Positions 1-64,000 of a stretch of DNA of 64,000 nucleotides are shown here, piece after piece. Origin of the DNA: Candidatus Rariloculaceae bacterium (GTDB lineage: Bacteria > Pseudomonadota > Gammaproteobacteria > Steroidobacterales > Rariloculaceae); the NCBI GenBank assembly GCA_965204155.1, contig OZ241971.1, positions 3,072,205 through 3,136,204 of the forward strand. The letters run 5' to 3'. The translations under genes and the position numbers were made by a program. Within the stretch, counting starts at the first letter, position 1. Each line of letters begins with the position of its first letter. The notes beneath the pieces are model-generated. The model ran no database searches, had not been told where the DNA came from, and worked only from the letters and a program-made list of their open reading frames with translations.

Positions 1-544
1 GGGACGCCAGCATCGGCCCGACCCGGGCGGCGAACCGGCCGGTCGGCAACCCGGGCCAGTTGTGCATGCCGAAGACGGCATCCACCGGAAAGCGCGCGAA
101 CAATCCCTCGTCCAGCATCCGTTTCGCGCCGCCGGCGGCTTCTTCTGCGGGCTGGAAGATGAACCGCACGGCGCCTGAGAAATCGCCGTGTCCGGCCAGG
201 TAGCGCGCCGCACCCAGCAACATCGTCGTGTGGCCGTCGTGACCGCAGGCGTGCATCCGGCCGGGATGTTGCGAACGGTGGGCGAAGGTATTCGATTCTT
301 CCATGGGCAGGGCGTCCATGTCGGCGCGCAGCCCGATGGTCGGTCCCTCACCCCTGGACAGCGTGCCCACAACACCCGTATCGGCGAGACCCTGATCCAC
401 ATCGATGCCCCATCCGCGCAGGCGTTCGGCAACCAGGCCGGCGGTTCGATGTTCCCGGTAGGCCAACTCCGGATGCGCATGCAGATCGCGCCGCCAGGCG
501 ACGAGATCATCTTCGAAAGCACGGATCTCGGGGATGATTCGCAT
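1..544 (-). CDS. M20-family amidohydrolase (hippurate hydrolase / N-acyl-amino-acid amidohydrolase-like); only the 5' part is present, the C-terminus lies left of the window
   Basis: Absent from the ORF track because there is no stop in the window. My reverse-strand translation from the ATG at 544-542 reads MRIIPEIRAFEDDLVAWRRDLHAHPELAYREHRTAGLVAERLRGWGIDVD...LRADMDALPMEE...MHACGHDGHTTMLLGAARYL...FIFQPAEE, which are typical M20D motifs. There is an ATGA overlap with the stop of the upstream MFS gene. Confidence 0.8.
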   Translation of the reverse strand, partial: MRIIPEIRAFEDDLVAWRRDLHAHPELAYREHRTAGLVAERLRGWGIDVDQGLADTGVVGTLSRGEGPTIGLRADMDALPMEESNTFAHRSQHPGRMHACGHDGHTTMLLGAARYLAGHGDFSGAVRFIFQPAEEAAGGAKRMLDEGLFARFPVDAVFGMHNWPGLPTGRFAARVGPMLAS

Positions 545-1857
545 CACGTCGCTCCATCGCGCTGAGCCCGGGCGATGCCCTCCTGCTCATCCAGCGGAAT
601 CAACAGCACCAGTCCCGCTGCGAACATGATCAGCACCACCGAGACGCCCCAGCGCTGGGAACCTGTCCATTGGGTCAGCACGCCCAGCAGGAACGGTCCA
701 AGAAAGGCCGTCAGCTTGCCTGAGAATGCAAAAAAGCCGTAGAACTCGTTTTCCTTTTCCCTGGGCACGAAGCGGCCCATGAGCGAACGGCTGGCTGCCT
801 GGTTCGGTCCCAGGAAAATACCCGTGATGACACCAGCCACCCACAGCCACAGTTTGTCCGTTGCGGCGATCGCCAGCACGGTGGCCAGCGCCAGGCCGAC
901 CAGGGAGATGATGATCGTGCGCTTGCCGCCGATCCGGTCGTCCAGATGGCCCATTGCGAGCGCGCCGGCGCCAGCAGCAACGTTCAGCGCGATCCCGAAG
1001 ATCAACACTTCCTGCAGCGTGAAGCCGAACGACTCCGCGGCATAGATGCCTCCGAAGGCAATGACGGTGACCAGGCCGTTGTTGTAGAAGAAGCGCGCCA
1101 CGAGCAGGCGGACGATCTGGCGGTAACGGCGGATCTCCGTGAATGTCTCGCGCAACTGCCGCACGGCGTCGCCGACAATGCGGCCGCGCTCCGACGTGGC
1201 GGAGCGGTCTTCCGGAACCCAGAGGAGAAACGGCAGCGTGAAGAGGGCGAACCACGCCGCCGTCAGCAGATTGGTGGCACGGATGTTCTCGCCGGCTTCT
1301 GTGCTGAAGCCGAACCACGGAACCTCCGGCTGAACCAGCGCCACCAACGCCAGCAGCAGCGCCAGCAGGCCCCCGATGTAGCCCAGCGCCCAGCCGTAGC
1401 CCGAGATGCGCCCGATGCGGCCGGGCGGCGAGATGTCCGGAAGAAAGGCGTTGTAGAAGACGGTGGCAAATTCGTATCCCAGGTTGGCGATGACGACCAG
1501 TACCAGGGCGGCGGCAATCTGCCCTGGCAGGACCTGGTAGAGCCCTGCCGTGGCAATGACGCATATGAGCGAGAACGCGAGCACGAACGCCTTGCGGTAG
1601 CCGCCGCGGTCCGCCAGCGCACCGAGCAGGGGCGAGCAGATCGCCGTGATCAGTGCCGTGACGGTGATGGCCCGTGACCACAGCGCGGTGCCGGTAATGG
1701 GGTCCGGTGCAATGACCTGGGTGAAATAGGTCGCATAGACAAAGGTGATCACCAGTGTCGTGAACGGCGAGTTGGCGAAGTCGTAGAACGCCCAGGACCA
1801 GATCGCGCGCGTGCCGTACGCCGGTTTGGGCGGAGATTGGTGCGGACCGGCTGTCAT
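544..1857 (-). CDS. MFS transporter (UMF1/Atg22-like family)
   Basis: ORF 544..2022, trimmed to the internal ATG (MTAGPHQSPPKPAYGTRAIWSWAFYDFANSPFTTLVITFVYATYF...). Polytopic hydrophobic protein. ATGA overlap with the stop of the upstream dehydrogenase at 1854-1857. Confidence 0.85.
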   Translation of the reverse strand: MTAGPHQSPPKPAYGTRAIWSWAFYDFANSPFTTLVITFVYATYFTQVIAPDPITGTALWSRAITVTALITAICSPLLGALADRGGYRKAFVLAFSLICVIATAGLYQVLPGQIAAALVLVVIANLGYEFATVFYNAFLPDISPPGRIGRISGYGWALGYIGGLLALLLALVALVQPEVPWFGFSTEAGENIRATNLLTAAWFALFTLPFLLWVPEDRSATSERGRIVGDAVRQLRETFTEIRRYRQIVRLLVARFFYNNGLVTVIAFGGIYAAESFGFTLQEVLIFGIALNVAAGAGALAMGHLDDRIGGKRTIIISLVGLALATVLAIAATDKLWLWVAGVITGIFLGPNQAASRSLMGRFVPREKENEFYGFFAFSGKLTAFLGPFLLGVLTQWTGSQRWGVSVVLIMFAAGLVLLIPLDEQEGIARAQRDGAT

Positions 1858-2825
1858 ATGAGCGGCGTCTCGCCGAACCGCGCCAGCCACCGCGGCACGG
1901 CCTCGACGTTGCAGACATGCTCCGGCACCTGGCTCCGGAGCGCGGCCAGGGTTGCGTCCGTGGCCCATGGAATGGCCGGCTGGAGTGTGCCCGGATGGTT
2001 GGCGCTGATCATGTGCGGGCACAGCAGCACCTTGTCGCCCAGCGAGAGGATGCGGGCGTGTTCGCCCGGGGGTTCCTCGGGCAGCACGTCCAGCGCGGCG
2101 GCGGCGATCCGGTCCGTCTCCAGCGCGCCGGAGAGCGCGTCAATATCCACCACAGCTCCCCGGGATGTGTTGACGAGAATCGCCGATGGCTTCATGGATT
2201 CCAGTTCCCGCGCGCCGATCAAACCATGGGTTTCCTCGGTCAGGGTGACGTGCAGCGTGACGACATCGGATTCACGGAGCAGGGTTGGCAGGTCCGTCCG
2301 AACGACGCCCAGGCGCTCGAATTTTTCCTCCTCGACATAGGGATCGCAGGCCAGCATTCGAACCCGCCAGGCGGAAAGCAACTCGGCCAGCCGTGAACCG
2401 CAGCGGCCCAGGCCCACGATGCCGATTGTCAGGCCGGAATAGCCGTCTCCGCGCCGGCCGAGGTACGTGCCCATGAGGCTGTCGTCGCGCCAGCCGCCGG
2501 CCTTGACGTGGCGGTCACGCTCGCGTACCCGCTTGAGCAGCGTCAGCATGAAGCCGACGGTTCCCTCGGCAACGCCGCCCCAGTTGGCTTCGGTCGGGCA
2601 GTGGGTGACGAGGATGCCCCGGGCGGTGGCGGCGTCCAGGTCCACGTCCTCGACGCCGATGGTGTACTTGGAGACGATACGCAACTCAGGCAGACGATCG
2701 AGAAAGGCGCCGTCGATGGGCGCTCTCTTGATGGTAGCGCCCATCAGGACATCGGCGCCGCGAGCCAGTTCAAACAGGGCGTCGCGTTCGATTCCTGAGC
2801 GCCAGGTCGCCTGGCCGAGAATCAC
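1854..2825 (-). CDS. D-isomer-specific 2-hydroxyacid dehydrogenase (PGDH/GyaR-like), NAD-binding
   Basis: Contains GIVGLGRCGSRLAELL (Rossmann GxGxxG), NTSRG and ALDV..EEP motifs. The track start is a GTG at 2825. The open frame continues upstream as LKRPRVCIYIPIDASGASHQRIREAGCE with AGGAG 6 nt before a CTG at 2909, so the true N-terminus may extend to 2909. Confidence 0.85.
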   Translation of the reverse strand: MILGQATWRSGIERDALFELARGADVLMGATIKRAPIDGAFLDRLPELRIVSKYTIGVEDVDLDAATARGILVTHCPTEANWGGVAEGTVGFMLTLLKRVRERDRHVKAGGWRDDSLMGTYLGRRGDGYSGLTIGIVGLGRCGSRLAELLSAWRVRMLACDPYVEEEKFERLGVVRTDLPTLLRESDVVTLHVTLTEETHGLIGARELESMKPSAILVNTSRGAVVDIDALSGALETDRIAAAALDVLPEEPPGEHARILSLGDKVLLCPHMISANHPGTLQPAIPWATDATLAALRSQVPEHVCNVEAVPRWLARFGETPLI

Positions 2826-2929
2826 CTCGCAACCCGCCTCCCGGATGCGCTGATGGGAAGCTCCGGATGCGTCGATGGGTATGTAGATGCAAACGCGTGG
2901 ACGTTTCAGCTGCCGCTCCTGTCCACGTT

Positions 2930-3790
2930 CTAGAGTTCCCCGCCGACCTCGGTGTACAGCCCCGTGAGGAAGCGCTCCGGGTCGCCCCAGCGTTCCTCGT
3001 ACTCCGCCGTGGTTCCTGCAGCGAGCACGTCGTCCAAAACGGAGCCGTCGCGCACCAGGCGCTCGACCCGCTCGGCGACCACCAGCGTCATGTCGCGAAA
3101 CTCCGCCACGTCCTCACGGGTGGAGACGTTGCCGTGCCCGGGAATGATCAGCGTATCCGGGCCGGACATGCCGATGGCAATGCCCAGCGCTTCCAGAGTG
3201 CCCTTGAGCGTACCGCCCCTGCTCACATCGATGTAGGGGAAATTGTTGGTTCGGAACACATCCCCCAGGTGCAGCACGTTGGAGCCCCGGAAGTGGATGA
3301 AGCTGTCGCCGTCGGTATGCGCGGGCGGAACCGTAAAGACGTGCACCTCCTCGTCGTTGAGGTGAACGGTGGTCGTGTCGCTGTAGGTCAGCACCGGCAA
3401 CGCGATATCGGCCGCCATTTCCTCCACCATTCGTACGCGCACCCGATCGTTTGCGAGGATGGTAATGCCCAGTTTGCCGAGATTCTCGTTGCCGCCAACG
3501 TGGTCGCCGTGAACGTGGGTATTGATGACAAACCGGATCTCGCCGTCGTCAAGGTCGGCGATGGTGGCCAGGATGCGCTCCGTCAGCGGTGCAAACTGGT
3601 CGTCCACCATGACGATCCCGTCCTCGCCCACCGACAACCCGATATTGCCGCCGGCGCCTTCCAGATAGTACACGCCGCCGGCCACGTGGTGGATGGTCAG
3701 CGTGACCGCGTCCCAGTCGCGATCCTGCTGGGCCATGGCGCCACCGGTAACCAGCATTGCAAGATAACCGATTCCGAGCACGACTCTCAT
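2930..3790 (-). CDS. Secreted MBL-fold metallo-hydrolase
   Basis: ORF 2930..3892, trimmed to MRVVLGIGYLAMLVTGGAMAQQ (signal peptide), with AGGAGA upstream of the ATG at 3790. Contains the intact INTHVHGDHVGGN (HxHxDH) motif plus HTDGD. Confidence 0.85.
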   Translation of the reverse strand: MRVVLGIGYLAMLVTGGAMAQQDRDWDAVTLTIHHVAGGVYYLEGAGGNIGLSVGEDGIVMVDDQFAPLTERILATIADLDDGEIRFVINTHVHGDHVGGNENLGKLGITILANDRVRVRMVEEMAADIALPVLTYSDTTTVHLNDEEVHVFTVPPAHTDGDSFIHFRGSNVLHLGDVFRTNNFPYIDVSRGGTLKGTLEALGIAIGMSGPDTLIIPGHGNVSTREDVAEFRDMTLVVAERVERLVRDGSVLDDVLAAGTTAEYEERWGDPERFLTGLYTEVGGEL

Positions 3791-3956
3791 GGACTTTCTC
3801 CTTGGTTCCGGGCCGATGCGCGTCCCGCCGGGATTTGCGAACCGGGCTGCAATCAGTTTCGCTATCATAACCGGCTGGCGGCGATATCTCATCTGAGCCG
3901 GGTGCGTTGATCGGACGTCGGGGCGACACCTTTACGACAGCAAGAGGACAAGGATC

Positions 3957-5678
3957 ATGAGCAGGAAGCGCATTCAGGTGGACAGCATCGCCGAGGGCTT
4001 CCTGGAACTGCTCGAAGCGCGGGGCGTCAGGTACTTCTTCGGCGGTGGCGCCGGAACGGATTTTCCGCCGTTCATCGAGGCGTTTGCCAAGCGCGAGGCC
4101 CAGGGCCGTCGGGACGGGCTTCTCCCGATCACGGTCATCCACGAGATCACCACGATTTCCATGGCCCACGGCTATACCATGGTCACGGGCGATCCCCAGG
4201 TGGCGATGCTGCATACCATTGCCGGCACGGCAAATGCCGTGGGAGGGATTATCAACGCCGCCCGCGCCAGAATCCCCATGCTTGTCGCGGCGGGACGAAC
4301 GTCCATCACGGAGAAAGGCCGCAATACCTCCCGCGCGGCCACCATTCACTGGGCCCAGGAGTCGTTCGACCAGGCAGCCATGGTGCGCGAATTCATAAAG
4401 TGGGATTACGAGTTGCGCTGCGGCGAACAGCTCGAAACCGTGGTCGACCGGGCACTGGCCATCACCGCAAACCCGCCTTCCGGTCCAGTGTACGTGACGT
4501 TTCCCCTGGATGTGGCGGGCGAAGCGCTGCCCGAATTCGAGTTCAGCGCCGGGCCGAGGTTGACGCCATCGGCTGCCGCGCGGCCGAAGACGGCCGCGGT
4601 TGACCGCGCCGCGCAGGTTCTCGTCGGGGCCGAGAATCCGCTCATCGTGGTCTCGTCACCGGGGAGGGATCCCGATGCCGTGGCCTCGCTGGTGACGCTG
4701 GCGGAGCGGCTGGCCATCCCGGTGGTCGAATCCTGGGGCGCGTACATGAATTTTCCCCAGGACCATCCCCTTCACCAGGGATTTGAACCCGGCGCGCTGG
4801 TAGGCGGGGCCGATGTCATCCTGGCGGTCGAATCCGATACGCCGTGGTTTCCGAACCAGGCGGAACCGCCGCACGATGCCACCGTGATTCAGGTCGACGA
4901 CGATCCGCTCTACGAGCGCTATCCCATTCGCGGCTATCCCACGGATATCGGGCTGGCCGGCAACGCAGCGGGCACGCTGCGCGCACTGGAATCCCGCGTG
5001 ACAGGGATCCTGCATGACCGTACCATCATCGATGTACGGCGCAGGCGCTGGGAAGACGCGCACCGTCGTCAGCGGCAAGGGTGGCGCGATTCCGGACGTC
5101 GCGTCAGCGGCGATCGTCCGATGGACTATCGATGGATTTCACGATGCATCGGCGACGTGTTGGACGAAGATGACATCGTCGTCACCGAGATTTCGCTGGA
5201 CCCCACGCAGACGAGCTTCAGCCGGCCCGGCACGTTCTTCAGCCATCCCCACTCGGGCGTGCTGGGCTGGGCGCCCGGCGCGGCGCTGGGCGCCAAGCTG
5301 GCGCGCCCCGACCGTACCGTGATATGCGCGATCGGCGACGGCAGCCATGTTTTTGGCGTACCGACCGCCACGCATTTCATGTCAAGGGCCTGCGACTTGC
5401 CGGTGCTCTTCGTCATCTACAACAACGGCAGTTGGCAGCGCTCGCGTGAAGCCACGTTCCGCTACGCCCCGGAAGGGTGGGCGGCAAAGGCGGAATCAGT
5501 GCCCCTCTGCGAGTTGGAGCCGTCGCCCCGATTCGACCTGATCTGCGAAGCGGGGGGAGGCCATGGCGAGCTTGTCGAGGATCCTGCAGATCTGCCTGCA
5601 GCGCTGGAGCGGGCACTGCAGGTGGTCAAGGTGGAGAAACGCCAGGCGTTACTCAACGTCATCGCCAGGAAGGGATAG
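3957..5678 (+). CDS. Thiamine-diphosphate-dependent enzyme (acetolactate synthase large-subunit-like superfamily); substrate unknown
   Basis: 573 aa with a three-domain ThDP layout. The C-terminal GDGSHVFG....NNGSW is the ThDP/Mg-binding motif. GAGGA lies upstream of the ATG. Confidence 0.9.
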   Translation: MSRKRIQVDSIAEGFLELLEARGVRYFFGGGAGTDFPPFIEAFAKREAQGRRDGLLPITVIHEITTISMAHGYTMVTGDPQVAMLHTIAGTANAVGGIINAARARIPMLVAAGRTSITEKGRNTSRAATIHWAQESFDQAAMVREFIKWDYELRCGEQLETVVDRALAITANPPSGPVYVTFPLDVAGEALPEFEFSAGPRLTPSAAARPKTAAVDRAAQVLVGAENPLIVVSSPGRDPDAVASLVTLAERLAIPVVESWGAYMNFPQDHPLHQGFEPGALVGGADVILAVESDTPWFPNQAEPPHDATVIQVDDDPLYERYPIRGYPTDIGLAGNAAGTLRALESRVTGILHDRTIIDVRRRRWEDAHRRQRQGWRDSGRRVSGDRPMDYRWISRCIGDVLDEDDIVVTEISLDPTQTSFSRPGTFFSHPHSGVLGWAPGAALGAKLARPDRTVICAIGDGSHVFGVPTATHFMSRACDLPVLFVIYNNGSWQRSREATFRYAPEGWAAKAESVPLCELEPSPRFDLICEAGGGHGELVEDPADLPAALERALQVVKVEKRQALLNVIARKG

Positions 5679-5712
5679 GAGTTTTCGCAAGCGCGGCCGC
5701 TGCGAAAACTCC
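5678..5712. terminator. Long hairpin between convergent genes (possible bidirectional terminator)
   Basis: ggagttttcgc / gcgaaaactcc forms an 11-bp perfect stem, with an inner agcg/cgct stem. It sits directly after the stop at 5676-5678 and 72 nt from the stop of the convergent SulP gene. There is no clean U-tract. Confidence 0.45.
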
Positions 5713-5783
5713 CATCGCAGGATTTCAACGTATCGGGTCGGAGACGAGCCAACGGCTGCCTGTCGGTCGGTCGCAGGTCTTGA

Positions 5784-7409
5784 TCAATCGGCGCGGTCGT
5801 CGAGAAGCCTCGCGGCAATCTCGCGGGACTCGCTCAGGGTTGACACGATGCGGTCCCCGGGTACGCGCCGCAGAATGTTGAGCGTATCGAGCGTATCGCC
5901 GACGGAGCCGGAAAGGCCCATGACGATGACTTCGGTTTCGGCCTTTGTTGCCACACCGATGAGTTGCTCTATCACGATGGCGGCGCTGTCATCCAGATGC
6001 GTGGCGCCCGAGAAGTCGAAGATGACCACCTCGTGGTCGCGGATATCGACACTGATGACCGCGACCAGCTTGTGGGAAGAGGCCACCGTGAAGCTGCCCC
6101 GCAGCGCCACCAGCCCGACGCGAGCCGAAAGCGGGTCCACATTGGCCATGCGCGCATCGCCTGCGAAGAACGTCTGGTCCAGCAACGGCACCGAAACCAC
6201 ACTGTCCAGTTCCAGGCCTTCCAATTGTCGCGCATGGGCCATCCCGGCGGCGATCAGGCCAATGGCGACCGCGGTGACCAGGTCTACGAAAACCGTAAGG
6301 CTCAGGGTCATCAGCAGCACGAACAGATGATGGCGCTGGATGCGATGGATACGGCGCAGGAGGCGCCAGTCGATGACGTCCCAGCCGATCTTCATCAGGA
6401 TGCCCGCGAGCGCCGCATGCGGAATCGGCTCGACGAATCTCCCGAGTCCGAGCAGCAATGCAAGCAGGAGGATCGCCCGCAGGATGCCGGATACCTGGGT
6501 CGATCCGCCGGCGCGAATGTTGGTCACTGTTCCCATGGTGGCGCCGGCGCCGGGTAGTCCGCCGAACAGTCCCGCGACCATGTTGCCGAGGCCCTGGCCA
6601 ATCAGTTCGCGATCCGGCTTGTGGCGGGTACCCGTCAGGGAGTCTGCAATCAGAGAGGTGAGCAGGCTGTCCACCGAGCCCAGCAAGGCGAGGATGATCG
6701 CCGGATGGATTGCGCTGACCAGAAAAGCGGCAGACGGTAACTCGAACTGCAATTGCGGCAGTCCCGCCGGGATCTGCCCGATGACCGGCGCGTCGGTCAG
6801 CCACAGCATGCCCAGCAATGTGCCCGCGATCAGGCCAACGATCGGCGCAGGCACCAGCCGGGCCAGCCGCAAGGGCCAGAAGACCCCGATGGCAAGCGTT
6901 GCCAGGGCGATGACCAGAGCGCTTGTATTGATGTCGCCGAGCGCCGCCGGCAGATTCCGGAGGGCTCCCATGGGTCCCTCCGGAGAGGTGGGTGCGCCGA
7001 GGAACGGCAGCACCTGAATCAGCATTATGATGACGCCGATGCCGGACATGAACCCGGATATCACTACATGCGGCGTATACGCGACAAAGCGGCCGACCCT
7101 GAATACGCCCAGCAGCACCTGGAGCAGTCCGCCCATGACCACGATGGTCAGGGCTTCGGTCAGTGTGCTGGCGTGCGTGGTGACGATGACCGCCATGGCA
7201 ACGGTCATCGATGGGGTGGGGCCGGATATCTGGGATTTCGTTCCGCCGAATGCCGAAGCAAAGAAACCCACCGCAATGGCGCCGTACAATCCGGCAGCCG
7301 CGCCGAGGCCGGACGCGATGCCGAAGGCCAGCGCCACCGGCAGCGCCACCACGGCGGAAGTGAGTCCGCCGAAGAGATCGCCCCTGAACGTCTCGATGTC
7401 GTATTTCAC
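5784..7409 (-). CDS. SulP-family anion transporter with C-terminal STAS domain
   Basis: 541 aa. N-terminus MKYDIETFRGDLFGGLTSAVVALPVALAFGIASG is the SulP signature region. About 10-12 TM segments, followed by a soluble C-terminal STAS-like region. Confidence 0.9.
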   Translation of the reverse strand: MKYDIETFRGDLFGGLTSAVVALPVALAFGIASGLGAAAGLYGAIAVGFFASAFGGTKSQISGPTPSMTVAMAVIVTTHASTLTEALTIVVMGGLLQVLLGVFRVGRFVAYTPHVVISGFMSGIGVIIMLIQVLPFLGAPTSPEGPMGALRNLPAALGDINTSALVIALATLAIGVFWPLRLARLVPAPIVGLIAGTLLGMLWLTDAPVIGQIPAGLPQLQFELPSAAFLVSAIHPAIILALLGSVDSLLTSLIADSLTGTRHKPDRELIGQGLGNMVAGLFGGLPGAGATMGTVTNIRAGGSTQVSGILRAILLLALLLGLGRFVEPIPHAALAGILMKIGWDVIDWRLLRRIHRIQRHHLFVLLMTLSLTVFVDLVTAVAIGLIAAGMAHARQLEGLELDSVVSVPLLDQTFFAGDARMANVDPLSARVGLVALRGSFTVASSHKLVAVISVDIRDHEVVIFDFSGATHLDDSAAIVIEQLIGVATKAETEVIVMGLSGSVGDTLDTLNILRRVPGDRIVSTLSESREIAARLLDDRAD

Positions 7410-7509
7410 GTCGGGTCAATAGTAACCAACAACGGAGCGACTCGCTCGCGTACGCGGGAAGATAACGCGGCTGGCCGCGGCAGTGGCAATTCGCGGCGGT
7501 GAAACGCTG

Positions 7510-8553
7510 TTACAGGTTTCCGGCGGCGTAGAGCTGGCCGTAGTGCTCCAGGAGCGACGTGGCTTCCTCCACCAGGGCCCGGCCGTCGATACCGTCTCGG
7601 GCAACCACCGAAATCCACCGTTCGGCCACCTGACGCTGGCTCTTCTGCCGGAGCAGTTCGACTTCTTCCGGAGGAAGGTAGATGAACTCGCCGGAGGCTT
7701 CGGCGGCTTGTTCACCGGCGACTTCCATGGCCATCCAGCTCTCCCCCATCCACTTGGCGACATTCCGCCCGGAATTGGCGTCGATCACGGCCTGCAGGTC
7801 CGCCGGAAGGCTGTCGTAGGTGCCCTGGTTCATGGTGACCATGAGCACCTGGGCGTTGAATCGCGGCCAGGTCTCATCGTCGAGAAGGATATTGTAGTCG
7901 ACGAGGTCGTGGACCTTGAGGCCGAACGAGGCCTCGTACGGAATCAGGGTTGCGTCGACGATACCCCTGGAAAGCATTTCGGGGATCTTCTGAACCGTGG
8001 TGCCGATAGCCGTTGCACCCCATGACTCGACCATCCATCCGGCCACGCGCGTTGGGATCCGGTACTTCCGGCCGGCGAGTTCGGCGGTGGTGCGGATCGG
8101 TTCCTTGGAATGAATGAGCTGGCCGGCATGAACGAAGACGGAGATCAGCTTGTAGCCCTGGAACTCCTCGGGATGATTTTCGATGAAATCCTGAATGGCA
8201 AAGTTCGCCACCACCGGATGTGCGGCAAGGAAGGGAAGCTCGAAGACTTCGATTCGCGGAAACCGGCCCGGCGTATAGCCCGGCAGGGTCCAGACAATGT
8301 CGACGATCCCGTCAAAGGCCTGGTCGATCAGCGCAGGTGCCTGCCCGCCCAGGTGCATCGAAGGGTAGATGTCGATCTGCAGTCTCCCGCCGGAATCCGC
8401 TTCGACCTTTTCCACCCACGGAGCCAGCATCATTGCATGGCCGGGCGCCACGGGCGGCAACATGTGGTGTGCCTTCAGACGGACTTCCTGGGCGCAGACA
8501 GGTGTGGCGACCGAAGCAAGAGTCAATAGGATCGCAGGGAGTTTTCTAATCAT
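7510..8553 (-). CDS. TRAP-transporter substrate-binding protein (DctP family); no adjacent DctQ/DctM
   Basis: 347 aa with signal peptide MIRKLPAILLTLASVATPVCAQ. DctP-like pattern ...LKAHHMLPP....W.EKVE..SGGRL.I..YPS..LGG... Confidence 0.85.
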   Translation of the reverse strand: MIRKLPAILLTLASVATPVCAQEVRLKAHHMLPPVAPGHAMMLAPWVEKVEADSGGRLQIDIYPSMHLGGQAPALIDQAFDGIVDIVWTLPGYTPGRFPRIEVFELPFLAAHPVVANFAIQDFIENHPEEFQGYKLISVFVHAGQLIHSKEPIRTTAELAGRKYRIPTRVAGWMVESWGATAIGTTVQKIPEMLSRGIVDATLIPYEASFGLKVHDLVDYNILLDDETWPRFNAQVLMVTMNQGTYDSLPADLQAVIDANSGRNVAKWMGESWMAMEVAGEQAAEASGEFIYLPPEEVELLRQKSQRQVAERWISVVARDGIDGRALVEEATSLLEHYGQLYAAGNL

Positions 8554-8620
8554 CCGCTCATCTTAACCGATGCGAAAACCGATTGGGCTGAGTCAATCGA
8601 ATAAGGGAAATGGCAATGGG

Positions 8621-8651
8621 ACAAAAGAAAGGGGGCGCCCGTTCTGCGCCC
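8621..8651 (-). terminator. Rho-independent terminator candidate downstream of the TonB-dependent receptor
   Basis: On the minus strand: GGGGCGC-agaacgg-GCGCCCC followed by CTTTCTTTTG. A second 16-nt palindrome, gttgcgtcgacgcaac, lies at 8710-8725. Confidence 0.5.
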
Positions 8652-8794
8652 CGAATTTCCCGGCAGTGCCAAGGCGAGTCGATGTTACTCCCCGAAACTG
8701 TTGCTGTCCGTTGCGTCGACGCAACACTCTTTGCAGCGCAATCATTGTAACACCACGGGAAGAAAATTGCTGACCAACTTTTGAACGGACTGCG

Positions 8795-11353
8795 TTAACG
8801 GGAAACGCCCACGGTCAGGCGCAGGTACGCGAACCGGCCAAACAACCCGAAGGGCGTCTCCGTCGGGTAGCGTATGCCCCACAGGATATTCGACAGGTGG
8901 GTCTTGGGCAGTTCGGTCGGCAGTTTGTCGGCAACGTTATTAATGCCAAGGGCGCCGCGCACGGAGCCTAGCTGGAATCGGGCCTCGACGTCGACGACAG
9001 TGGCGGCCTCGATACGAGTCATGCCCGTATCCAGCGGGTGCTGCGTTGTGGCACCATAGTGGTTCAGGCGCACCAGCCCGCCGTATCGGTCATGCTCCCA
9101 GTCCGCGGTGAAATTGGCTTGCCGTTCGGGTTGGCCGTTCTCGAGAAGGTCTGCCGTCCATCCGCCGAAATAGTCGGAAAACTCCAGGTGGCCCGGCGCA
9201 CCGGCCGGTGCCTTGCCGTCGACGATGCCGGTTTCGTTGACATTGGCATTGGCTGACAGCAACAGGTGGCCGGCGCCAAGGGGCGTTCCCCAGCGGACCG
9301 TAAGGTCGACGCCCTGTGTTTCGGTGTCCACGCCGTTGAAGAAGAATGCCGCAGTACCCACCCGGATGGCATCGCAGGCCGCGATGCCCGCGCAGCCGAT
9401 GCCGGCGGACCGGACAACACGGTCCTCGACATTCGTTCTGTACATGTCGATGCTCAGATCGAAGTCGTCCAGCGTCAGTACCAACCCGGCGCTTACGTTG
9501 CGAGAGGTCTCGTGTGCCAGGGAGTCCACGCCGAATGCACGGGAGACCTCGTGACCCTCGTTCACGGCAAAAACCGTCGTCAGCCCGGTTTCGCTGCCGA
9601 CAAACAGGATCGAATTGAATCGCCGCTGTGAAAGGCTGGGCGCTCTGAAGCCCGTGGAAACTGCCCCTCGCAATGCGAACCCGCCACCCAGCCCCAGCCG
9701 TCCGGCCAGTTTGCCCGTGGTCTGCGAACCGGCATCGCTGTAGCTTTCGGAACGCAGAGCGGTCGCGACGGTGAATGATTCCGCAGGCTGAAACTCAAGT
9801 TCAACGTAGGCGCCGCTGTTGTTGCGGCTGTCGTCGCTCAGCCGGGCATTCTGCGGGCTGTAGCCCGGATATCCCTGGAATCCGCAGGCGGCGACGATAC
9901 CTGCCAGGGGCGTGCCGTCCGGTCCGACGGCAAATCCTCCGTAGTCTTCGGCGTGGGGCAGTCCACATGACCATGAGGCTTCGTCACCCGCGGTTTGCCC
10001 GTAATTCTCCACACGATGCTCGAAGCCCGCGGCCAGCGCGCTCAGTGCGCTGTCGGCAAAGGTCCGGCGCACATCGAGGTTGAGTGTCAGTTGATCGAAT
10101 TCGATCCCTCCGCTGAGGCCGCTCGTCGGGCCCGCGTTGGCGATGATGTCGGCGATGCCCGCTCCCGGATTGCGATCCAGGTAGTGTGCTCCGATGGACG
10201 CATTAATCGTGTCGGACACGCCGAACCGGTACTCGTTGCGCCCGTAGGCGCCGCTCAGGTCAATGTCCCAGGCCGAAACCGTCCCGCGCCAGCCGACCAC
10301 GCCGGAGATGTCGTCGATGCGCGACTCCTCGTAGGGGAGAAAGCCGTTCGGATAGACCGGGTGCGTGTTGCGCTCGTGGAAGTTGATGAAGTTCGGAACG
10401 ACGAAGTCCCAGGTGTCGTTGCCGGACTGAAGCCCCTCCCAATAGTTGTAACGGAACCGGTAGGCGCCGCTTGCGAGTCCCTCACGGCGGGAAAGGCCAC
10501 CGAACCCGTACACTTCGGAGTCGTCGCCCATGGGCAGTTCTGCATTGAGGAAGAGGAACGCACTGTCGTTCAGCGGCGAACTGTGCGTGATGAGCCGGTC
10601 CTGATAATCCGGGTCCAGACCGCCGTTGCCGCCGTTGCGATTCAGCGGCTCTTCCTTGTACCACTCCGCGGTGACGTTGATGAAACCATCATCTCCCAGC
10701 GGCACGCCGCCGTTGAAGGCGGCGCCAACCCGCGATCCGTTGCCGTCTCCCGTTCCGCCCTGAACGGTGAACTCACCGCCATCGGCGCGGTCCCGCAATT
10801 CGAGATTGATGACGCCCGCAATGGCATCCGAGCCGTATTGTGCGGCCGCCCCGTCGCGCAACACCTCTACGCGGGCCAGGGCGGCAGACGGTATGGCGCC
10901 GAGATCCGTGCCGCCGGTGCCGTAGCCGATGACCCCGTCGAGTACCCGCAGCCAGGCCATGTTGTGCCGCCGCTTGCCGTTGATGAGGACCAGCGTCTGG
11001 TCGGGGCTCAGGCCCCGCAGCGTGGCCGCCCGCAGCAGGGCGCCGTCACCCACGGACTGGCGGGAATAATTGAAGGATGGCGCCAGTTTCGTCAGCGCGG
11101 CACCGAGGTCGGCCTCCCCGGACCGCAGCACGTCGGCTCCCTGAAACGCGTCCACGCCCACCGGCAGTTCGTTGGCCAGCGTTTCCACGCGGGCGCGGCT
11201 GCCGAGAACGACGATTTCCTCGATGCCCCTGGGGTTTGCCTGGTCGACCGCCGCCTGGTCCTGTCCGAATACGGTGGTAGCGGCGACAGCGGCGATGCAG
11301 CCGAGCAACGATAGCAGTCCATACATCCACGGATGGCGATTGAATTGCAGCAT
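8795..11353 (-). CDS. TonB-dependent receptor
   Basis: ORF 8795..11419, trimmed to MLQFNRHPWMYGLLSLLGCIAAVAATTVFGQ (signal peptide). TonB-box-like IEEIVVLGSRA, plug motifs (LRGLSPDQTLVLINGKRR), and a C-terminal terminal aromatic barrel strand. Confidence 0.9.
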   Translation of the reverse strand: MLQFNRHPWMYGLLSLLGCIAAVAATTVFGQDQAAVDQANPRGIEEIVVLGSRARVETLANELPVGVDAFQGADVLRSGEADLGAALTKLAPSFNYSRQSVGDGALLRAATLRGLSPDQTLVLINGKRRHNMAWLRVLDGVIGYGTGGTDLGAIPSAALARVEVLRDGAAAQYGSDAIAGVINLELRDRADGGEFTVQGGTGDGNGSRVGAAFNGGVPLGDDGFINVTAEWYKEEPLNRNGGNGGLDPDYQDRLITHSSPLNDSAFLFLNAELPMGDDSEVYGFGGLSRREGLASGAYRFRYNYWEGLQSGNDTWDFVVPNFINFHERNTHPVYPNGFLPYEESRIDDISGVVGWRGTVSAWDIDLSGAYGRNEYRFGVSDTINASIGAHYLDRNPGAGIADIIANAGPTSGLSGGIEFDQLTLNLDVRRTFADSALSALAAGFEHRVENYGQTAGDEASWSCGLPHAEDYGGFAVGPDGTPLAGIVAACGFQGYPGYSPQNARLSDDSRNNSGAYVELEFQPAESFTVATALRSESYSDAGSQTTGKLAGRLGLGGGFALRGAVSTGFRAPSLSQRRFNSILFVGSETGLTTVFAVNEGHEVSRAFGVDSLAHETSRNVSAGLVLTLDDFDLSIDMYRTNVEDRVVRSAGIGCAGIAACDAIRVGTAAFFFNGVDTETQGVDLTVRWGTPLGAGHLLLSANANVNETGIVDGKAPAGAPGHLEFSDYFGGWTADLLENGQPERQANFTADWEHDRYGGLVRLNHYGATTQHPLDTGMTRIEAATVVDVEARFQLGSVRGALGINNVADKLPTELPKTHLSNILWGIRYPTETPFGLFGRFAYLRLTVGVSR

Positions 11354-11466
11354 CGATCTTCCCCCTGAATCCCTGCAATCAAGTATCGACTCCAATTCTA
11401 ATGCACGCGCGACGCACAATTGCAGGGTAACTGCCCCTGCAGCGTCTCTGCGATGAGAAGCGTGGG

Positions 11467-12630
11467 TCAGCCCTCCCTCAACAGCGTTGCGATCGGCGCC
11501 CTTGACGCCGACAGGGCGGGGAAGAATCCGCCGATCACGGCCGTCAGCGTGGCCACCAGCACGCCCGCGCCAAGTACGTCAGGCGTGGTTCGCAGCACGA
11601 AGCGTATCTCGCTGAATGTCACGAAATTGGTGGTGCCCGCCGATACGTTGTTGAGCGGCAGCGCGAGCAGTGCGCCCAGCGCACCCGCGGCCAGCCCGAG
11701 CACGGCGGCTTCCAGCACGAAAACGCCCAGGATCGTGCGCCGCCGGAAACCCAGCACGCGCAGGGTGGCGATTTCCTTGCTGCGTGCGGCGACCTGGGCG
11801 TACATCGTGTTCGCAGCCGCGAAACAGGCCCCGAAACCCATCATCACGGCGATCAGGTTCCCCAACATCAGGAACACTCCGCTGGAAGCATTGCTCTGCG
11901 CATCGAAATAGCCCGGCTCGTCCCGCGCGGCCACGTCGATCTGCTGGGAGCTTTCGATCTCCGCGATCAGGGCCCCGACCTGTGCCGGAGATTCCGCCAT
12001 CAGCCGCGTGGAGGAGTAATAGTTCTGGCGCCGGAACGAATCGCCGAATTCCTGCACGCTGCCCCAGATTTCCGATCCGTAACTGGAGCCGCCGGAATCG
12101 AAGATGCCGACCACGGTGAAGGTAAACCGCCCGAGTTCGATCATGCTGCCGAGTTCCAGCCCGCCCGCCTCTCCTTCGAGCTGGTCGCCGACGATGATTT
12201 CGGTTTGCCCGGGCACGAATCGCCGGCCCTCCGTGATCCGGATATAGGGACGAAGGGCAAACGCGTCGTCTTCCACGCCGCGCAGTACCGCATTCGTTTC
12301 GGTGCCGTCCGGGCGCTCCAGAATCTGCAGCGTCATGGTTTCCCCGGAAGCCAGCGGTTCACCGTCGGCGCCGCGCGCGACGCCGGGCATAGCGGCGAGA
12401 ATACGGTGGGTTTCCGTGGCGAAGTAGCTCTCCATTTCCGAGTTTGCGCCGTCGCGCAGCACGATGACCGTGGAGTTGTCGCCACTGGCGGTGAACGCCA
12501 CCCGCAGTCCGGCGCCCAGGGCCAGCACGCCCACGTAGACCAGCACCACGAAGGCGATGGAAACGATGGTCATCAGCGTATTCGCCTTGCGCACGAACAG
12601 GCTTCTGACGTTGTACTTGACCGGGATCAT
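11467..12630 (-). CDS. ABC transporter permease, FtsX/MacB/LolC-like
   Basis: 387 aa. TM1, then a large periplasmic domain, then 3 C-terminal TMs (FtsX fold). ATGA overlap with the upstream permease. Confidence 0.85.
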   Translation of the reverse strand: MIPVKYNVRSLFVRKANTLMTIVSIAFVVLVYVGVLALGAGLRVAFTASGDNSTVIVLRDGANSEMESYFATETHRILAAMPGVARGADGEPLASGETMTLQILERPDGTETNAVLRGVEDDAFALRPYIRITEGRRFVPGQTEIIVGDQLEGEAGGLELGSMIELGRFTFTVVGIFDSGGSSYGSEIWGSVQEFGDSFRRQNYYSSTRLMAESPAQVGALIAEIESSQQIDVAARDEPGYFDAQSNASSGVFLMLGNLIAVMMGFGACFAAANTMYAQVAARSKEIATLRVLGFRRRTILGVFVLEAAVLGLAAGALGALLALPLNNVSAGTTNFVTFSEIRFVLRTTPDVLGAGVLVATLTAVIGGFFPALSASRAPIATLLREG

Positions 12631-13778
12631 CAGGCCACGCGCCTGAGGCCGTCAACGATCTTCATGTTCATCGCCTGCAGCGCGGGGACCAGCCCGGCTG
12701 CCAGACCCAGAGTCACTCCGATGCCCATCACCAGAGTCGGCGTTCTCTCGCCCAGCCGAAGCTCCGAAAAGGTCATGCCCTGGGAAGCCAGAAAGGAGGA
12801 TAGCGCGCCGGTCACCAGCACCATGAAGGCAAGCCCGATGGCCGCGCCCAGGACGCCGACGCTCAGGGACTCCAGCAGCACGATGGCAAGCACCCTTGAG
12901 CGAGTGAAGCCCAGCGTTCGCAGCACGGCAACCTCGGTCGTTCGTTCCCGGGCGGCCATGGCCATGGTGTTGACCGTGATGAAGAAGATGGAGGCGATCA
13001 CCGCAAGGCCGATAGCGGAAAACAGGAACTGTATGTTCCCCATCATCTCGAGAAAGGACAGGAAGAACGCGGCCTCGGTCTCCGCGCGTACCTGATCGGG
13101 CGAATTTTCGAACATGGCCTCCGCCTGGGCGATGGTTTCGTTCATGTTGTCCGGAGAGTCGAGCAGTATGTAGAAGGAGTTGATGGCCCCCGGGTTGCCC
13201 AGTGCTTCCTCCACATACTGCCAGTCGAAATAGAGCACGCGCTCCGCGGCTTCGTCGGTGGGATGGGTAAAGATTCCCCGCAGCGTCAGCTCGATATCCA
13301 CCGGGTAGATGTCCCCTTCGATGGTGATGACGTCGCCGGGCTCCCAACCCTTTTCTTCCGCCAGCGCCCCGCCGGCGATGAACGCCGTGCGTTCGGCGCG
13401 CCATGCATCGATTGCCCCCGGGCTGAACTCAAGCTCGGGATAGACATCGGGAAACGTGTCGGGATCGGTGCCGAAGCGCGGAAAGAAGTTCTCGGGCCGG
13501 TCATCGATGTAGCGGCCCTGGAACCAGTTCATGATGGTGATGCCTTCGACGTGCTCCAGCGCCGCCAGCCGTTGCTCGTAGGCCGCCGGCATGGAGAAGG
13601 TCAACGATATGGCGTGGCGCACGACGAGGCGGTTTGCGTTTGCCGAGTCGACGCCCGACATGGCGGCCAGCAGCAGATCGAGGAAGGCAAGCAGTATCAG
13701 CGCGATCGCGATGCTCAGTACCGTGAGGATCGTACGGCGCTTGTTGCGCAGCAGGTTTCTGCGGATCAGCTTGAACAT
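12630..13778 (-). CDS. ABC transporter permease, FtsX/MacB/LolE-like (paralog of the preceding gene)
   Basis: 382 aa. MFKLIRRNLLRNKRRTILTVLSIAIALILL, with the same topology as the neighbouring permease. Confidence 0.85.
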   Translation of the reverse strand: MFKLIRRNLLRNKRRTILTVLSIAIALILLAFLDLLLAAMSGVDSANANRLVVRHAISLTFSMPAAYEQRLAALEHVEGITIMNWFQGRYIDDRPENFFPRFGTDPDTFPDVYPELEFSPGAIDAWRAERTAFIAGGALAEEKGWEPGDVITIEGDIYPVDIELTLRGIFTHPTDEAAERVLYFDWQYVEEALGNPGAINSFYILLDSPDNMNETIAQAEAMFENSPDQVRAETEAAFFLSFLEMMGNIQFLFSAIGLAVIASIFFITVNTMAMAARERTTEVAVLRTLGFTRSRVLAIVLLESLSVGVLGAAIGLAFMVLVTGALSSFLASQGMTFSELRLGERTPTLVMGIGVTLGLAAGLVPALQAMNMKIVDGLRRVA

Positions 13779-13781
13779 CGC

Positions 13782-14471
13782 CTAGTGTCTCGTAGCCGAA
13801 TGCAGGCGCCCCTTGTCCAGGTGCAATTCGCGCCGGGCGCGTTCGGCGGCCCTGGGATCGTGGGTGACCATGACAATGGTTTTGCCGAACTCCTCGTTGA
13901 GCTGGGCCAGCAGGTCGAGGATCTCCTGGGCGCTGCCGGCGTCCAGGTCCCCGGTGGGCTCGTCGGCGAGCACCAGGCGGGGGTCGGTGACGATGGCGCG
14001 GGCGATCGCCACGCGCTGCTCCTGGCCGCCCGAGAGTTGGCGCGGATAGTGGTCCTTGCGGTCCGCCAGTCCGACGACTTCCAGCGCCAGATCCACTTTC
14101 CTGCGGCGCTGCGCGCGGGATAGTTTCGTCAGCGTCAGCGGCAGCTCCAGGTTTTCGTAGGCGGTGAGCACCGGTATCAGGTGGTAGAACTGGAACACGA
14201 AGCCCACGTTGCGGTGGCGCCATCCTGCCAGTTGGCTGTCGTTCAGCCCCCCCAGGCTCTGCCCCGCCACGCGGATGTTTCCGGACGTGGGGCGATCGAT
14301 ACCGGCAAGCAGATTCAGCAGCGTGCTCTTGCCGGACCCCGATGGCCCCATCAAGGCAACGAACTCGCCCTCGGAAACATCCATGGAGACGCCCGCCAGC
14401 ACCTTGATGTCGAACGCATCCCTCCGGTAGTTCTTGGTGACTTCCGAGATCTCTACCAGTCTTTCAGCCAT
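13782..14471 (-). CDS. ABC transporter ATP-binding protein (LolD/MacB-NBD-like)
   Basis: Walker [10 protein letters not shown], signature LSGGQEQR, Walker [13 protein letters not shown]. Confidence 0.92.
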
Positions 14472-14488
14472 GCAACGTGCTCCGTGTA

Positions 14489-15685
14489 CTAGTTTTCGGC
14501 GATCCGGACGCGCTGGCCGTCCTCGAGTGACGCTACTTCGCGGCTGACGACCGTCTCGCCGCCGCTCACGCCTTCCAGTATTTCCACGCGGCCGTCCGAT
14601 GCCTCGCCCAGTTGGACACGGGTCCGGCGCAGCACGTCGTCATCGACCTGGAACAGGAACGCCGCGCCGCCCGCATACTGTATCGCCTGTTCGGGGACCA
14701 GCAGCTTCGGCGGTTGGACGAGTTCCGTTTCATCGACGCCTTCTTCGAGAAAGGTCACGGTGCAACTCATGTCCGGGACCAGCCGCACGTCGATGTTGTC
14801 GATGCGGACCTTGACCTGGACCACGGCGCGCTGCCGGTCGGCGGTGGGCACGATCTGGCGCAGGCTGCCGCTGTACTCGAAATCGGGCACCGCGTCCACG
14901 CGGATGCTGGCCCTTTGTCCCAACTGCAGCCGGGCGATATAGCTCTCGTTGATGTCCGCTTCCACTTCCAGCGACGTCGGGTCGGCGATGCGCACGATGG
15001 AGCCGGTGGACTGCTGGGAGGTGAAGCCGCCCGGGGCCACCATCTCGCCGACCTCGATGTTCCTCTCGATGACCACGCCGTCGATGGGTGCGCGCACCAC
15101 CGTATAGTCCAGTTGCGCCTGCGCCGCGTTCAGCCGGGCCTCGGCGGTGCCGACCTGTGCGACGGCCACGTCCCGCTGGGTGATCGCGGTGTCGTAGAGT
15201 GCCTGCGACGTGAGTTGGTCCTCGACGAGGTCGGCCTGCCTGACGAGTTCGCGTTCGGCGTCGGCCAGCCGGGCACGTGCCTCGTTGAGCGATGCCTCGG
15301 CGAGGCGAACCGATGCCTGCAGGTCCTCGCTGTCGAGCACGGCGATGATGTCGCCGGCTTCGATGGTGTCTCCTTCGTCCACCGGCAGTTCGACCACCCG
15401 GCCGATGATCTTCGCGCCGACGGCGGCCCGCGACCGGGCATAGGTGTAGCCTGTCGCCGTCAGTACCGTGGACGCCTGTGTTGGCGTGAGCACCTGTACC
15501 CGGGCGGTTTCCACCCGGGGCAACAGCCAGGGGACCGGCAGGCGGTAGGCGAAGTAGACGCCGCCCAGGATGATGGCGCCGCCCAGCAGCCAGAACCACC
15601 ATCGGGAGCGGCGCGGCGAGTAGTCTTCCTCGCTCATGCGCAGCGCCGACAGGTCCGGCCGCCGGTCTGTGCTGTCTTCAGTCAT
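14489..15685 (-). CDS. Efflux periplasmic adaptor (HlyD/MacA-type membrane fusion protein)
   Basis: 398 aa. N-terminal TM anchor, then a coiled-coil hairpin ([17 protein letters not shown]...[14 protein letters not shown]), lipoyl and beta-barrel segments. ATGA overlap with the TerC stop. Confidence 0.88.
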
Positions 15686-16329
15686 GCCTGACTCATGGCT
15701 CCAATAATCTGGAGCGACCCTTCATAGATCATGCTCACCGAAACATAGAGGATGACCGCAAGCCCCAGGTAACCGATCCAGTGGTTACGCGCGAGAATCC
15801 GGGCGATAAACGCGGCGGCCAATCCCATGAAGGCGATGGACAGCGCCAGGCCGAAAATCAGCACCCAGAGGTGATCCCGCGCGACGCCCGCCACCGCGAG
15901 CACATTATCCAACGACATGGAGACGTCGGCAATGATGATCTGAGTGACTGCGGCGCGCAGCGATTTCACGGGTGCCCGGGCATTGTCCACCGGCTCGCCA
16001 CCGGCCATCGCCCCGATGTTGCGGGCGGCGTGTTGCTGCTGCGACTGGACCCGAAGCTCACGCCAGAGCTTCCAGCTTACCCAAAGCAGCAGGATGCCGC
16101 CGGCCAGCAGCAGACCGATGATCTGCAGCAACTGAACGGTCAGGAGCGCAAAAATGACCCGCAGGACAGTGGCCGCCGCGATACCGAGGACGAGCACGCG
16201 GCCGCGCAGGTGAGCCGGAAGCCCGACGACGGCCATGCCGATGACGATGGCATTGTCCCCGGCCAGCACCAGGTCCACCAGAATCACCTGCACGAGCGCG
16301 GAAAGTTCGGAAAGGGAGATCAGGTCCAT
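15682..16329 (-). CDS. TerC-family integral membrane protein (YjbE-like)
   Basis: 215 aa. Contains the duplicated LAGDNAIVIG / SLDNVLAVAG motifs characteristic of TerC. Confidence 0.88.
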   Translation of the reverse strand: MDLISLSELSALVQVILVDLVLAGDNAIVIGMAVVGLPAHLRGRVLVLGIAAATVLRVIFALLTVQLLQIIGLLLAGGILLLWVSWKLWRELRVQSQQQHAARNIGAMAGGEPVDNARAPVKSLRAAVTQIIIADVSMSLDNVLAVAGVARDHLWVLIFGLALSIAFMGLAAAFIARILARNHWIGYLGLAVILYVSVSMIYEGSLQIIGAMSQA

Positions 16330-16587
16330 TCAGTTCTCGCGATGGGGAAGGCCGCAACAGCGGCGATAGTTTGCCGTTATTTGCGTCAGGATTCATCCTG
16401 GCATGTTCACGCGGGCGGCTCGCATGCCAATCCGGACGTGCTGCAGCCATGCCGACCGGCGGGACCGCCATCCTGACCAGCAGGACTGCCATGGCGACCG
16501 GCGGAACCCGAATGCCGCGGAAGCTGGATGCTGGCCCGTGGTGGTGGAATTTTCTATGCTTCTGTTCCGCTTCAGGAGGACCGTGAC

Positions 16588-19140
16588 ATGACAAACCCGT
16601 TTCGATATCGATTCGTGCTGTGGCTGGTACCGCTGACGTTGGTAATGCCTGCGCTCGCCCAGGAGCCTGAACTGACCGGCGAGGACGACGGGGAGGATCG
16701 CGAGACGATCGCCGATCTCACCGAAAACAGCGACCGCTTCGATGGACTCTTTACGCTCTACCGGGACCGTGATACCGGCGAGACGCACATGGTGGTCATG
16801 CCGGAGCAACTGGACAGGGAGTACATTTACGTCTCGGTGAGCACCGACGGCGTGGTCGAGGGTGGCACCTTCAGGGGCAACTATCGCGAGAACCGCGTGC
16901 TGTCCGTCGCGCGCCATTTCGATCGTATCGAGATTCGTGCCGAGAATACTGCGTTCTATTTCGACCCCGACAACCCGTTGAGCCGTGCCGCGGACGCCAA
17001 TATCAGCCCCGGGCTGCTGGCCTCGCAGCCGATTCTGGCGGAGGACGAAGACACCGGCGCCATGCTCATCGCCGCGGACGAACTGTTCGCCAGCGAAACG
17101 CTGTCGCAGGTCAAGCCCTCGCCGAATTCGGACCGCGACGACCGGGACCGATTCGAACTCGGCAGCCTGAGCGACGAGAAGAGCAAGATCACGGCGATAC
17201 GCAACTACCCGTTGAATACCGACGTGCAGGTCGAGTACGTCTACGAAGACCCGGCGCCCACGGTTTCCGGGGACGAGGAGGTCACCGACAGCCGTTTCGT
17301 AAGCATCCATTTGCAGCACTCGCTGATCGCGATGCCGGAAACCGACTACCGGCCACGGTTCACCGACCACCGCATGGGTTTCTTTGCGGAGCAGGTCACG
17401 GACCTGACCGACGATTCCGTCACTCCCTACCGGGACCTGGTGCAGCGCTGGCACCTGGTCAAGCAGGATCCTTCCGCGGCCATCTCCGAACCCGTGGAGC
17501 CCATCGTCTGGTGGATCGAGAACACCACGCCCATCGAATTCAGGGAGTCAATCCGCGAAGGCGTGCTCGCCTGGAACCGCTCGTTCGAGAAGATCGGCTT
17601 TCGCAATGCCCTTGAGGTGCGCGTGCAGCCCGACGATGCGGACTGGGATGCCGGCGACATCCGCTACAACGTGCTTCGCTGGACCTCCTCGCCCAACCCG
17701 CCGTTTTCCGGTTACGGGCCGTCGTTCACCAATCCGCGCACCGGCCAGATCATCGGCGCCGACATCATGCTCGAATACTCGGGCGTCACGAGGCGAGTCC
17801 ATTATCAGCGCATCCTCGACAATCTGGATTTCTCCCAGGTTCCCGAGCGCTTCGAACCCGGATACTGCTCCATCGGCCACGAGCTGCACCTGAGCCAGGC
17901 GTTCGGCCGGCTGGCCGTGAATGCCCTGCAGATGGGTGCGGCGGCGGAAGAACAGTTGATTCACGAGTTCCTGGTGGACCTGACGTTGCACGAGGTGGGC
18001 CATACCCTTGGTTTTGCTCACAACTTCGCCGCATCCAACATGCTGACGCCGGACGAGATCCACGATCCGGAGGTGGTCGCGGAGCGTAGCCTGCAGGCGT
18101 CGGTAATGGACTACACCGATATCCACATCGCAACCGGCGGACGGGAGCAGACGGCCTACTTCAGCACCATGCCGGGGGTCTATGACGACTGGATCGTCGA
18201 ATACAGTTACTCGCCGGCGCTGGACGATCCCGGGACGGAACGCGAACGCCTGCGGGAAATCGCCTCCCGTTCGACCGAACCCCAACTGCTGTTCGGCACC
18301 GACGATCACGTCATGCGCGCCCCCGGCTGGGCCATGGACCCCCGCGTGCACTGGTACGACCTCACCAGCGATCCGGTCGGCTACGCCGAAGAGCGCCTGA
18401 ATCTGGTCGGGGACCTGCTGGTCACGGCCCGGGAGAAGAACGCCGCGGAAGGCGAGTCCTGGCATCGGCTGCGCGACGCCTACGGTATCTTGCTGTCGCA
18501 GTTCTCCCGCTCCATCAGCGTACTGGGCCATCAGGTCGGCGGCGTCTACGTGAATCGGTCGGTATCGGGTCAGTCCGGCGCCGACGTACCTTTTGTACCG
18601 GTGAGCTTCGAAACCCAGCAGCGTGCAATGGAAGGAATCGCGCTGCACCTGTTCGCGCCCGACGCGCTGGAAGGCTCCGAAGAACTCTACAGTTACCTGC
18701 AGGCCCAGCGCCGACTATGGAACTTCTGGGGAGAAACGGAGGACCCGAAAGTCCATGAGTGGCTGCTCTCGGTACAGCGCGGCGTGCTGGCTCACCTGAT
18801 GCATCCCACCGTCATGACGCGAATCACCGATTCCCGCCTCTACGGCAACGAGTACGCATTGGCGGACATGATGGACGACCTGACCGCCGCGATCTTCAAT
18901 GCCGACCGGCGCGGTGACGTGAACACGTTCCGGCAGAACCTTCAGGTGGAATACGTGTCTCGCCTGACGGACGTCGTCACGGAAAATGACCACGACTATC
19001 CGTCGCAGTCGATGGCGCTCTACCAGTTACGGGAGATCGAGCGGCTGCTGAGCGGCAAGCGCAGCGGCAACGTGGAGACGCGGGCGCATACGCAGAACAT
19101 CCTCTACATCATCCGCCGGGCGCTGGAGGAGGACGCCTGA
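16588..19140 (+). CDS. Secreted zinc metalloprotease (HExxH ... reprolysin/M-unassigned type, large N-terminal beta domains)
   Basis: ORF 16528..19140, trimmed to the ATG at 16588, which is preceded by AGGAGG. Signal peptide MTNPFRYRFVLWLVPLTLVMPALAQ. Catalytic motif LTLHEVGHTLGFAHNF. Confidence 0.88.
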   Translation: MTNPFRYRFVLWLVPLTLVMPALAQEPELTGEDDGEDRETIADLTENSDRFDGLFTLYRDRDTGETHMVVMPEQLDREYIYVSVSTDGVVEGGTFRGNYRENRVLSVARHFDRIEIRAENTAFYFDPDNPLSRAADANISPGLLASQPILAEDEDTGAMLIAADELFASETLSQVKPSPNSDRDDRDRFELGSLSDEKSKITAIRNYPLNTDVQVEYVYEDPAPTVSGDEEVTDSRFVSIHLQHSLIAMPETDYRPRFTDHRMGFFAEQVTDLTDDSVTPYRDLVQRWHLVKQDPSAAISEPVEPIVWWIENTTPIEFRESIREGVLAWNRSFEKIGFRNALEVRVQPDDADWDAGDIRYNVLRWTSSPNPPFSGYGPSFTNPRTGQIIGADIMLEYSGVTRRVHYQRILDNLDFSQVPERFEPGYCSIGHELHLSQAFGRLAVNALQMGAAAEEQLIHEFLVDLTLHEVGHTLGFAHNFAASNMLTPDEIHDPEVVAERSLQASVMDYTDIHIATGGREQTAYFSTMPGVYDDWIVEYSYSPALDDPGTERERLREIASRSTEPQLLFGTDDHVMRAPGWAMDPRVHWYDLTSDPVGYAEERLNLVGDLLVTAREKNAAEGESWHRLRDAYGILLSQFSRSISVLGHQVGGVYVNRSVSGQSGADVPFVPVSFETQQRAMEGIALHLFAPDALEGSEELYSYLQAQRRLWNFWGETEDPKVHEWLLSVQRGVLAHLMHPTVMTRITDSRLYGNEYALADMMDDLTAAIFNADRRGDVNTFRQNLQVEYVSRLTDVVTENDHDYPSQSMALYQLREIERLLSGKRSGNVETRAHTQNILYIIRRALEEDA

Positions 19141-19146
19141 CGCCGA

Positions 19147-19617
19147 TTACGGAAAACCGATCAGGCGGCCGCCCAGGGCGACGCTGAACCAGAGCGAAAG
19201 GGACGCAACCGCCACCAGTTTCGGTACCGAGCCGGCGATTGTCGGGTTCCGGACCACCCGCCGCCGGATCGTGAACGTGAACAGGAGCACCGCGCCCAGC
19301 GACGCCAGCTTCAGCCAGAACGCGGTGAGGTAGTAGTACTTGGTCGCGAAGCACATGAAGAGCCAGGGGCCGGTCAGCAGCATCGATGCGATGCCGATGA
19401 GCAACAACGGTTCGGTATCGCGAGCCAGTCGCGCGGCGGATTGACCGGTCAGGCCGAGGCCCAGAAGGCGGAGGTCGACCACCAGTACCGCGCCGCCGAT
19501 GATCGCCAGGCCGAGCAGGTGCACGGTCGCGATGACAGGAAAGAGCCAGGGCGAACTGCGCATTGCGACGAGCAGCGGCAGGTACTCGAGCCAGTGAAAG
19601 AACTCCAGCAGGGACAT
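19147..19617 (-). CDS. Small polytopic membrane protein of unknown function (paralog B)
   Basis: ORF 19147..19677, trimmed to MSLLEFFHWLEYLPLLVAMRSSPWLFPVIATVHLLGLAIIGGAVLVVDLRLLG. Four predicted TMs. ATGA overlap with the upstream paralog. Shares (E/F)xxWL...H(L/V)L(G/T)LA...DLRLLG with 19617..20120. Confidence 0.75.
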   Translation of the reverse strand: MSLLEFFHWLEYLPLLVAMRSSPWLFPVIATVHLLGLAIIGGAVLVVDLRLLGLGLTGQSAARLARDTEPLLLIGIASMLLTGPWLFMCFATKYYYLTAFWLKLASLGAVLLFTFTIRRRVVRNPTIAGSVPKLVAVASLSLWFSVALGGRLIGFP

Positions 19618-20120
19618 CACGTGAACCAGTACTGCTGATAGGGAATCATGCGGCCGGCGACGAGAATTGCGGTCCACAACAGCAACGTCAGGCCGCCGGC
19701 GAGTCGCGCCGCACGCGGGGGCACCGGATCATTGTCCCAATCGTCGATACTGCGGTGAACCGTGCGAAAGAACAGCCACACCGCGAGTCCGGCGAGCCCA
19801 AGCATCGCCATCTTGGCGCGGAAGAACAGGTTGACGAACTTGTCCGCGGGGGACGCATAGAACATCAACATCCCGCTGCCGGCCATGACCGCGAATCCCC
19901 CTGTCGTCCACGGGAGCAGGCGGGTCAGGACCTGCGACACGGGGACGCGGGACATGGAAATGCCAAGCAGGCGCAGGTCGACGAGGATCGCGGTGCCCAG
20001 GAACACGGCGAGCGTCAGGACGTGAGTGGCAAGAAAGGCGAGATAAGCGTAGTGGGACTCGCGCAAGGCCGTGCTGGCGGGGGTTGCCGCCAGCCACTCG
20101 AAGATTTCAAGCAGCGGCAC
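19617..20120 (-). CDS. Small polytopic membrane protein of unknown function (paralog A)
   Basis: 167 aa. MPLLEIFEWLAATPASTALRESHYAYLAFLATHVLTLAVFLGTAILVDLRLLG..., with 4 predicted TMs. Confidence 0.75.
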   Translation of the reverse strand: MPLLEIFEWLAATPASTALRESHYAYLAFLATHVLTLAVFLGTAILVDLRLLGISMSRVPVSQVLTRLLPWTTGGFAVMAGSGMLMFYASPADKFVNLFFRAKMAMLGLAGLAVWLFFRTVHRSIDDWDNDPVPPRAARLAGGLTLLLWTAILVAGRMIPYQQYWFT

Positions 20121-20171
20121 GGGACTGTCCGGAGAAGGGTCGGCAGCGCGCCGTACCGCCCCGCGAACCGG

Positions 20172-20603
20172 TCAGCGATCGCGTTCGGGCCTCGGCTGCC
20201 CGTCGGCGCCCGGCGCAGATCCTCCCATGAAGACCTTGCTGCCATCGAGATACTCGAAGAATACGGCTACGCCCTTGTTTTCGCCGCTCTTGGCCTGATA
20301 GGCGAAAACCTTGATCTCCGACCCCACCGGAAGCGTGTCCCGGGTGAGCCCGTTCCTGAAGAGGTTTACGGGCGGCCCACCCTCGAAACCCCAGTTGGTC
20401 ACGGTACCGTCCTCGTTGGTGACGTCCACCCAGAGCCATGAATGCGGGTTGGTCAACTCCACCTTTGTCACGACGCCCTGCATGTTGAGCGGAGCGTTCT
20501 CATCGTAGGCCGCTGCGAACGAGTGGTGCGCCGCTGCATGGCCCGATGCCAGCAGGCCGGCAACCACCAGGATCGTCAGGCCTGGCCAGAGTCGTTGTTT
20601 CAT
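20172..20603 (-). CDS. Secreted HH-module protein (stand-alone), unknown function
   Basis: ORF 20172..20705, trimmed to MKQRLWPGLTILVVAGLLASGHAAA|HHSFAAAYDENAPLNMQGVVTKVELTNPHSWLWVDV. An AxA cleavage site immediately precedes HH, and an NPH motif follows about 30 aa later. Confidence 0.8.
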   Translation of the reverse strand: MKQRLWPGLTILVVAGLLASGHAAAHHSFAAAYDENAPLNMQGVVTKVELTNPHSWLWVDVTNEDGTVTNWGFEGGPPVNLFRNGLTRDTLPVGSEIKVFAYQAKSGENKGVAVFFEYLDGSKVFMGGSAPGADGQPRPERDR

Positions 20604-20619
20604 TTTCTGCCCCCCGTCC

Positions 20620-21747
20620 CTACTCAGCCCGGGACGCCTCTTCCCGGGTGGCTTCATATTCTGCCGCGCGCACCCGCGCCCCCCTGAGCACGTTGATGAT
20701 GCCATAGTTCTGTTCGTGGCAGGCGAACTCGAACAACCCCGGAGGCTCCATCATCGGCCAGGGTACCTCGATGCTCCACGGCGCCTCCCAGGTGGTGGGG
20801 TCCGTCATTGTGGCCTCGTAGAGAATCGTGTCACCAGCTACGCGGGTCAGGCGTTCTTCCAGGTGAAGGTTGCCCGCGGAGCCGTCCCACTTGCGGCCAT
20901 CGTGAAAGTTGGTCGTTTCGATGACCAGTGTGTCGCCGTCCCAGCGGCCGCGGGACTCCCCGAGCCAGCTTCGCACGCTCGGCGGTGGCGGGGGCGCTTC
21001 GGCCAGGCGGATGATGCGCACGTCGCTGTTGGCCTGTGTGATGAGAATCACCGCCTCGGGCGTCTGAACGATCTGCGATTGCCCGGTGTTCTGCAGGAAC
21101 GGCACGCGTGGCGGCCCCTGGTTGCCCTGTATGCACCGCTCGTACAGCCCCCTGGACTCGAGCGTGTGCCGGCGCGCCTGCTGTTCCTGCCGGGCCTGTC
21201 CCTCGAGCGTCAGCGGCGGGACCCGGCCGTTCGGGGGATCCACAACGAGCGACGTGCGCAGGTTGGGGCGAATCGGGCTCTGCCAGTTGTCCATGCCGAA
21301 TTCGGTCCAGTCGTAGTGCACAGTCGCGGGGTCCACCGAGGCGTCCCGCGTCGCCCATCGGACAAAGGCGGTTATGGCTTCCTCTTCCGTGTACAGGAGT
21401 TTTCCGGCCAGGTCGGCAGGGCGTTCCAGGGGCACATAGGCCACATTCAGCCAATACCCGGTCAGGTCGGGATCGCCCCAGGACGTCCGCGGCGATGTCT
21501 CCCGCGGCGCGTTCGGATCCCAGATGCGGCTTGTGGCTTCCGCAATGAACGACTCGGCTTCCTCGCGGAAATAGGCGTAGGTCGATTCGGAGGTGTGCGG
21601 AGATGCGGCACGGGCGGCTTCAACCGTTTCCTCCGATTCCTGATTGATCAGGGCGGACGGCGGCGGTGACTGTGCACTCGCGGGCAATGCCGCCAGTGCG
21701 GCAGTCGCGACCGTCAGTGAATCCAGGAGGCGGGTTCCACCATTCAT
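20620..21747 (-). CDS. Secreted Cys-bracketed barrel-module protein (stand-alone, long N-terminal extension), unknown function
   Basis: 375 aa with signal peptide ...ALAALPASAQ. Motifs DLTGYW, ERCIQG...GESRGRWDGDTLVIETTNF...FEFACHE. Confidence 0.8.
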   Translation of the reverse strand: MNGGTRLLDSLTVATAALAALPASAQSPPPSALINQESEETVEAARAASPHTSESTYAYFREEAESFIAEATSRIWDPNAPRETSPRTSWGDPDLTGYWLNVAYVPLERPADLAGKLLYTEEEAITAFVRWATRDASVDPATVHYDWTEFGMDNWQSPIRPNLRTSLVVDPPNGRVPPLTLEGQARQEQQARRHTLESRGLYERCIQGNQGPPRVPFLQNTGQSQIVQTPEAVILITQANSDVRIIRLAEAPPPPPSVRSWLGESRGRWDGDTLVIETTNFHDGRKWDGSAGNLHLEERLTRVAGDTILYEATMTDPTTWEAPWSIEVPWPMMEPPGLFEFACHEQNYGIINVLRGARVRAAEYEATREEASRAE

Positions 21748-21770
21748 TTCAACGTACCCCCCTGTCTATC

Positions 21771-22646
21771 TTAATCGTTGGTGACGTCTTCGTCATAAAA
21801 GCCCAGCGGCCTGTACATCATCGGTTCGACGATGGGAATGCACTGAAATTCATGCAGCCGGGCGTCCGCCTCTACATGCCGGTAGAGCATGAAGCCGATG
21901 TTCCAGGGCCGCGTGAACACATTCTGATCCTCGATCGTGGCCTCATAGCGCATATGGTAGGGGCTGACGGGCGTCCATCGTTCGGTCACCCGCAGGGCGT
22001 CGCTGGCGAAGTTGCCTTCGCGGTCGAACCATGTGTGCTCGTTGAATCCCTGAACATCGACCACCAGCGTATTGCCCTCCCAGCGGCCGTTCGAGGTACC
22101 CATCCAGGACTGATCGTAAGCCGGGCGTTCCTCGTCCATGTAGATCGTGCGATATGCACCCTTGTACTCGTAGACGATCAGCACCTGTTCGGGCGTCTGA
22201 AATATCCGGAAGGGAAACGGCATGTAATTCGCCCGCGGCACTCCGGCGCGGAAACACTGCAGCTCCGGGTCGCCGGTGTCGAAGCGGCTGGGGTCGTTGG
22301 TGACGCTGACTACGGCCCTGTTCTCGTAGTTGCGTTGTTGTTCGGCGGCCGCCCATTCCTGGTAGGGCAGTTCATCGCCCTCGACAATACCCAGTCCCGC
22401 CCGCCCGGCGCCCCAGGCGCCGGTCACCTCCGCGAAGGGGCCCGGCTGCACGGAGTGGGACAGGATGTTCCAGTTGGCGGTCGTGAAGGACTGCCAGGTC
22501 CCGCTGATGTCGGGCGTGCCGTGCAGTGTTCGCGGCGGCGCGTAGTCGGGGAACGGTTCGTGGATCGGAGTCTGTGCTGCGGCAGCGCCGGGGAGGCACA
22601 AGATGAATATGCCGAGCTGCAGCGCGCCGGCTTTTTTGTTCTCCAA
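21771..22646 (-). CDS. Secreted Cys-bracketed barrel-module protein (stand-alone), unknown function
   Basis: ORF 21771..22700, whose track start is a TTG. I prefer the TTG at 22646, preceded by GGGAGG with an 8-nt spacer, which gives the signal peptide M-ENKKAGALQLGIFILCLPGAAAAQ. Motifs DISGTW, LQCFRAGVP...GTSNGRWEGNTLVVDVQGF...HEFQCIP. Confidence 0.75.
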   Translation of the reverse strand: MENKKAGALQLGIFILCLPGAAAAQTPIHEPFPDYAPPRTLHGTPDISGTWQSFTTANWNILSHSVQPGPFAEVTGAWGAGRAGLGIVEGDELPYQEWAAAEQQRNYENRAVVSVTNDPSRFDTGDPELQCFRAGVPRANYMPFPFRIFQTPEQVLIVYEYKGAYRTIYMDEERPAYDQSWMGTSNGRWEGNTLVVDVQGFNEHTWFDREGNFASDALRVTERWTPVSPYHMRYEATIEDQNVFTRPWNIGFMLYRHVEADARLHEFQCIPIVEPMMYRPLGFYDEDVTND

Positions 22647-22698
22647 GGTCCTGACCTCCCTTCCAGAGGGGACCCATTCTAGCGCGTTGCCTGCCCAC

Positions 22699-22729
22699 AA
22701 AAAAAACCCCGAGTGCAGAGCACCCGGGG
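22699..22729 (-). terminator. Rho-independent terminator after the TonB-box-repeat gene
   Basis: On the minus strand: CCCCGGGTGC-tct-GCACTCGGGG followed by TTTTTTTT. It begins 22 nt after the stop at 22751. Confidence 0.8.
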
Positions 22730-22750
22730 CTACAGGGGGTGGACGGGCTG

Positions 22751-23131
22751 CTAGCTGCGGTCGAGGAACGCGAGCCGCAGGGACATCAGCCGCGCCAGTC
22801 GCGCGTTACGCACGTCCTGCAGGCTGGCGGTAGCAACAACTTCCTCCGTGTACTCGGCCTCGGGAGTCTCGGCCGTGACGACGACTTCCTCCATGTAGAG
22901 GTGGGCCGGCGCCTTGGCCGTGACGACGATTTCCTCCATGTAGAGATGGGCGGGCGCCTTGGCGGTGACGACGATTTCCTCCATGTAAAGATGCGCCGGC
23001 GCTTCGGCGGTCGCGACGACTTCCTCCATGACGAATCCCTCATCCATCCAGGCCGGCGCACCCGCTGCGCCCGCGCTGTTCGCGCCGAGGAAAATCAGGG
23101 TTGCGATCGCTGCTGTCTTCGTCGTGTTCAT
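22751..23131 (-). CDS. Small secreted protein built of five 15-aa TonB-box-like repeats
   Basis: ORF 22751..23383, trimmed to the ATG at 23131 (GGGAG upstream). MNTTKTAAIATLIFLGANSAGAAGA is followed by MEEVVATAEAPAHLY / MEEIVVTAKAPAHLY x2 / MEEVVVTAETPEAEY / TEEVVATAS, then an amphipathic tail LQDVRNARLARLMSLRLAFL. Confidence 0.7.
   Translation of the reverse strand: MNTTKTAAIATLIFLGANSAGAAGAPAWMDEGFVMEEVVATAEAPAHLYMEEIVVTAKAPAHLYMEEIVVTAKAPAHLYMEEVVVTAETPEAEYTEEVVATASLQDVRNARLARLMSLRLAFLDRS
22829..23035. repeat. Tandem 45-bp coding repeat (about 4.5 copies)
   Basis: ttcctcc recurs at 22841, 22886, 22931, 22976 and 23021, an exact 45-nt period. The two central copies are nearly identical. 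Confidence 0.9.
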
Positions 23132-23367
23132 GGCTGGCTCCCGTGTTGTGTGGTGCAGTTCGAAGTTGTGGTCACTGTACGCGGTGGGGTCTGAAGTGTG
23201 CGTACAGAAGTCTGAAGAACCTTCAAGATTGTGAAAACAATTTCGAAGTTCGCCGCGATCATGCGCATTCTCAAGGCGAAACAAGCGCCATCGTGATGAC
23301 ATGTTCGGGTCTGCGACCATGGCAGGTACAATGTCCCGCCTGAAAGAGCGCAGTCGGTGGTCGTTCG

Positions 23368-24627
23368 ATGAAGAGGAACTCACTGGAACGATGTTTCCAG
23401 CGCGTGGTCGTCTCGGTCGCGGTGGTTATGGCAATCCTGCCCGCTGCGCACGCCCCGGCGCAGGATGACGTTGTCGTAGTCGGCGGGTCCGGATGGCACT
23501 GCGGGGAAGATCCCCAGTGTTTCAACCGCCTGCACCCTGATATTCCCATGGCTGCACGAGCTCTCCCCGGCCAGACGGTCCTTCTCAAGACCCGCAATTC
23601 CGCCGACCTGCAACTCGATCCCGACAGTACCTACGTGGACCCTCGCGATGCCGACCCGGTGCGCGGCACGGTGCACCCGCTGGCGGGTCCGGTCTACATC
23701 GAGGGTGCGGAACCGGGAGATGTGCTCGCGGTGACGATCCTCGACATCGACCCCGGGCCGTTCGGCGTCACGCGGATTACGCCCAACGCGTTCATCGGGG
23801 ACCGGATTCCGGGTCCGTTCAGCGTCACGTGGCGATTGAATCGCAGGGAAGCGGTATCCGATGCGTTGCCGGGTGTGCGTATCCCGAACGCGAGTTTCCC
23901 GGGAATTGTGACGGTATTGCCGGGGCCTGCGCAGCATGCCGCGGCTCTGGAGCGAGAGGCAGCGCTGGCCGCGGCAGGCGGCGCCGTGGGCCTGCCTCAG
24001 CCGATACACGCCTCGCCGGCCGAGATCTGCGGACCGCAAGGCAGCCGCCGCGACGATTGCCTGCGGACAGGTCCACCCCGGGAACACGGCGGAAACATGG
24101 ACATCCGCTACCTGGGCGTCGGCGTCACGGTCTATCTGCCCTGCTACGTGGAAGGATGCGGTCTGGGAGTCGGAGACATGCACTTTGCCCAGGGCGACGG
24201 TGAAGTCGCCGGCACGGCTATCGAGATGGACGCCGACGTGACGCTGACGACCGAGCTCATCGAGGACGGACCGGAGCTTCTTCGCGGTCCACACTATGAA
24301 GGTACTGTCCGCTTGATGGACGTGCCCTCAAGGCGCTTCTATGCAACCACCGGGTTACCGCTGAAGGCCGCAGGAGAAATTCCGCCGGACATGGCCTATC
24401 TCGAATCACCCAAAGCAGGAGAGCTCGAGAATCTCTCGAAGGACATCAGCCTTGCGGCCAGAAACGCCCTACTGGAAATGATCGACTACATGGTTGCGAA
24501 TCACGGTCTGACACCCGAGCAGGCCTACGTTGTTGCCAGCGTGGCAGTGGACCTTCGAATCGGCCAGCTGGTCGACGTGCCCAATGTCGGTGTCACTGCC
24601 ATTTTGCCGTTGGATATCTTTGACTAG
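23368..24627 (+). CDS. Secreted acetamidase/formamidase-family amidase (FmdA/AmdA-like)
   Basis: 419 aa with a signal peptide ending AHAPAQ. Family-typical GGNMDIRYLGVGVTVYLPCYVEGCGLGVGDMHFAQGDGEV. Confidence 0.85.
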   Translation: MKRNSLERCFQRVVVSVAVVMAILPAAHAPAQDDVVVVGGSGWHCGEDPQCFNRLHPDIPMAARALPGQTVLLKTRNSADLQLDPDSTYVDPRDADPVRGTVHPLAGPVYIEGAEPGDVLAVTILDIDPGPFGVTRITPNAFIGDRIPGPFSVTWRLNRREAVSDALPGVRIPNASFPGIVTVLPGPAQHAAALEREAALAAAGGAVGLPQPIHASPAEICGPQGSRRDDCLRTGPPREHGGNMDIRYLGVGVTVYLPCYVEGCGLGVGDMHFAQGDGEVAGTAIEMDADVTLTTELIEDGPELLRGPHYEGTVRLMDVPSRRFYATTGLPLKAAGEIPPDMAYLESPKAGELENLSKDISLAARNALLEMIDYMVANHGLTPEQAYVVASVAVDLRIGQLVDVPNVGVTAILPLDIFD

Positions 24628-24701
24628 TGGTTCCACCAACAAGTTTGCCGAGGAGATTTCACCGGGTCTTCGGATGGGTTTCAAGGAACGAAGTATTGAG
24701 A

Positions 24702-26759
24702 ATGGGACATAGGATTCACTTGCTGGTCGCAATGACGCTGTTCCCGGCGCTCGTCGGCGCGCAAGACGACCCGGCCGCAGGGGAGGGGCTGGAGGAGATC
24801 GTCGTGCTGGCCACTCGAATGAGCCGTCCGCTGGACTCGGTCCCCGCTGCGGTGAGTGTGGTGAGCCAGGACGAAATTCAACTGGGCCGCCAGCAACTGG
24901 GTCTTGACGAGGCGCTCACCCGGGTACCCGGGCTGTTCATGCAGAATCGCTACAATTTCGCCCAGGATCTGCGAGTTTCCATCCGCGGCTTCGGTGCCCG
25001 GTCGGCGTTCGGTATCCGCGGTGTCAAGATTCTCGTGGACGGCATTCCCGAGACGCTGCCCGACGGCCAGGGCCAGGTGGACAGCATCGACCTGGGCGCC
25101 GCGCAGCAGATCGAAGTGCTTCGCGGTCCAAGCTCGTCGTATTACGGTAATGCCTCCGGGGGTGTGATCAGCGTGACGTCGGAGCGAGGGCCGGAGACGC
25201 CGTTTGCCAATCTGCGCCTCACTGCAGGTGAGTACGGCGCACGGAAGTTCCAGGTCAAGACGGGCGGGCAGGCGGACCGCGTCAACTACTTCGTCAGCCT
25301 CTCCGACTCCGGGTTTGACGGGTACCGGGAACACAGCGAAACCGAGAATACGCAGTTGAGCGGGCGCCTCGAATTCGATCTTGGCGACCGTGGCACCCTG
25401 CTGGCGCTGGCCAACTATACGGACCAGCCGGTGTCGAACGATCCCGGCGGCATCAACCTCGCCCAGGCGCAGGCCGATCCGCGATCGGCCAGGGACCGCA
25501 ACCTGAGTTTCGTCGGGGGCGAGGCGCTGGAGCAGACTCGCGTCGGCTTCGTTTACTCGCTTCCCATGGGGGAGGGAAGCGAATTGCAGGTCCGCAACTA
25601 CTATGTATCCCGTGACTTTAGCAACCGGTTGCCCTTCTTCGGTGGAGGCTCGGTGGACCTGCAGCGATTCTTTGCAGGCGGCGGCATCAGCTATACCCAC
25701 GAAGGTAGCCTGGGAGACAGGCCCAATCGAGTCGTCGTGGGCCTGGACTACGACGACCAGGACGATCACCGGCGCCGGTTCAACAACAACATGGGCGTTC
25801 TCGGCGCCCTGACCCTGGATCAGGACGAGCACGTCACCAGTACCGGACTGTTCATCCAGGACGAACTCAGTATTGCGGACAATGTTCAACTCTCGTTCGG
25901 TCTGCGTTTCGATGAAGTGGAATTCGACGTCGGCGACCGGTTTCTGGGCAACGGCGACGATTCCGGCGTGCGCAGGCTGGACGATGTCAGCCCCATGATC
26001 GGCCTGACGGCCAACCTGTCGGCGGACATGACGGTATACGGAACGTACTCCACGTCATTCGAGACGCCGACCACGACCGAGTTTGCCAATCCGTCCGGCG
26101 CCGGCGGATTCAACCCCCTGCTGGAGCCTCAGGCGGCCACGAATCTGGAAGTCGGACTGCGGGGCGGTGTGGGCAGCCGCACGCGATACGAACTGGCCGT
26201 CTTCGACATCGACGTGGAAGACGAACTGATTCCCTACGAGATTCCCGGCAGCCCCGGAAGGGATTTCTTTGCCAATGCCGGACGCTCGAGCCGGACGGGC
26301 CTTGAAGCCACGCTGTCGTCCCGGCCCACGGACCGCATCGGCATCACGCTGAGTTATACCTACGCGGACTTCACGTTCGCGGAGTTTCTCGACGACAACG
26401 GCAACGACTATTCCGGCAACCGGATTCCCGGCACGGTCGAGCAACTGCTGTTTGCGGAACTGAGTTACCGTCATCCCGCCGGCTGGTTCGGCGCCCTGGA
26501 CGCGCTCCATGTGGGCGATCAGTTTGCGAACAACGCCAACACCGTCTCGGACGCTGCGTATACGCTCTCGAACCTGCGACTGGGATTCGACGCGAGCCGG
26601 GGCGGCGCTACATTTTCGCCCTTTGTCGGCGTCAACAACCTGTTCGACCAGAGCTACAACTCCAACATCCGGCTGAACGCATTCGGTCGCCGCTTCTATG
26701 AGCCGGGACCGGCGCGAAACGTATACGCCGGCGTTGCGGTGAACTTCGATTTGCGTTGA
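24702..26759 (+). CDS. TonB-dependent receptor (siderophore/small-substrate size class)
   Basis: ORF 24627..26759, trimmed to MGHRIHLLVAMTLFPALVGAQ. TonB box LEEIVVLATRM, plug motif IEVLRGPSSSYYGNASGGVISV, and a C-terminal ...AGVAVNFDLR barrel strand. Confidence 0.9.
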   Translation: MGHRIHLLVAMTLFPALVGAQDDPAAGEGLEEIVVLATRMSRPLDSVPAAVSVVSQDEIQLGRQQLGLDEALTRVPGLFMQNRYNFAQDLRVSIRGFGARSAFGIRGVKILVDGIPETLPDGQGQVDSIDLGAAQQIEVLRGPSSSYYGNASGGVISVTSERGPETPFANLRLTAGEYGARKFQVKTGGQADRVNYFVSLSDSGFDGYREHSETENTQLSGRLEFDLGDRGTLLALANYTDQPVSNDPGGINLAQAQADPRSARDRNLSFVGGEALEQTRVGFVYSLPMGEGSELQVRNYYVSRDFSNRLPFFGGGSVDLQRFFAGGGISYTHEGSLGDRPNRVVVGLDYDDQDDHRRRFNNNMGVLGALTLDQDEHVTSTGLFIQDELSIADNVQLSFGLRFDEVEFDVGDRFLGNGDDSGVRRLDDVSPMIGLTANLSADMTVYGTYSTSFETPTTTEFANPSGAGGFNPLLEPQAATNLEVGLRGGVGSRTRYELAVFDIDVEDELIPYEIPGSPGRDFFANAGRSSRTGLEATLSSRPTDRIGITLSYTYADFTFAEFLDDNGNDYSGNRIPGTVEQLLFAELSYRHPAGWFGALDALHVGDQFANNANTVSDAAYTLSNLRLGFDASRGGATFSPFVGVNNLFDQSYNSNIRLNAFGRRFYEPGPARNVYAGVAVNFDLR

Positions 26760-26798
26760 CGGTGCGCGTGGTCAGTCCACACTCATGACGGGCCGCAA

Positions 26799-28067
26799 AT
26801 GAAGATTCTCGCGGTCGGGGATATCCATCTCGGGCGCACGCCGTCGCGGTTGCCCGCCGAACTGGCTGCCCAGTCAAGGCGCTACGGACCAGCCACTGCC
26901 TGGGAGCGAGCGGTAGATGCGGCCCTGGAGGCCAGGGTCCGGGCCGTTTTGCTGGCGGGCGATGTGGTCGACAGGGACGACGACTTCTTCGAGGCCTATG
27001 GCCAACTGGCGCGGGGTGTAAGGCGACTTGCCGACGCGGACATCGGCGTCATCGGCGTGGCCGGCAACCACGACGTCGAGGTGTTGCCGCGGCTCGCCAA
27101 CGAGATTCCGGCATTCAGGCTGTTGGGCGCCGGCGGCAAGTGGGAGCACTGCGAGATCGCCGACGGCAGCGAATCCGTCACCATCTGGGGCTGGTCGTTC
27201 CCCCGGGCGAGAGTGATGGAGAGCCCCCTTCCGGATGGGCCCTTCGATCGCGCTTCCGGGCTCAATCTCGGCCTGCTGCACTGCGACCGGGGCGCGGGCG
27301 CCAGCCCCTACGCTCCGGTTACCGGACTGGAACTGGAGCGGGCCGGGCTTGACGGTTGGCTGCTCGGTCACATCCATGTCCCGGACGCGCTGACCGCCGC
27401 CTCCCCGAACGGTTACCTGGGAAGCCTCACTGGCCTGCATCGCCGCGAAACCGGCGCGCGCGGTCCCTGGCTCATCAGCGTCGGCAGAGGAACCATCGGG
27501 GAGGTTGAGCATCTCCCGCTTGCGCCCCTGCGCTGGCAACGCCTCGATGTCGATCTCGAAGGCATCTCCGATCCCGCCGACGCCAAGGGGCGGGTGTTGA
27601 ATGAGTTACGCGTGCTGGACGAGGCGCTTTCCGGCGCAAAGCATCGTCCCGACGCGGTGGGTCTCGGTATTCGTTTCTGCGGGCGCAGCCGCTTCGGCGC
27701 CGCTGCCGCCGCCGGGTTCTCCGACGAGGATCGGGAACGGGTCGACACCGGAACGGGCAGCATTCACTACTTCATCGAGTCCATTTTCTCTCAAGTTCGC
27801 CCAGAAATGGATCTGGAAAAGCTCGCCCAACGGGGGGATCCTCCCGGGCTGCTGGCTCAACGTCTCCTTTGGCTGAAGGAGCCCGAGGGCCACCCGGAAC
27901 GGGATCGTCTGATCGCCCTGGCCCGAGATCGTCTGAACGACGAATCGCGTGCCCCCAGGTGGAGCGGCCTGGGCGAGCCGATGGAACCCGATCCGGCGGA
28001 TTGGTTGGTCAGGGCCGGCTATCGCGCCCTGGAAAGATTGCTGGAGCAAGCGCCGGAACAGGATTGA
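26799..28067 (+). CDS. Calcineurin-like metallophosphoesterase, Mre11/SbcD/YhaO-like nuclease
   Basis: MKILAVGDIHLGR (motif I), LLAGDVVD (II), GVAGNHD (III), LLHCD, LLGHIHVP (V). The stop overlaps the start of the next gene (ATGA-type, 28065-28069). Confidence 0.85.
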   Translation: MKILAVGDIHLGRTPSRLPAELAAQSRRYGPATAWERAVDAALEARVRAVLLAGDVVDRDDDFFEAYGQLARGVRRLADADIGVIGVAGNHDVEVLPRLANEIPAFRLLGAGGKWEHCEIADGSESVTIWGWSFPRARVMESPLPDGPFDRASGLNLGLLHCDRGAGASPYAPVTGLELERAGLDGWLLGHIHVPDALTAASPNGYLGSLTGLHRRETGARGPWLISVGRGTIGEVEHLPLAPLRWQRLDVDLEGISDPADAKGRVLNELRVLDEALSGAKHRPDAVGLGIRFCGRSRFGAAAAAGFSDEDRERVDTGTGSIHYFIESIFSQVRPEMDLEKLAQRGDPPGLLAQRLLWLKEPEGHPERDRLIALARDRLNDESRAPRWSGLGEPMEPDPADWLVRAGYRALERLLEQAPEQD

Positions 28068-31000
28068 TGCATCTGCGCCGTCTCAACATACACTCCTTGC
28101 CGGGAATCGAGCCGGGGTTCGACTTCGAGCCGGCAAGCGGCGGCGTCAACATCGTTACCGGCCCCAACGCGATCGGCAAGAGCAGCCTGGTAAGGGCGCT
28201 GAAGTACCTGCTTGCCGGCGTCGATCCGAAAAACGATCCGCCGGACCTGCACCTGGAAGCGGAATTCCTGAGCGGCGATGCGGGGTGGACCGTGCGCCGC
28301 ACCGGCCGGCAGGTCGTGTGGATGCGGGACGGTAACCCGGCGCCGCCGCCCGCGTTGCCGGGCGCCGGTCAGTTCGGGCTCTACAGGCTGTCCGTGGAAA
28401 GCCTGCTGGCGGACGACAGCAGCGATGGGGAATTGGCCGACCATCTCTGGCGCGCCGTGCGGGGTGGATTCGATCTCGACCGCGCGCGCACGAAGGATAT
28501 CGGTCCGCTTTTCGCAATCCACGAAGGAAGGAACCTGCGAAATGCCAGCGGTGCGCTCTCCAACGTGCGGAGCGAATACGTGGCCTTGCACCGTCAGGAG
28601 GCGGAGTTACCCGGACTGGAGGGGCAAATTCACGAGGCGACTCGGGCGGGCATCCAGCGCGAGCGGCTCAATACGGCGCTGGAACTGCATGCGTCCCTCA
28701 GCCGCCGCCGCGAGTGCGCCGCGGCGCTCGTAGCGTTTCCGCCCGGAATGGAGAAGCTGCATGGCGACGAGATTGTGCGTCTCGACCAGCTCGACGCCAG
28801 GGCAGCGGGTCTGGAAGAGGAGTTGGAGGAGGCACGGCGTGGGCTCTCCGCCGCGGAGCGGGAGCTTGAGCGGACGGGATTGAGGGACAAGCGCCCCACG
28901 GCTGAGCGGATGGCGCAGGTCAAGGATCTGTTGCGGCGCGTCGGCGAAGACGCCTTGAAGCGCGACGCTGTGTTGGAGGCGCTGGAAGGGGCAAGGTCGA
29001 GCGTCGCCGACGCCCTCGCGGAGTTTCATGGTGAAGGCCAGCCGCCCAGGCTTGACGAATCCGCGTTGCGGCGGGCCCAGGCAATCATCGAGCCGCTGGG
29101 TGAAAGGCAGGAGCAGCGGCGCAAGCTGCTGCAAGCGCTGGACATGGCCGGCGACCCGCCCGACGATTCGAAGATCGGCCGGCTTCGCGAGGGCAGTGAC
29201 GCGTTGCGCCGCTGGTTGGCGGCGCAACCGGTCGGGGAGGGCGGAGGCGTCCCGGCATGGGTGTCGAATGTGGTCCTGACCGCGTGGTGGGCCACAGTGA
29301 CATTGGGTGGGACCACCGCGCTGGCAGCCGTCTGGGCGGAAGCGTGGTCGGTCGCTACCGCGTCCGGGTTAATCGTGATGATGCTGGTCGCCGTGATGAT
29401 TCTGTCGAGGAGCGTTAACTCGCAGATTTCAGAGCGAAGCAAGGCCGCGAGGGAGCGTTATGGCGAGACGGGCCTCGATTCGCCGCCCACGTGGGACCGC
29501 GACGCGGTACGCGATCACTTGCGGTCCGAGGTGGAGGGACCCTTGATCCAACTGCTGTTGCGGCGGGAACGGGCCGCAAGCGTCCCGGAGTTGCGTGCCG
29601 AAATCGACCGGGTCGAAGCGGAAATCGACGATTTGGAAACGGGCAGGCGTGATCTCGCGTCGGAGATCGGCATCGACCCGGCGTTGACCGGTGCCCCGTT
29701 TGTCCGGTTCGCCGCGGTGACCGACAAGTGGGATACGGCGCGTGCGAAGCTTGCCGAGCGGCAGGCGGAACTCAAGGTGATCGAGGCACGGATTGCTGAA
29801 AATGCCGCGCATGTTCGCGAGTGGCTTGAGCCATGGCGGGGACAGGACGACCCACTGATCGAGAACTCCGACACTACAACGAAATTGGGCGCGTCGAGCG
29901 TCGCTGACGCGCTGCGCGTTGCGTTTGAGACCCTGGAAGTGCGTCTGTCCAGGGCGCGGGAGGCGGAGCGCGAGATGGAGTCGAAACTGGACAGCATCGA
30001 CTCGCTGCGGAAGCGGATCGACTCCGACGAGTCGGAACGCACCAGCCTGTACTCCCGTGCGGGACTTGAGGCTGGCGCGCGCGCCGAGCTTGCCCGGAGG
30101 CTCGATCGTCTGAAGGATTGGGGCATGGCGCGGGAGGCCCTAGTCCTGGCGCAAAATGACGAGCGGCGATTGAGGGAAACGCTGGCGGACGATGCGGCGC
30201 CGGCGGACGCGTCAGCGCCGTCAGATGGGTCGGCGCTGATCCAGGCGGTCGAGAGCGATTCCGTCGAGACACTACAGCTCGAATTGCAGGCTGCGGCGGA
30301 ACGGGCCGACGAGTACACGGAGCTGATTCAGCGGCAGGCGGCAATCAACGAGCGGCTCGATTCGGCGCGCAAGAGTCACCGCGTGGAACAGGCCGCCGGT
30401 GAGCTTGGGCGGGCGGAGGAGGCGTTGCGGGACAAGCGCGACACGGCCCTGGTGCATGCCGCGACCGATGTGTTGCTGGACGACGTCGAGCACGCGTTCA
30501 GGACCGATCGCGAACCCGATCTGTTGCGCAGGGCGCGGGAACGCTTCGAGGGGGTCACGGCTTACCACTTTACGCTGGAGCTTTCCGACAGGACCGGCTT
30601 TACGGCCCGTGATCTTCGGCAAGGGCAATTGCGTTCGCCCGCCCGGCTCTCCTCCGGCACGCGGATGCAACTGCTGCTCTCGTTACGGCTGGCCTGGATC
30701 GAGGACCTCGAAACGGGTAGCGAACGGCTGCCGCTGTTTCTCGACGAGGCGCTAACCACCAGCGACGAGGAGCGATTCGCCGTGATGGCACAGACGCTTT
30801 CGCGCCTGGCGGAAACCGAGCGGCGCCAGGTCTTCTACTTGTCGGCCCGCCGCCATGAGGCCGCGTTATGGGAGCGGGCCACCGGCGAGGCGCCGGCGCT
30901 AATCGATCTGGCCGCCATCCGGTACGGTGCATCCACGCCCGGGAACGGCCTCCCGGCTGTCGAGCCGCCGCCGGAAATTCCTCCGCCGGGAGACGATGAC

Positions 31001-31603
31001 GGGGAAATGTATGCTGCGCGCCTTGGCGTGCCCCTGGTCAATCCCACGGTTGACGCCGGCGGGGTGCACCTCTTCCATCTGCTCCGCGACGACCTTGACC
31101 TGTTGCACCGGCTCCTGGATTCCTGGCGCATCGGCACGTTGGGACAACTGGAGTCGTTGTTGGCCAGCGACGCGGCTCCAGGCGCGCTCTCCGACCGCCA
31201 GACTCGACAGCGGCTGGTGCTGAGGTGCCAGGCCGCACGGTCGTGGACCGAATTATGGCGCCAGGGGCGTGGAATGCCCGTGGACAGGGTGGCCCTTGAG
31301 GAGTGCGATGCCGTTACCGACGTTTTCCTTGAGGGCGCCGCGGAACTCGCGAAGGAACTTGAGGGCGACCCCGCAGAGTTTGTCGCCGCTCTGCGCGCCC
31401 GGCGCCTGAAGCGATTCCAATCGGGCCAGACGGACAAGCTGGAGGAATGGCTGGCCGAGAAGGGCTACATTGACGACGCGGAGATTCTCGATCCTGAAGA
31501 GCGCCGCCGACTAACGCTACAGCGTGTCGTCCCTCCCACGCAGACGGACGCCGAAGATGTCCATCGCGTCGTCGATTGGATGGAGTCCGCAGTCGTTTCC
31601 TGA
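28067..31603 (+). CDS. Rad50/SbcC/YhaN-like SMC-type ATPase with central TM hairpin and unassigned C-terminal domain
   Basis: ORF 27869..31603, trimmed to the ATG at 28067: MHLRRLNIHSLPGIEPGFDFEPASGGVNIVTGPNAIGKSSLVRAL (Walker A). Long E/R/A/L-rich coiled-coil. Two hydrophobic helices at about aa 395-447 (WVSNVVLTAWWATVTLGGTTALAAVW...GLIVMMLVAVMILS). Signature-like LSSGTRMQLLLSLRLA and Walker B LPLFLDEALTTSD. About 230 further aa carry no motif I recognise. Confidence 0.85.
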   Translation: MHLRRLNIHSLPGIEPGFDFEPASGGVNIVTGPNAIGKSSLVRALKYLLAGVDPKNDPPDLHLEAEFLSGDAGWTVRRTGRQVVWMRDGNPAPPPALPGAGQFGLYRLSVESLLADDSSDGELADHLWRAVRGGFDLDRARTKDIGPLFAIHEGRNLRNASGALSNVRSEYVALHRQEAELPGLEGQIHEATRAGIQRERLNTALELHASLSRRRECAAALVAFPPGMEKLHGDEIVRLDQLDARAAGLEEELEEARRGLSAAERELERTGLRDKRPTAERMAQVKDLLRRVGEDALKRDAVLEALEGARSSVADALAEFHGEGQPPRLDESALRRAQAIIEPLGERQEQRRKLLQALDMAGDPPDDSKIGRLREGSDALRRWLAAQPVGEGGGVPAWVSNVVLTAWWATVTLGGTTALAAVWAEAWSVATASGLIVMMLVAVMILSRSVNSQISERSKAARERYGETGLDSPPTWDRDAVRDHLRSEVEGPLIQLLLRRERAASVPELRAEIDRVEAEIDDLETGRRDLASEIGIDPALTGAPFVRFAAVTDKWDTARAKLAERQAELKVIEARIAENAAHVREWLEPWRGQDDPLIENSDTTTKLGASSVADALRVAFETLEVRLSRAREAEREMESKLDSIDSLRKRIDSDESERTSLYSRAGLEAGARAELARRLDRLKDWGMAREALVLAQNDERRLRETLADDAAPADASAPSDGSALIQAVESDSVETLQLELQAAAERADEYTELIQRQAAINERLDSARKSHRVEQAAGELGRAEEALRDKRDTALVHAATDVLLDDVEHAFRTDREPDLLRRARERFEGVTAYHFTLELSDRTGFTARDLRQGQLRSPARLSSGTRMQLLLSLRLAWIEDLETGSERLPLFLDEALTTSDEERFAVMAQTLSRLAETERRQVFYLSARRHEAALWERATGEAPALIDLAAIRYGASTPGNGLPAVEPPPEIPPPGDDDGEMYAARLGVPLVNPTVDAGGVHLFHLLRDDLDLLHRLLDSWRIGTLGQLESLLASDAAPGALSDRQTRQRLVLRCQAARSWTELWRQGRGMPVDRVALEECDAVTDVFLEGAAELAKELEGDPAEFVAALRARRLKRFQSGQTDKLEEWLAEKGYIDDAEILDPEERRRLTLQRVVPPTQTDAEDVHRVVDWMESAVVS

Positions 31604-31659
31604 GCCGGAAACGGTTCTATCAAAATCTACGAGCAGGCAGCGCGGCGTGACCCGGTCGG

Positions 31660-32346
31660 CTACAGGGCCCGATACAACCGCTCGTCGTAGAGCGCCCCGC
31701 TCAGCGGATAGACACTGCTTCGAAACTCCCGGCTGTGCGCGGCGTCGATGTGTCCCAGCTGCGCCTCGGCGTTTTCCCATCGCTCCACGACACTGAAGTG
31801 GTTCATGCGATTGGATTGCACGAGTACTTCGAATCGTTCATTGCCGGCTTCGGCGAGGCTCGCGGTGGCCATCGTCTGAAGGTGCTCCCGGGCCGGTTCC
31901 ACGTTGTTGGGTGTGACGTCCACGTGTGTGACAGCGTAGACGGCATCGCCAGTCGGTTCGGTGTACTGGGTGTCGGCCACCATCTCGATGTGCAGGCGTT
32001 CGTCGTAGGGGCTGTAGAGCAGCGGCGCCAGGGCATCTCGGAAGGCCGTCGTGCGGGCCGAATCCCGGTGGGATTGCTGGGCTTCCAGGCTCGTCCATGT
32101 TTCCAGGAGAACGAAGTGGTTGGGGCGGTCGATGCGTTGAAGGGCTTCGAGCAGCATATTGCCCGCATCGCCGCGACCGGCCTCCACCTCGGCCGAGAGC
32201 AGTCCCACAGCCTGCTCGACGGACGAGGGCGAGACTTCGATATAGGTGACGACGAAGGCAGTGGAGTCGTCCTGCGCGCTGGTTTGCTGGACCAGAACGA
32301 GTGCCAATGCTGCACCAATGAGGGCGGTACGATGGATCAAATTCAT
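31660..32346 (-). CDS. Secreted protein with two tandem ABM (antibiotic-biosynthesis-monooxygenase/Dabb) domains
   Basis: 228 aa with signal peptide MNLIHRTALIGAALALVLVQQTSAQ. Two internal repeats (VVTYIEV...NHFVLLETWTSLEAQQSH / AVTHVDV...NHFSVVERWENAEAQLGH). Confidence 0.8.
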   Translation of the reverse strand: MNLIHRTALIGAALALVLVQQTSAQDDSTAFVVTYIEVSPSSVEQAVGLLSAEVEAGRGDAGNMLLEALQRIDRPNHFVLLETWTSLEAQQSHRDSARTTAFRDALAPLLYSPYDERLHIEMVADTQYTEPTGDAVYAVTHVDVTPNNVEPAREHLQTMATASLAEAGNERFEVLVQSNRMNHFSVVERWENAEAQLGHIDAAHSREFRSSVYPLSGALYDERLYRAL

Positions 32347-32496
32347 GTTATGAGCCTCGCGGTTTCTTGCGTGGACGATTCTACTCTCAATTCATGTGCA
32401 ACGTGCCTGGGGAAACGTGCCCGGAAAGATGCGCCCGTGAAACGGGGTTTGGGAAGTTTGGCAACTTCTACAGTGTTCGCCACGATGAGGTCTCGG

Positions 32497-33789
32497 TCAG
32501 GCCGTCCGGCGGCGTAAACCGGCATAGCGCCGCACGCGAATATCCGCCTGTTCCTTGTGTCCCATGAAGCCTTCGAGTTCGCATAACCTCGAACAATATT
32601 CACCGACTTCCAGGGAAGCCTCAGCTGTAACGCGCTGGTAGGTACAGGTCTTGATGAACTTCCCGACCCACAACCCGCCAGTATACCGGGCCGCCCGCCG
32701 GGTGGGCAGCGTGTGGTTGGTGCCGATCACCTTGTCGCCGTAAGCCACATTGGTCTCCGGGCCCAGGAACAGGGCGCCGTAGTTGGTCATGTTTTCCAGG
32801 AAGTAAGACGGATCGCGGGTCATGACCTGCACGTGTTCGGCGGCGATCCCGTCGGCTACCCGGACCATCTCGTCGACGCCCTCGCAGACGATGACCTGGC
32901 CATGATCCCGCCACGCGACGCCGGCGACATCCGCTGTCGGCAGGATGCCCAATTGGCACTCGACCTCCGCCATCGTCTCCCGCGCGAGCGAGTCGGAATC
33001 GGTGAGCAGGATGGCCGGCGAGGTGGGTCCGTGTTCCGCCTGGCCCAGCAGGTCCGCGGCGCAGAGTTCGCCGTCCACGCTGTCGTCGGCGATCACCAGG
33101 GTCTCTGTCGGCCCCGCCAGCAGGTCGATTCCCACACGCCCGAAGAGTTGCCGCTTGGCCTCCGCCACGTAGGCATTCCCGGGTCCGACGATCATGTCCA
33201 CCGGGTCGATGGTTTCGGTCCCCAGCGCCATCGCGGCCACGGCCTGCACGCCGCCGAGGCAGTAGATTTCATCGGCGCCGGCCATGTCCATGGCGGTGAC
33301 GATGGCTGCGCTGGGAGCGCCCCGATAGGGTGGCGCGGCGGCGGCGATTCGGCTGACCCCCGCCACCTTGGCGGTCACCACACTCATGTGGGCCGAAGCC
33401 ACCATGGGATACTTGCCGCCCGGTACGTAGCAGCCGACGCTGTTGACGGGCAGATTCCGGTGCCCCAGCACAACGCCCGGCAGCGTCTCGACTTCCACGT
33501 CGCGAAGCGCGTCCTTTTGCGCCTGGGCGAATTTCCGTATCTGGGCCTGGGCAAATCGAATGTCGTCGATCACCCGGCCCGGCAGCGAACGCCGGCAGGC
33601 CTCCACGGTGTCTGCGTCAAGGCGGAAGGAAGGCGGCGACCAGCGGTCAAATCGTTCGGAGTATTCGCGAAGCGCATCGTCCCCACGAGAGCCGATATCA
33701 GCGATGATCCGTTCGACCGCCTCGCGAACGCGATCGTCTTCCCGGGCCGTGACTTCGGCCGGCTGACCGCGTTTCAGGTAACGTGCCAT
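32497..33789 (-). CDS. Histidinol-dehydrogenase-family oxidoreductase (HisD paralog / HpsN-like)
   Basis: 430 aa with family motifs [34 protein letters not shown]. The MARYLK N-terminus and the absence of his-operon neighbours suggest a non-histidine substrate. Confidence 0.85.
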
Positions 33790-33925
33790 GGCGTTTCTCC
33801 AAAAAGATCGGCATCGTGTCCCGTTGGCGTTGGGCTCATGTCAAATTCGGGACAGACGGCGATTGTACCGTCAGAATTCCCGGCGTGCCGATGATCAAGT
33901 GCTCTCGCACGACAGGCGTGTTGCA

Positions 33926-33984
33926 CACGACCGGCCAACGCCGGGATCGCGTAGTACACGACCGGCCGGGACCGCGTAGTACAC
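33926..33984. repeat. Imperfect tandem direct repeat in the divergent promoter region (candidate operator)
   Basis: cacgaccggcc(aacgcc)gggatcgcgtagta is followed directly by cacgaccggcc-gggaccgcgtagta-cac. It lies 29 nt upstream of the ATG at 34013. Confidence 0.45.
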
Positions 33985-34012
33985 TGTGACAAAACAAGTC
34001 CAGGGAACCTGC

Positions 34013-35065
34013 ATGCTGAATATTCGCTGCCTTGCCGTACTGACTGTCGCGGCCGTGCCTGTATGTCCTGCTGCCCTGGCGCACCACGCCGCCGGGGCCG
34101 TTTTCACCGACGAGGAAATCGAGGTTGAAGGCGTGGTGGCCGAGTACAATTTCGTTAATCCGCACGTCAACATCATGCTCAAAGTGACGGACGAGAGTGG
34201 AGCCGAGACCCTTTGGATGGTCACGGGTCCGGCCGCGCCGCCGATGCGCCGCTGGGGGTGGACCCCGGAGACCTTGCAGCCCGGCCAGTTGATCCGGTTT
34301 GCCGGCAAGAGCAGCCGCACCGGCGCGCCCATGCTCCTCATCGAATCCGCCGAAATTCAAAGCGGCCGATTCGTCGAACTCGATCCGGCGGACGGTTCGA
34401 TCATTCGCCGCCTGCAGGAAGCGCCCGACAACAGCCAGGCGCCGGATGCGAGCCTGTCCGTGGCGCTGACGCTGGACGACGGGCGACCGAACCTGGCCGG
34501 CATGTGGCTCGGCGGCCTGGGTCGCAGACCCAACCCGCCGCCACCCTTCAACGAGGCCGGAGCCGCGCTGCAGTCTGAATTCGATGCGCTGAACGACCCG
34601 GCGTTTGCGGAGTGCGCCGACCACGGCCTGGTGCGCCAGGCCATGTCGGGACATCCGCTGCGAATCACCCAGAACGACGATCACCTGGTCTTCGAATACG
34701 AACAGGGTGCAGCTACTCGCACCATCCATCTGGATGGGCGCGCCCCAGTGTCGGACGGGCACACGGACTACGGTCATCACGTGGCCCGGTACGAGGGCGA
34801 TGCACTGGTGATTGAATCATCGCAACTCCTCGGGCGGCTCACCGGCACGCGGGGCAACGCGCTCAGCGACAGCAGTACGGTCACGGAAACCTATCGGCGT
34901 GCCAATTCGCCTGAATTCGGCGCGTTATTGGAAATGACCCTGGTCGTCAACGACCCGGAGCACCTGACGGGTCCGTGGCAGATGTCCTGGCAGAAAAACC
35001 ATGCGGCCACGTACTATCAGTTCGTCGAAGTCGATTGCGCTTTGCCGTTGCCGCCCGGGGCATGA
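34013..35065 (+). CDS. Secreted fused HH-module + barrel-module protein, unknown function
   Basis: ORF 33986..35065, trimmed to MLNIRCLAVLTVAAVPVCPAALA|HHAAGAVFTDEEIEVEGVVAEYNFVNPHVNIMLKV. C-terminal half: AECADHG...GHHVARYEGDALVIESS...VEVDCALP. Confidence 0.8.
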   Translation: MLNIRCLAVLTVAAVPVCPAALAHHAAGAVFTDEEIEVEGVVAEYNFVNPHVNIMLKVTDESGAETLWMVTGPAAPPMRRWGWTPETLQPGQLIRFAGKSSRTGAPMLLIESAEIQSGRFVELDPADGSIIRRLQEAPDNSQAPDASLSVALTLDDGRPNLAGMWLGGLGRRPNPPPPFNEAGAALQSEFDALNDPAFAECADHGLVRQAMSGHPLRITQNDDHLVFEYEQGAATRTIHLDGRAPVSDGHTDYGHHVARYEGDALVIESSQLLGRLTGTRGNALSDSSTVTETYRRANSPEFGALLEMTLVVNDPEHLTGPWQMSWQKNHAATYYQFVEVDCALPLPPGA

Positions 35066-35120
35066 TCCGCGCTGTCGTAACTCCATGAAGTACCGAAACC
35101 GGTTCAGGAGCGGTTTGACC

Positions 35121-36149
35121 ATGAGAACGATTCATTCCTGGCTTCCTCTTGCAGCCGGTTCCCTGGTCCTGGCGGTTCCCGCCCTGACGCTTGCACACCA
35201 CGGAATCGGTGCGCAGTTCGACCTTTCAAGCTCGATCGAGCTGCAGGGCGAGCTGGAACGGGTCCTTTGGCGCAATCCTCATGTGCGGCTCACCCTGCGT
35301 GTGACCAACGACGCAGGCGGCGAGGAATTCTGGGAAGTCGAGGCACAGTCGGTCAGCATGTTGCGTCAGCGGGATATCGTCGAAGTGCTCCTCGAAGAGG
35401 GCGACTCGATCTCGCTCGTGGGCAATCCGGCGCACGGTGGCGCCACCGAAATCTACGTGACCAATGTGCTGCTTCCCGATGGTCGCGAGCTTCTCTTTTC
35501 CCAGGGTGCGGAGCCGTACTGGAACGACGCGGCGCTGGGTACGACGGGGCCGCGGTTCGTACGGGAAGGGGACGGGACGGCGCCTGAACTGGGACTCTTC
35601 CGGCCCTGGACCGGTGCATCGCCGCAGGCGTTCTACAGGGGCCTGCCGATGGAAAGTCCGCCGCTCACCGAGCAGGCGCTGGCGTCCGCTCAGGCCTACG
35701 ATCCGGTTACCGACAACGCGGGCACAGGTGAATGCACACCCAAGGGTATGCCGGGGATCATGTCTAACCCGTATCCGCGGGAGTTCGTCGATCAGGGCGA
35801 CACGATTGTCATGCGCCTGGAGGAGTACGACACGGTTCGCACCATTCACATGACCGAAACGGCCCCGGGCGCACCTTCCATGCTTGGCCATTCGGTTGGC
35901 CGGTGGGATGAAGACACGCTGGTCGTGAACACGACCCACTTTGGTCCCCAACTGTTTCGTCAAGGTATCTGGCTCAGCGAGGATCTTGAGATCATTGAGC
36001 GCATTACGCCGAGTGCCGATGGAAGCCGTCTGCACTACGAGGCCACCGCCACGGATCCTGCCGCGTTTGTCGAGCCCATCGAATTTTCGGCGCAATGGAT
36101 TTATGTGCCGGGTGTCACCGTCGAGCCCTACGATTGCATCGACGGATGA
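35121..36149 (+). CDS. Secreted fused HH-module + barrel-module protein, unknown function
   Basis: ORF 35001..36149, trimmed to MRTIHSWLPLAAGSLVLAVPALTLA|HHGIGAQFDLSSSIELQGELERVLWRNPHVRLTLRV. C-terminal half: GECTPKGMPGIMSNPYPREF...GHSVGRWDEDTLVVNTTHF...EPYDCID. An alternative ATG exists at 35085. Confidence 0.8.
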   Translation: MRTIHSWLPLAAGSLVLAVPALTLAHHGIGAQFDLSSSIELQGELERVLWRNPHVRLTLRVTNDAGGEEFWEVEAQSVSMLRQRDIVEVLLEEGDSISLVGNPAHGGATEIYVTNVLLPDGRELLFSQGAEPYWNDAALGTTGPRFVREGDGTAPELGLFRPWTGASPQAFYRGLPMESPPLTEQALASAQAYDPVTDNAGTGECTPKGMPGIMSNPYPREFVDQGDTIVMRLEEYDTVRTIHMTETAPGAPSMLGHSVGRWDEDTLVVNTTHFGPQLFRQGIWLSEDLEIIERITPSADGSRLHYEATATDPAAFVEPIEFSAQWIYVPGVTVEPYDCIDG

Positions 36150-36200
36150 CGAACCGCAGGCTATTCACGTAATTCCGGCCAGAACAGGATCGACACTGGC

Positions 36201-36965
36201 ATGAATTCATCGACCGGCACTCCCGGCGGCGCAAAATGGGACCTGAGCGGACGTGTGGCGCTGATCTCCGGCGGCAGCCGCGGCATCGGGGCAGCTTGCG
36301 CCGAAGCCATGGTCGATGCCGGCGCGCGGGTGATCGCGGTGGCGAGAAATCAGGGCGATCTGGACCGGCTGCGCGACCGGTTGGGCAGCGCCGTGGAAAC
36401 CTGGGCCGAGGACGTCAATGATTCGGCATTTCACCGTCGCGTTGAGCGCCTTGAGCAATTGGACATTCTGTTCAACAACGCGGGCACGAATGCTCCGCAG
36501 CCCTTCATCGACACTCCGGAAGAGGTCGTGGACGAGATGATCGCCGTCAACGTGCGGGCGATGTTCCTTACGGCCCAGAGCGCTGCGCGGGTGATGCTCC
36601 GCGCTGCAAGAGGCGGTTCGATCATCAACATGTCATCGCAGATGGGGCACATCGGCGCGGCGAACCGCACGGTCTACTGCATGACCAAGCACGCCGTGGA
36701 GGGATTGACCAAGGCGCTGGGTGTCGAACTGGCGCCCCTCGGCATCCGCGTAAACAGCGTCGCGCCGACTTTCATCGAGACGCCCATGACAACGCCCATG
36801 TTCGAGAACAGAGCCTTCAAGCAGTGGGCGCTCGAATGCATCCCAATGGGCCGTATCGGCGAGCTTCGCGAGGTCGTCGCCGCCGTGATGTTTCTGGCGT
36901 CGCCGGATTCTTCGCTGATGACCGGCGCAAGCCTCAAGGTGGACGGCGGCTGGACCGCGCGCTAG
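36201..36965 (+). CDS. Short-chain dehydrogenase/reductase (SDR)
   Basis: 254 aa. Contains ISGGSRGIGAA (TGxxxGxG), NNAG, and S...YCMTKHA (catalytic YxxxK). Confidence 0.92.
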   Translation: MNSSTGTPGGAKWDLSGRVALISGGSRGIGAACAEAMVDAGARVIAVARNQGDLDRLRDRLGSAVETWAEDVNDSAFHRRVERLEQLDILFNNAGTNAPQPFIDTPEEVVDEMIAVNVRAMFLTAQSAARVMLRAARGGSIINMSSQMGHIGAANRTVYCMTKHAVEGLTKALGVELAPLGIRVNSVAPTFIETPMTTPMFENRAFKQWALECIPMGRIGELREVVAAVMFLASPDSSLMTGASLKVDGGWTAR

Positions 36966-37077
36966 CGCGCTGGTCTGGAGGGAAACCGGTGTCAGCCGGC
37001 GGGTCAATACGCTGCATGTATCGGTATTCGATCACGTGCGATTGACTGTAGACGTCCAGACGTCTTAACCTTTGCGG

Positions 37078-38253
37078 ATGTCATCTGGGAAGCAACCTCC
37101 CGGTCGGGTCCGGGACGCCATCATCAAGGTTTTCGAGGAGTCGGAAGCGCCGCTACGGATATCCGACATCGAGGCAGGTGTCTGCAATCAAATTGGCGAT
37201 ACCCCGACTTCGTCTATCAGGTCCTATATGAGGCTCAATACCCCGAAACTCTTCATCCGCGAGCAGCGAGGGGTTTATCGCGCGAGATCTCATCAGCCGA
37301 GCCCACGGCAACGATTCCTCGCGCCGGTCGATGCCAGGGAGCAGTCCTTTTCGTTCCAGCGGTCCGTCCTGCATCATGACGATTGCTTCTCGTGGCTGGA
37401 GGAGCCCCCCCCCAATTCGGTACATGCCATCGTGACGGACCCACCCTACGGTCTGCACGAATATACGGTTGAGCAGCAACGAAAACTGCGTGCCGGTAAG
37501 GGCGGCGTGTGGCGCATACCCCCATCCTTTGATGGTCACCGGAGATCGCCACTTCCCCGGTTTACGACGCTGGACAAGAATCAGCTTGGAGAGTTAAGGC
37601 AATTTTTCCTTGTGTGGGGAAAGATGGCCCATCGCGTGCTGGTACCTGGAGCCAACGTGATCGTAGCTTCCAATCCGCTGGTTTCCCATATTGTCGCGAT
37701 TGCGTTGTCCGAGGCTGGTCTAGAGCGGCGCGGCGAGATCATTCGTCTGACAATGACCATGCGAGGCGGCGACCGGCCCAAGGGTGCGCACGATGAGTTT
37801 CGTGACGTGAGCGTGATGCCGCGCTCGATGTGGGAGCCTTGGTTGGTTTTCAGAAAACCATTGGAGGGAAGGGTTCAGGACAACCTGAGAAAGTGGAAGA
37901 CGGGAGGATTTCGGCGTCCGGAGAAAGCGAAACCGTTCGGCGACGTGATTGCATCGTCGCCGACTCGGCGCGGTGAGAAGAATCTTGCCCCGCATCCCAG
38001 TTTGAAGCCGCAAGCGTTTCTTCGACAATTGGTCCGGGGCGTTCTGCCGCTAGGCGAGGGAACCGTGCTCGATACCTTCGCGGGCGCGGGGTCAACTTTG
38101 GCGGCAGGCAACGCTGTGGGCTACGACAGCATCGGAATTGAGCGGGACAGGGACTATTTTCAGATGGCCGTAGACTCAATTCCCGCGCTTACGTCTTACG
38201 CTACCAACAGCCCCACTAAGCCTTGTAGACCCAACTCTCACGCAGCTTCCTGA
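37078..38253 (+). CDS. Beta-class N6A/N4C DNA methyltransferase (N6_N4_Mtase type) with N-terminal winged-helix-like domain
   Basis: The track start is a TTG at 37072. I prefer the ATG at 37078. Motif IV IVTDPPYG precedes motif I VLDTFAGAGSTLAAG (beta order), and HPSLKPQAFL is present. The N-terminal ~75 aa (RVRDAIIKVFEESEAPLRISDIEAGV...IREQRGVYR) resemble a HARE/wHTH module. Locally lower GC. Confidence 0.85.
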   Translation: MSSGKQPPGRVRDAIIKVFEESEAPLRISDIEAGVCNQIGDTPTSSIRSYMRLNTPKLFIREQRGVYRARSHQPSPRQRFLAPVDAREQSFSFQRSVLHHDDCFSWLEEPPPNSVHAIVTDPPYGLHEYTVEQQRKLRAGKGGVWRIPPSFDGHRRSPLPRFTTLDKNQLGELRQFFLVWGKMAHRVLVPGANVIVASNPLVSHIVAIALSEAGLERRGEIIRLTMTMRGGDRPKGAHDEFRDVSVMPRSMWEPWLVFRKPLEGRVQDNLRKWKTGGFRRPEKAKPFGDVIASSPTRRGEKNLAPHPSLKPQAFLRQLVRGVLPLGEGTVLDTFAGAGSTLAAGNAVGYDSIGIERDRDYFQMAVDSIPALTSYATNSPTKPCRPNSHAAS

Positions 38254-38818
38254 TTCCATCGGCGTGGAGCGTCGCGGTTCTCGTCCCGAGTTCTCCCCGC
38301 GGGTTTCTGCGAAAGTCGTCCAGTGTCACCTCGCCAAGATACACCTCGGTGAATGTCATCGGACGCCGGTTTACGGCAGGTTCCGATTTGGTGTCAACCC
38401 TGTAAACAAACACGCACATCCACTGATTTCGCGCGCCATGGGTATCGACGGCACCACCTTTTTTTCGCGTCGTCTTGATTTCCACCCCTTGTTCACCCGC
38501 CTTGACCGAGTTATTTGCGTAGACGCCCTGAACCACTAGATCCGGATGGCCGTTGAAGTAGTTGTTTTCCACCAAGACCCGGGAATGCGTAGCCAAGCTG
38601 GACGTGAGCATATCGGACAAGACCCCCGACATGATCGCAGGTCTCAGCATGTCGTCCAATCGCTGCAGACCTTTCGCAATGAGATGTTCGTTTACGTCAT
38701 GGAAAAAGTCGTAGACATCCTGCAATGCTGAACGAAAGTCGTCCTTCCTGAGTTGGTACGGGAGTTCGATTTCCGGATTGAAGTTCGTCGGATTGACTGT
38801 GTTTCTTACTATTGGCAC
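38216..38818 (-). CDS. Putative type II restriction endonuclease (PD-(D/E)xK)
   Basis: 200 aa, convergent with the methyltransferase and overlapping its 3' end by 38 nt. Candidate catalytic motif GHPDLVV...(20 aa)...GVEIKTTRKK. I recognise no other family signature. Locally lower GC. Confidence 0.6.
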   Translation of the reverse strand: MPIVRNTVNPTNFNPEIELPYQLRKDDFRSALQDVYDFFHDVNEHLIAKGLQRLDDMLRPAIMSGVLSDMLTSSLATHSRVLVENNYFNGHPDLVVQGVYANNSVKAGEQGVEIKTTRKKGGAVDTHGARNQWMCVFVYRVDTKSEPAVNRRPMTFTEVYLGEVTLDDFRRNPRGELGTRTATLHADGIRKLRESWVYKA

Positions 38819-38903
38819 TACGCGTATGCCCCGGTGCGGATAAAGCGCAATCGCTGCCGCACGCCCTGAAAGCCTCCAAATCCGAAAGTCGGTCGTTTCC
38901 CCT

Positions 38904-39812
38904 TCACTCCACCGGCTGCGGCGGCAGCGAGCGCAGGTACACCACCAGCGCGTCCAGGTCCTCTTCGGTCATGTTCCGGTAGTACTGGAATGCCATGCTC
39001 TCCAGAATTTGACGGCCGTCGGGGCGGATGCCGTCGGTGATGGCGAGTTTGATTTCCTCGTCCGTCCATTCGCCGATACCGAGCGTCGGATGCGATGTCA
39101 CGTTTGCGGAAATCACCGAGTAACCGAGCCCGAAGAGGTTCGGATAAGTGTTGCCGCCCAATCCAATGCGGCTGAAATCGTGCACGCCTTCAACAATGGG
39201 CGTGTGACACTCGGTGCAATGGCCCAGGGCGACGGCAACGTAGGTACCGTAGGCGAGGGGGTCGTCGGGGGAAACATCGGGAACCGATTCGACAGGAGGC
39301 CCCCAATCGGGCGGTAGCGGCACCCGGTACTCGCTCTTCGGCACCACCCGGTTCACCGGCGCCGCGTTACGCAGGTAGGCCACGATCGCACGCACGTCCG
39401 TATCCGAAATATCGCGGTACCAGGGCGTCGGCATCGGCGGACCGATGATGGTCCCATCCGGTCGGAACCCCTCGCGAATTGCCCGCATGATCTCTTCGTC
39501 GCTCCAGGTGCCGATGCCTGTCGCCTCATCCATCGTAATGTTGGGCGCATACGCCTTGAACGCGGGCTCCTCAATGACAAACGCGCCGCCCAGATGGAGG
39601 TTTTCGATGGGCGTGCCGTCGGACCTCTTGGGCGTGTGGCAGTTGCCGCAGGCGCCAATGCTCTCCATGAGGTAGGTGCCGCGCGCGAGCAATTCGTCGG
39701 GTTCCTGGGCGAATGCCAGGGGACCGCAAGCCAGAATCGTGAGGCCGGCCGCGACGGTTCCCGCCCGGGCAGCGACTCTTTCAATCAATCCAGTCTCCAT
39801 CAGGGTCTCCAT
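38904..39812 (-). CDS. Di-heme c-type cytochrome (dehydrogenase cytochrome-c-subunit-like)
   Basis: 302 aa with signal peptide ...ACGPLAFAQ. Two CxxCH motifs (CGNCHTP, CTECHTP). An alternative ATG exists at 39800. It lies 13 nt downstream of the hydrolase stop. Confidence 0.88.
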   Translation of the reverse strand: METLMETGLIERVAARAGTVAAGLTILACGPLAFAQEPDELLARGTYLMESIGACGNCHTPKRSDGTPIENLHLGGAFVIEEPAFKAYAPNITMDEATGIGTWSDEEIMRAIREGFRPDGTIIGPPMPTPWYRDISDTDVRAIVAYLRNAAPVNRVVPKSEYRVPLPPDWGPPVESVPDVSPDDPLAYGTYVAVALGHCTECHTPIVEGVHDFSRIGLGGNTYPNLFGLGYSVISANVTSHPTLGIGEWTDEEIKLAITDGIRPDGRQILESMAFQYYRNMTEEDLDALVVYLRSLPPQPVE

Positions 39813-39825
39813 GCTCCTCGGGCGA

Positions 39826-41253
39826 TCACCTCGGCGACAACATGAAGTCCATCAGCTCTTCCTCGAGCAACCGGTCGCGGGTGCCGACCGCGGACACGTA
39901 CGATATGTGCCCGTGCCCCGGCATCTGCCGCAGCCGCGGCTGCGCGCCGAAGTCCTCGATGAGCCGGGTCAACAGTTGCGCGGTGGAGCGGTGGAAGCCA
40001 CGCGGATCGAACTCCGCCAAGGTAATCAGCACCGGTATCGAGCCCGTTTCGATATTGTCCAGCACACGCATTTCCGCCAGCGTCCGGCCGTCGACGTCAT
40101 AGTAGGCGGAACCGACCTCGTCCGGCGCACCGGGCAACTGCAGCGCCGGCGAAGCGAGAATGGCGCCGGTCACGCGATCGCCCTGCGTGGACGAAAGGCT
40201 CGGCCGAAACACGTAGTTGGCCACATGGTTGCCGCCGGCGGAATGGCCATAGAGGTAAAGCTGGTCAGGGTTTCCCCGATAGTCGCCGATTTTGGCATGA
40301 ATCCATTCCACCGCCGCGTGGACGGCTTCGGCGCCGCTGGGCCAGGTGTGTTCCGGCGCCAGCGGATAGGTCATGTTCACCGCGACGAATCCCAGGCCGG
40401 CGAAGTGTGTCGCCACGTGCGCCAGGTTGTTCAGGTCCCCGCGCGAGAAGCCGCCGCCGTGCACCAGCAGGATGATGGGCGCCCCCACGCCCGGCGAATT
40501 GCGGTTGTTACCCTCGTAGACCCTGAGCCGATGCCCCTCTTCCGGGCCGTAGGCGATTTCGTCCGATACCGTGACGTCGGCTGCCCCGAAGGCACGCGGA
40601 GCGTCGGCGTAGATGGCCGCGGTCGCCGCGGGATCGACGGCGGGACCGATTTCGCGATTGGCTTCGCGAGCCGCCGTGGTCATGCCGCTGCGCAGGCTGT
40701 TGGCGTTGTAGGTCGGCATCTCGTCGGTTTCCGACCAGCGCCAGCGCTGCCGATAGGATGCGTTGGCCGTGCACCGTTCAAGGGTTATGGCCCTGGACGA
40801 ATAGGGCGGCACGGTGCCGATGGACGTATTGACGAAGACCCGTTCGGCCGCCAGCGTGAGGCACTGCCTGGAATCCGCCGCGGGGGTGACACGGCCATCG
40901 GCATGGACCTCCCACGGGTGGGCATCGCCGCAGTCGATGGAATTGACGACCGCGCTGCCGGCCTCCATCGAGTCGGCGGAAAGGCAGCGGTCGTAGTTGA
41001 CCAGCCGGAGCTTGCCGTCCGCGTGCTCGAAGATCTCATCGACATCGAATCCGGGCAGACTGTACTTGCAGGTATGAGTGGTGATCGGCGCGTCGATCTG
41101 CATTCGGGCCCCGAAGCCGGGGATGTCCAGGCAGTAGCCGCGCGGGTCCTCAAGCTCGTAAAAGGAGCGCAGGAACATCGACTGGGAAAACGCCTGGAGT
41201 GGCATGCCCATAAGCACGGCGGTCAAGGTCACGGTAACAGTGCGAATATTCAT
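39826..41253 (-). CDS. Secreted ricin-B-lectin-like domain + alpha/beta-hydrolase (esterase/lipase)
   Basis: ORF 39826..41301, trimmed to MNIRTVTVTLTAVLMGMPLQAFSQ (GGAGA upstream). The N-terminal Cys-rich region with (Q)xW-like RQRWRW resembles a ricin-B lectin fold. The C-terminal half has LLVHGGGF (oxyanion HGGG) and YGHSAGG (nucleophile elbow). Confidence 0.8.
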   Translation of the reverse strand: MNIRTVTVTLTAVLMGMPLQAFSQSMFLRSFYELEDPRGYCLDIPGFGARMQIDAPITTHTCKYSLPGFDVDEIFEHADGKLRLVNYDRCLSADSMEAGSAVVNSIDCGDAHPWEVHADGRVTPAADSRQCLTLAAERVFVNTSIGTVPPYSSRAITLERCTANASYRQRWRWSETDEMPTYNANSLRSGMTTAAREANREIGPAVDPAATAAIYADAPRAFGAADVTVSDEIAYGPEEGHRLRVYEGNNRNSPGVGAPIILLVHGGGFSRGDLNNLAHVATHFAGLGFVAVNMTYPLAPEHTWPSGAEAVHAAVEWIHAKIGDYRGNPDQLYLYGHSAGGNHVANYVFRPSLSSTQGDRVTGAILASPALQLPGAPDEVGSAYYDVDGRTLAEMRVLDNIETGSIPVLITLAEFDPRGFHRSTAQLLTRLIEDFGAQPRLRQMPGHGHISYVSAVGTRDRLLEEELMDFMLSPR

Positions 41254-41300
41254 TCTTCTATCTCCACGAAAAACTGGTTCCTGGCGGGTCGGGCGCCACA

Positions 41301-42326
41301 CTAGCCCTCATCGCACTCGTACGGCTCGATTCGAACATCGGGAAGCCACACCCAGGACTTGTCCATGACCACCGGTTCGGAAAAGGTGGCCGGATCGATT
41401 ACGGTGATCTCGTAGGCGAGTCTGCTGGCGTTTTCGCCGGGCGTGAATCTCTCGATAATCTCAACTTCATCGCTGAGGGGAATGCCGTTGGTGGTGAAGT
41501 ACCCATAGTCGATCGCCGTGGTCTCCACCACCAGTGTGTCGCCCTCCCAACGGCCGGTGGAGTGTCCGAGAATCGACGGCTCCGGACTCTCCTCCTGCGA
41601 TTCCATGTAGATCATGCGGCGCAGGTCGTACTCCTCGAGTCTGAGCACGATGGTGTCGCCCTCATCCACGAACTCGATGGGGTAGGGCGCTCCCATGATG
41701 GGGGGCATGCCCTTCAGGCCGCAGTTCAGGAGCGGGTCGTCGACCAGCGGATCGTATGCCTCAAAACTGGTGCGGGCGGCGTCCGTCAACGGGTATTCAC
41801 TGAGCCAGAAGAAGCCCTCGCCGCCGGCAAGCGTTGTGCTCCACACCTTGAAAATACCCAGTTCGGCGCCCGACGTATCTCCAGCCTCGGCGAACCACCG
41901 GTCGTTGGTTCCCCAGAGACGGTCCGACCACCTCAGGTCCGCAGGTTCGGGGCTGAACCGGAAGACGAACTCTTCACCGCTGGGCAACAGCATGTTATTG
42001 ACAAACAGGCCACGGGGCGAGCGCAGTGCGGGCCAGCCCGCGGCCGTGACCCGATCGCCGATCTCGACGAACGGGTCGGCGGCGGCCAGGCGGCGCATGA
42101 TGCTCAGCGAGTGGGTCTCGACTTCCCACTCTTCCTGTTCGCCATTCTCACCGGCCACCGTCATCGTGAATTTGACGTGGGGATTGCGCCAGTGAATCCT
42201 GGTGATTTCACCCTCCACCTCGATCGTCGTGCCGGGGTCGAAGTTTCCTCCCACGCTGTGATGTGCCAATGCCCCGAGCGACATCGCGCCTGCGGCTGTG
42301 AAGCCGGCGATCATTCGAATCCACAT
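41301..42326 (-). CDS. Secreted fused HH-module + barrel-module protein, unknown function
   Basis: ORF 41301..42428, trimmed to the ATG at 42326 (GGAGA 8 nt upstream): MWIRMIAGFTAAGAMSLGALA|HHSVGGNFDPGTTIEVEGEITRIHWRNPHVKFTMTV. C-terminal half: LNCGLKGMPPIMGAPYPIEF...GHSTGRWEGDTLVVETTAI...EPYECDE. Confidence 0.8.
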   Translation of the reverse strand: MWIRMIAGFTAAGAMSLGALAHHSVGGNFDPGTTIEVEGEITRIHWRNPHVKFTMTVAGENGEQEEWEVETHSLSIMRRLAAADPFVEIGDRVTAAGWPALRSPRGLFVNNMLLPSGEEFVFRFSPEPADLRWSDRLWGTNDRWFAEAGDTSGAELGIFKVWSTTLAGGEGFFWLSEYPLTDAARTSFEAYDPLVDDPLLNCGLKGMPPIMGAPYPIEFVDEGDTIVLRLEEYDLRRMIYMESQEESPEPSILGHSTGRWEGDTLVVETTAIDYGYFTTNGIPLSDEVEIIERFTPGENASRLAYEITVIDPATFSEPVVMDKSWVWLPDVRIEPYECDEG

Positions 42327-42486
42327 ACCATTGATCTCCTCTTTGAGCATGTGTTCCCTAGCTTTACAGGCCTTCTTGCCTACCGAACCGTGCAGCCCGC
42401 CCAACGGATTTGCCGTATGTCCGATCACTGGAGTAGGCTAGCATTCTGGCGACCGGAACGTTGCGCTGTTTGTGAGGAATTATAGG

Positions 42487-43173
42487 ATGCTCTCACCACG
42501 AGTAAACCATCTGCGATTGCGGAGCCCGATTTCGGCTGCCGCTGTTGTTGCCCTGGCCTGTGCGTTAATGGCGGGACCAGCAGCTGCCCAGGCCGACTTC
42601 GAAGGCATCTGGAATCCGAGTCACCCACGCATGATGGGTCAGCCGGATCCGAGCACCGTCAGGCTGACGCCCGCCGGTCAGGCCGAATTCGACAGCTTCT
42701 CCCCCGACAAGGACCCGACGCTGCGTTGCCTGATGCCCGGGATTCCGCTGGGGTTGGTGGACCCCTATCCCATCGAGATCGTCCAGCAGGAGCACCAGAT
42801 CCTGATCCTCTACGAGCACTTTCACCAGGTGCGCCGTATCTTCATGGACGGAAGGGAGGCGCCTGACCACTGGCTGCCGTCCTATATCGGTTATTCCACG
42901 GGCGAGTGGGATGGCGACACCCTGGTGATTCGTACCACGCACATGCATCCCGACAACTACATGTGGACCGCAGGGTTCCCGTTTTCCGGCGACGAGAACA
43001 CATACGCCATCGAGCGCTGGTGGCGCGAGGGCGACGTGCTGCAGTTCACCGGCGAGGTGCATGATCCGACCTACTACGAGGAACCCTACGTGGTAAACGG
43101 ACTCTGGAATTACGCTCCCGACGGAGAGATATGGGAATACGAGTGCATTCCCGAGTTCGGCGGAATCGAGTGA
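42487..43173 (+). CDS. Secreted barrel-module protein (stand-alone), unknown function
   Basis: ORF 42472..43173, trimmed to the ATG at 42487. Signal peptide ...ALMAGPAAAQA. Motifs DFEGIW, LRCLMPGIPLGLVDPYPIEI...GYSTGEWDGDTLVIRTTHM...WEYECIP. Confidence 0.8.
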   Translation: MLSPRVNHLRLRSPISAAAVVALACALMAGPAAAQADFEGIWNPSHPRMMGQPDPSTVRLTPAGQAEFDSFSPDKDPTLRCLMPGIPLGLVDPYPIEIVQQEHQILILYEHFHQVRRIFMDGREAPDHWLPSYIGYSTGEWDGDTLVIRTTHMHPDNYMWTAGFPFSGDENTYAIERWWREGDVLQFTGEVHDPTYYEEPYVVNGLWNYAPDGEIWEYECIPEFGGIE

Positions 43174-43183
43174 GGAGGGATTA

Positions 43184-43612
43184 ATGAAACATTTGGCAAC
43201 CCTGGGATTATCCGCATCGCTCGTGCTGCTGGCCGGCCTGCCGGTCGCGGCGCACCATAACGGCGCCACGTATTTCGATACGTCCACGACCATCGAGCAC
43301 AGCGGCGCCACGGTGGTGGAGTACGCGATCGTCAATCCCCACGGACGGCTCCACTACACCTTCACCGACGCCGACGGCAACGAACAGGAGTGGAGCGCGG
43401 AGTTGGCCAGCGCCAACAACCTGCGCCGCAGGGGTTTGGGCGGCGAGATTTTCGAGCCGGGCGACCAACTGGTGTCCGTGTCCGGCAATCCGAGCCGCAG
43501 CGGCGCAAACTTCATGCGCCTGGAGAGTGCCGAGTTTGCCGACGGTACCGTGGCTAACTTTTCCGGCCCCAATCGGGGAATCATTCCGGGGCCGGGGCGC
43601 GAGGCACAGTAA
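43184..43612 (+). CDS. Secreted HH-module protein (stand-alone), unknown function
   Basis: 142 aa with GGAGGG upstream. MKHLATLGLSASLVLLAGLPVAA|HHNGATYFDTSTTIEHSGATVVEYAIVNPHGRLHYTF. The start is 10 nt after the previous stop. Confidence 0.8.
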   Translation: MKHLATLGLSASLVLLAGLPVAAHHNGATYFDTSTTIEHSGATVVEYAIVNPHGRLHYTFTDADGNEQEWSAELASANNLRRRGLGGEIFEPGDQLVSVSGNPSRSGANFMRLESAEFADGTVANFSGPNRGIIPGPGREAQ

Positions 43613-43627
43613 CAAGGGGGTCGGGAG

Positions 43628-44839
43628 ATGAATTTCCGAAACGTATTGCTGGCGGGTCTGGCTGCCGCCGTGTGGCCGGGAGGAATGGCCTGGGCGCAGG
43701 AGGGGCCAGGCGGGGGGTTGACTCCGATTGACGCCCGCTTCGTGGAAGCGCCGGGACTTGGCGTGCAGATTCCCGACATCACCATCGTCGACGACCAGGG
43801 CAATCCTGCCAACATCCGCGAGCTGGCCCGGCGCAAGCCCTATACGGTGCTGACGCTGGGCTGTCTCACGTGACCCCCCTTCCTGCGTAACGTCCCCGGT
43901 CTGGAGACGGTCAAAGTCGATTACGCCCCCAAGGGCGTGCAGTTCTTCTATATCTACAAGCCCCTGGCGCATCCCGAACTCGACAACTACGTCAGCCCTT
44001 TCAGCATCGAGGAGCGCCTGATGCACGTGGCCGAGGCGAAACGGCGCCTGGGCACCAGCGTATCGTGGCTGGCGGACACCATGGACAACGCCTACCACGA
44101 GATGGTGGGCAAGACGCCCAACAGCGAGTTCGTGCTGGACGCCGACGGAAACATCGTCGCGCGCCGGGCGTGGAGCGATCCCGAGGCGCTGCGGGCGGAC
44201 ATGGAGCGCCTGGTGGGTGCCGTCGAGAAGCCCACGGCCGTTGCAGATCTCGATCTTCCCGCCCAACCGCCGATCCCGACGGTGGCCAAGGGCATCGTGG
44301 CCAGGGTACCGAAGCCGGAAGGCGCGCTGCCCATGGAGATCGAACCGCAGACCGGGTCGACGGACATTCCCTTCTACGCCAAGCTGCGCGCCGAGGGCAC
44401 TCCGGAGTTGTTCCGGACTGGTAAGGGCACGATGTACCTCGGATTCCACCTGGACCCGCTGTACCGGGTCCACTGGAACAACGAGACCGATCCGGTGGAA
44501 TTCCGGATCGACGCTCCGGCGGGAGTCTCGGTGGACCCGGCCCATGGCGCCGGCGTGGATCCCGAGGAGCCCGCCGATGCCGACCCGCGGGAGTTTCTCG
44601 TCGAAGTCGACGGGCAGCCCGGCGACACCCTGGGTCTACGCGTTCAGTACTTTGCGTGCGACGATGCGCTGACGTTTTGCATCCCTGTGCGCCAGGACTA
44701 CAGGGTGCATCTCATGCGGGATGAAAACCACGACTGGAGTATCCGCACGGCGCCCGACGGTTCGGTGGACCTGAGGCTACCAGGCGGTGGCACGATGCGC
44801 CGGGCCACAGGCGGTCCTCCGCCTCAGGACGGCGATTAG
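43628..44839 (+). CDS. Candidate periplasmic selenoprotein: deiodinase-like thioredoxin-fold domain (C-L-T-U-P-P-F) + C-terminal DsbD-alpha-like domain. The in-frame TGA at 43871-43873 is read as Sec.
   Basis: Track ORFs 43628..43873 and 43937..44839 are in the same frame. The 63 nt between them are open (PPFLRNVPGLETVKVDYAPKG). The joined sequence reads ...KPYTVLTLGCLT-U-PPFLRNVPG...GVQFFYIYKPLAHPELDNY, matching the deiodinase active-site layout (FGS(C/A)TUPPF ... YI.EAHP). Signal peptide MNFRNVLLAGLAAAVWPGGMAWAQ. GGGAG lies upstream of the ATG. A hairpin follows the TGA. Confidence 0.7.
43885..43926 (+). promoter_or_regulatory. Candidate bacterial SECIS element
   Basis: The outer helix is GCGUAA (43885-90) paired with UUACGC (43921-26). 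The inner hairpin is CGUCCC-CGGUCU-GG(A)GACG (43891-43909). Its apical loop CGGUCU carries GGU about 28-30 nt after the U of UGA, comparable to the E. coli fdhF SECIS loop AGGUCU. Confidence 0.5.
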
Positions 44840-44913
44840 CAAGCGCGGATTCGAGTTTCAGCAAGGTCGGGACTGCCGCGGAAATCCTGCCGGCAAGTCT
44901 ACCGAATGCGCGA

Positions 44914-46680
44914 TTATCGACTGGCCGCGGCCGCAGGAACCGTCAGTGAGCGTAGCCGGGCGGGGGTCTCGCCGCGAACCGAATTGATGAGCGTGAGTTC
45001 ATCCACCCGGGACAAGTCGTCCATGTGAATCGCCCGTTCGCGAATCTCTCCCCGGTCCAGCAGCCACTGGCGGTACGTCCCGCCGAGCAGACCGCACGTC
45101 ACGGGCGGCGTCACGCGCTCCCCCTCGATTGTGGCCACCACGTTGGCGATGCTTGTCTCGGTCACGAAGCCGTCCGTATTCCACAACAGTACGTCGTCAC
45201 AGCCGGCAACCGATCGAAATGCGCGCTCATAGACCCCCCGTCGGGTGGTCTTGTGATACAGAAAGGGGTTGTCCGGATCTATGGGCCGGGGAGCCGGCGC
45301 GATGACCGGGTATGCGGAACTCGGCGGCTTTTCGATGACCTCGTGTTCCAGCACGGGCGGCCCATTTCGGTACTGGAGCAACCGGATTCGGTAACGATGC
45401 CCGCCAAACGTGCGCGCCAGCGAAACCAGTGCCTGAACCGCCACGTCGCGGTCGAAACCGAACCCGAAGTATCGCGCCGAGTCGGCCAGCCTGTTCAGGT
45501 GATAGTCCAGTAGAAAAATGCCCTGGTCACGTGTCCACAACATGGTTTCCAGCAAGGCGAAACCCGGTGCGATGGCAGGAGACTTGAGGATCTTCGACTT
45601 GGTCAGGCACTCGGCGTATTCATCGCCGGGCTCGGAATCGGCCACGATGCCGCTGCCGACACCGTAGAAGGCCGAGCCCGTGCGCTTGTCCACTACGGCA
45701 GTTCGGATGGCGACGTTGAATCGGGCCCGGCGATCCGGCGCTAGGTAGCCGATCGTGCCGGTGTAGACCTCACGCGGAAATCGTTCCAGCGAATGAATTA
45801 GCCGCATGCTTGCGACCTTGGGGGCGCCCGTAACGGAGGCGCTCGGAAACAGCGCACGCAGCACGGCCGACACCGGAGCGTCGGTTTTTGCTTCCACGGT
45901 GGATGTCATCTGCCACACGGTGGGATATCGACTGACGGCAAACAGCTCCGAAACTCGGACCGAGCCCCGTTTCGCGATTCGGCCCAGGTCATTTCGCACC
46001 ATGTCCGTGATCATCACGTTCTCGGCGCGGTTCTTTTTCGACTCATGGAGCCAGGTCCCGAGTTCCTCGTCCTGCGCAAACGTCATCCCGCGTCTCGCCG
46101 TTCCCTTCATGGGCTGACAGCGGACGAGGCCCCGATCCAGCCGGAAGAACAACTCGGGCGAGGCACACAGGATGGCGAAGTCGCTGCCGTTCACGTAGGC
46201 GGCGTACGGCGCTTCGGCAGAAATCCCGGCGAAAAGCGAAAACGGGTCGGAAATGCCGGACGCGACCTGTCTTGTGGTGTAGTTGATCTGGTAGGTATGC
46301 CCCTCACGGATCCGGTCCTGAATGAGCTGAATCTTGCGGAAATAGTCGTGACGGGATTCTGTCATTCGCCACGCAGGTACGGGCCGCAGTGCCGTTCCCG
46401 GCAGCGCCTCCAGGGGCCTGGCTTCCCGGAAGAGCCCGAAGCACATCAGCGGAAGCGTGCCTGCGCGATGCGTCCGGAACGAGGGATCGAAACCTTGTGC
46501 GGCTTCGTAGGTCAGGAACCCTGCCGCAAACAGGCGCTCATGCTCGACCCGGCGTTCGATTTTCTCGAGCGTGGCAAGCACCTGCGAAGGCTGGCGGGTG
46601 GACAGCACATCCACCGGATGGTCGAAGCAAAGCCACCGGCCCGCGGAGGAGTCCCGCAGGACGATCCGGTCAACCCGCAT
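44914..46680 (-). CDS. pabB: Aminodeoxychorismate synthase component I fused to aminodeoxychorismate lyase (PabB-PabC)
   Basis: 588 aa. Chorismate-binding core (GxxxxPKxxxMxxI-like SVTGAPKVASMRLI, YTGTIGY, GSGIVADS), followed by a class-IV aminotransferase-fold C-terminal ~200 aa. Confidence 0.85.
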   Translation of the reverse strand: MRVDRIVLRDSSAGRWLCFDHPVDVLSTRQPSQVLATLEKIERRVEHERLFAAGFLTYEAAQGFDPSFRTHRAGTLPLMCFGLFREARPLEALPGTALRPVPAWRMTESRHDYFRKIQLIQDRIREGHTYQINYTTRQVASGISDPFSLFAGISAEAPYAAYVNGSDFAILCASPELFFRLDRGLVRCQPMKGTARRGMTFAQDEELGTWLHESKKNRAENVMITDMVRNDLGRIAKRGSVRVSELFAVSRYPTVWQMTSTVEAKTDAPVSAVLRALFPSASVTGAPKVASMRLIHSLERFPREVYTGTIGYLAPDRRARFNVAIRTAVVDKRTGSAFYGVGSGIVADSEPGDEYAECLTKSKILKSPAIAPGFALLETMLWTRDQGIFLLDYHLNRLADSARYFGFGFDRDVAVQALVSLARTFGGHRYRIRLLQYRNGPPVLEHEVIEKPPSSAYPVIAPAPRPIDPDNPFLYHKTTRRGVYERAFRSVAGCDDVLLWNTDGFVTETSIANVVATIEGERVTPPVTCGLLGGTYRQWLLDRGEIRERAIHMDDLSRVDELTLINSVRGETPARLRSLTVPAAAASR

Positions 46681-46685
46681 CTCGT

Positions 46686-48083
46686 TTACTCGACTTCTGC
46701 AGCCTGTCGACGATAACGGTTCGACGAAGAAAGCGTGTAGTTGCGCGCCGGGGCATTGAAGGTCCGCTCCCCGATTACCGTGAGCGCATCGGCCATCAGC
46801 AATTTCGGTTCCGGATCTTCCGGCCGCAGCCGAATCACGTGCTGCGCCAATTGCGCGGCGCCCAGCGGGTCGTCGGCCGCCATCGCCTCAAGAGCCTTCT
46901 CCATGAGGACATCGGCCCCGCCCACGAGATCGGCCATGCGCTGCGACTGCCGCAGCGGGCTCTCTCGATGCAGGTTGAGCGGATCGCCGTCGAACCAGCC
47001 CAGGTCCTGGGCGTAGATGTCGCGAACCGTTCCCCAGACGCTGCCGTAGTAGTTGGCAAGGTAGTCCAGTTCGGCCAGGTGCTCCGGCAGCGCCGCGTAT
47101 TCCACCAGCTCGTCCGGCGTCATGTACTGTTTGGCGCCCTCGATCGTGCGGTCGTGGACCCATTGCATGGCATCACGGTAATTGGTCAGCACTTCCACCG
47201 CGTTGCCCAGCATCGGCGTGGTATGGCCTCCCACCACGTGCAGCGGGTCCTCGCCGATCATGCTGTCGATGCTCCGGATCCAGTCGCGAACGGATCGCCT
47301 CGCCGTGCCCCGCAACGGATAGGTATTCGGCCACGACTGGTAGAAGTTGTCGCCGGCAAAGACCACCCGCTGTTCCGGCAACCAGACGTAGAGTTGGTCC
47401 GCCGTCTCGCCCGGCGCCGCCACCAGATCCAGCGTGACACCGGCGATCTCGAGCCGTATCCGGTCTTCGGCGAACGTATGCGTCGGTTCGATCGGCCGGG
47501 CCGGCTGAACCTGGGCTCGCGCACCGTCTCCCATTTGGTTGCCCACCGGGCGTTGCGGCGGGATGGCGATGCCGACACTGATCCGCTGCTCCGGCGGCAG
47601 GTCAAATCCCTGCGTATTGGACGGCCGCGCGCCTCTGGTCAACCCGGCCGCCGCAACCCTCGCGGTCTCCGAGCCGTAATTCGATCGTGCCCAAACCTCG
47701 ATGCCCGAGTCCGGGTCGAAAAACGCCGGCGAACCGTTGACATGGTCACCATGCCCGTGGGTATAGATGAGCGCTCGAATGGGCAGGTCGGTAATCTGCT
47801 CGAATTCGGCACGCACCAGGCGGGCGCCGGCCACCTGCTGCCCGGGGTCGACGATGATGACGCCGTCATCCCCCACGATCATCGTATTGGTCGACACCTG
47901 GTAGCCGATCGCGGTATAGACATCGTCGGCGACCTGGATGATGTCCGGTTCGAACATGTTGTTTCGTTCGAGCAGGCGCAGGGTCGCATCGCTGGGCTGG
48001 GCCAACGCACCCGGGGCGCAGATCAATGCAATCACCGCCGCAGAGAAATTCCGTTTCACGGTTCCACCTTTCAGACTCGCCAT
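46686..48083 (-). CDS. Secreted MBL-fold alkyl/aryl-sulfatase (SdsA1/BDS1-like; no SCP2 tail)
   Basis: 465 aa. IYTHGHGDHVNG (HxHxDH). The C-terminal region YLANYYGSVWGTVRDIYAQDLGWFDGDPLNL...AAQLAQHVIRLRPEDPEPKLLMADAL resembles the alkyl-sulfatase dimerisation domain. An alternative GTG start exists at 48059. Confidence 0.8.
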   Translation of the reverse strand: MASLKGGTVKRNFSAAVIALICAPGALAQPSDATLRLLERNNMFEPDIIQVADDVYTAIGYQVSTNTMIVGDDGVIIVDPGQQVAGARLVRAEFEQITDLPIRALIYTHGHGDHVNGSPAFFDPDSGIEVWARSNYGSETARVAAAGLTRGARPSNTQGFDLPPEQRISVGIAIPPQRPVGNQMGDGARAQVQPARPIEPTHTFAEDRIRLEIAGVTLDLVAAPGETADQLYVWLPEQRVVFAGDNFYQSWPNTYPLRGTARRSVRDWIRSIDSMIGEDPLHVVGGHTTPMLGNAVEVLTNYRDAMQWVHDRTIEGAKQYMTPDELVEYAALPEHLAELDYLANYYGSVWGTVRDIYAQDLGWFDGDPLNLHRESPLRQSQRMADLVGGADVLMEKALEAMAADDPLGAAQLAQHVIRLRPEDPEPKLLMADALTVIGERTFNAPARNYTLSSSNRYRRQAAEVE

Positions 48084-48200
48084 AGACAGGAACGCAACTT
48101 TACCCGAACTGCACTCGATTTGGCCGTCTGATTAGCGAATTGAACGGCAACGGGGTAAATTGCACGTCCACGTCAATTCTGCGGTACCGAGGAGCCCCGT

Positions 48201-49874
48201 ATGAAAGGTCTATCCATTTCCCTTCCGGCGACATTGATTGCGGCTTCATTACTGATTTCCGGGTGCGGATCACCGGCGGGCGATGACGCGGGCACGGCCA
48301 TGCCGGAGGCCTCCGGGCCATCCGTCGAGAGCGTCACGCTGGTGGGCAATCCGAATCCCACCGTGCCGTTGGCTGCCATTCTGAGCGTCGTCACCGACGT
48401 TCCAACACGGCTGACGATCAATCTGGACGATGGCGAGCGAAGCTGGAGCGTCACGCCCAGCGACGAAATGTCCACGGACCACGAGGTTCCCGTGCTCGGT
48501 ATGCGTCCCGACAGGACTCATACCATCACGGCCACACTCGAAGATGAAGGTGGGCTTGCCGCAGAAACGGCAGCCCAGACGTTTACCACGCCGCCGTTGC
48601 CGGAGGCGTTTCCGACGCCCTTGATCACCGCCCGGGACCCGGCACGCATGGAGCCCGGCGTGACGATCTTCAACATCAACGGCCGTTGGGACACGGAAGG
48701 CAATTCCACGCCGGCCAACTTCTCCCCCGCCATCGCCGTGGACGACGCGGGCGAAATCGTCTGGTACTACCTGCCGGGCAACCATCGCGTCCACGATGTA
48801 CGGCGGCTCAACAACGGTAACCTGGTCTACGAGGTTTGGCCCGGCACCGACGGCATGATCGAAATCGACATGCTGGGCAACATCCAGCGCCGCTGGCACT
48901 TCACCGGCACCGCCAAGGACCCGGCGCCCGGCAGCATCCCGGTGGAAACCGACTCCTTCCACCACGACTTTGCCGAACTGCCCAACGGCAATTTCCTGCT
49001 GCTGAGCAGCGAGCATCGGGTGATCGAGGACTGGTACACCAGCGAGACCGATCCCGACGCACCGCGGGCGGACGCCAACGTCATCGGCGACCTGGTAGTG
49101 GAATTCACGCCCGAGGGCGAGGTCGTCAACGAGTGGAGCCTGTTCGACATCCTGGACATCAACCGCATCGGCTACAATTCGCTGCGGGAGGACTTCTGGG
49201 AGAACCATTACGACGGTGTGGTCGAAGGCATCGTCTACGACTGGACCCACGGCAATGCGCTGATCTACGAAGAAGAGGACAACTCCTTCCTGATGTCCGT
49301 GCCCTACCAGGATGCGGTGATCAAGGTCAGCATGGATACCGGCGAACTGGTCTGGATCCTGGGTACCCACGAGAACTGGAACGAACCCTGGAGCGAGAAG
49401 CTGCTCACACCGGTGGGCGATGTGGAGTGGTCCTACAAGCACCACGCCATTACCCATACCGAGCACGGCACGTACCTGCTGTTCGACAACGGCGCCGCGC
49501 GCGCCAGTCCGTACAACGAGAAGATGCCCCTGGCCGACAGTTACAGCCGCGCGGTGGAGTACGCGGTCAACGAGGAGACCATGGAGGTCAGCCAGCCGTG
49601 GGTCTACGGTCCGGAGCATGAGGTCTACTACGGCCGCTACCTGGGCGACGTGGACTGGCACCCTGAGGCGGACACCGTGCTGATCAACGTTGGTGGCGCG
49701 GAAACCAATGCGGAAGGCGTCAACGTCCCGCCCGGCCAGGCCCAGCGATGGGCGCGGCTGATGGAAGTGACGCACACGGATCCCCCGGAAAAGGTGTGGG
49801 AGATGCGCCTTCAGCAGGACGACTCCAACTGGGCCATCTATCGCGCGGATCGCCTGCCGAGCCTGTATCCCTGA
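48201..49874 (+). CDS. Arylsulfotransferase (ASST)-family lipoprotein
   Basis: 557 aa. Lipobox LLISGC. Beta-propeller motifs typical of ASST: HHDFAELPNGNFLLLS, WTHGNALIYEEEDNSFLMSVPYQDAVIKV..TGELVWILG. Confidence 0.8.
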   Translation: MKGLSISLPATLIAASLLISGCGSPAGDDAGTAMPEASGPSVESVTLVGNPNPTVPLAAILSVVTDVPTRLTINLDDGERSWSVTPSDEMSTDHEVPVLGMRPDRTHTITATLEDEGGLAAETAAQTFTTPPLPEAFPTPLITARDPARMEPGVTIFNINGRWDTEGNSTPANFSPAIAVDDAGEIVWYYLPGNHRVHDVRRLNNGNLVYEVWPGTDGMIEIDMLGNIQRRWHFTGTAKDPAPGSIPVETDSFHHDFAELPNGNFLLLSSEHRVIEDWYTSETDPDAPRADANVIGDLVVEFTPEGEVVNEWSLFDILDINRIGYNSLREDFWENHYDGVVEGIVYDWTHGNALIYEEEDNSFLMSVPYQDAVIKVSMDTGELVWILGTHENWNEPWSEKLLTPVGDVEWSYKHHAITHTEHGTYLLFDNGAARASPYNEKMPLADSYSRAVEYAVNEETMEVSQPWVYGPEHEVYYGRYLGDVDWHPEADTVLINVGGAETNAEGVNVPPGQAQRWARLMEVTHTDPPEKVWEMRLQQDDSNWAIYRADRLPSLYP

Positions 49875-50031
49875 CCCGCAGAGCCTCGCCAGCGTGATTT
49901 GACTTCTCGCTTACCGGCCCGGGCTGGCCCGCCTTCGCATTTCCATGCGATCAGCGCAGTTTCGGAACGTGTTCCGGCGTGATTGACACGGTAGGTTAGG
50001 GAGTCAAGAATGGCTTGGCAATGAAGGGACG

Positions 50032-50478
50032 ATGCATATGGGAGCGGCGAGCACGCAGCTTGGCGGCACCGGCATGGTGATTATCGACACGCTGGCTGCG
50101 GCACGCGAACTTGAGGCGGCCGGAATTGAGCCGAAGCACGCTGAAGCGATCGTTTCGATCCAGCGCCGAACGGTTGGCGAACTGGCGACAAAGACCGATC
50201 TCGGCAACGCCGTCTCCGATCTGGCGACGAAGGCCGATCTGCAAAATTTCGCGACGAAGGACGATCTCGAAAATTTCGCGACGAAGATCGAACTCGACAA
50301 CGCGGTTTCCAAACTGGCGACGAAGGCCGAACTCCGGGAATTCAAGTCGGAGCTTGAATTGAAGATCGAGAAGGCCAAGTTCGGCTTGTCCAGATGGATG
50401 ATGACCGGATGGGTCGCCCAGACGGGCGTGCTCGCGACGCTGTACTGGTACTTCTCCTCCGGCCTGCCTGGCGACTGA
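50032..50478 (+). CDS. DUF1640-like coiled-coil protein with C-terminal TM anchor
   Basis: 148 aa. IDTLAAARELEAAGIEPKHAEAIV, followed by five ATK-x-(D/E)-L repeats (27-nt period) and the hydrophobic tail WMMTGWVAQTGVLATLYWYF. The true start may be the ATG at 50038 or 50074. Confidence 0.7.
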   Translation: MHMGAASTQLGGTGMVIIDTLAAARELEAAGIEPKHAEAIVSIQRRTVGELATKTDLGNAVSDLATKADLQNFATKDDLENFATKIELDNAVSKLATKAELREFKSELELKIEKAKFGLSRWMMTGWVAQTGVLATLYWYFSSGLPGD

Positions 50479-50496
50479 TCAGCTTGAGACATATGG

Positions 50497-50589
50497 TCAG
50501 GGTGCGGCCAGGCGGTAGCCGACGCCGCGCTCGTTGAAGATCCACGTGGGATTGGCGGCGTCCTCGCCGAGCTCAGGGCGCGCTGGTAG
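50497..50589 (-). pseudogene. Remnant of the C-terminal end of an OmpR/PhoB-type response regulator (wHTH)
   Basis: The reverse frame reads LPARPELGEDAANPTWIFNERGVGYRLAAP*, the conserved ...LR.KLGEDAANP..I.T.RGVGYRL ending of winged-helix regulators. The upstream frame decays (frameshifted SRDQFEFDV piece) and there is no receiver domain. Confidence 0.5.
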
Positions 50590-50740
50590 GCGCGAACCCG
50601 GCCGGCACGTCGAACTCGAACTGGTCGCGTGAGTGGCTGATCGCAAGTAATAAGGTGTGGCCAATTCCTGGGGGCAGATGCCGTGGCGGTCTTCGGCGGA
50701 CGACGAAGCGTAGCCCGGTAGCGAACACGGAAGAAAGGAA

Positions 50741-52330
50741 ATGCATTCGATTCGACACTTTGCGACGTACTGGATGGGCGTTCTCGTGGTTCTGTCGTCG
50801 CTGTCCGGTCACGCCCAGGCGGCATCCGAGCAAGTGCGCGCCAGTGCGGAGGCCCTGGGCGGCGCCGGGAGAATTCTTGAGCTCCGCAACATTACGCTGA
50901 CGGGTTATGGCCAGTGGGCGTATCAGTACGGCGGCGGGAACATCACCGGTGACCCGAATGCGCCGCAGAAGTGGGGTGCGGCCAACGACTTGCGACGCGT
51001 TTACGATCTCGAGAACGGTCGATTCCAGCTCTTCGAGCGGCGAAACTACCTCTTCCCGTTTGCGGGGACCCGCGGGCACGCATTTACGCCGACGAACCAG
51101 ATTCTGGATGGGGATGTCGCCTACAATGTCCTGCCGAACGGGACGGCGCAGCGGGTCGGCGACACCGGCGGGCAGGGGTCCCAGCGAGCCGACGGTCCCC
51201 GGCACCGCCGGTTGTGGATGCTGTCGAATCCCGTGACCGCGATTCGTGCGGCGCTCTCACCGGAGACGAGTCTCGGCGAAGTGAGCGTAGAAGACGGTTC
51301 GACCCTGATTCCGATCGTCACTGCCGAAGGCTACAGACTCACGATCGGCGTCGACCCCGCCAGCGACCTGCCGCGGTTTGTGCGCTGGATCAATCCCCAG
51401 GACAACATGGGCCAATTGACGTACACGGTCCATTTCACGGGGTACGTACCGGTGGATGGGCTGCTGCTGCCGCTCGGCTACAACACGGTCATCGACTGGC
51501 GCGATATCGACTTCATGAAAGTCTACGTGGACGCCTACGAGATCGACGGCGACATCGCGGATCTCTCCGCTCCCGCCGAGGTGGCCGCAGCCCCGGAGCC
51601 GGTGGTGGAACCGCCCGTTGTCGAAGCCATGCCTGTTGCGGAGGGAGTCTGGCGGTTGTCGACCGGCACGACCGTATTCGAATTCAGCAACCACCTGACC
51701 CTGTACGAGGTCTACGGAAACCAGCTCCAGACGCACGCAACCATCGAGTTTGCGAATCGCCTGGTGCCGGGCAAGCCGGTGACCGAGGCGATCGTCTCGC
51801 ACCACCATTCGGATCATTCGGGCGGATTCAGGGCCGCGGTCGCCGCCGGGCTCACCATCATCTCCAAGCGTGCCAACGAAGGCATCCTGCGTGAGTGGGC
51901 GGAGCGCCGGGCTCCGGATTTTCCCGATTTCCTGGAACGAAACTGGCAGGAAATGAAGTTCCTGCCGGTAGACGAGCATCTGCGACTCGCCGACGACGAC
52001 CTGATCGTGGATCTCTATTGGGCGCGCAACAACATCCACGCGGCGGATCTTGTCCTGGCGCATCTGCCGGAGCATGGGTTGATCGTCGAAGCCGACATCG
52101 CCACGGCGGCCGAGGACTACCAATGGTGGGCGGACAACCTGTGGGACATCATCGAATACTACGATCTTGAAGTGGACCTGCTGTCGCCGGTTCACCAGTA
52201 CATCATGACGGCCGATGAGGTTCGTGCATTCGTGGACGGCGGCGTTCAACGAGCCCGGCAGCGCTGCGCAGAAGAAATGGCCAAGGGAAACTACTTCCCC
52301 GGATGCCCCGTGCAGAGCGACCGGTTCTGA
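50741..52330 (+). CDS. Secreted MBL-fold metallo-hydrolase with large N-terminal domain
   Basis: 529 aa with signal peptide ...LSSLSGHAQA. Contains AIVSHHHSDHSGGF (HxHxDH). AAAGGAA lies upstream of the ATG. Confidence 0.82.
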   Translation: MHSIRHFATYWMGVLVVLSSLSGHAQAASEQVRASAEALGGAGRILELRNITLTGYGQWAYQYGGGNITGDPNAPQKWGAANDLRRVYDLENGRFQLFERRNYLFPFAGTRGHAFTPTNQILDGDVAYNVLPNGTAQRVGDTGGQGSQRADGPRHRRLWMLSNPVTAIRAALSPETSLGEVSVEDGSTLIPIVTAEGYRLTIGVDPASDLPRFVRWINPQDNMGQLTYTVHFTGYVPVDGLLLPLGYNTVIDWRDIDFMKVYVDAYEIDGDIADLSAPAEVAAAPEPVVEPPVVEAMPVAEGVWRLSTGTTVFEFSNHLTLYEVYGNQLQTHATIEFANRLVPGKPVTEAIVSHHHSDHSGGFRAAVAAGLTIISKRANEGILREWAERRAPDFPDFLERNWQEMKFLPVDEHLRLADDDLIVDLYWARNNIHAADLVLAHLPEHGLIVEADIATAAEDYQWWADNLWDIIEYYDLEVDLLSPVHQYIMTADEVRAFVDGGVQRARQRCAEEMAKGNYFPGCPVQSDRF

Positions 52331-52432
52331 TCCGCGCTCCGATACTCGGGAACCGGCGACCCGGGCAAGAATGTCCAGGTGTCAGGGAACGGATTCCGAC
52401 GGGCGCCGGCCGTCCGGGGTGAGGGGCGCGTC

Positions 52433-52675
52433 TCACCCTATTCGGTTGTGTGTCCCGTCGCAGAGCGGCTGTTTGTCCGTTCGCTTGCAACCGCAAAAGT
52501 AGGCGGTGCCGCCGCGATCCGATACATATCTCACGGGCGTAAATTCGGTGCCGCTATGGGAACCATCGCAGAAAGGCTGGTTCCGGCTTCTGCCGCAGCG
52601 GCACCAGAAATAGGCGGTGCCTTCGGAGACTTCGACCGCGTAGGGACTCTTCTGCGCAACGATCGCTTCGGACAT
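52433..52675 (-). CDS. Tandem CDGSH iron-sulfur domain protein
   Basis: 80 aa with two motifs: CRCGRSRNQPFCDGSH and CGCKRTDKQPLCDGTH. Confidence 0.9.
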   Translation of the reverse strand: MSEAIVAQKSPYAVEVSEGTAYFWCRCGRSRNQPFCDGSHSGTEFTPVRYVSDRGGTAYFCGCKRTDKQPLCDGTHNRIG

Positions 52676-52750
52676 CCTTGTTCTCCTGTCTGTTTGCCCG
52701 AGTTCACCCGTGGCCGCGGATGACCCTGCGGGGCCGCTACCTATCCGGCA

Positions 52751-53812
52751 CTATCCGGCGCCCTGGGACGTGGATTGAGCTGCTGTCTCCGCGTCGCATT
52801 CGAACGGCTCGATGGGCGTGCCTTCGGCCAGACGACTCCACTGGGTGGATCCCATATACGATTCGGTCAGGTACACCGGGTCGACGATGGTGTATTCGAC
52901 CATCAGCGTCTGACCATCGTCGCTGAGGCTGTAGCGTTCCGTGAACTCCTTCTGTGCGCTGGACGGCACGTCCGCGCCGACGCCGTTGGGGTCGAAGTCC
53001 GACGCCATTCCGGCTTCCAGGTCCGGAAAGCCGCGGCTCTCCACCACGATGGTGTCGCCTTCGACCCGGCCCATGATCTCACCGAACTGACCCGTCGATT
53101 CCGCTACCACGGTCTCACCGTCCAGCCGGACGGGACGGACGATCCCGTAGTACTCGTGATGCAGCCGCACCTCATCGTCATCGACCTCAATTCCAAAGAG
53201 ATACGGGACATAAAGAATGGACGGCAGGTTAGGCGGGATGCAGCGCATGGCCGGCGTGTCCAGGGGATTGAACGCGGCCCTGGCGTCCAGCCCCGCCTGG
53301 GTCAGCGGATAGGGTGATTCGGCGTTGATGTGCGGATTCGGGTCCGCTTCATAGCCCCACACGCCTTCGAAGCGCTCAAGCCCCGTCGCGCTGACTTCCG
53401 CCGCCAGGCCGCCTTCGGGCACCAGCGTGTCCGGCGCCCACTGATAGACCATACCGTCATCCGTCTCGAAAACGAGCCCGAAAATCAGCGGCCGATCCGG
53501 AACGCGGCTCGGCATGCCGCTGACGGTCAATGTCTGGCCGATCTCGAACGTATCGTGGTCGATGTTGACCCGCTTGAGCAGCGGTATCGAGTGAGTTTCC
53601 ACTTCCCAGCGCTGGACGGTCCCGTCCTCGCCCTGCACATCCAGTTCCAGGAACGAATGCGGGCTTCTGATGCGGATGTCCGCCACGGCGCCCTGGACCG
53701 AAGCCAGGCCGGTGGGATCGAAATGCACGGCAAACGAGTGATGCGCCTGAGCGCTCGTGCCTGCGAACCCATACAAGGAAGCGGAAAATACTGAAATCAA
53801 GAGTCTTTTCAT
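52751..53812 (-). CDS. Secreted fused HH-module + barrel-module protein, unknown function
   Basis: ORF 52751..53887, trimmed to the ATG at 53812 (AAGGAG 9 nt upstream): MKRLLISVFSASLYGFAGTSAQA|HHSFAVHFDPTGLASVQGAVADIRIRSPHSFLELDV. C-terminal half: MRCIPPNLPSILYVPYLFGI...GEIMGRVEGDTIVVESRGF...EPFECDA. Confidence 0.8.
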   Translation of the reverse strand: MKRLLISVFSASLYGFAGTSAQAHHSFAVHFDPTGLASVQGAVADIRIRSPHSFLELDVQGEDGTVQRWEVETHSIPLLKRVNIDHDTFEIGQTLTVSGMPSRVPDRPLIFGLVFETDDGMVYQWAPDTLVPEGGLAAEVSATGLERFEGVWGYEADPNPHINAESPYPLTQAGLDARAAFNPLDTPAMRCIPPNLPSILYVPYLFGIEVDDDEVRLHHEYYGIVRPVRLDGETVVAESTGQFGEIMGRVEGDTIVVESRGFPDLEAGMASDFDPNGVGADVPSSAQKEFTERYSLSDDGQTLMVEYTIVDPVYLTESYMGSTQWSRLAEGTPIEPFECDAETAAQSTSQGAG

Positions 53813-53910
53813 TGTGGCGTACTCCTTGTTTCGGAAGTACCGGGCTCCTTTATGCGACTTGTTCATCAGCCCCGGTATAGGGTCCATTGTAAAGGAAAAG
53901 TCGCCGTCGC

Positions 53911-55074
53911 TCAGAATGCGTTCACGCCGGTGAGCGCCTGGCCCACGACCAACTGGTGCACCGTCTCCGTGCCTTCGTAGGTATTCACGGTTTCAAGGTT
54001 GAGCATATGGCGCATGGCCGTGTACTCGACGGTGATTCCGCTGCCGCCGAGAATATCCCGGCTGTCGCGGGCGATCTCCAGCGCCGCGCGGACGTTATGC
54101 CACTTGGCGAGGGAAACCTGCGCCGGTTGCATCCGGCCGGCGTCCTTGAGTTGACCGAGCCTGTACGCGAGCAATTGGGCGGTCGCGATCCTGCGAGCCA
54201 TCTCGGCGAGGCGAATCTGTATCGACTGCGTGTGCGACAGCGGGCGGTCGAAAAGGACCCTGTCGTCGGCATAGCCGAGCACTTCCTTGAAGCAGGCCTG
54301 CGCGGCCCCGACAGCGCCCCAGCATATTCCGAACCGCGCCTGGGACAGGCAGCTCAGCGGGTACCTGAGTCCCACCGCGTCGGGAAGAACGCTTTCGGCG
54401 GGGACCCGAACATTGTCGAAGAACAGCGCCGAGGTGATCGACGCCCGCATCGAGAACTTGCGCTCGATATCGGTTGCCTCGAACCCCCGCATGCCCGGCT
54501 CCACGAGGAAACCGCGGATGCCCTCGTCGGTCATCGCCCACACCAGCGCAACGTCGGCGACCGTTCCGTTGGTGATCCACATCTTGGAACCGTTGAGAAT
54601 CCAGTCGTCGCCGTCCCGCTTCGCGCGCGTCTTCATGTTGCCCGGGTCGGAGCCGCCGTGGGCTTCGGTCAGGCCGAAGCATCCGAGCGCTTCGCCGCGC
54701 GCCATCGCCGGCAGCCAGCGTTCCTTCTGCCGGTCCGAGCCGTAGCGGTGGATCGGAAACATGGTCAACGAACTCTGTACCGAGACGAAGCTTCGCAGGC
54801 CGCTGTCGCCGCGCTCCAGTTCCCGGCAGATCAGCCCGTAACAGATACTGTTCAGGCCTGCGCCGCCGTATCCGTGCAGCGTCGAGCCGAACAACCCGAG
54901 ACTGGCCATCTCGGGGATCAACTCGGAGGGGAACCGGTGTTCCTCAAAGCACTCCCCGATGATCGGCAGCACCTTGTCGGACACGAATCGGGCCACGCTG
55001 TCCCTGACGAGCACTTCGTCGTCCGCCAACAGCGCGTCGACGTCCAGCAGATCCATGGAATTCAACCTAGCCAC
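53911..55074 (-). CDS. gcdH: Glutaryl-CoA dehydrogenase
   Basis: Acyl-CoA dehydrogenase fold with a GcdH-typical C-terminus ILGGSGITVEYTAMRHMLNLETVNTYEGTETVHQLVVGQALTGVNAF. I prefer the GTG at 55074 (GGGAGA 5 nt upstream) as the start. Alternatives are the ATG at 55056 or the track start at 55140. Confidence 0.88.
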   Translation of the reverse strand: MARLNSMDLLDVDALLADDEVLVRDSVARFVSDKVLPIIGECFEEHRFPSELIPEMASLGLFGSTLHGYGGAGLNSICYGLICRELERGDSGLRSFVSVQSSLTMFPIHRYGSDRQKERWLPAMARGEALGCFGLTEAHGGSDPGNMKTRAKRDGDDWILNGSKMWITNGTVADVALVWAMTDEGIRGFLVEPGMRGFEATDIERKFSMRASITSALFFDNVRVPAESVLPDAVGLRYPLSCLSQARFGICWGAVGAAQACFKEVLGYADDRVLFDRPLSHTQSIQIRLAEMARRIATAQLLAYRLGQLKDAGRMQPAQVSLAKWHNVRAALEIARDSRDILGGSGITVEYTAMRHMLNLETVNTYEGTETVHQLVVGQALTGVNAF

Positions 55075-55299
55075 TACTTTCTCCCTTGCGGCGTGTTTGC
55101 CAGCGCGGACCGTTCCGCGGACGCTCCGGGCAAGGGGCACTGCGCTCTAGTCGCCACCCGATTTCCAGGTACCGTTCGCGGTGGCTACTATAATCGAGGT
55201 GGCGCCATGGATGTGCGGACTGTTGCAACCGTTGCGCCAATGGAATATATGAGTGTAGTCAGTTTTGGTGCCCGGGCGATTACGGTTGATGGAGAAGTG

Positions 55300-56946
55300 A
55301 TGTACAAGACCAAACTACCGAACAACATGTTCATGACTCGCCGAAGTTTTTGTGAGACCGGTCTGACTGCGTTGACGGGCCTGATGGCGGGAGCACCGGC
55401 GCTGCGTGCGGTGGCGCAGGAGACGCGCCTTTCCAGCCCGGGCGGTACGGCGCAGACCGAGGCCGGCAGCGTTCGCGGCCTGCTGAGGAACGGTGTGCAC
55501 CAATTCTGGGGAATTCCCTACGGTGCACCGACGGGAGGGGCGAACCGCTTCATGCCGCCGCAGAAGCCTGCGCCGTGGGATGGTGTAAGGGACTGCTTCC
55601 AGCTTGGCGAACGGGCCCTGATGCAGCCCGGCGGCAGCGAGCCCGCGGCGGTGGTGCGGGCGCTCAATCGCAACAGTCTGCAGGGCGAGGACTGCCTGAA
55701 CGTGAACCTGTTCACTCCGGGCCTCGACGGCGCGGCACGGCCGGTCATGGTCTGGCTGCACGGCGGCGGCTTTTCCGCCGGTTCCGGAAACTACCTGCTC
55801 TACAACGGCACGAACCTGGCGAAGAAAGAGGACGTGGTGGTGGTCGTCGTCAACCACCGGCTCAACGTTCACGGATTCCTGCATCTGGCGGATATTGGCG
55901 GCGAGAAGTGGGCCCGGTCCACCAACGTCGGCATGCAGGACCAGATCGCGACGCTGGAATGGATCAGGAACAACATCGAGAATTTCGGGGGCGATCCGGA
56001 TCGGGTCACGATCTTTGGCCAGTCGGGCGGCGGAGGAAAGGTGACCACGCTGATGGCCATGCCGTCGGCTCAGGGCCTGTTTCACCGCGCCGTCGCCCAG
56101 AGCGGGTTTGCCCTCAGGGGTACGCCTTCGGCGGATGCGAATGAGGCTGCGGAGCGATTTCTGGCCAAGCTCGGAATTGCCCCCGGCGACCTCGATCGCC
56201 TGCAGGAATTGACCGTGCAGCAGATTCAGGACGCCATTTACAGCGAACCCGAGCTTCCGGGACTGGGCAGGGGTCCGGTGATCGACGGTACCTTCATTCC
56301 GGGCCACCAATGGGATCCTGCGGCGCCGTCCTGGTCGGCGGACGTGCCGCTCATGGTCGGTTCAACCGAAACGGAGGACGGCTGGATCGGCCCGCCGCCG
56401 TTTGAGCTGCCGGACGACGAAATGCTGGACCTGTTCACCACGCAATTGGCCCACGGTAACCCCGACGACGCACGGGAGTTGCTCGACCTCTATCGGCGGC
56501 TTCACCCGGACAAGCGCAACCGCATGCTCTGGTTGACGGCGGAGTCGGACAACGCACGACGCTGGAATGCGCAAACCCTGAGCAAATTGAAGTTCGAACA
56601 AGGCGCTGCGCCGAGCTACCTGTACTTTTTTGACTGGTATTCGCAGGTCCATGACAACCGCATGGGTTCGTACCATACTCTGGACATTCCCTTCATCTTC
56701 TACAATCTGGACATTGCGGCCTCCATGACCGGTGCGGAACATTCCAGGTACGAACTCGGCCATGTAATGAGTGCTGCCTGGGCCGCCTTTGCGCGGACCG
56801 GCAATCCGGACCACGCGGACATGCCTCACTGGCCCGCGTTCAATCCGGACGCTTACCCGACCATGATGTTCGGCGAGGAGGTCAGGGTCACCGACGATCC
56901 CAACCGGGAAGAGCGCCTGGCGCTTGCGAGGTTGAGAAGAACGTAG
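55300..56946 (+). CDS. Secreted (Tat-type signal) type-B carboxylesterase/lipase
   Basis: This is the 3' third of the artefactual 996-aa ORF 53956..56946. The real start is the ATG at 55300 (GGAGAA upstream) or at 55327. Twin-arginine TRRSFCETGL...ALRAVAQ. Motifs WGIPYGAP, VWLHGGGFSAGSG, and IFGQSGGGGKV (GxSxG). Confidence 0.85.
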   Translation: MYKTKLPNNMFMTRRSFCETGLTALTGLMAGAPALRAVAQETRLSSPGGTAQTEAGSVRGLLRNGVHQFWGIPYGAPTGGANRFMPPQKPAPWDGVRDCFQLGERALMQPGGSEPAAVVRALNRNSLQGEDCLNVNLFTPGLDGAARPVMVWLHGGGFSAGSGNYLLYNGTNLAKKEDVVVVVVNHRLNVHGFLHLADIGGEKWARSTNVGMQDQIATLEWIRNNIENFGGDPDRVTIFGQSGGGGKVTTLMAMPSAQGLFHRAVAQSGFALRGTPSADANEAAERFLAKLGIAPGDLDRLQELTVQQIQDAIYSEPELPGLGRGPVIDGTFIPGHQWDPAAPSWSADVPLMVGSTETEDGWIGPPPFELPDDEMLDLFTTQLAHGNPDDARELLDLYRRLHPDKRNRMLWLTAESDNARRWNAQTLSKLKFEQGAAPSYLYFFDWYSQVHDNRMGSYHTLDIPFIFYNLDIAASMTGAEHSRYELGHVMSAAWAAFARTGNPDHADMPHWPAFNPDAYPTMMFGEEVRVTDDPNREERLALARLRRT

Positions 56947-57016
56947 CAGAAACAGGGGCGTTCGCCGGCACTCGCCGGAGGTGCCACTGAAAGCAGACAC
57001 GCAGGGAGAAATCGGC

Positions 57017-59155
57017 ATGACCGATGCTGGGAGAATTCCGACAGGTGGATTGGGCGCCGGACGCACGGTGGGTGCGGTCGGCGCGCTTGCGTGCCTTCTG
57101 ACGGTGCAACCGGTTCAGGGGCAGTGGGTGGGTCCCAGCTTCACCCACGATCAGGCCACCAGCGGCCGGGCGGCGTACGAGACCGGGTGCGCATCGTGCC
57201 ATGGCGATATCCTGGATGGTGGAGAACTCGGCCCGCCCCTGCGAGGGCGTCTCTTCCTTCAGCAATGGGGCGGCAAGTCGGTCGCAGGATTGTTCGCCGA
57301 AATCGTCGCAACCAAGCCGAGCGCGGCGCCGGGAACGCTGGGCGACACGGTCTACGCTGATTTGATGGCCTACATTCTGCAGGAAAATGGCGTACGTCCC
57401 AGCGCGGGCGCATTGCCGACGGACGTGCAGGCGCTCAGTTCGCTTCTGGTGCCCAGCTACGGACGGACCGCCAGTGGCGGGCTACCGGGCGGCGTTTCCC
57501 TGCCGCCGCCGCCCGAGCCGAGTCCAAATCCCCTGGAAGACATCACCCCGGTGACCGACGAGATGTTGGCGGACCCCCCCGCGGGGGATTGGCTGACGTG
57601 GCGCCGCACGCAAGACGCCTTCGGTTTCAGCCCGCTGGACGACATCGACAGGAACAACGTCGGCGACCTTCGCGTGGCGTGGAGTTGGTCGCTGCCCCCC
57701 GGATCGGCCGAGGTGGCGCCGCTGGTTCATGACGGCGTCATGTTCGTTCACGGTCACGGCGACATCGTTCAGGCGCTGGATGCGGCCACGGGCGACATGC
57801 TGTGGCAATACTCCCACTGGGCCCGAGGCGGCAGGTCACCGAGTGTGAAACGCAGCATCGCCCTCGGCGGCGACTTGCTGTATCTGCCGACTTCCGACGG
57901 GCGGATCGTAGCCCTGGACGTCAGAACAGGCGATGTCGTCTGGGATCAACAGATCGGCGACGACGAGCGCTACGCCATGACCTCGGGTCCCCTGGTCGCC
58001 CAGGGCAAGGTGATGATCGGCACGACCGGGCGCGCGCCCGGCGGCAATTACGTCGTGGGGCTGGATGCGGCCACGGGCGAGGAGATGTGGCGCTGGTGGA
58101 CGATCGCCCGCCCGGGGGAGCCGGGTGGCGAGTCCTGGAACGGTCTGTTGCTGGAGGAGCGCAACGGCGGATCGATCTGGGTTCCGGGTACCTACGATGC
58201 CGAACTCGGACTGGCCTATTTCGGCGTGGCGCAAACCTACGATACCGGACCCCTGCTCGAACCGCTCAGGGGTCCTGGCGTTACCAGCGATGCCTTGTTT
58301 ACCAACACCACCGCGGCGCTGGACCCGGATACCGGGGAACTGGTCTGGTACTACCAGCACCTCCCCAATGACCAATGGGACCTGGATTGGATTTTCGGCC
58401 GCCAGGTAATGACGATGCCGGTGGACGGCGTGGAAAAGAAGGTGGTCGCTGCGGCGGGCAAGGTGGCCATCTACGATTTTCTCGAGGCGGATACGGGCGC
58501 CTATGTGGACTCGCTGGATCTCGGGTTGCAGGACCTGATCACGGCGATCGACCCTGAGACGGGCGCCAAGACCATCGATCCGGCGATGATGCCCGGCCCG
58601 AACCACGTCGTTACGGTCTGCCCCCATGCGGGTGGCGCCAAGAACTGGATTCCGGGTTCATATGACTCGGCGTCCAGTACGATGTTTCTTCCGCTGACGG
58701 AGTTCTGCATGGATCTCACGCCGGGACCGGAAGGGACGGTCACCAGCCTGTCGTCAGGCGTGAACTGGACCGTCAGACCACGGGCGGACAGCGACGGCAA
58801 CTACGGGCGACTGCAAGCGGTGAACTTCGAGACCGGGGAGGTGCTGTGGACGTATCGGCAGCGCACGCCCTGGATGAGCGGCGTGCTGGCGACTGCCGGC
58901 GGCCTCGTGTTCGGGGGCGACGTGGAGCGCTATTTCACGGCCTTCGATACGGACAGCGGCGAGCAGTTGTGGCAGGTCCGGCTCAGCGATGTGCCCAATA
59001 GCCCGCCCATCAGCTACATGGCCAACGGCAGGCAATACGTGGCGCTGACGGCGGGCCACGGTGGCGGTATCTCGGTGGATCGCACGCCGCTGATTCCGGA
59101 GGTCAAGCTGCCTTCAAGTTCCGGACCGGTGGTGTGGGCGTTCGAATTGCGGTAG
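57017..59155 (+). CDS. PQQ-dependent dehydrogenase-like beta-propeller with N-terminal c-type cytochrome domain (quinohemoprotein)
   Basis: ORF 56981..59155, trimmed to the ATG at 57017 (GGGAGA 7 nt upstream). CASCHG heme motif. DWLTWRRTQDAFGFSPLDDIDRNNVGDLRVAWSW and repeated W-motif blades. Confidence 0.82.
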   Translation: MTDAGRIPTGGLGAGRTVGAVGALACLLTVQPVQGQWVGPSFTHDQATSGRAAYETGCASCHGDILDGGELGPPLRGRLFLQQWGGKSVAGLFAEIVATKPSAAPGTLGDTVYADLMAYILQENGVRPSAGALPTDVQALSSLLVPSYGRTASGGLPGGVSLPPPPEPSPNPLEDITPVTDEMLADPPAGDWLTWRRTQDAFGFSPLDDIDRNNVGDLRVAWSWSLPPGSAEVAPLVHDGVMFVHGHGDIVQALDAATGDMLWQYSHWARGGRSPSVKRSIALGGDLLYLPTSDGRIVALDVRTGDVVWDQQIGDDERYAMTSGPLVAQGKVMIGTTGRAPGGNYVVGLDAATGEEMWRWWTIARPGEPGGESWNGLLLEERNGGSIWVPGTYDAELGLAYFGVAQTYDTGPLLEPLRGPGVTSDALFTNTTAALDPDTGELVWYYQHLPNDQWDLDWIFGRQVMTMPVDGVEKKVVAAAGKVAIYDFLEADTGAYVDSLDLGLQDLITAIDPETGAKTIDPAMMPGPNHVVTVCPHAGGAKNWIPGSYDSASSTMFLPLTEFCMDLTPGPEGTVTSLSSGVNWTVRPRADSDGNYGRLQAVNFETGEVLWTYRQRTPWMSGVLATAGGLVFGGDVERYFTAFDTDSGEQLWQVRLSDVPNSPPISYMANGRQYVALTAGHGGGISVDRTPLIPEVKLPSSSGPVVWAFELR

Positions 59156-59213
59156 CAGGCGTCCAGGATACCGGTGTTCCGGACGTGCCCTGACAAACTC
59201 GGGAAAATGTTAT

Positions 59214-60059
59214 CTAAAGGTCCAGCTGGTTCCGCAGCAGGGGCCGAACATTGGCAATGTCCAGGCTGCCCAGGGTCGTTTCCGCCGGAGCGCCGGCGTC
59301 GATCCACCACCGGATGATCTCGGTCTCGATGTCGGTCAGCGGTGTCTTGCCTTCGGCGGGCATGAAGTCTTCGTGGTCGCGCGCCAGGGTGATGCGGTAA
59401 TAGAGTTCGCTGTCCTCGGCATTTCCCGGCGAGATCGCCGTCCCGATCTCGCCGCCGTCCAGTGTGGTCTCGTAGGTCGAAAGATCGAGCATGCCGCGCT
59501 GGCGCTCGGAATTGTGGCAACTGGAGCAGCGCGCCCGAAGCATGGGCCGAACCACATCCAGATAAGGGTCGGCCGCTGCCAGTTCGGTAACGGGCGGACG
59601 CCGCGGCTCCAGGCCCGCCAGCGCGCGAATCGGCCCCGGAGCGAATTCGGCGAGGAAGGCCGGGCCGTGGGTGAGGTTTCCGCCGTAGTGTCCTGCGACA
59701 AACAGCAGGACGACCAGGACCCCGGCGATGCCGTACTGCGCTCTGGCGTAGAGCGGTGTCAGCCACATCCGCAGCATCCAGGCCAGGGTGGCCAGCACGG
59801 CGACGCTGGTGCCGGCGATCATGTGAACTGTCGCTGACGTGCCGGCGAATCCGCCTTCGAAGTAGTGCATGTAGCCCAGCGCCACAGTGACAATGGAGGT
59901 CACCGCAGCGGCGGCCCAAAGGAAGGAACCGGCCGATACCGGGCGCTGCAAGGTCCGTCTGCGCGATGCGGCCTCCAGGGCGATCACCGCAAGAATGATT
60001 CCGATCGGCAGGTGCAGGACCAGCACGTGGAAACGACCAAAGAAGAACACCCAGTCCAT
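59214..60059 (-). CDS. Membrane protein (DUF2231-like 4-TM N-terminus) fused to periplasmic c-type cytochrome domain
   Basis: 281 aa. MDWVFFFGRFHVLVLHLPIGIIL..., then CSSCHNSERQRGMLDLSTYE...MPAEGKTPLTDIETEIIRWWIDAGAP (Planctomycete-cytochrome-C-like). Confidence 0.8.
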   Translation of the reverse strand: MDWVFFFGRFHVLVLHLPIGIILAVIALEAASRRRTLQRPVSAGSFLWAAAAVTSIVTVALGYMHYFEGGFAGTSATVHMIAGTSVAVLATLAWMLRMWLTPLYARAQYGIAGVLVVLLFVAGHYGGNLTHGPAFLAEFAPGPIRALAGLEPRRPPVTELAAADPYLDVVRPMLRARCSSCHNSERQRGMLDLSTYETTLDGGEIGTAISPGNAEDSELYYRITLARDHEDFMPAEGKTPLTDIETEIIRWWIDAGAPAETTLGSLDIANVRPLLRNQLDL

Positions 60060-60246
60060 AATCCCTCTTCTCGCTGCAACCGGGGAATCGTGTGGCCGTG
60101 GATTGCGTCCGAACGGAGACGTGCCCCTGATCCAGCGATTGCGTTGTGCCGTTGACCCGCATACGCTATCAGAAAAAGCCGGTCACCAATAATCCGGTCG
60201 TGCAGGCGCATGGAAGTCCCGAAAACCGAGTAGTGGAGAATCACTG

Positions 60247-62073
60247 ATGAAAGAGCCTCGGACAGGAATGGTCCTTGAGGGGATGTACAGGCTGATCGCC
60301 ATTGTATCGGTCATGTTTTTCGCGGCGTGCGGAGGGGGTGGAGAGTCTTCTCCGTCGCCATCGCTGGACCTGACGAACATCGACGCCGTCGTCGAACGCG
60401 GCGAAGAACTCTACATGGGTGACGGGGAGTGCTGGGACTGCCACGGCGCCAGCGGCGAGGGCACCGACACGGCGCCTTCAATCAATCACGCGCCAAGTGC
60501 GTTCGACATTCACTACATGCTCAACACCAATCCGGAGATGGCCGATGTGAGCGAACGGATGCAGGCCAGCCGCGAGGACATCGTCGCGATCGCAGCCTAT
60601 ACGCGTTCGTTCGCCGATCTGGATGTCACGGCCGAAGCAATCCGCGAACTCGTGGCTTCCATGGCCAGCGCCCGGGACTACGCGGAATACGCCAGCACGG
60701 ACGCGTTCGTCGTGACGGCGCGCGACCGGGCCGTGCAGGAAGTCGAGCGCTTCGACTCGGTGGTTGCCGACTGGGAGCGCAAGTCCAGGGAAGGCAATAT
60801 TCGCAGCGACTACACAATCCGCGTCGCGCGCACGTATGATCTCGGCGAGCCGAAGTTCGAACCCGAGCCGGGCAAGGTGTACTTCTACGAGAATACCGGG
60901 GCCGGCCAGCCGGGCGAGCTCGGATTTCCCAATATGGGTCGGTACGACGCCGGATCCGTGCAGATCGTCGTCGGCGATGCCGCCACCAAGGAAATCATCG
61001 CCTACCATACGTTTCCGCCGGAATTCCGCGCTTCCGTGCACTCCACTGCCGTCACGCCCGACGGACGCTACGTCTATATCACCGGGCCGCGGCCTTCCTA
61101 CGGCGACGCACCGGATCGCCCCGTGGGCGGGCTGGACACGCCGGCCACCATCATCAAGGCGGATGCGCTGACGTTGCAGCCGGTGGAACAGTTGATCGTT
61201 GGCGGCCGCATGCACCATGCGCAGATTTTCCAGGATCGGCTGATGCTGGTGGATACGTTTGCACGGGACGAGGACGGGCTGGATGTTTTCCTCATGGACC
61301 CCGCCACCGACGAAGTGATCGGTGGCGTACGCGACGAGGATCTGGGCGGGGTCTCGTATACGTCGTTCACCGACAACGAATACATCTACATCCTGATGCA
61401 GCCGGCGGGGTACGGTTCCAGTTCGATTTCCGGCTACCTGGTGGCCGGACGCTACAACCGGGGCGAATTCGCCGTATTGCGGCCGTTCTGGGTGGCCAAG
61501 GTCGACCCGGAGTCGTGGGAAGTGGTGCAGGAGTATCCCTATCCGGGGTTCCGCGCCAACTGGATCGTGCTCGATTCCGCCCGGGAGAACATGTACGTGC
61601 CGGTGGGCGGCAACTCCTATCTGAACAAGATCGACCTGGTGTCTGGTGAGATCGTCTGGACGGCGCCGACCGGCACCGGCCCCTACGGCGCCAGCCTGAC
61701 GGCGGACGAGTCGCAGATCTGGGTCGCGGACAAGGGCGAGACCACCGGCATGTTCGGCCGCACGATGACCGTCATCGACACCGGGAGGGGAAGGCAACTG
61801 GAGACCGTATTTTCCGGGTACCAGGTCGATCACGTGCTGCTGTCGCCGAACGGGCGCGAGATGTGGGGTACGAGCAATTCGGATGGCCGGATTTACGTGT
61901 TCGATGTCGAGACGCGGGAGCAGACCCACGTGATCGACATGCCGGGATTCGGCGATGCTCACGGGCTGGTCTTCGTCTGGTACGACGACGCAGGCGAACC
62001 CCACGTGGTGCGCGACCAGGGGGGCTTCCACAGCGGTATCAATCCGGCGCTGGGGAACGTGTTGGAATACTAG
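60247..62073 (+). CDS. Lipoprotein with N-terminal c-type cytochrome motif and YVTN/YncE-like beta-propeller
   Basis: 608 aa. Lipobox VMFFAAC, heme motif CWDCHGASGEG, and propeller repeats (YVYITGPR..., MYVPVGGNSYLNKIDLVSGEIVW, IWVADKGE, RIYVFDVETRE). GGAGA lies 8 nt upstream of the ATG. Confidence 0.8.
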   Translation: MKEPRTGMVLEGMYRLIAIVSVMFFAACGGGGESSPSPSLDLTNIDAVVERGEELYMGDGECWDCHGASGEGTDTAPSINHAPSAFDIHYMLNTNPEMADVSERMQASREDIVAIAAYTRSFADLDVTAEAIRELVASMASARDYAEYASTDAFVVTARDRAVQEVERFDSVVADWERKSREGNIRSDYTIRVARTYDLGEPKFEPEPGKVYFYENTGAGQPGELGFPNMGRYDAGSVQIVVGDAATKEIIAYHTFPPEFRASVHSTAVTPDGRYVYITGPRPSYGDAPDRPVGGLDTPATIIKADALTLQPVEQLIVGGRMHHAQIFQDRLMLVDTFARDEDGLDVFLMDPATDEVIGGVRDEDLGGVSYTSFTDNEYIYILMQPAGYGSSSISGYLVAGRYNRGEFAVLRPFWVAKVDPESWEVVQEYPYPGFRANWIVLDSARENMYVPVGGNSYLNKIDLVSGEIVWTAPTGTGPYGASLTADESQIWVADKGETTGMFGRTMTVIDTGRGRQLETVFSGYQVDHVLLSPNGREMWGTSNSDGRIYVFDVETREQTHVIDMPGFGDAHGLVFVWYDDAGEPHVVRDQGGFHSGINPALGNVLEY

Positions 62074-62102
62074 GGGAATCGGAAGCAAATCCAGGGAAAA
62101 TC

Positions 62103-63059
62103 ATGATCTGCGGGACGTTGACTGGAAGGTATTCGCGGGAAATCCGGGCGGCCGGATCGACCAGAAACCGGATCGCCGCCCGCGCCGTTCTGGCTCTCGT
62201 GCTGGCTGCTCCGGGCGCGGCGCTTGCACAAATGGACCTTGCCGGCGAATGGCGCAATACCGGCCAGCAGGACGTCCGCGACAACCCCCATATCGGCGAG
62301 ATCGTCGGGTTGCCGCTCAGCGAGGAGTCCATTCACCGTGCCGAGACCTATGACCAGTCGATCCTGTCGTTCCCGGAATGGCAGTGCCGGCCCCATTCGG
62401 CCGCGTACGTGAAGCGGGACCCCTCCAATCTGCGAATCTCGCGTATCACCGATCCGGCGAACCGCAATCTCATCGGTTACGAAATGGAGTGGTATCGCAA
62501 CGTAACGGTGCCGATCTACATGGACGGCCGCTCCCACCCGCCGGAAACGGCGCCGCATAGCTGGCTCGGCTTTTCCACCGCCACATGGGAAGGGGAGAAG
62601 CTGCGCATCACGACGACGCACATGAAGGAGAACTGGTACCGGCGCAACGGCCCGCCGCAGAGCGATACGTCGATGCTCACCGAGTACGTCATGCGGCGCC
62701 AGTTCCGCGGCCGGGATTATCTGACCTGGGTGATCATCGCCTACGACGACCACTACCTGACGGAACCGCTGATTCGCAGCACCGAGTACCAGGATGCGCT
62801 GAACCAGCAGATGACCGTCTATCCCTGCACGCCGGTGACGGAGGTGGTCTGGCCCGATGGCTACGTGCCCCACTTCCTGCCCGGTCAGAACGAGCACTTC
62901 ACCGACTTCGCCGAAGCCTACGGACTGCCCCCGGACATCATGTACGACGGCGCGCAGACCATGTACCCGGAATACCGCCTGAAGCTGGGCGACTACGCCA
63001 AGTCCACGTCGCGTACGATGGAGGCGAGTTCGGCCGAGTATGCCCGGTCCCGGAGGTGA
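62103..63059 (+). CDS. Secreted barrel-module protein (stand-alone, divergent), unknown function
   Basis: ORF 61863..63059, trimmed to the ATG at 62103. Signal peptide ...VLAAPGAALAQ. Motifs DLAGEW, WQCRPHSAAY...GFSTATWEGEKLRITTTHM...TVYPCTP. Confidence 0.75.
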   Translation: MICGTLTGRYSREIRAAGSTRNRIAARAVLALVLAAPGAALAQMDLAGEWRNTGQQDVRDNPHIGEIVGLPLSEESIHRAETYDQSILSFPEWQCRPHSAAYVKRDPSNLRISRITDPANRNLIGYEMEWYRNVTVPIYMDGRSHPPETAPHSWLGFSTATWEGEKLRITTTHMKENWYRRNGPPQSDTSMLTEYVMRRQFRGRDYLTWVIIAYDDHYLTEPLIRSTEYQDALNQQMTVYPCTPVTEVVWPDGYVPHFLPGQNEHFTDFAEAYGLPPDIMYDGAQTMYPEYRLKLGDYAKSTSRTMEASSAEYARSRR

Positions 63060-63061
63060 TC

Positions 63062-64000
63062 GTGCGCCAACGGCCGCTGCCCGACAACATCGCAAGTCGG
63101 AGCCTTGTGCCCGAGGCCAGGGTACGCGTCCGGCCGACACGCGTCGCGTGTCTTCAGCGCGTGCTGATCGCTGTAGCGGTAGTGGGCGCTGCCGTCGCCA
63201 TGCACGGGCACGCCATCGCCCAGCAGCTTCCGCCGCGAATCCTGAATCCCGAGGGTGCGGCGGTGTACGTACTGCCGGTGCGCGGGAACGTCTTCATGAT
63301 CAGCGGGGCGGGCGGCAACATCACCGCTTCGGTAGGCGTCGACGGCGTACTGATGGTGGACACCGGCCTGGCGCAGATGGGGGAGGAGGTACTCGGCGCC
63401 ATCCGGCGCATCCAGGACGCGCTTCAGGTCCAGGGCCTGCTGCTCATGGAACCGGCGAAGCGCGGCGGCGCGGAGACCGAGTCCAGAATGCCCTATCACC
63501 CCAGCATGAGCATGGACCTGCCGATGAGACCCGTTCGGCATATCATTAATACCCATGCACACGCCGAGAACGTGGGCGGCAACGAATTCTTCGCAGCGCT
63601 CGGCACGACGTACACCAGCGGCAACGTGGCCGGTACCATCGCCGATGCCGCCGAAGGCGCCCGGGTGATGGCCCATGAGAACGTGCTCAACCGGATGCTG
63701 CTCGCCGAGCGATCGTTCGGGAGCCTCCCCACGCTGACCTACTTCACCGACGGGTTCAAGTTCAGGACCTACTTCAACGGCGAGGGCATCCGCCTGTTTC
63801 ACATGCCCAATGCCCACACCGACGGCGACACCATCGTCTATTTCCACGGTTCGGACGTCATCAGCACCGGCGGAATCTTCTCCATGGAGACCTTTCCGGC
63901 CATCGACGTGGAGGCCGGCGGACATATCGACGGGATCATCGACGCACTGAATTTCATCATCGATCTGTCGATTCCGGAATTCAGGACCGAGGGCGGAACG
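63062..64000 (+). CDS. Secreted MBL-fold protein with degenerate metal motif; 3' end lies outside the window
   Basis: Absent from the ORF track because there is no stop in the window. My translation from the GTG at 63062 (GGAGG 5 nt upstream) reads ...VLIAVAVVGAAVAMHGHAIAQQ...VRGNVFMISGAGGNITASVGVDGVLMVDTG...HIINTHAHAENVGGNEFF...FHMPNAHTDGDTIVYF. It is a paralog of 2930..3790, but HxHxDH is replaced by HAHAEN. Confidence 0.7.
   Translation, partial: MRQRPLPDNIASRSLVPEARVRVRPTRVACLQRVLIAVAVVGAAVAMHGHAIAQQLPPRILNPEGAAVYVLPVRGNVFMISGAGGNITASVGVDGVLMVDTGLAQMGEEVLGAIRRIQDALQVQGLLLMEPAKRGGAETESRMPYHPSMSMDLPMRPVRHIINTHAHAENVGGNEFFAALGTTYTSGNVAGTIADAAEGARVMAHENVLNRMLLAERSFGSLPTLTYFTDGFKFRTYFNGEGIRLFHMPNAHTDGDTIVYFHGSDVISTGGIFSMETFPAIDVEAGGHIDGIIDALNFIIDLSIPEFRTEGGT

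Follow-up and report, generated by a model that had tools for sequence, protein, structure and literature searches.

The 19-nt hairpin that follows an in-frame UGA in the window (the whole 64-kb stretch of DNA analyzed here) is very likely a bacterial SECIS located within a coding region, and we put the probability of this reading at about 0.9. The reason for the identification is comparative. All 116 UGA-containing relatives of the gene retain the hairpin, with base changes that compensate each other, and it is absent from the relatives that have cysteine in place of the UGA. Binding of the hairpin by SelB is proposed by analogy. A preliminary description of this DNA had placed a SECIS stem-loop with a G-containing loop just 3′ of a candidate selenocysteine (Sec) codon. 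This proposal is borne out by the homologues: covariation is found only in those with TGA, and the UGA aligns with a Cys of a CxxC motif. As an element the hairpin is of an ordinary kind; its gene family is one that public annotation splits in two, and the understanding of Sec insertion is unchanged by it. The coordinates of the gene, the hairpin and the neighboring helix are given in Table 1.

Table 1. Coordinates in the window of the host gene, the candidate SECIS hairpin with its parts, and the outer helix.
Feature	Position	Strand	Remarks
Predicted selenoprotein gene	43628–44839	+	403 codons, ATG start, TAG stop; TGA at codon 82 in frame
In-frame UGA, predicted to be read as selenocysteine	43871–43873	+	Aligns with the second Cys of CxxC in Cys-form homologues
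Spacer from UGA to hairpin base, 17 nt	43874–43890	+	Length invariant; third codon positions vary freely
Candidate SECIS hairpin, 19 nt	43891–43909	+	RNAalifold consensus; covariation; absent from Cys forms
5′ arm, CGUCCC(C)	43891–43896/7	+	Hairpin part
Apical loop, (C)GGUCU	43897/8–43902	+	Hairpin part
Loop guanosine, presumed SelB contact	43899	+	Invariant; nt 29 with the U of UGA as 1
3′ arm, GG-A-GACG	43903–43909	+	Hairpin part
3′-arm A	43905	+	Invariant; bulged, mismatched or paired
Outer helix, 5′ half, GCGTAA	43885–43890	+	Complementary to 43921–43926 in this lineage only
Outer helix, 3′ half, TTACGC	43921–43926	+	Not conserved; competes with local hairpin 43922–43939

The in-frame UGA and its cysteine counterpart

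The codon 82 position is TGA in every one of the 116 distinct Sec-form sequences. We fetched 80 genome loci and located the motif in 79 of them (all except L072). All 79 keep the reading frame on either side of the TGA, and in the 116 distinct sequences the TGA is likewise flanked, in frame, by conserved protein sequence. Cysteine is found at the UGA position in the other form of the protein, as GCLTCP in the 24 full-length homologues fetched and as a TGY codon in 20 DNA loci. This exchange of UGA and Cys within a CxxC motif is the classical signature of selenocysteine.

The base after the UGA is C in all aligned sequences. Among the true stop codons of the window TGA is the commonest (15 of 30 genes, the count being made on 29 Pfam-supported genes and the host gene). 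A window-wide listing of other in-frame TGA candidates contains 245 cases, which are mostly GC-rich shadow ORFs.

Covariation of the hairpin in UGA-containing homologues

The RNAalifold consensus over 79 homologous loci is exactly the inner hairpin, 43891–43909. The preliminary description had drawn the same structure, with CGTCCC (43891–43896) paired to GG(A)GACG (43903–43909), CGGTCT (43897–43902) as the loop and A43905 unpaired, and both the consensus and the covariation agree with it. In the alignment of 116 distinct TGA sequences, 99.0% of the cells in the helix are paired. Double compensatory changes occur at three of the six pairs (50 cells), and the covariation score of the hairpin was reached by none of 500 shuffles. 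In slid registers only 32–67% of the cells are paired. The Sec homologues do share structure at this position.

The pair 43891–43909 is CG in 71 of the 116 sequences, UA in 25, GC in 11 and AU in 2. All four Watson–Crick types are thus present; the codons concerned are one for Asn/Lys and one for Thr, and the changes are at their third positions. At least 17 changes of state at this pair are required on a neighbor-joining tree. The pair 43894–43906 is CG in 100 sequences, UA in 11 and UG in 5; the switch from C-G to U-A takes GUC to GUU and GAG to GAA, both of them synonymous. Third codon positions are strongly constrained over the hairpin, with an entropy of 0.42 bits at codons +6 to +12 against a median of 1.51, which is the minimum along approximately 300 codons. 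These comparisons argue strongly for a genuine and functional inner hairpin.

The conservation of hairpin nucleotides is partly derived from the protein, because both arms fall in codons of conserved Val, Glu and Thr residues. A43905 is under protein constraint as well, since it is the second base of the invariant Glu codon. It faces C43895 in 87 sequences, where it forms a bulge or a C·A mismatch, and U in 29 sequences, where it is paired.

The GGT that the preliminary description had pointed out is at 43898–43900, which is nt 28–30 when the U of UGA is counted as 1. Its second base, G43899 (alignment column 41), is G in 116 of 116 sequences. The codon that holds it, +9, is GGU, AGU, CGG, AGG or CGA, and so encodes Gly, Ser or Arg. 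The base 3′ of this G is U in 100 sequences, G in 15 and A in 1. The spacer between the UGA and the hairpin is constant in length, without an indel in alignment A2 or A5 (n=116 for A5), and its third-position entropy is 1.0–2.0 bits at codons +1 to +5. A scan with the pattern GTCYCCN5GGAGAC returned the host site and a single chance-level site with one mismatch (50212–50228), and no others.

Absence of the hairpin from cysteine-form homologues

The 20 DNAs with TGY at the UGA position serve as a negative control. In the same columns, 31.7% of their cells are paired, which is the level of shuffled sequences, and RNAalifold found no consensus structure in these 20 DNAs. The third-position entropy at the hairpin codons is 1.47 bits in the Cys forms, equal to that of the flanks; the trough at synonymous sites is present in the Sec forms only. 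The peptide encoded at this position is variable in the Cys forms (SFPGVEAV, RIGAFEGL, NIAGLEAV and others), and the Glu of the 3′ arm is conserved in them too. The alignments show the RNA-level constraint to be restricted to the UGA-containing genes. Because the Sec and Cys forms of one protein can be directly compared, this is a clean, internally controlled case of RNA structure constraining a coding sequence.

Folding of the single sequence

The sequence of the window, taken alone, gives a hairpin that is no more than expected by chance. The preliminary description had held that failure of minimum-free-energy (MFE) folding to recover the hairpin in 43865–43940 would count against it, and the hairpin is indeed not recovered there: the MFE fold has −20.9 kcal/mol and z = 0.06. 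In the MFE fold of 43871–43926 (z = 0.74) the outer helix is retained and the inner helix is lost. The pair probability of the inner helix ranges from 0.04 to 0.57 over the four contexts folded and is only 0.04–0.31 in contexts of 130 and 270 nt. Loose SECIS-like criteria, applied alike to 400 random TGA triplets in the window, are satisfied by a downstream hairpin at 201 of them. MFE recovery is a poor criterion in a coding region of 63.5% GC. Single-sequence prediction of SECIS elements is uninformative in GC-rich genomes (the base rate is approximately 50%), and a modest comparative set is decisive.

The outer helix

The bases reported for an outer helix are correct. GCGTAA at 43885–43890 is the reverse complement of TTACGC at 43921–43926. 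It is improbable, though the best placed of the alternatives, that the functional element is the full two-tier, fdhF-like structure of approximately 42 nt that the preliminary description proposed, with this outer helix enclosing the inner hairpin. The six outer pairs are perfect in the window and in its closest relatives. In the isolated 56-nt fragment their pair probability is 0.6–0.9, and the whole structure, at −9.9 kcal/mol, is no more than 0.8 kcal/mol from the MFE of −10.7 kcal/mol. A lower helix is also present in E. coli fdhF (nt 4–14 with nt 32–41), where it gives a modest gain in efficiency (PMC8659212).

The homologues and the longer contexts argue against the two-tier structure. 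Only 59.0% of the outer-helix cells are paired (n=78), and at each of four of the six pairs between 36 and 48 sequences lack pairing. Both halves are free to vary at third codon positions, and an 11-nt asymmetric internal loop would result between the two tiers. With at least 10 nt of flanking sequence the pair probability of the outer helix is at most 0.06, because 43922–43939 forms a stronger local hairpin. On the comparative evidence the outer helix is a lineage-specific complementarity that lies outside the conserved element.

Two further candidates for a conserved helix were rejected. The local hairpin 43922–43939 has 69% of its cells paired, which is no better than shuffles. A lower helix of UGAC with GUCA (43871–43874 with 43910–43913) has 83% of its cells paired; it shows no covariation and overlaps invariant codons. 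The RNAalifold consensus predicts neither the outer helix nor the UGAC/GUCA helix.

Comparison with known SECIS elements

The hairpin 43891–43909, which we take to be the conserved element, was compared with the bacterial SECIS model. In this model the loop is 3–9 nt and the stem 4–16 bp, a G is present in the first two loop positions and is usually followed by G or U, the spacing from UGA to loop is 16–37 nt, and the free energy cutoff is −7.5 kcal/mol (bSECISearch of Zhang and Gladyshev, as summarised in PMC13188914). The hairpin matches the general consensus in being a coding-region stem-loop just 3′ of a conserved in-frame UGA. Its loop of 5–6 nt (3–4 nt in some homologue folds) and its stem of 6–7 bp, in which one A of the upper part is unpaired or mismatched, are within the model. 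So is the spacing from UGA to loop, which is 23–24 nt (43874–43896/7) and shows no indels in the 116 sequences. In the registers predicted by ViennaRNA, G43899 is at loop position 1 or 2, again within the model; it is position 3 of the 6-nt loop of the preliminary description, in which position 2 is also G. The hairpin alone has −7.4 kcal/mol in the C·A-mismatch register and −6.8 kcal/mol in the bulged-A register, the first of these being marginally weaker than the cutoff of −7.5 kcal/mol; with the non-conserved outer helix the value is −9.9 kcal/mol. Across the family the median hairpin energy is −7.8 kcal/mol, and 70 of the 116 sequences pass the cutoff.

The Rfam SECIS families are SECIS_1 to SECIS_5. 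They belong to the same functional class as the hairpin, yet none of the models matches it. Rfam covariance models gave no SECIS or other credible match in 43000–45000 at E ≤ 10, and at gathering thresholds they likewise gave none in the whole window.

The E. coli fdhF SECIS has a 17-nt upper stem-loop that starts 11 nt after the UGA (nt 15–31). A bulged U17 on its 5′ arm is essential for SelB binding, and G23-U24 are exposed in the apical loop (PMC8659212). The term fdhF-like used in the preliminary description is apt in a generic sense and not in the geometry. The GGUCU loop is nearly identical in the window. Both elements have a G-U in the small apical loop and one unpaired nucleotide in the upper stem, and both follow the UGA closely within the coding region. 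The window hairpin (19 nt, nt 21–39), however, begins farther from the UGA (17 nt; fdhF, 11 nt), and its loop G is nt 29 where that of fdhF is nt 23. Its G-U (43899–43900) is at nt 29–30, and in 16 of 116 sequences the second of these bases is G or A. There is no bulged U, or any other bulge, on the 5′ arm. Here the unpaired nucleotide is A43905 on the 3′ arm, and this A is itself paired in 29 of 116 sequences. The fdhF lower helix, which pairs the UGA-proximal region, has no conserved counterpart here.

Proposed mode of action and alternative roles of the hairpin

As a SECIS, the hairpin would form 17 nt 3′ of the UGA as the ribosome reads the last codons before it. The apical loop would present the invariant G43899, most often with a U after it. 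SelB, loaded with GTP and Sec-tRNA(Sec), would bind this loop through its C-terminal winged-helix domain, and the tethered ternary complex would reach the A site on arrival of the UGA and outcompete release factor 2. Selenocysteine would then be inserted at codon 82, giving the active site C-L-T-U. We infer the binding of SelB, the inserted residue and the competition with release factor 2 from the paradigm of E. coli and Moorella. The contact between G43899 and SelB is presumed by analogy with G23/U24 of the E. coli element (PMC8659212).

Pfam annotation of approximately 40 ORFs revealed no selA, selB or selD in the 64-kb window, and an ARAGORN scan that covered the window and the flanks of loci L001–L060, the first 60 fetched, detected no tRNA-Sec. 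The Sec machinery is assumed to be present in the source genome, since no sel or tRNA-Sec gene is in the scanned sequence.

Downstream structures are able to stimulate stop-codon read-through in other systems, and UGA followed by C is a weak termination context. The hairpin could on these grounds stimulate recoding of the UGA without SelB, for example by near-cognate Trp or Cys read-through, or act as a pause or roadblock, and would then not be a SECIS. The constant UGA-C and the lack of Sec machinery in the sequence scanned are compatible with such a role, which we nevertheless regard as very unlikely. The UGA stands in place of the redox-active Cys of CxxC, and several genomes have two such genes (L001 and L032, L005 and L044, L041 and L057), each with its own conserved hairpin. 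A single invariant G in a small loop at 23–24 nt is a hallmark specific to SelB-dependent elements (PMC13188914).

That the hairpin is a mere by-product of protein conservation or of chance GC-rich complementarity, the UGA being suppressed, or the gene split, in some other way, would suit the comparable hairpins after half of the random TGA triplets, the fold z of about 0 and the conserved Glu and Thr of the 3′ arm (the Glu in Cys forms as well), but it is the least credible account, given synonymous sites that are frozen at the hairpin of Sec forms and nowhere else, compensatory double changes at three pairs, some of them purely synonymous, a loop G that never changes whether its codon is one for Gly, Ser or Arg, and Cys forms with a variable peptide and no helix there.

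The host protein and its family

With the hairpin read as a SECIS, the gene would be translated as a single product. It has an N-terminal segment that resembles a signal peptide (called by eye), a thioredoxin-fold domain with GCLT-U-PPF, and a conserved C-terminal β-sandwich of approximately 170 residues. The TUPPF motif is one that we take to be like that of animal deiodinases. Among sequence models, deiodinase_rel and T4_deiodinase come closest. The Pfam scores are below threshold (PF00837 T4_deiodinase, 20.1 bits against 27; PF08534 Redoxin, 23.3 against 26.6), and NCBIfam NF038285 deiodinase_rel gives 41 bits against a cutoff of 250.

The structure model was built on the Cys homologue P0137, and the query for the representative search was the exact C-terminal fragment. 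The AlphaFold model of P0137 has a pLDDT of 92.4. At the level of fold it is matched best by DipZ-C, ResA/TlpA-like proteins and mouse Dio2/Dio3. The target-normalised TM-score is 0.8 for ResA/TlpA and 0.70–0.77 for the cores of Dio2/Dio3; these cores have the top sequence identity (19–22%) among the listed structural matches. The GCLTCP motif sits between a β-strand and the N-terminus of the thioredoxin-fold helix α1. On the SECIS reading the host product would be a secreted TlpA/ResA/deiodinase-like thiol-disulfide oxidoreductase with an additional C-terminal β-sandwich domain.

Bacterial deiodinase-like selenoproteins and selenoproteins like TlpA or thiol-disulfide isomerase have been described, and they have the thioredoxin fold in common with the host protein (PMC1088965, PMC13188914). 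Marine bacteria are hosts both of the selenoproteins of the Sargasso Sea and GOS data (PMC1088965, PMC13188914) and of the family found here. Four of the Sargasso sequences are called 'deiodinase-like' and may or may not be members of the host family. The position of Sec differs. It is the first residue, in UxxC, in the families listed in reviews (PMC1088965, PMC13188914), whereas it is the second, in CxxU, in the host protein. Unlike the listed deiodinase-like and TlpA-like families, the host family adds the conserved β-sandwich, and its scores are far under the family cutoffs. The host family is absent from the descriptions in BSepDB and deep-Sep, and a literature search for selenoproteins in Woeseia gave no match.

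It is possible, with the odds against it, that the host gene belongs to a widespread selenoprotein family missing from current catalogues, defined by a secreted CxxU thioredoxin/deiodinase-like domain and a β-sandwich. The same tentative proposal would include an unusual placement of the SECIS, in the codons of the active-site helix α1. The peptide N-V-(P/S)-x-x-E-T would be fixed in the Sec forms and free in the Cys forms because the SECIS is written into these codons. The fixed 17-nt spacer and the unpaired A on the 3′ side could, as part of this proposal, mark a geometry of SelB recognition unlike that of E. coli.

In all public gene calls of close relatives that we found, the gene is broken at the UGA into an N-terminal piece of 79–82 aa and a 'hypothetical protein' of approximately 300 aa. 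Recognition of the SECIS would turn these split calls back into one full-length redox enzyme, whose active site is Cys-x-x-Sec. TGA-form homologues come from at least four phyla and are found in Gammaproteobacteria, Acidobacteriota, Planctomycetota and Verrucomicrobiota. The range of the host family takes in marine and sediment Gammaproteobacteria (Rariloculaceae, Woeseiaceae) together with the other three groups. Members of the family number in the hundreds and occur in bacteria that are abundant in marine sediment.

A conserved in-frame UGA in a split gene family

The TGA is in frame and joins two ORFs (coordinates are collected in the table). The readthrough translation has 403 codons and contains ...TLGCLT*PPFLRNVPGLETV.... 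A protein search with this product gave 898 relatives. The 120 listed are each ~250–380 aa and cover ~59–76% of the query, its C-terminal part; these are gene calls that restart 3′ of the TGA. The N-terminal part matched only C-terminal fragments and pieces of 79–82 aa that stop at the TGA. Among the close relatives (P0001 and P0270–P0317 included), no database protein was found to span the TGA. Public calls split the gene into a 79–82 aa N-terminal piece and a 'hypothetical protein' of ~300 aa; a few of the latter are longer, with C-terminal EF-hand extensions. Mending the annotation of this widespread family, now split at the UGA, is the chief practical value of the analysis.

Eighty genomic loci were fetched from Gammaproteobacteria (Rariloculaceae, Woeseiaceae, Arenicellaceae), Acidobacteriota, Planctomycetota, Verrucomicrobiota, and others, and the motif was located in all but L072. 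At every motif-bearing locus the TGA lies within G-C-L-T-*-P-P-F, and the frame is kept on both sides. Several single genomes or MAGs hold two diverged Sec-form paralogues, each with its own TGA and conserved hairpin (locus pairs L001/L032 on OZ242031.1, L005/L044 on OZ250159.1, L041/L057 on OY761158.1, L002/L029, L006/L039, and L012/L027). Locus L021 has an extra in-frame stop ~27 codons 3′ of its TGA (FYYI*KPLAHPE), within the conserved motif F-Y-Y-I-Y-K-P-L-A-H-P-E; it may be an artefact of sequencing, or the copy may be decaying.

A reassigned genetic code is ruled out for the window. TGA is the commonest genuine stop there: among 30 genes, counting 29 Pfam-supported ones and the selenoprotein gene, 15 use it.

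The exact C-terminal fragment was used in an exhaustive, profile-free search, which returned 550 cluster representatives, many with an N-terminal extension. In all 24 extended representatives that were fetched, the aligned site reads G-C-L-T-C-P or something close to it. The UGA therefore stands where a CxxC motif has its second Cys.

Coordinates of the gene, the RNA elements and the neighbouring features
Feature	Position	Strand	Remark
Readthrough frame	43628-44839
5′ ORF	43628-43873
3′ ORF	43937-44839
In-frame TGA	43871-43873
Inner hairpin, 5′ arm	43891-43896		CGTCCC; loop CGGTCT
Inner hairpin, 3′ arm	43903-43909		GG-A-GACG
Outer helix, 5′ arm	43885-43890		GCGTAA
Outer helix, 3′ arm	43921-43926		TTACGC, complementary to 5′ arm
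GC-rich hairpin	43922-43939		7 bp, UACGCCC-CCAA-GGGCGUG
Hairpin-like segment	50212-50228		GTCTCCGATCTGGCGAC
DUF6152 gene	43184-43612	+	ends 16 nt upstream of selenoprotein gene
Second DUF6152-containing ORF	41301-42428	-	just past first DUF6152 gene
Uncharacterised 233-aa ORF	42472-43173	+	just past first DUF6152 gene
445-aa antisense ORF	43208-44545	-	covers nearly all of selenoprotein gene
SulP sulfate permease	5784-7409	-
TonB-dependent receptor	8795-11419	-
TonB-dependent receptor	24627-26759	+
Alkyl-sulfatase-like metallo-beta-lactamase	46686-48083	-
Arylsulfotransferase	48201-49874	+
PQQ dehydrogenase with cytochrome c domain	56981-59155	+

Fold of the product

By eye, the product begins with what looks like a signal peptide. 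Its Pfam scores (Redoxin, 23 bits; T4_deiodinase, 20 bits) are below threshold, and NCBIfam deiodinase_rel gave 41 bits where the cutoff is 250. The AlphaFold model of a Cys homologue, P0137 (pLDDT 92.4), has a thioredoxin fold followed by a C-terminal beta-sandwich. Within the thioredoxin fold, the motif is predicted to be flanked by a beta-strand and helix alpha-1. The top structural matches are DipZ-C, ResA/TlpA-like oxidoreductases, and the cores of mouse Dio2 and Dio3. Some members carry C-terminal EF-hand calcium-binding repeats (P0057, P0059, P0071, P0131, P0183, and others). P0121 (808 aa) contains two tandem copies of the complete thioredoxin and beta-sandwich module.

Conservation of the inner hairpin

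The preliminary description proposed an inner hairpin and an outer helix after the UGA, and its bases, TGA, and complementary segments are all present. The inner hairpin is exactly the RNAalifold consensus of 79 loci, with no other structure. Adding 38 Sec-form sequences from metagenomes gave an alignment of 116 distinct sequences, in which 99.0% of cells across the six pairs are paired; registers shifted by 1–3 nt pair in only 32–67%. The covariation foreseen as a check is present: three pairs have double compensatory changes (50 cells in total), and none of 500 shuffles matched the score. Pair 43891–43909 is C-G in 71 sequences, U-A in 25, G-C in 11, and A-U in two. Its changes fall at third positions of an Asn/Lys and a Thr codon, and a neighbour-joining tree of the remaining protein sequence implies at least 17 changes of state. 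At pair 43894–43906, 11 sequences have U-A in place of C-G; both substitutions are synonymous (GUC to GUU, GAG to GAA). Loop G43899 is present in 116 of 116 sequences, though five codons occur there (GGU, AGU, CGG, AGG, and CGA). It is followed by U in 100 sequences and by G in 15. Third-codon-position entropy over codons +6 to +12 from the UGA is 0.42 bits, the minimum over ~300 codons (median 1.51). Judging from these comparisons, the inner hairpin is kept by selection on the RNA.

When Cys forms were used to seed a metagenome scan, both forms were recovered, including 20 distinct DNAs with TGY at the aligned codon. In these, the hairpin columns pair in 31.7% of cells, the same as shuffles, and RNAalifold predicts no structure. 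Over codons +6 to +12 their third-position entropy equals that of the flanks (1.47 bits), against 0.66 bits for Sec forms in this comparison (0.62 in a subsample of 20). In the protein, N-V-(P/S)-x-x-E-T is kept by Sec forms; Cys forms vary at the same peptide (SFPGVEAV, RIGAFEGL, NIAGLEAV, and others). The RNA constraint is tied to the UGA, because both the pairing and the entropy trough are missing in Cys forms.

The outer helix did not hold up: only 59% of cells are paired, and four of its six pairs are each broken in 36–48 sequences. A possible lower helix including the UGA shows no covariation. The GC-rich hairpin competes with the outer helix and dominates regional minimum-free-energy (MFE) folds; it pairs in 69% of cells, no better than shuffles, and is not conserved.

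Folding of the single sequence

The preliminary description would have given up the hairpin if MFE folding failed to recover it. Single-sequence folding does fail, so that ground formally applies: RNAfold of 43865–43940 (−20.9 kcal/mol, z = 0.06) lacks the inner hairpin. A 56-nt fragment folds with the outer helix and without the inner one (z = 0.74). The full proposed structure is at −9.9 kcal/mol where the MFE is −10.7, and the inner hairpin alone is at −6.8 (bulged-A register) or −7.4 kcal/mol (C·A-mismatch register). Its pair probability is 0.04–0.57, varying with the flanks folded. MFE recovery has no discriminating power in this window. Of 400 random TGA triplets in the window (63.5% GC), 201 (~50%) have a downstream hairpin passing the same loose SECIS-like criteria; single-sequence SECIS calling has essentially zero specificity in this genome. 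No Rfam family matched. The segment at 50212–50228 departs from the core pattern of the hairpin at one position, a count that chance would give, and just upstream it has no in-frame TGA passing the scan's criterion of 40-codon flanks.

Relation to known elements and mechanism

The bacterial SECIS model has five criteria, including a spacing of 16–37 nt and an energy cutoff of −7.5 (PMC13188914). The hairpin fits four of them. Loop size, stem length, G in the first two loop positions, and spacing (23–24 nt) agree; the energy is marginal at −7.4, and 70 of 116 family members pass. The proposed likeness to E. coli fdhF stands for the GGUCU-type loop. The hairpin begins 17 nt past the UGA (11 in fdhF), the loop G is at nt 29 (23 in fdhF), the 5′ bulged U17 of fdhF is absent, and no lower helix is conserved (fdhF features from PMC8659212). 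The hairpin would act as the fdhF SECIS does, yet is not of the fdhF type; it is a genuine yet conventional element. In catalogued bacterial deiodinase-like and TlpA-like selenoproteins Sec is the first residue, UxxC (PMC1088965, PMC13188914). The family here is CxxU; it may be catalogued under another name.

The analysis shows that the UGA is conserved and forms a Sec/Cys pair with homologues, that the helix covaries, that one loop G is invariant, and that the element is specific to UGA genes. In the most likely mechanism (probability about 0.9), the hairpin would form downstream of the ribosome, and SelB with GTP and Sec-tRNA(Sec) would bind the loop through G43899. Sec would then be inserted at the UGA in competition with RF2, giving a secreted thiol-disulfide oxidoreductase-like protein with a C-L-T-U active site. 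We infer that SelB binds and that Sec is the residue inserted. The 64-kb window holds no Sec-machinery genes (selA, selB, selD, tRNA-Sec), and the flanks of loci L001–L060 no tRNA-Sec.

Genomic neighbourhood

At ~10 gammaproteobacterial loci, homologues of the DUF6152 ORFs and the 233-aa ORF are found no more than 3 kb from the selenoprotein gene, in varying orientation, and these neighbours may be functionally associated with it. Shadow ORFs are typical of GC-rich DNA, and the 445-aa antisense ORF is most likely one of them. Sulfur-ester and uptake functions are well represented in the neighbourhood.
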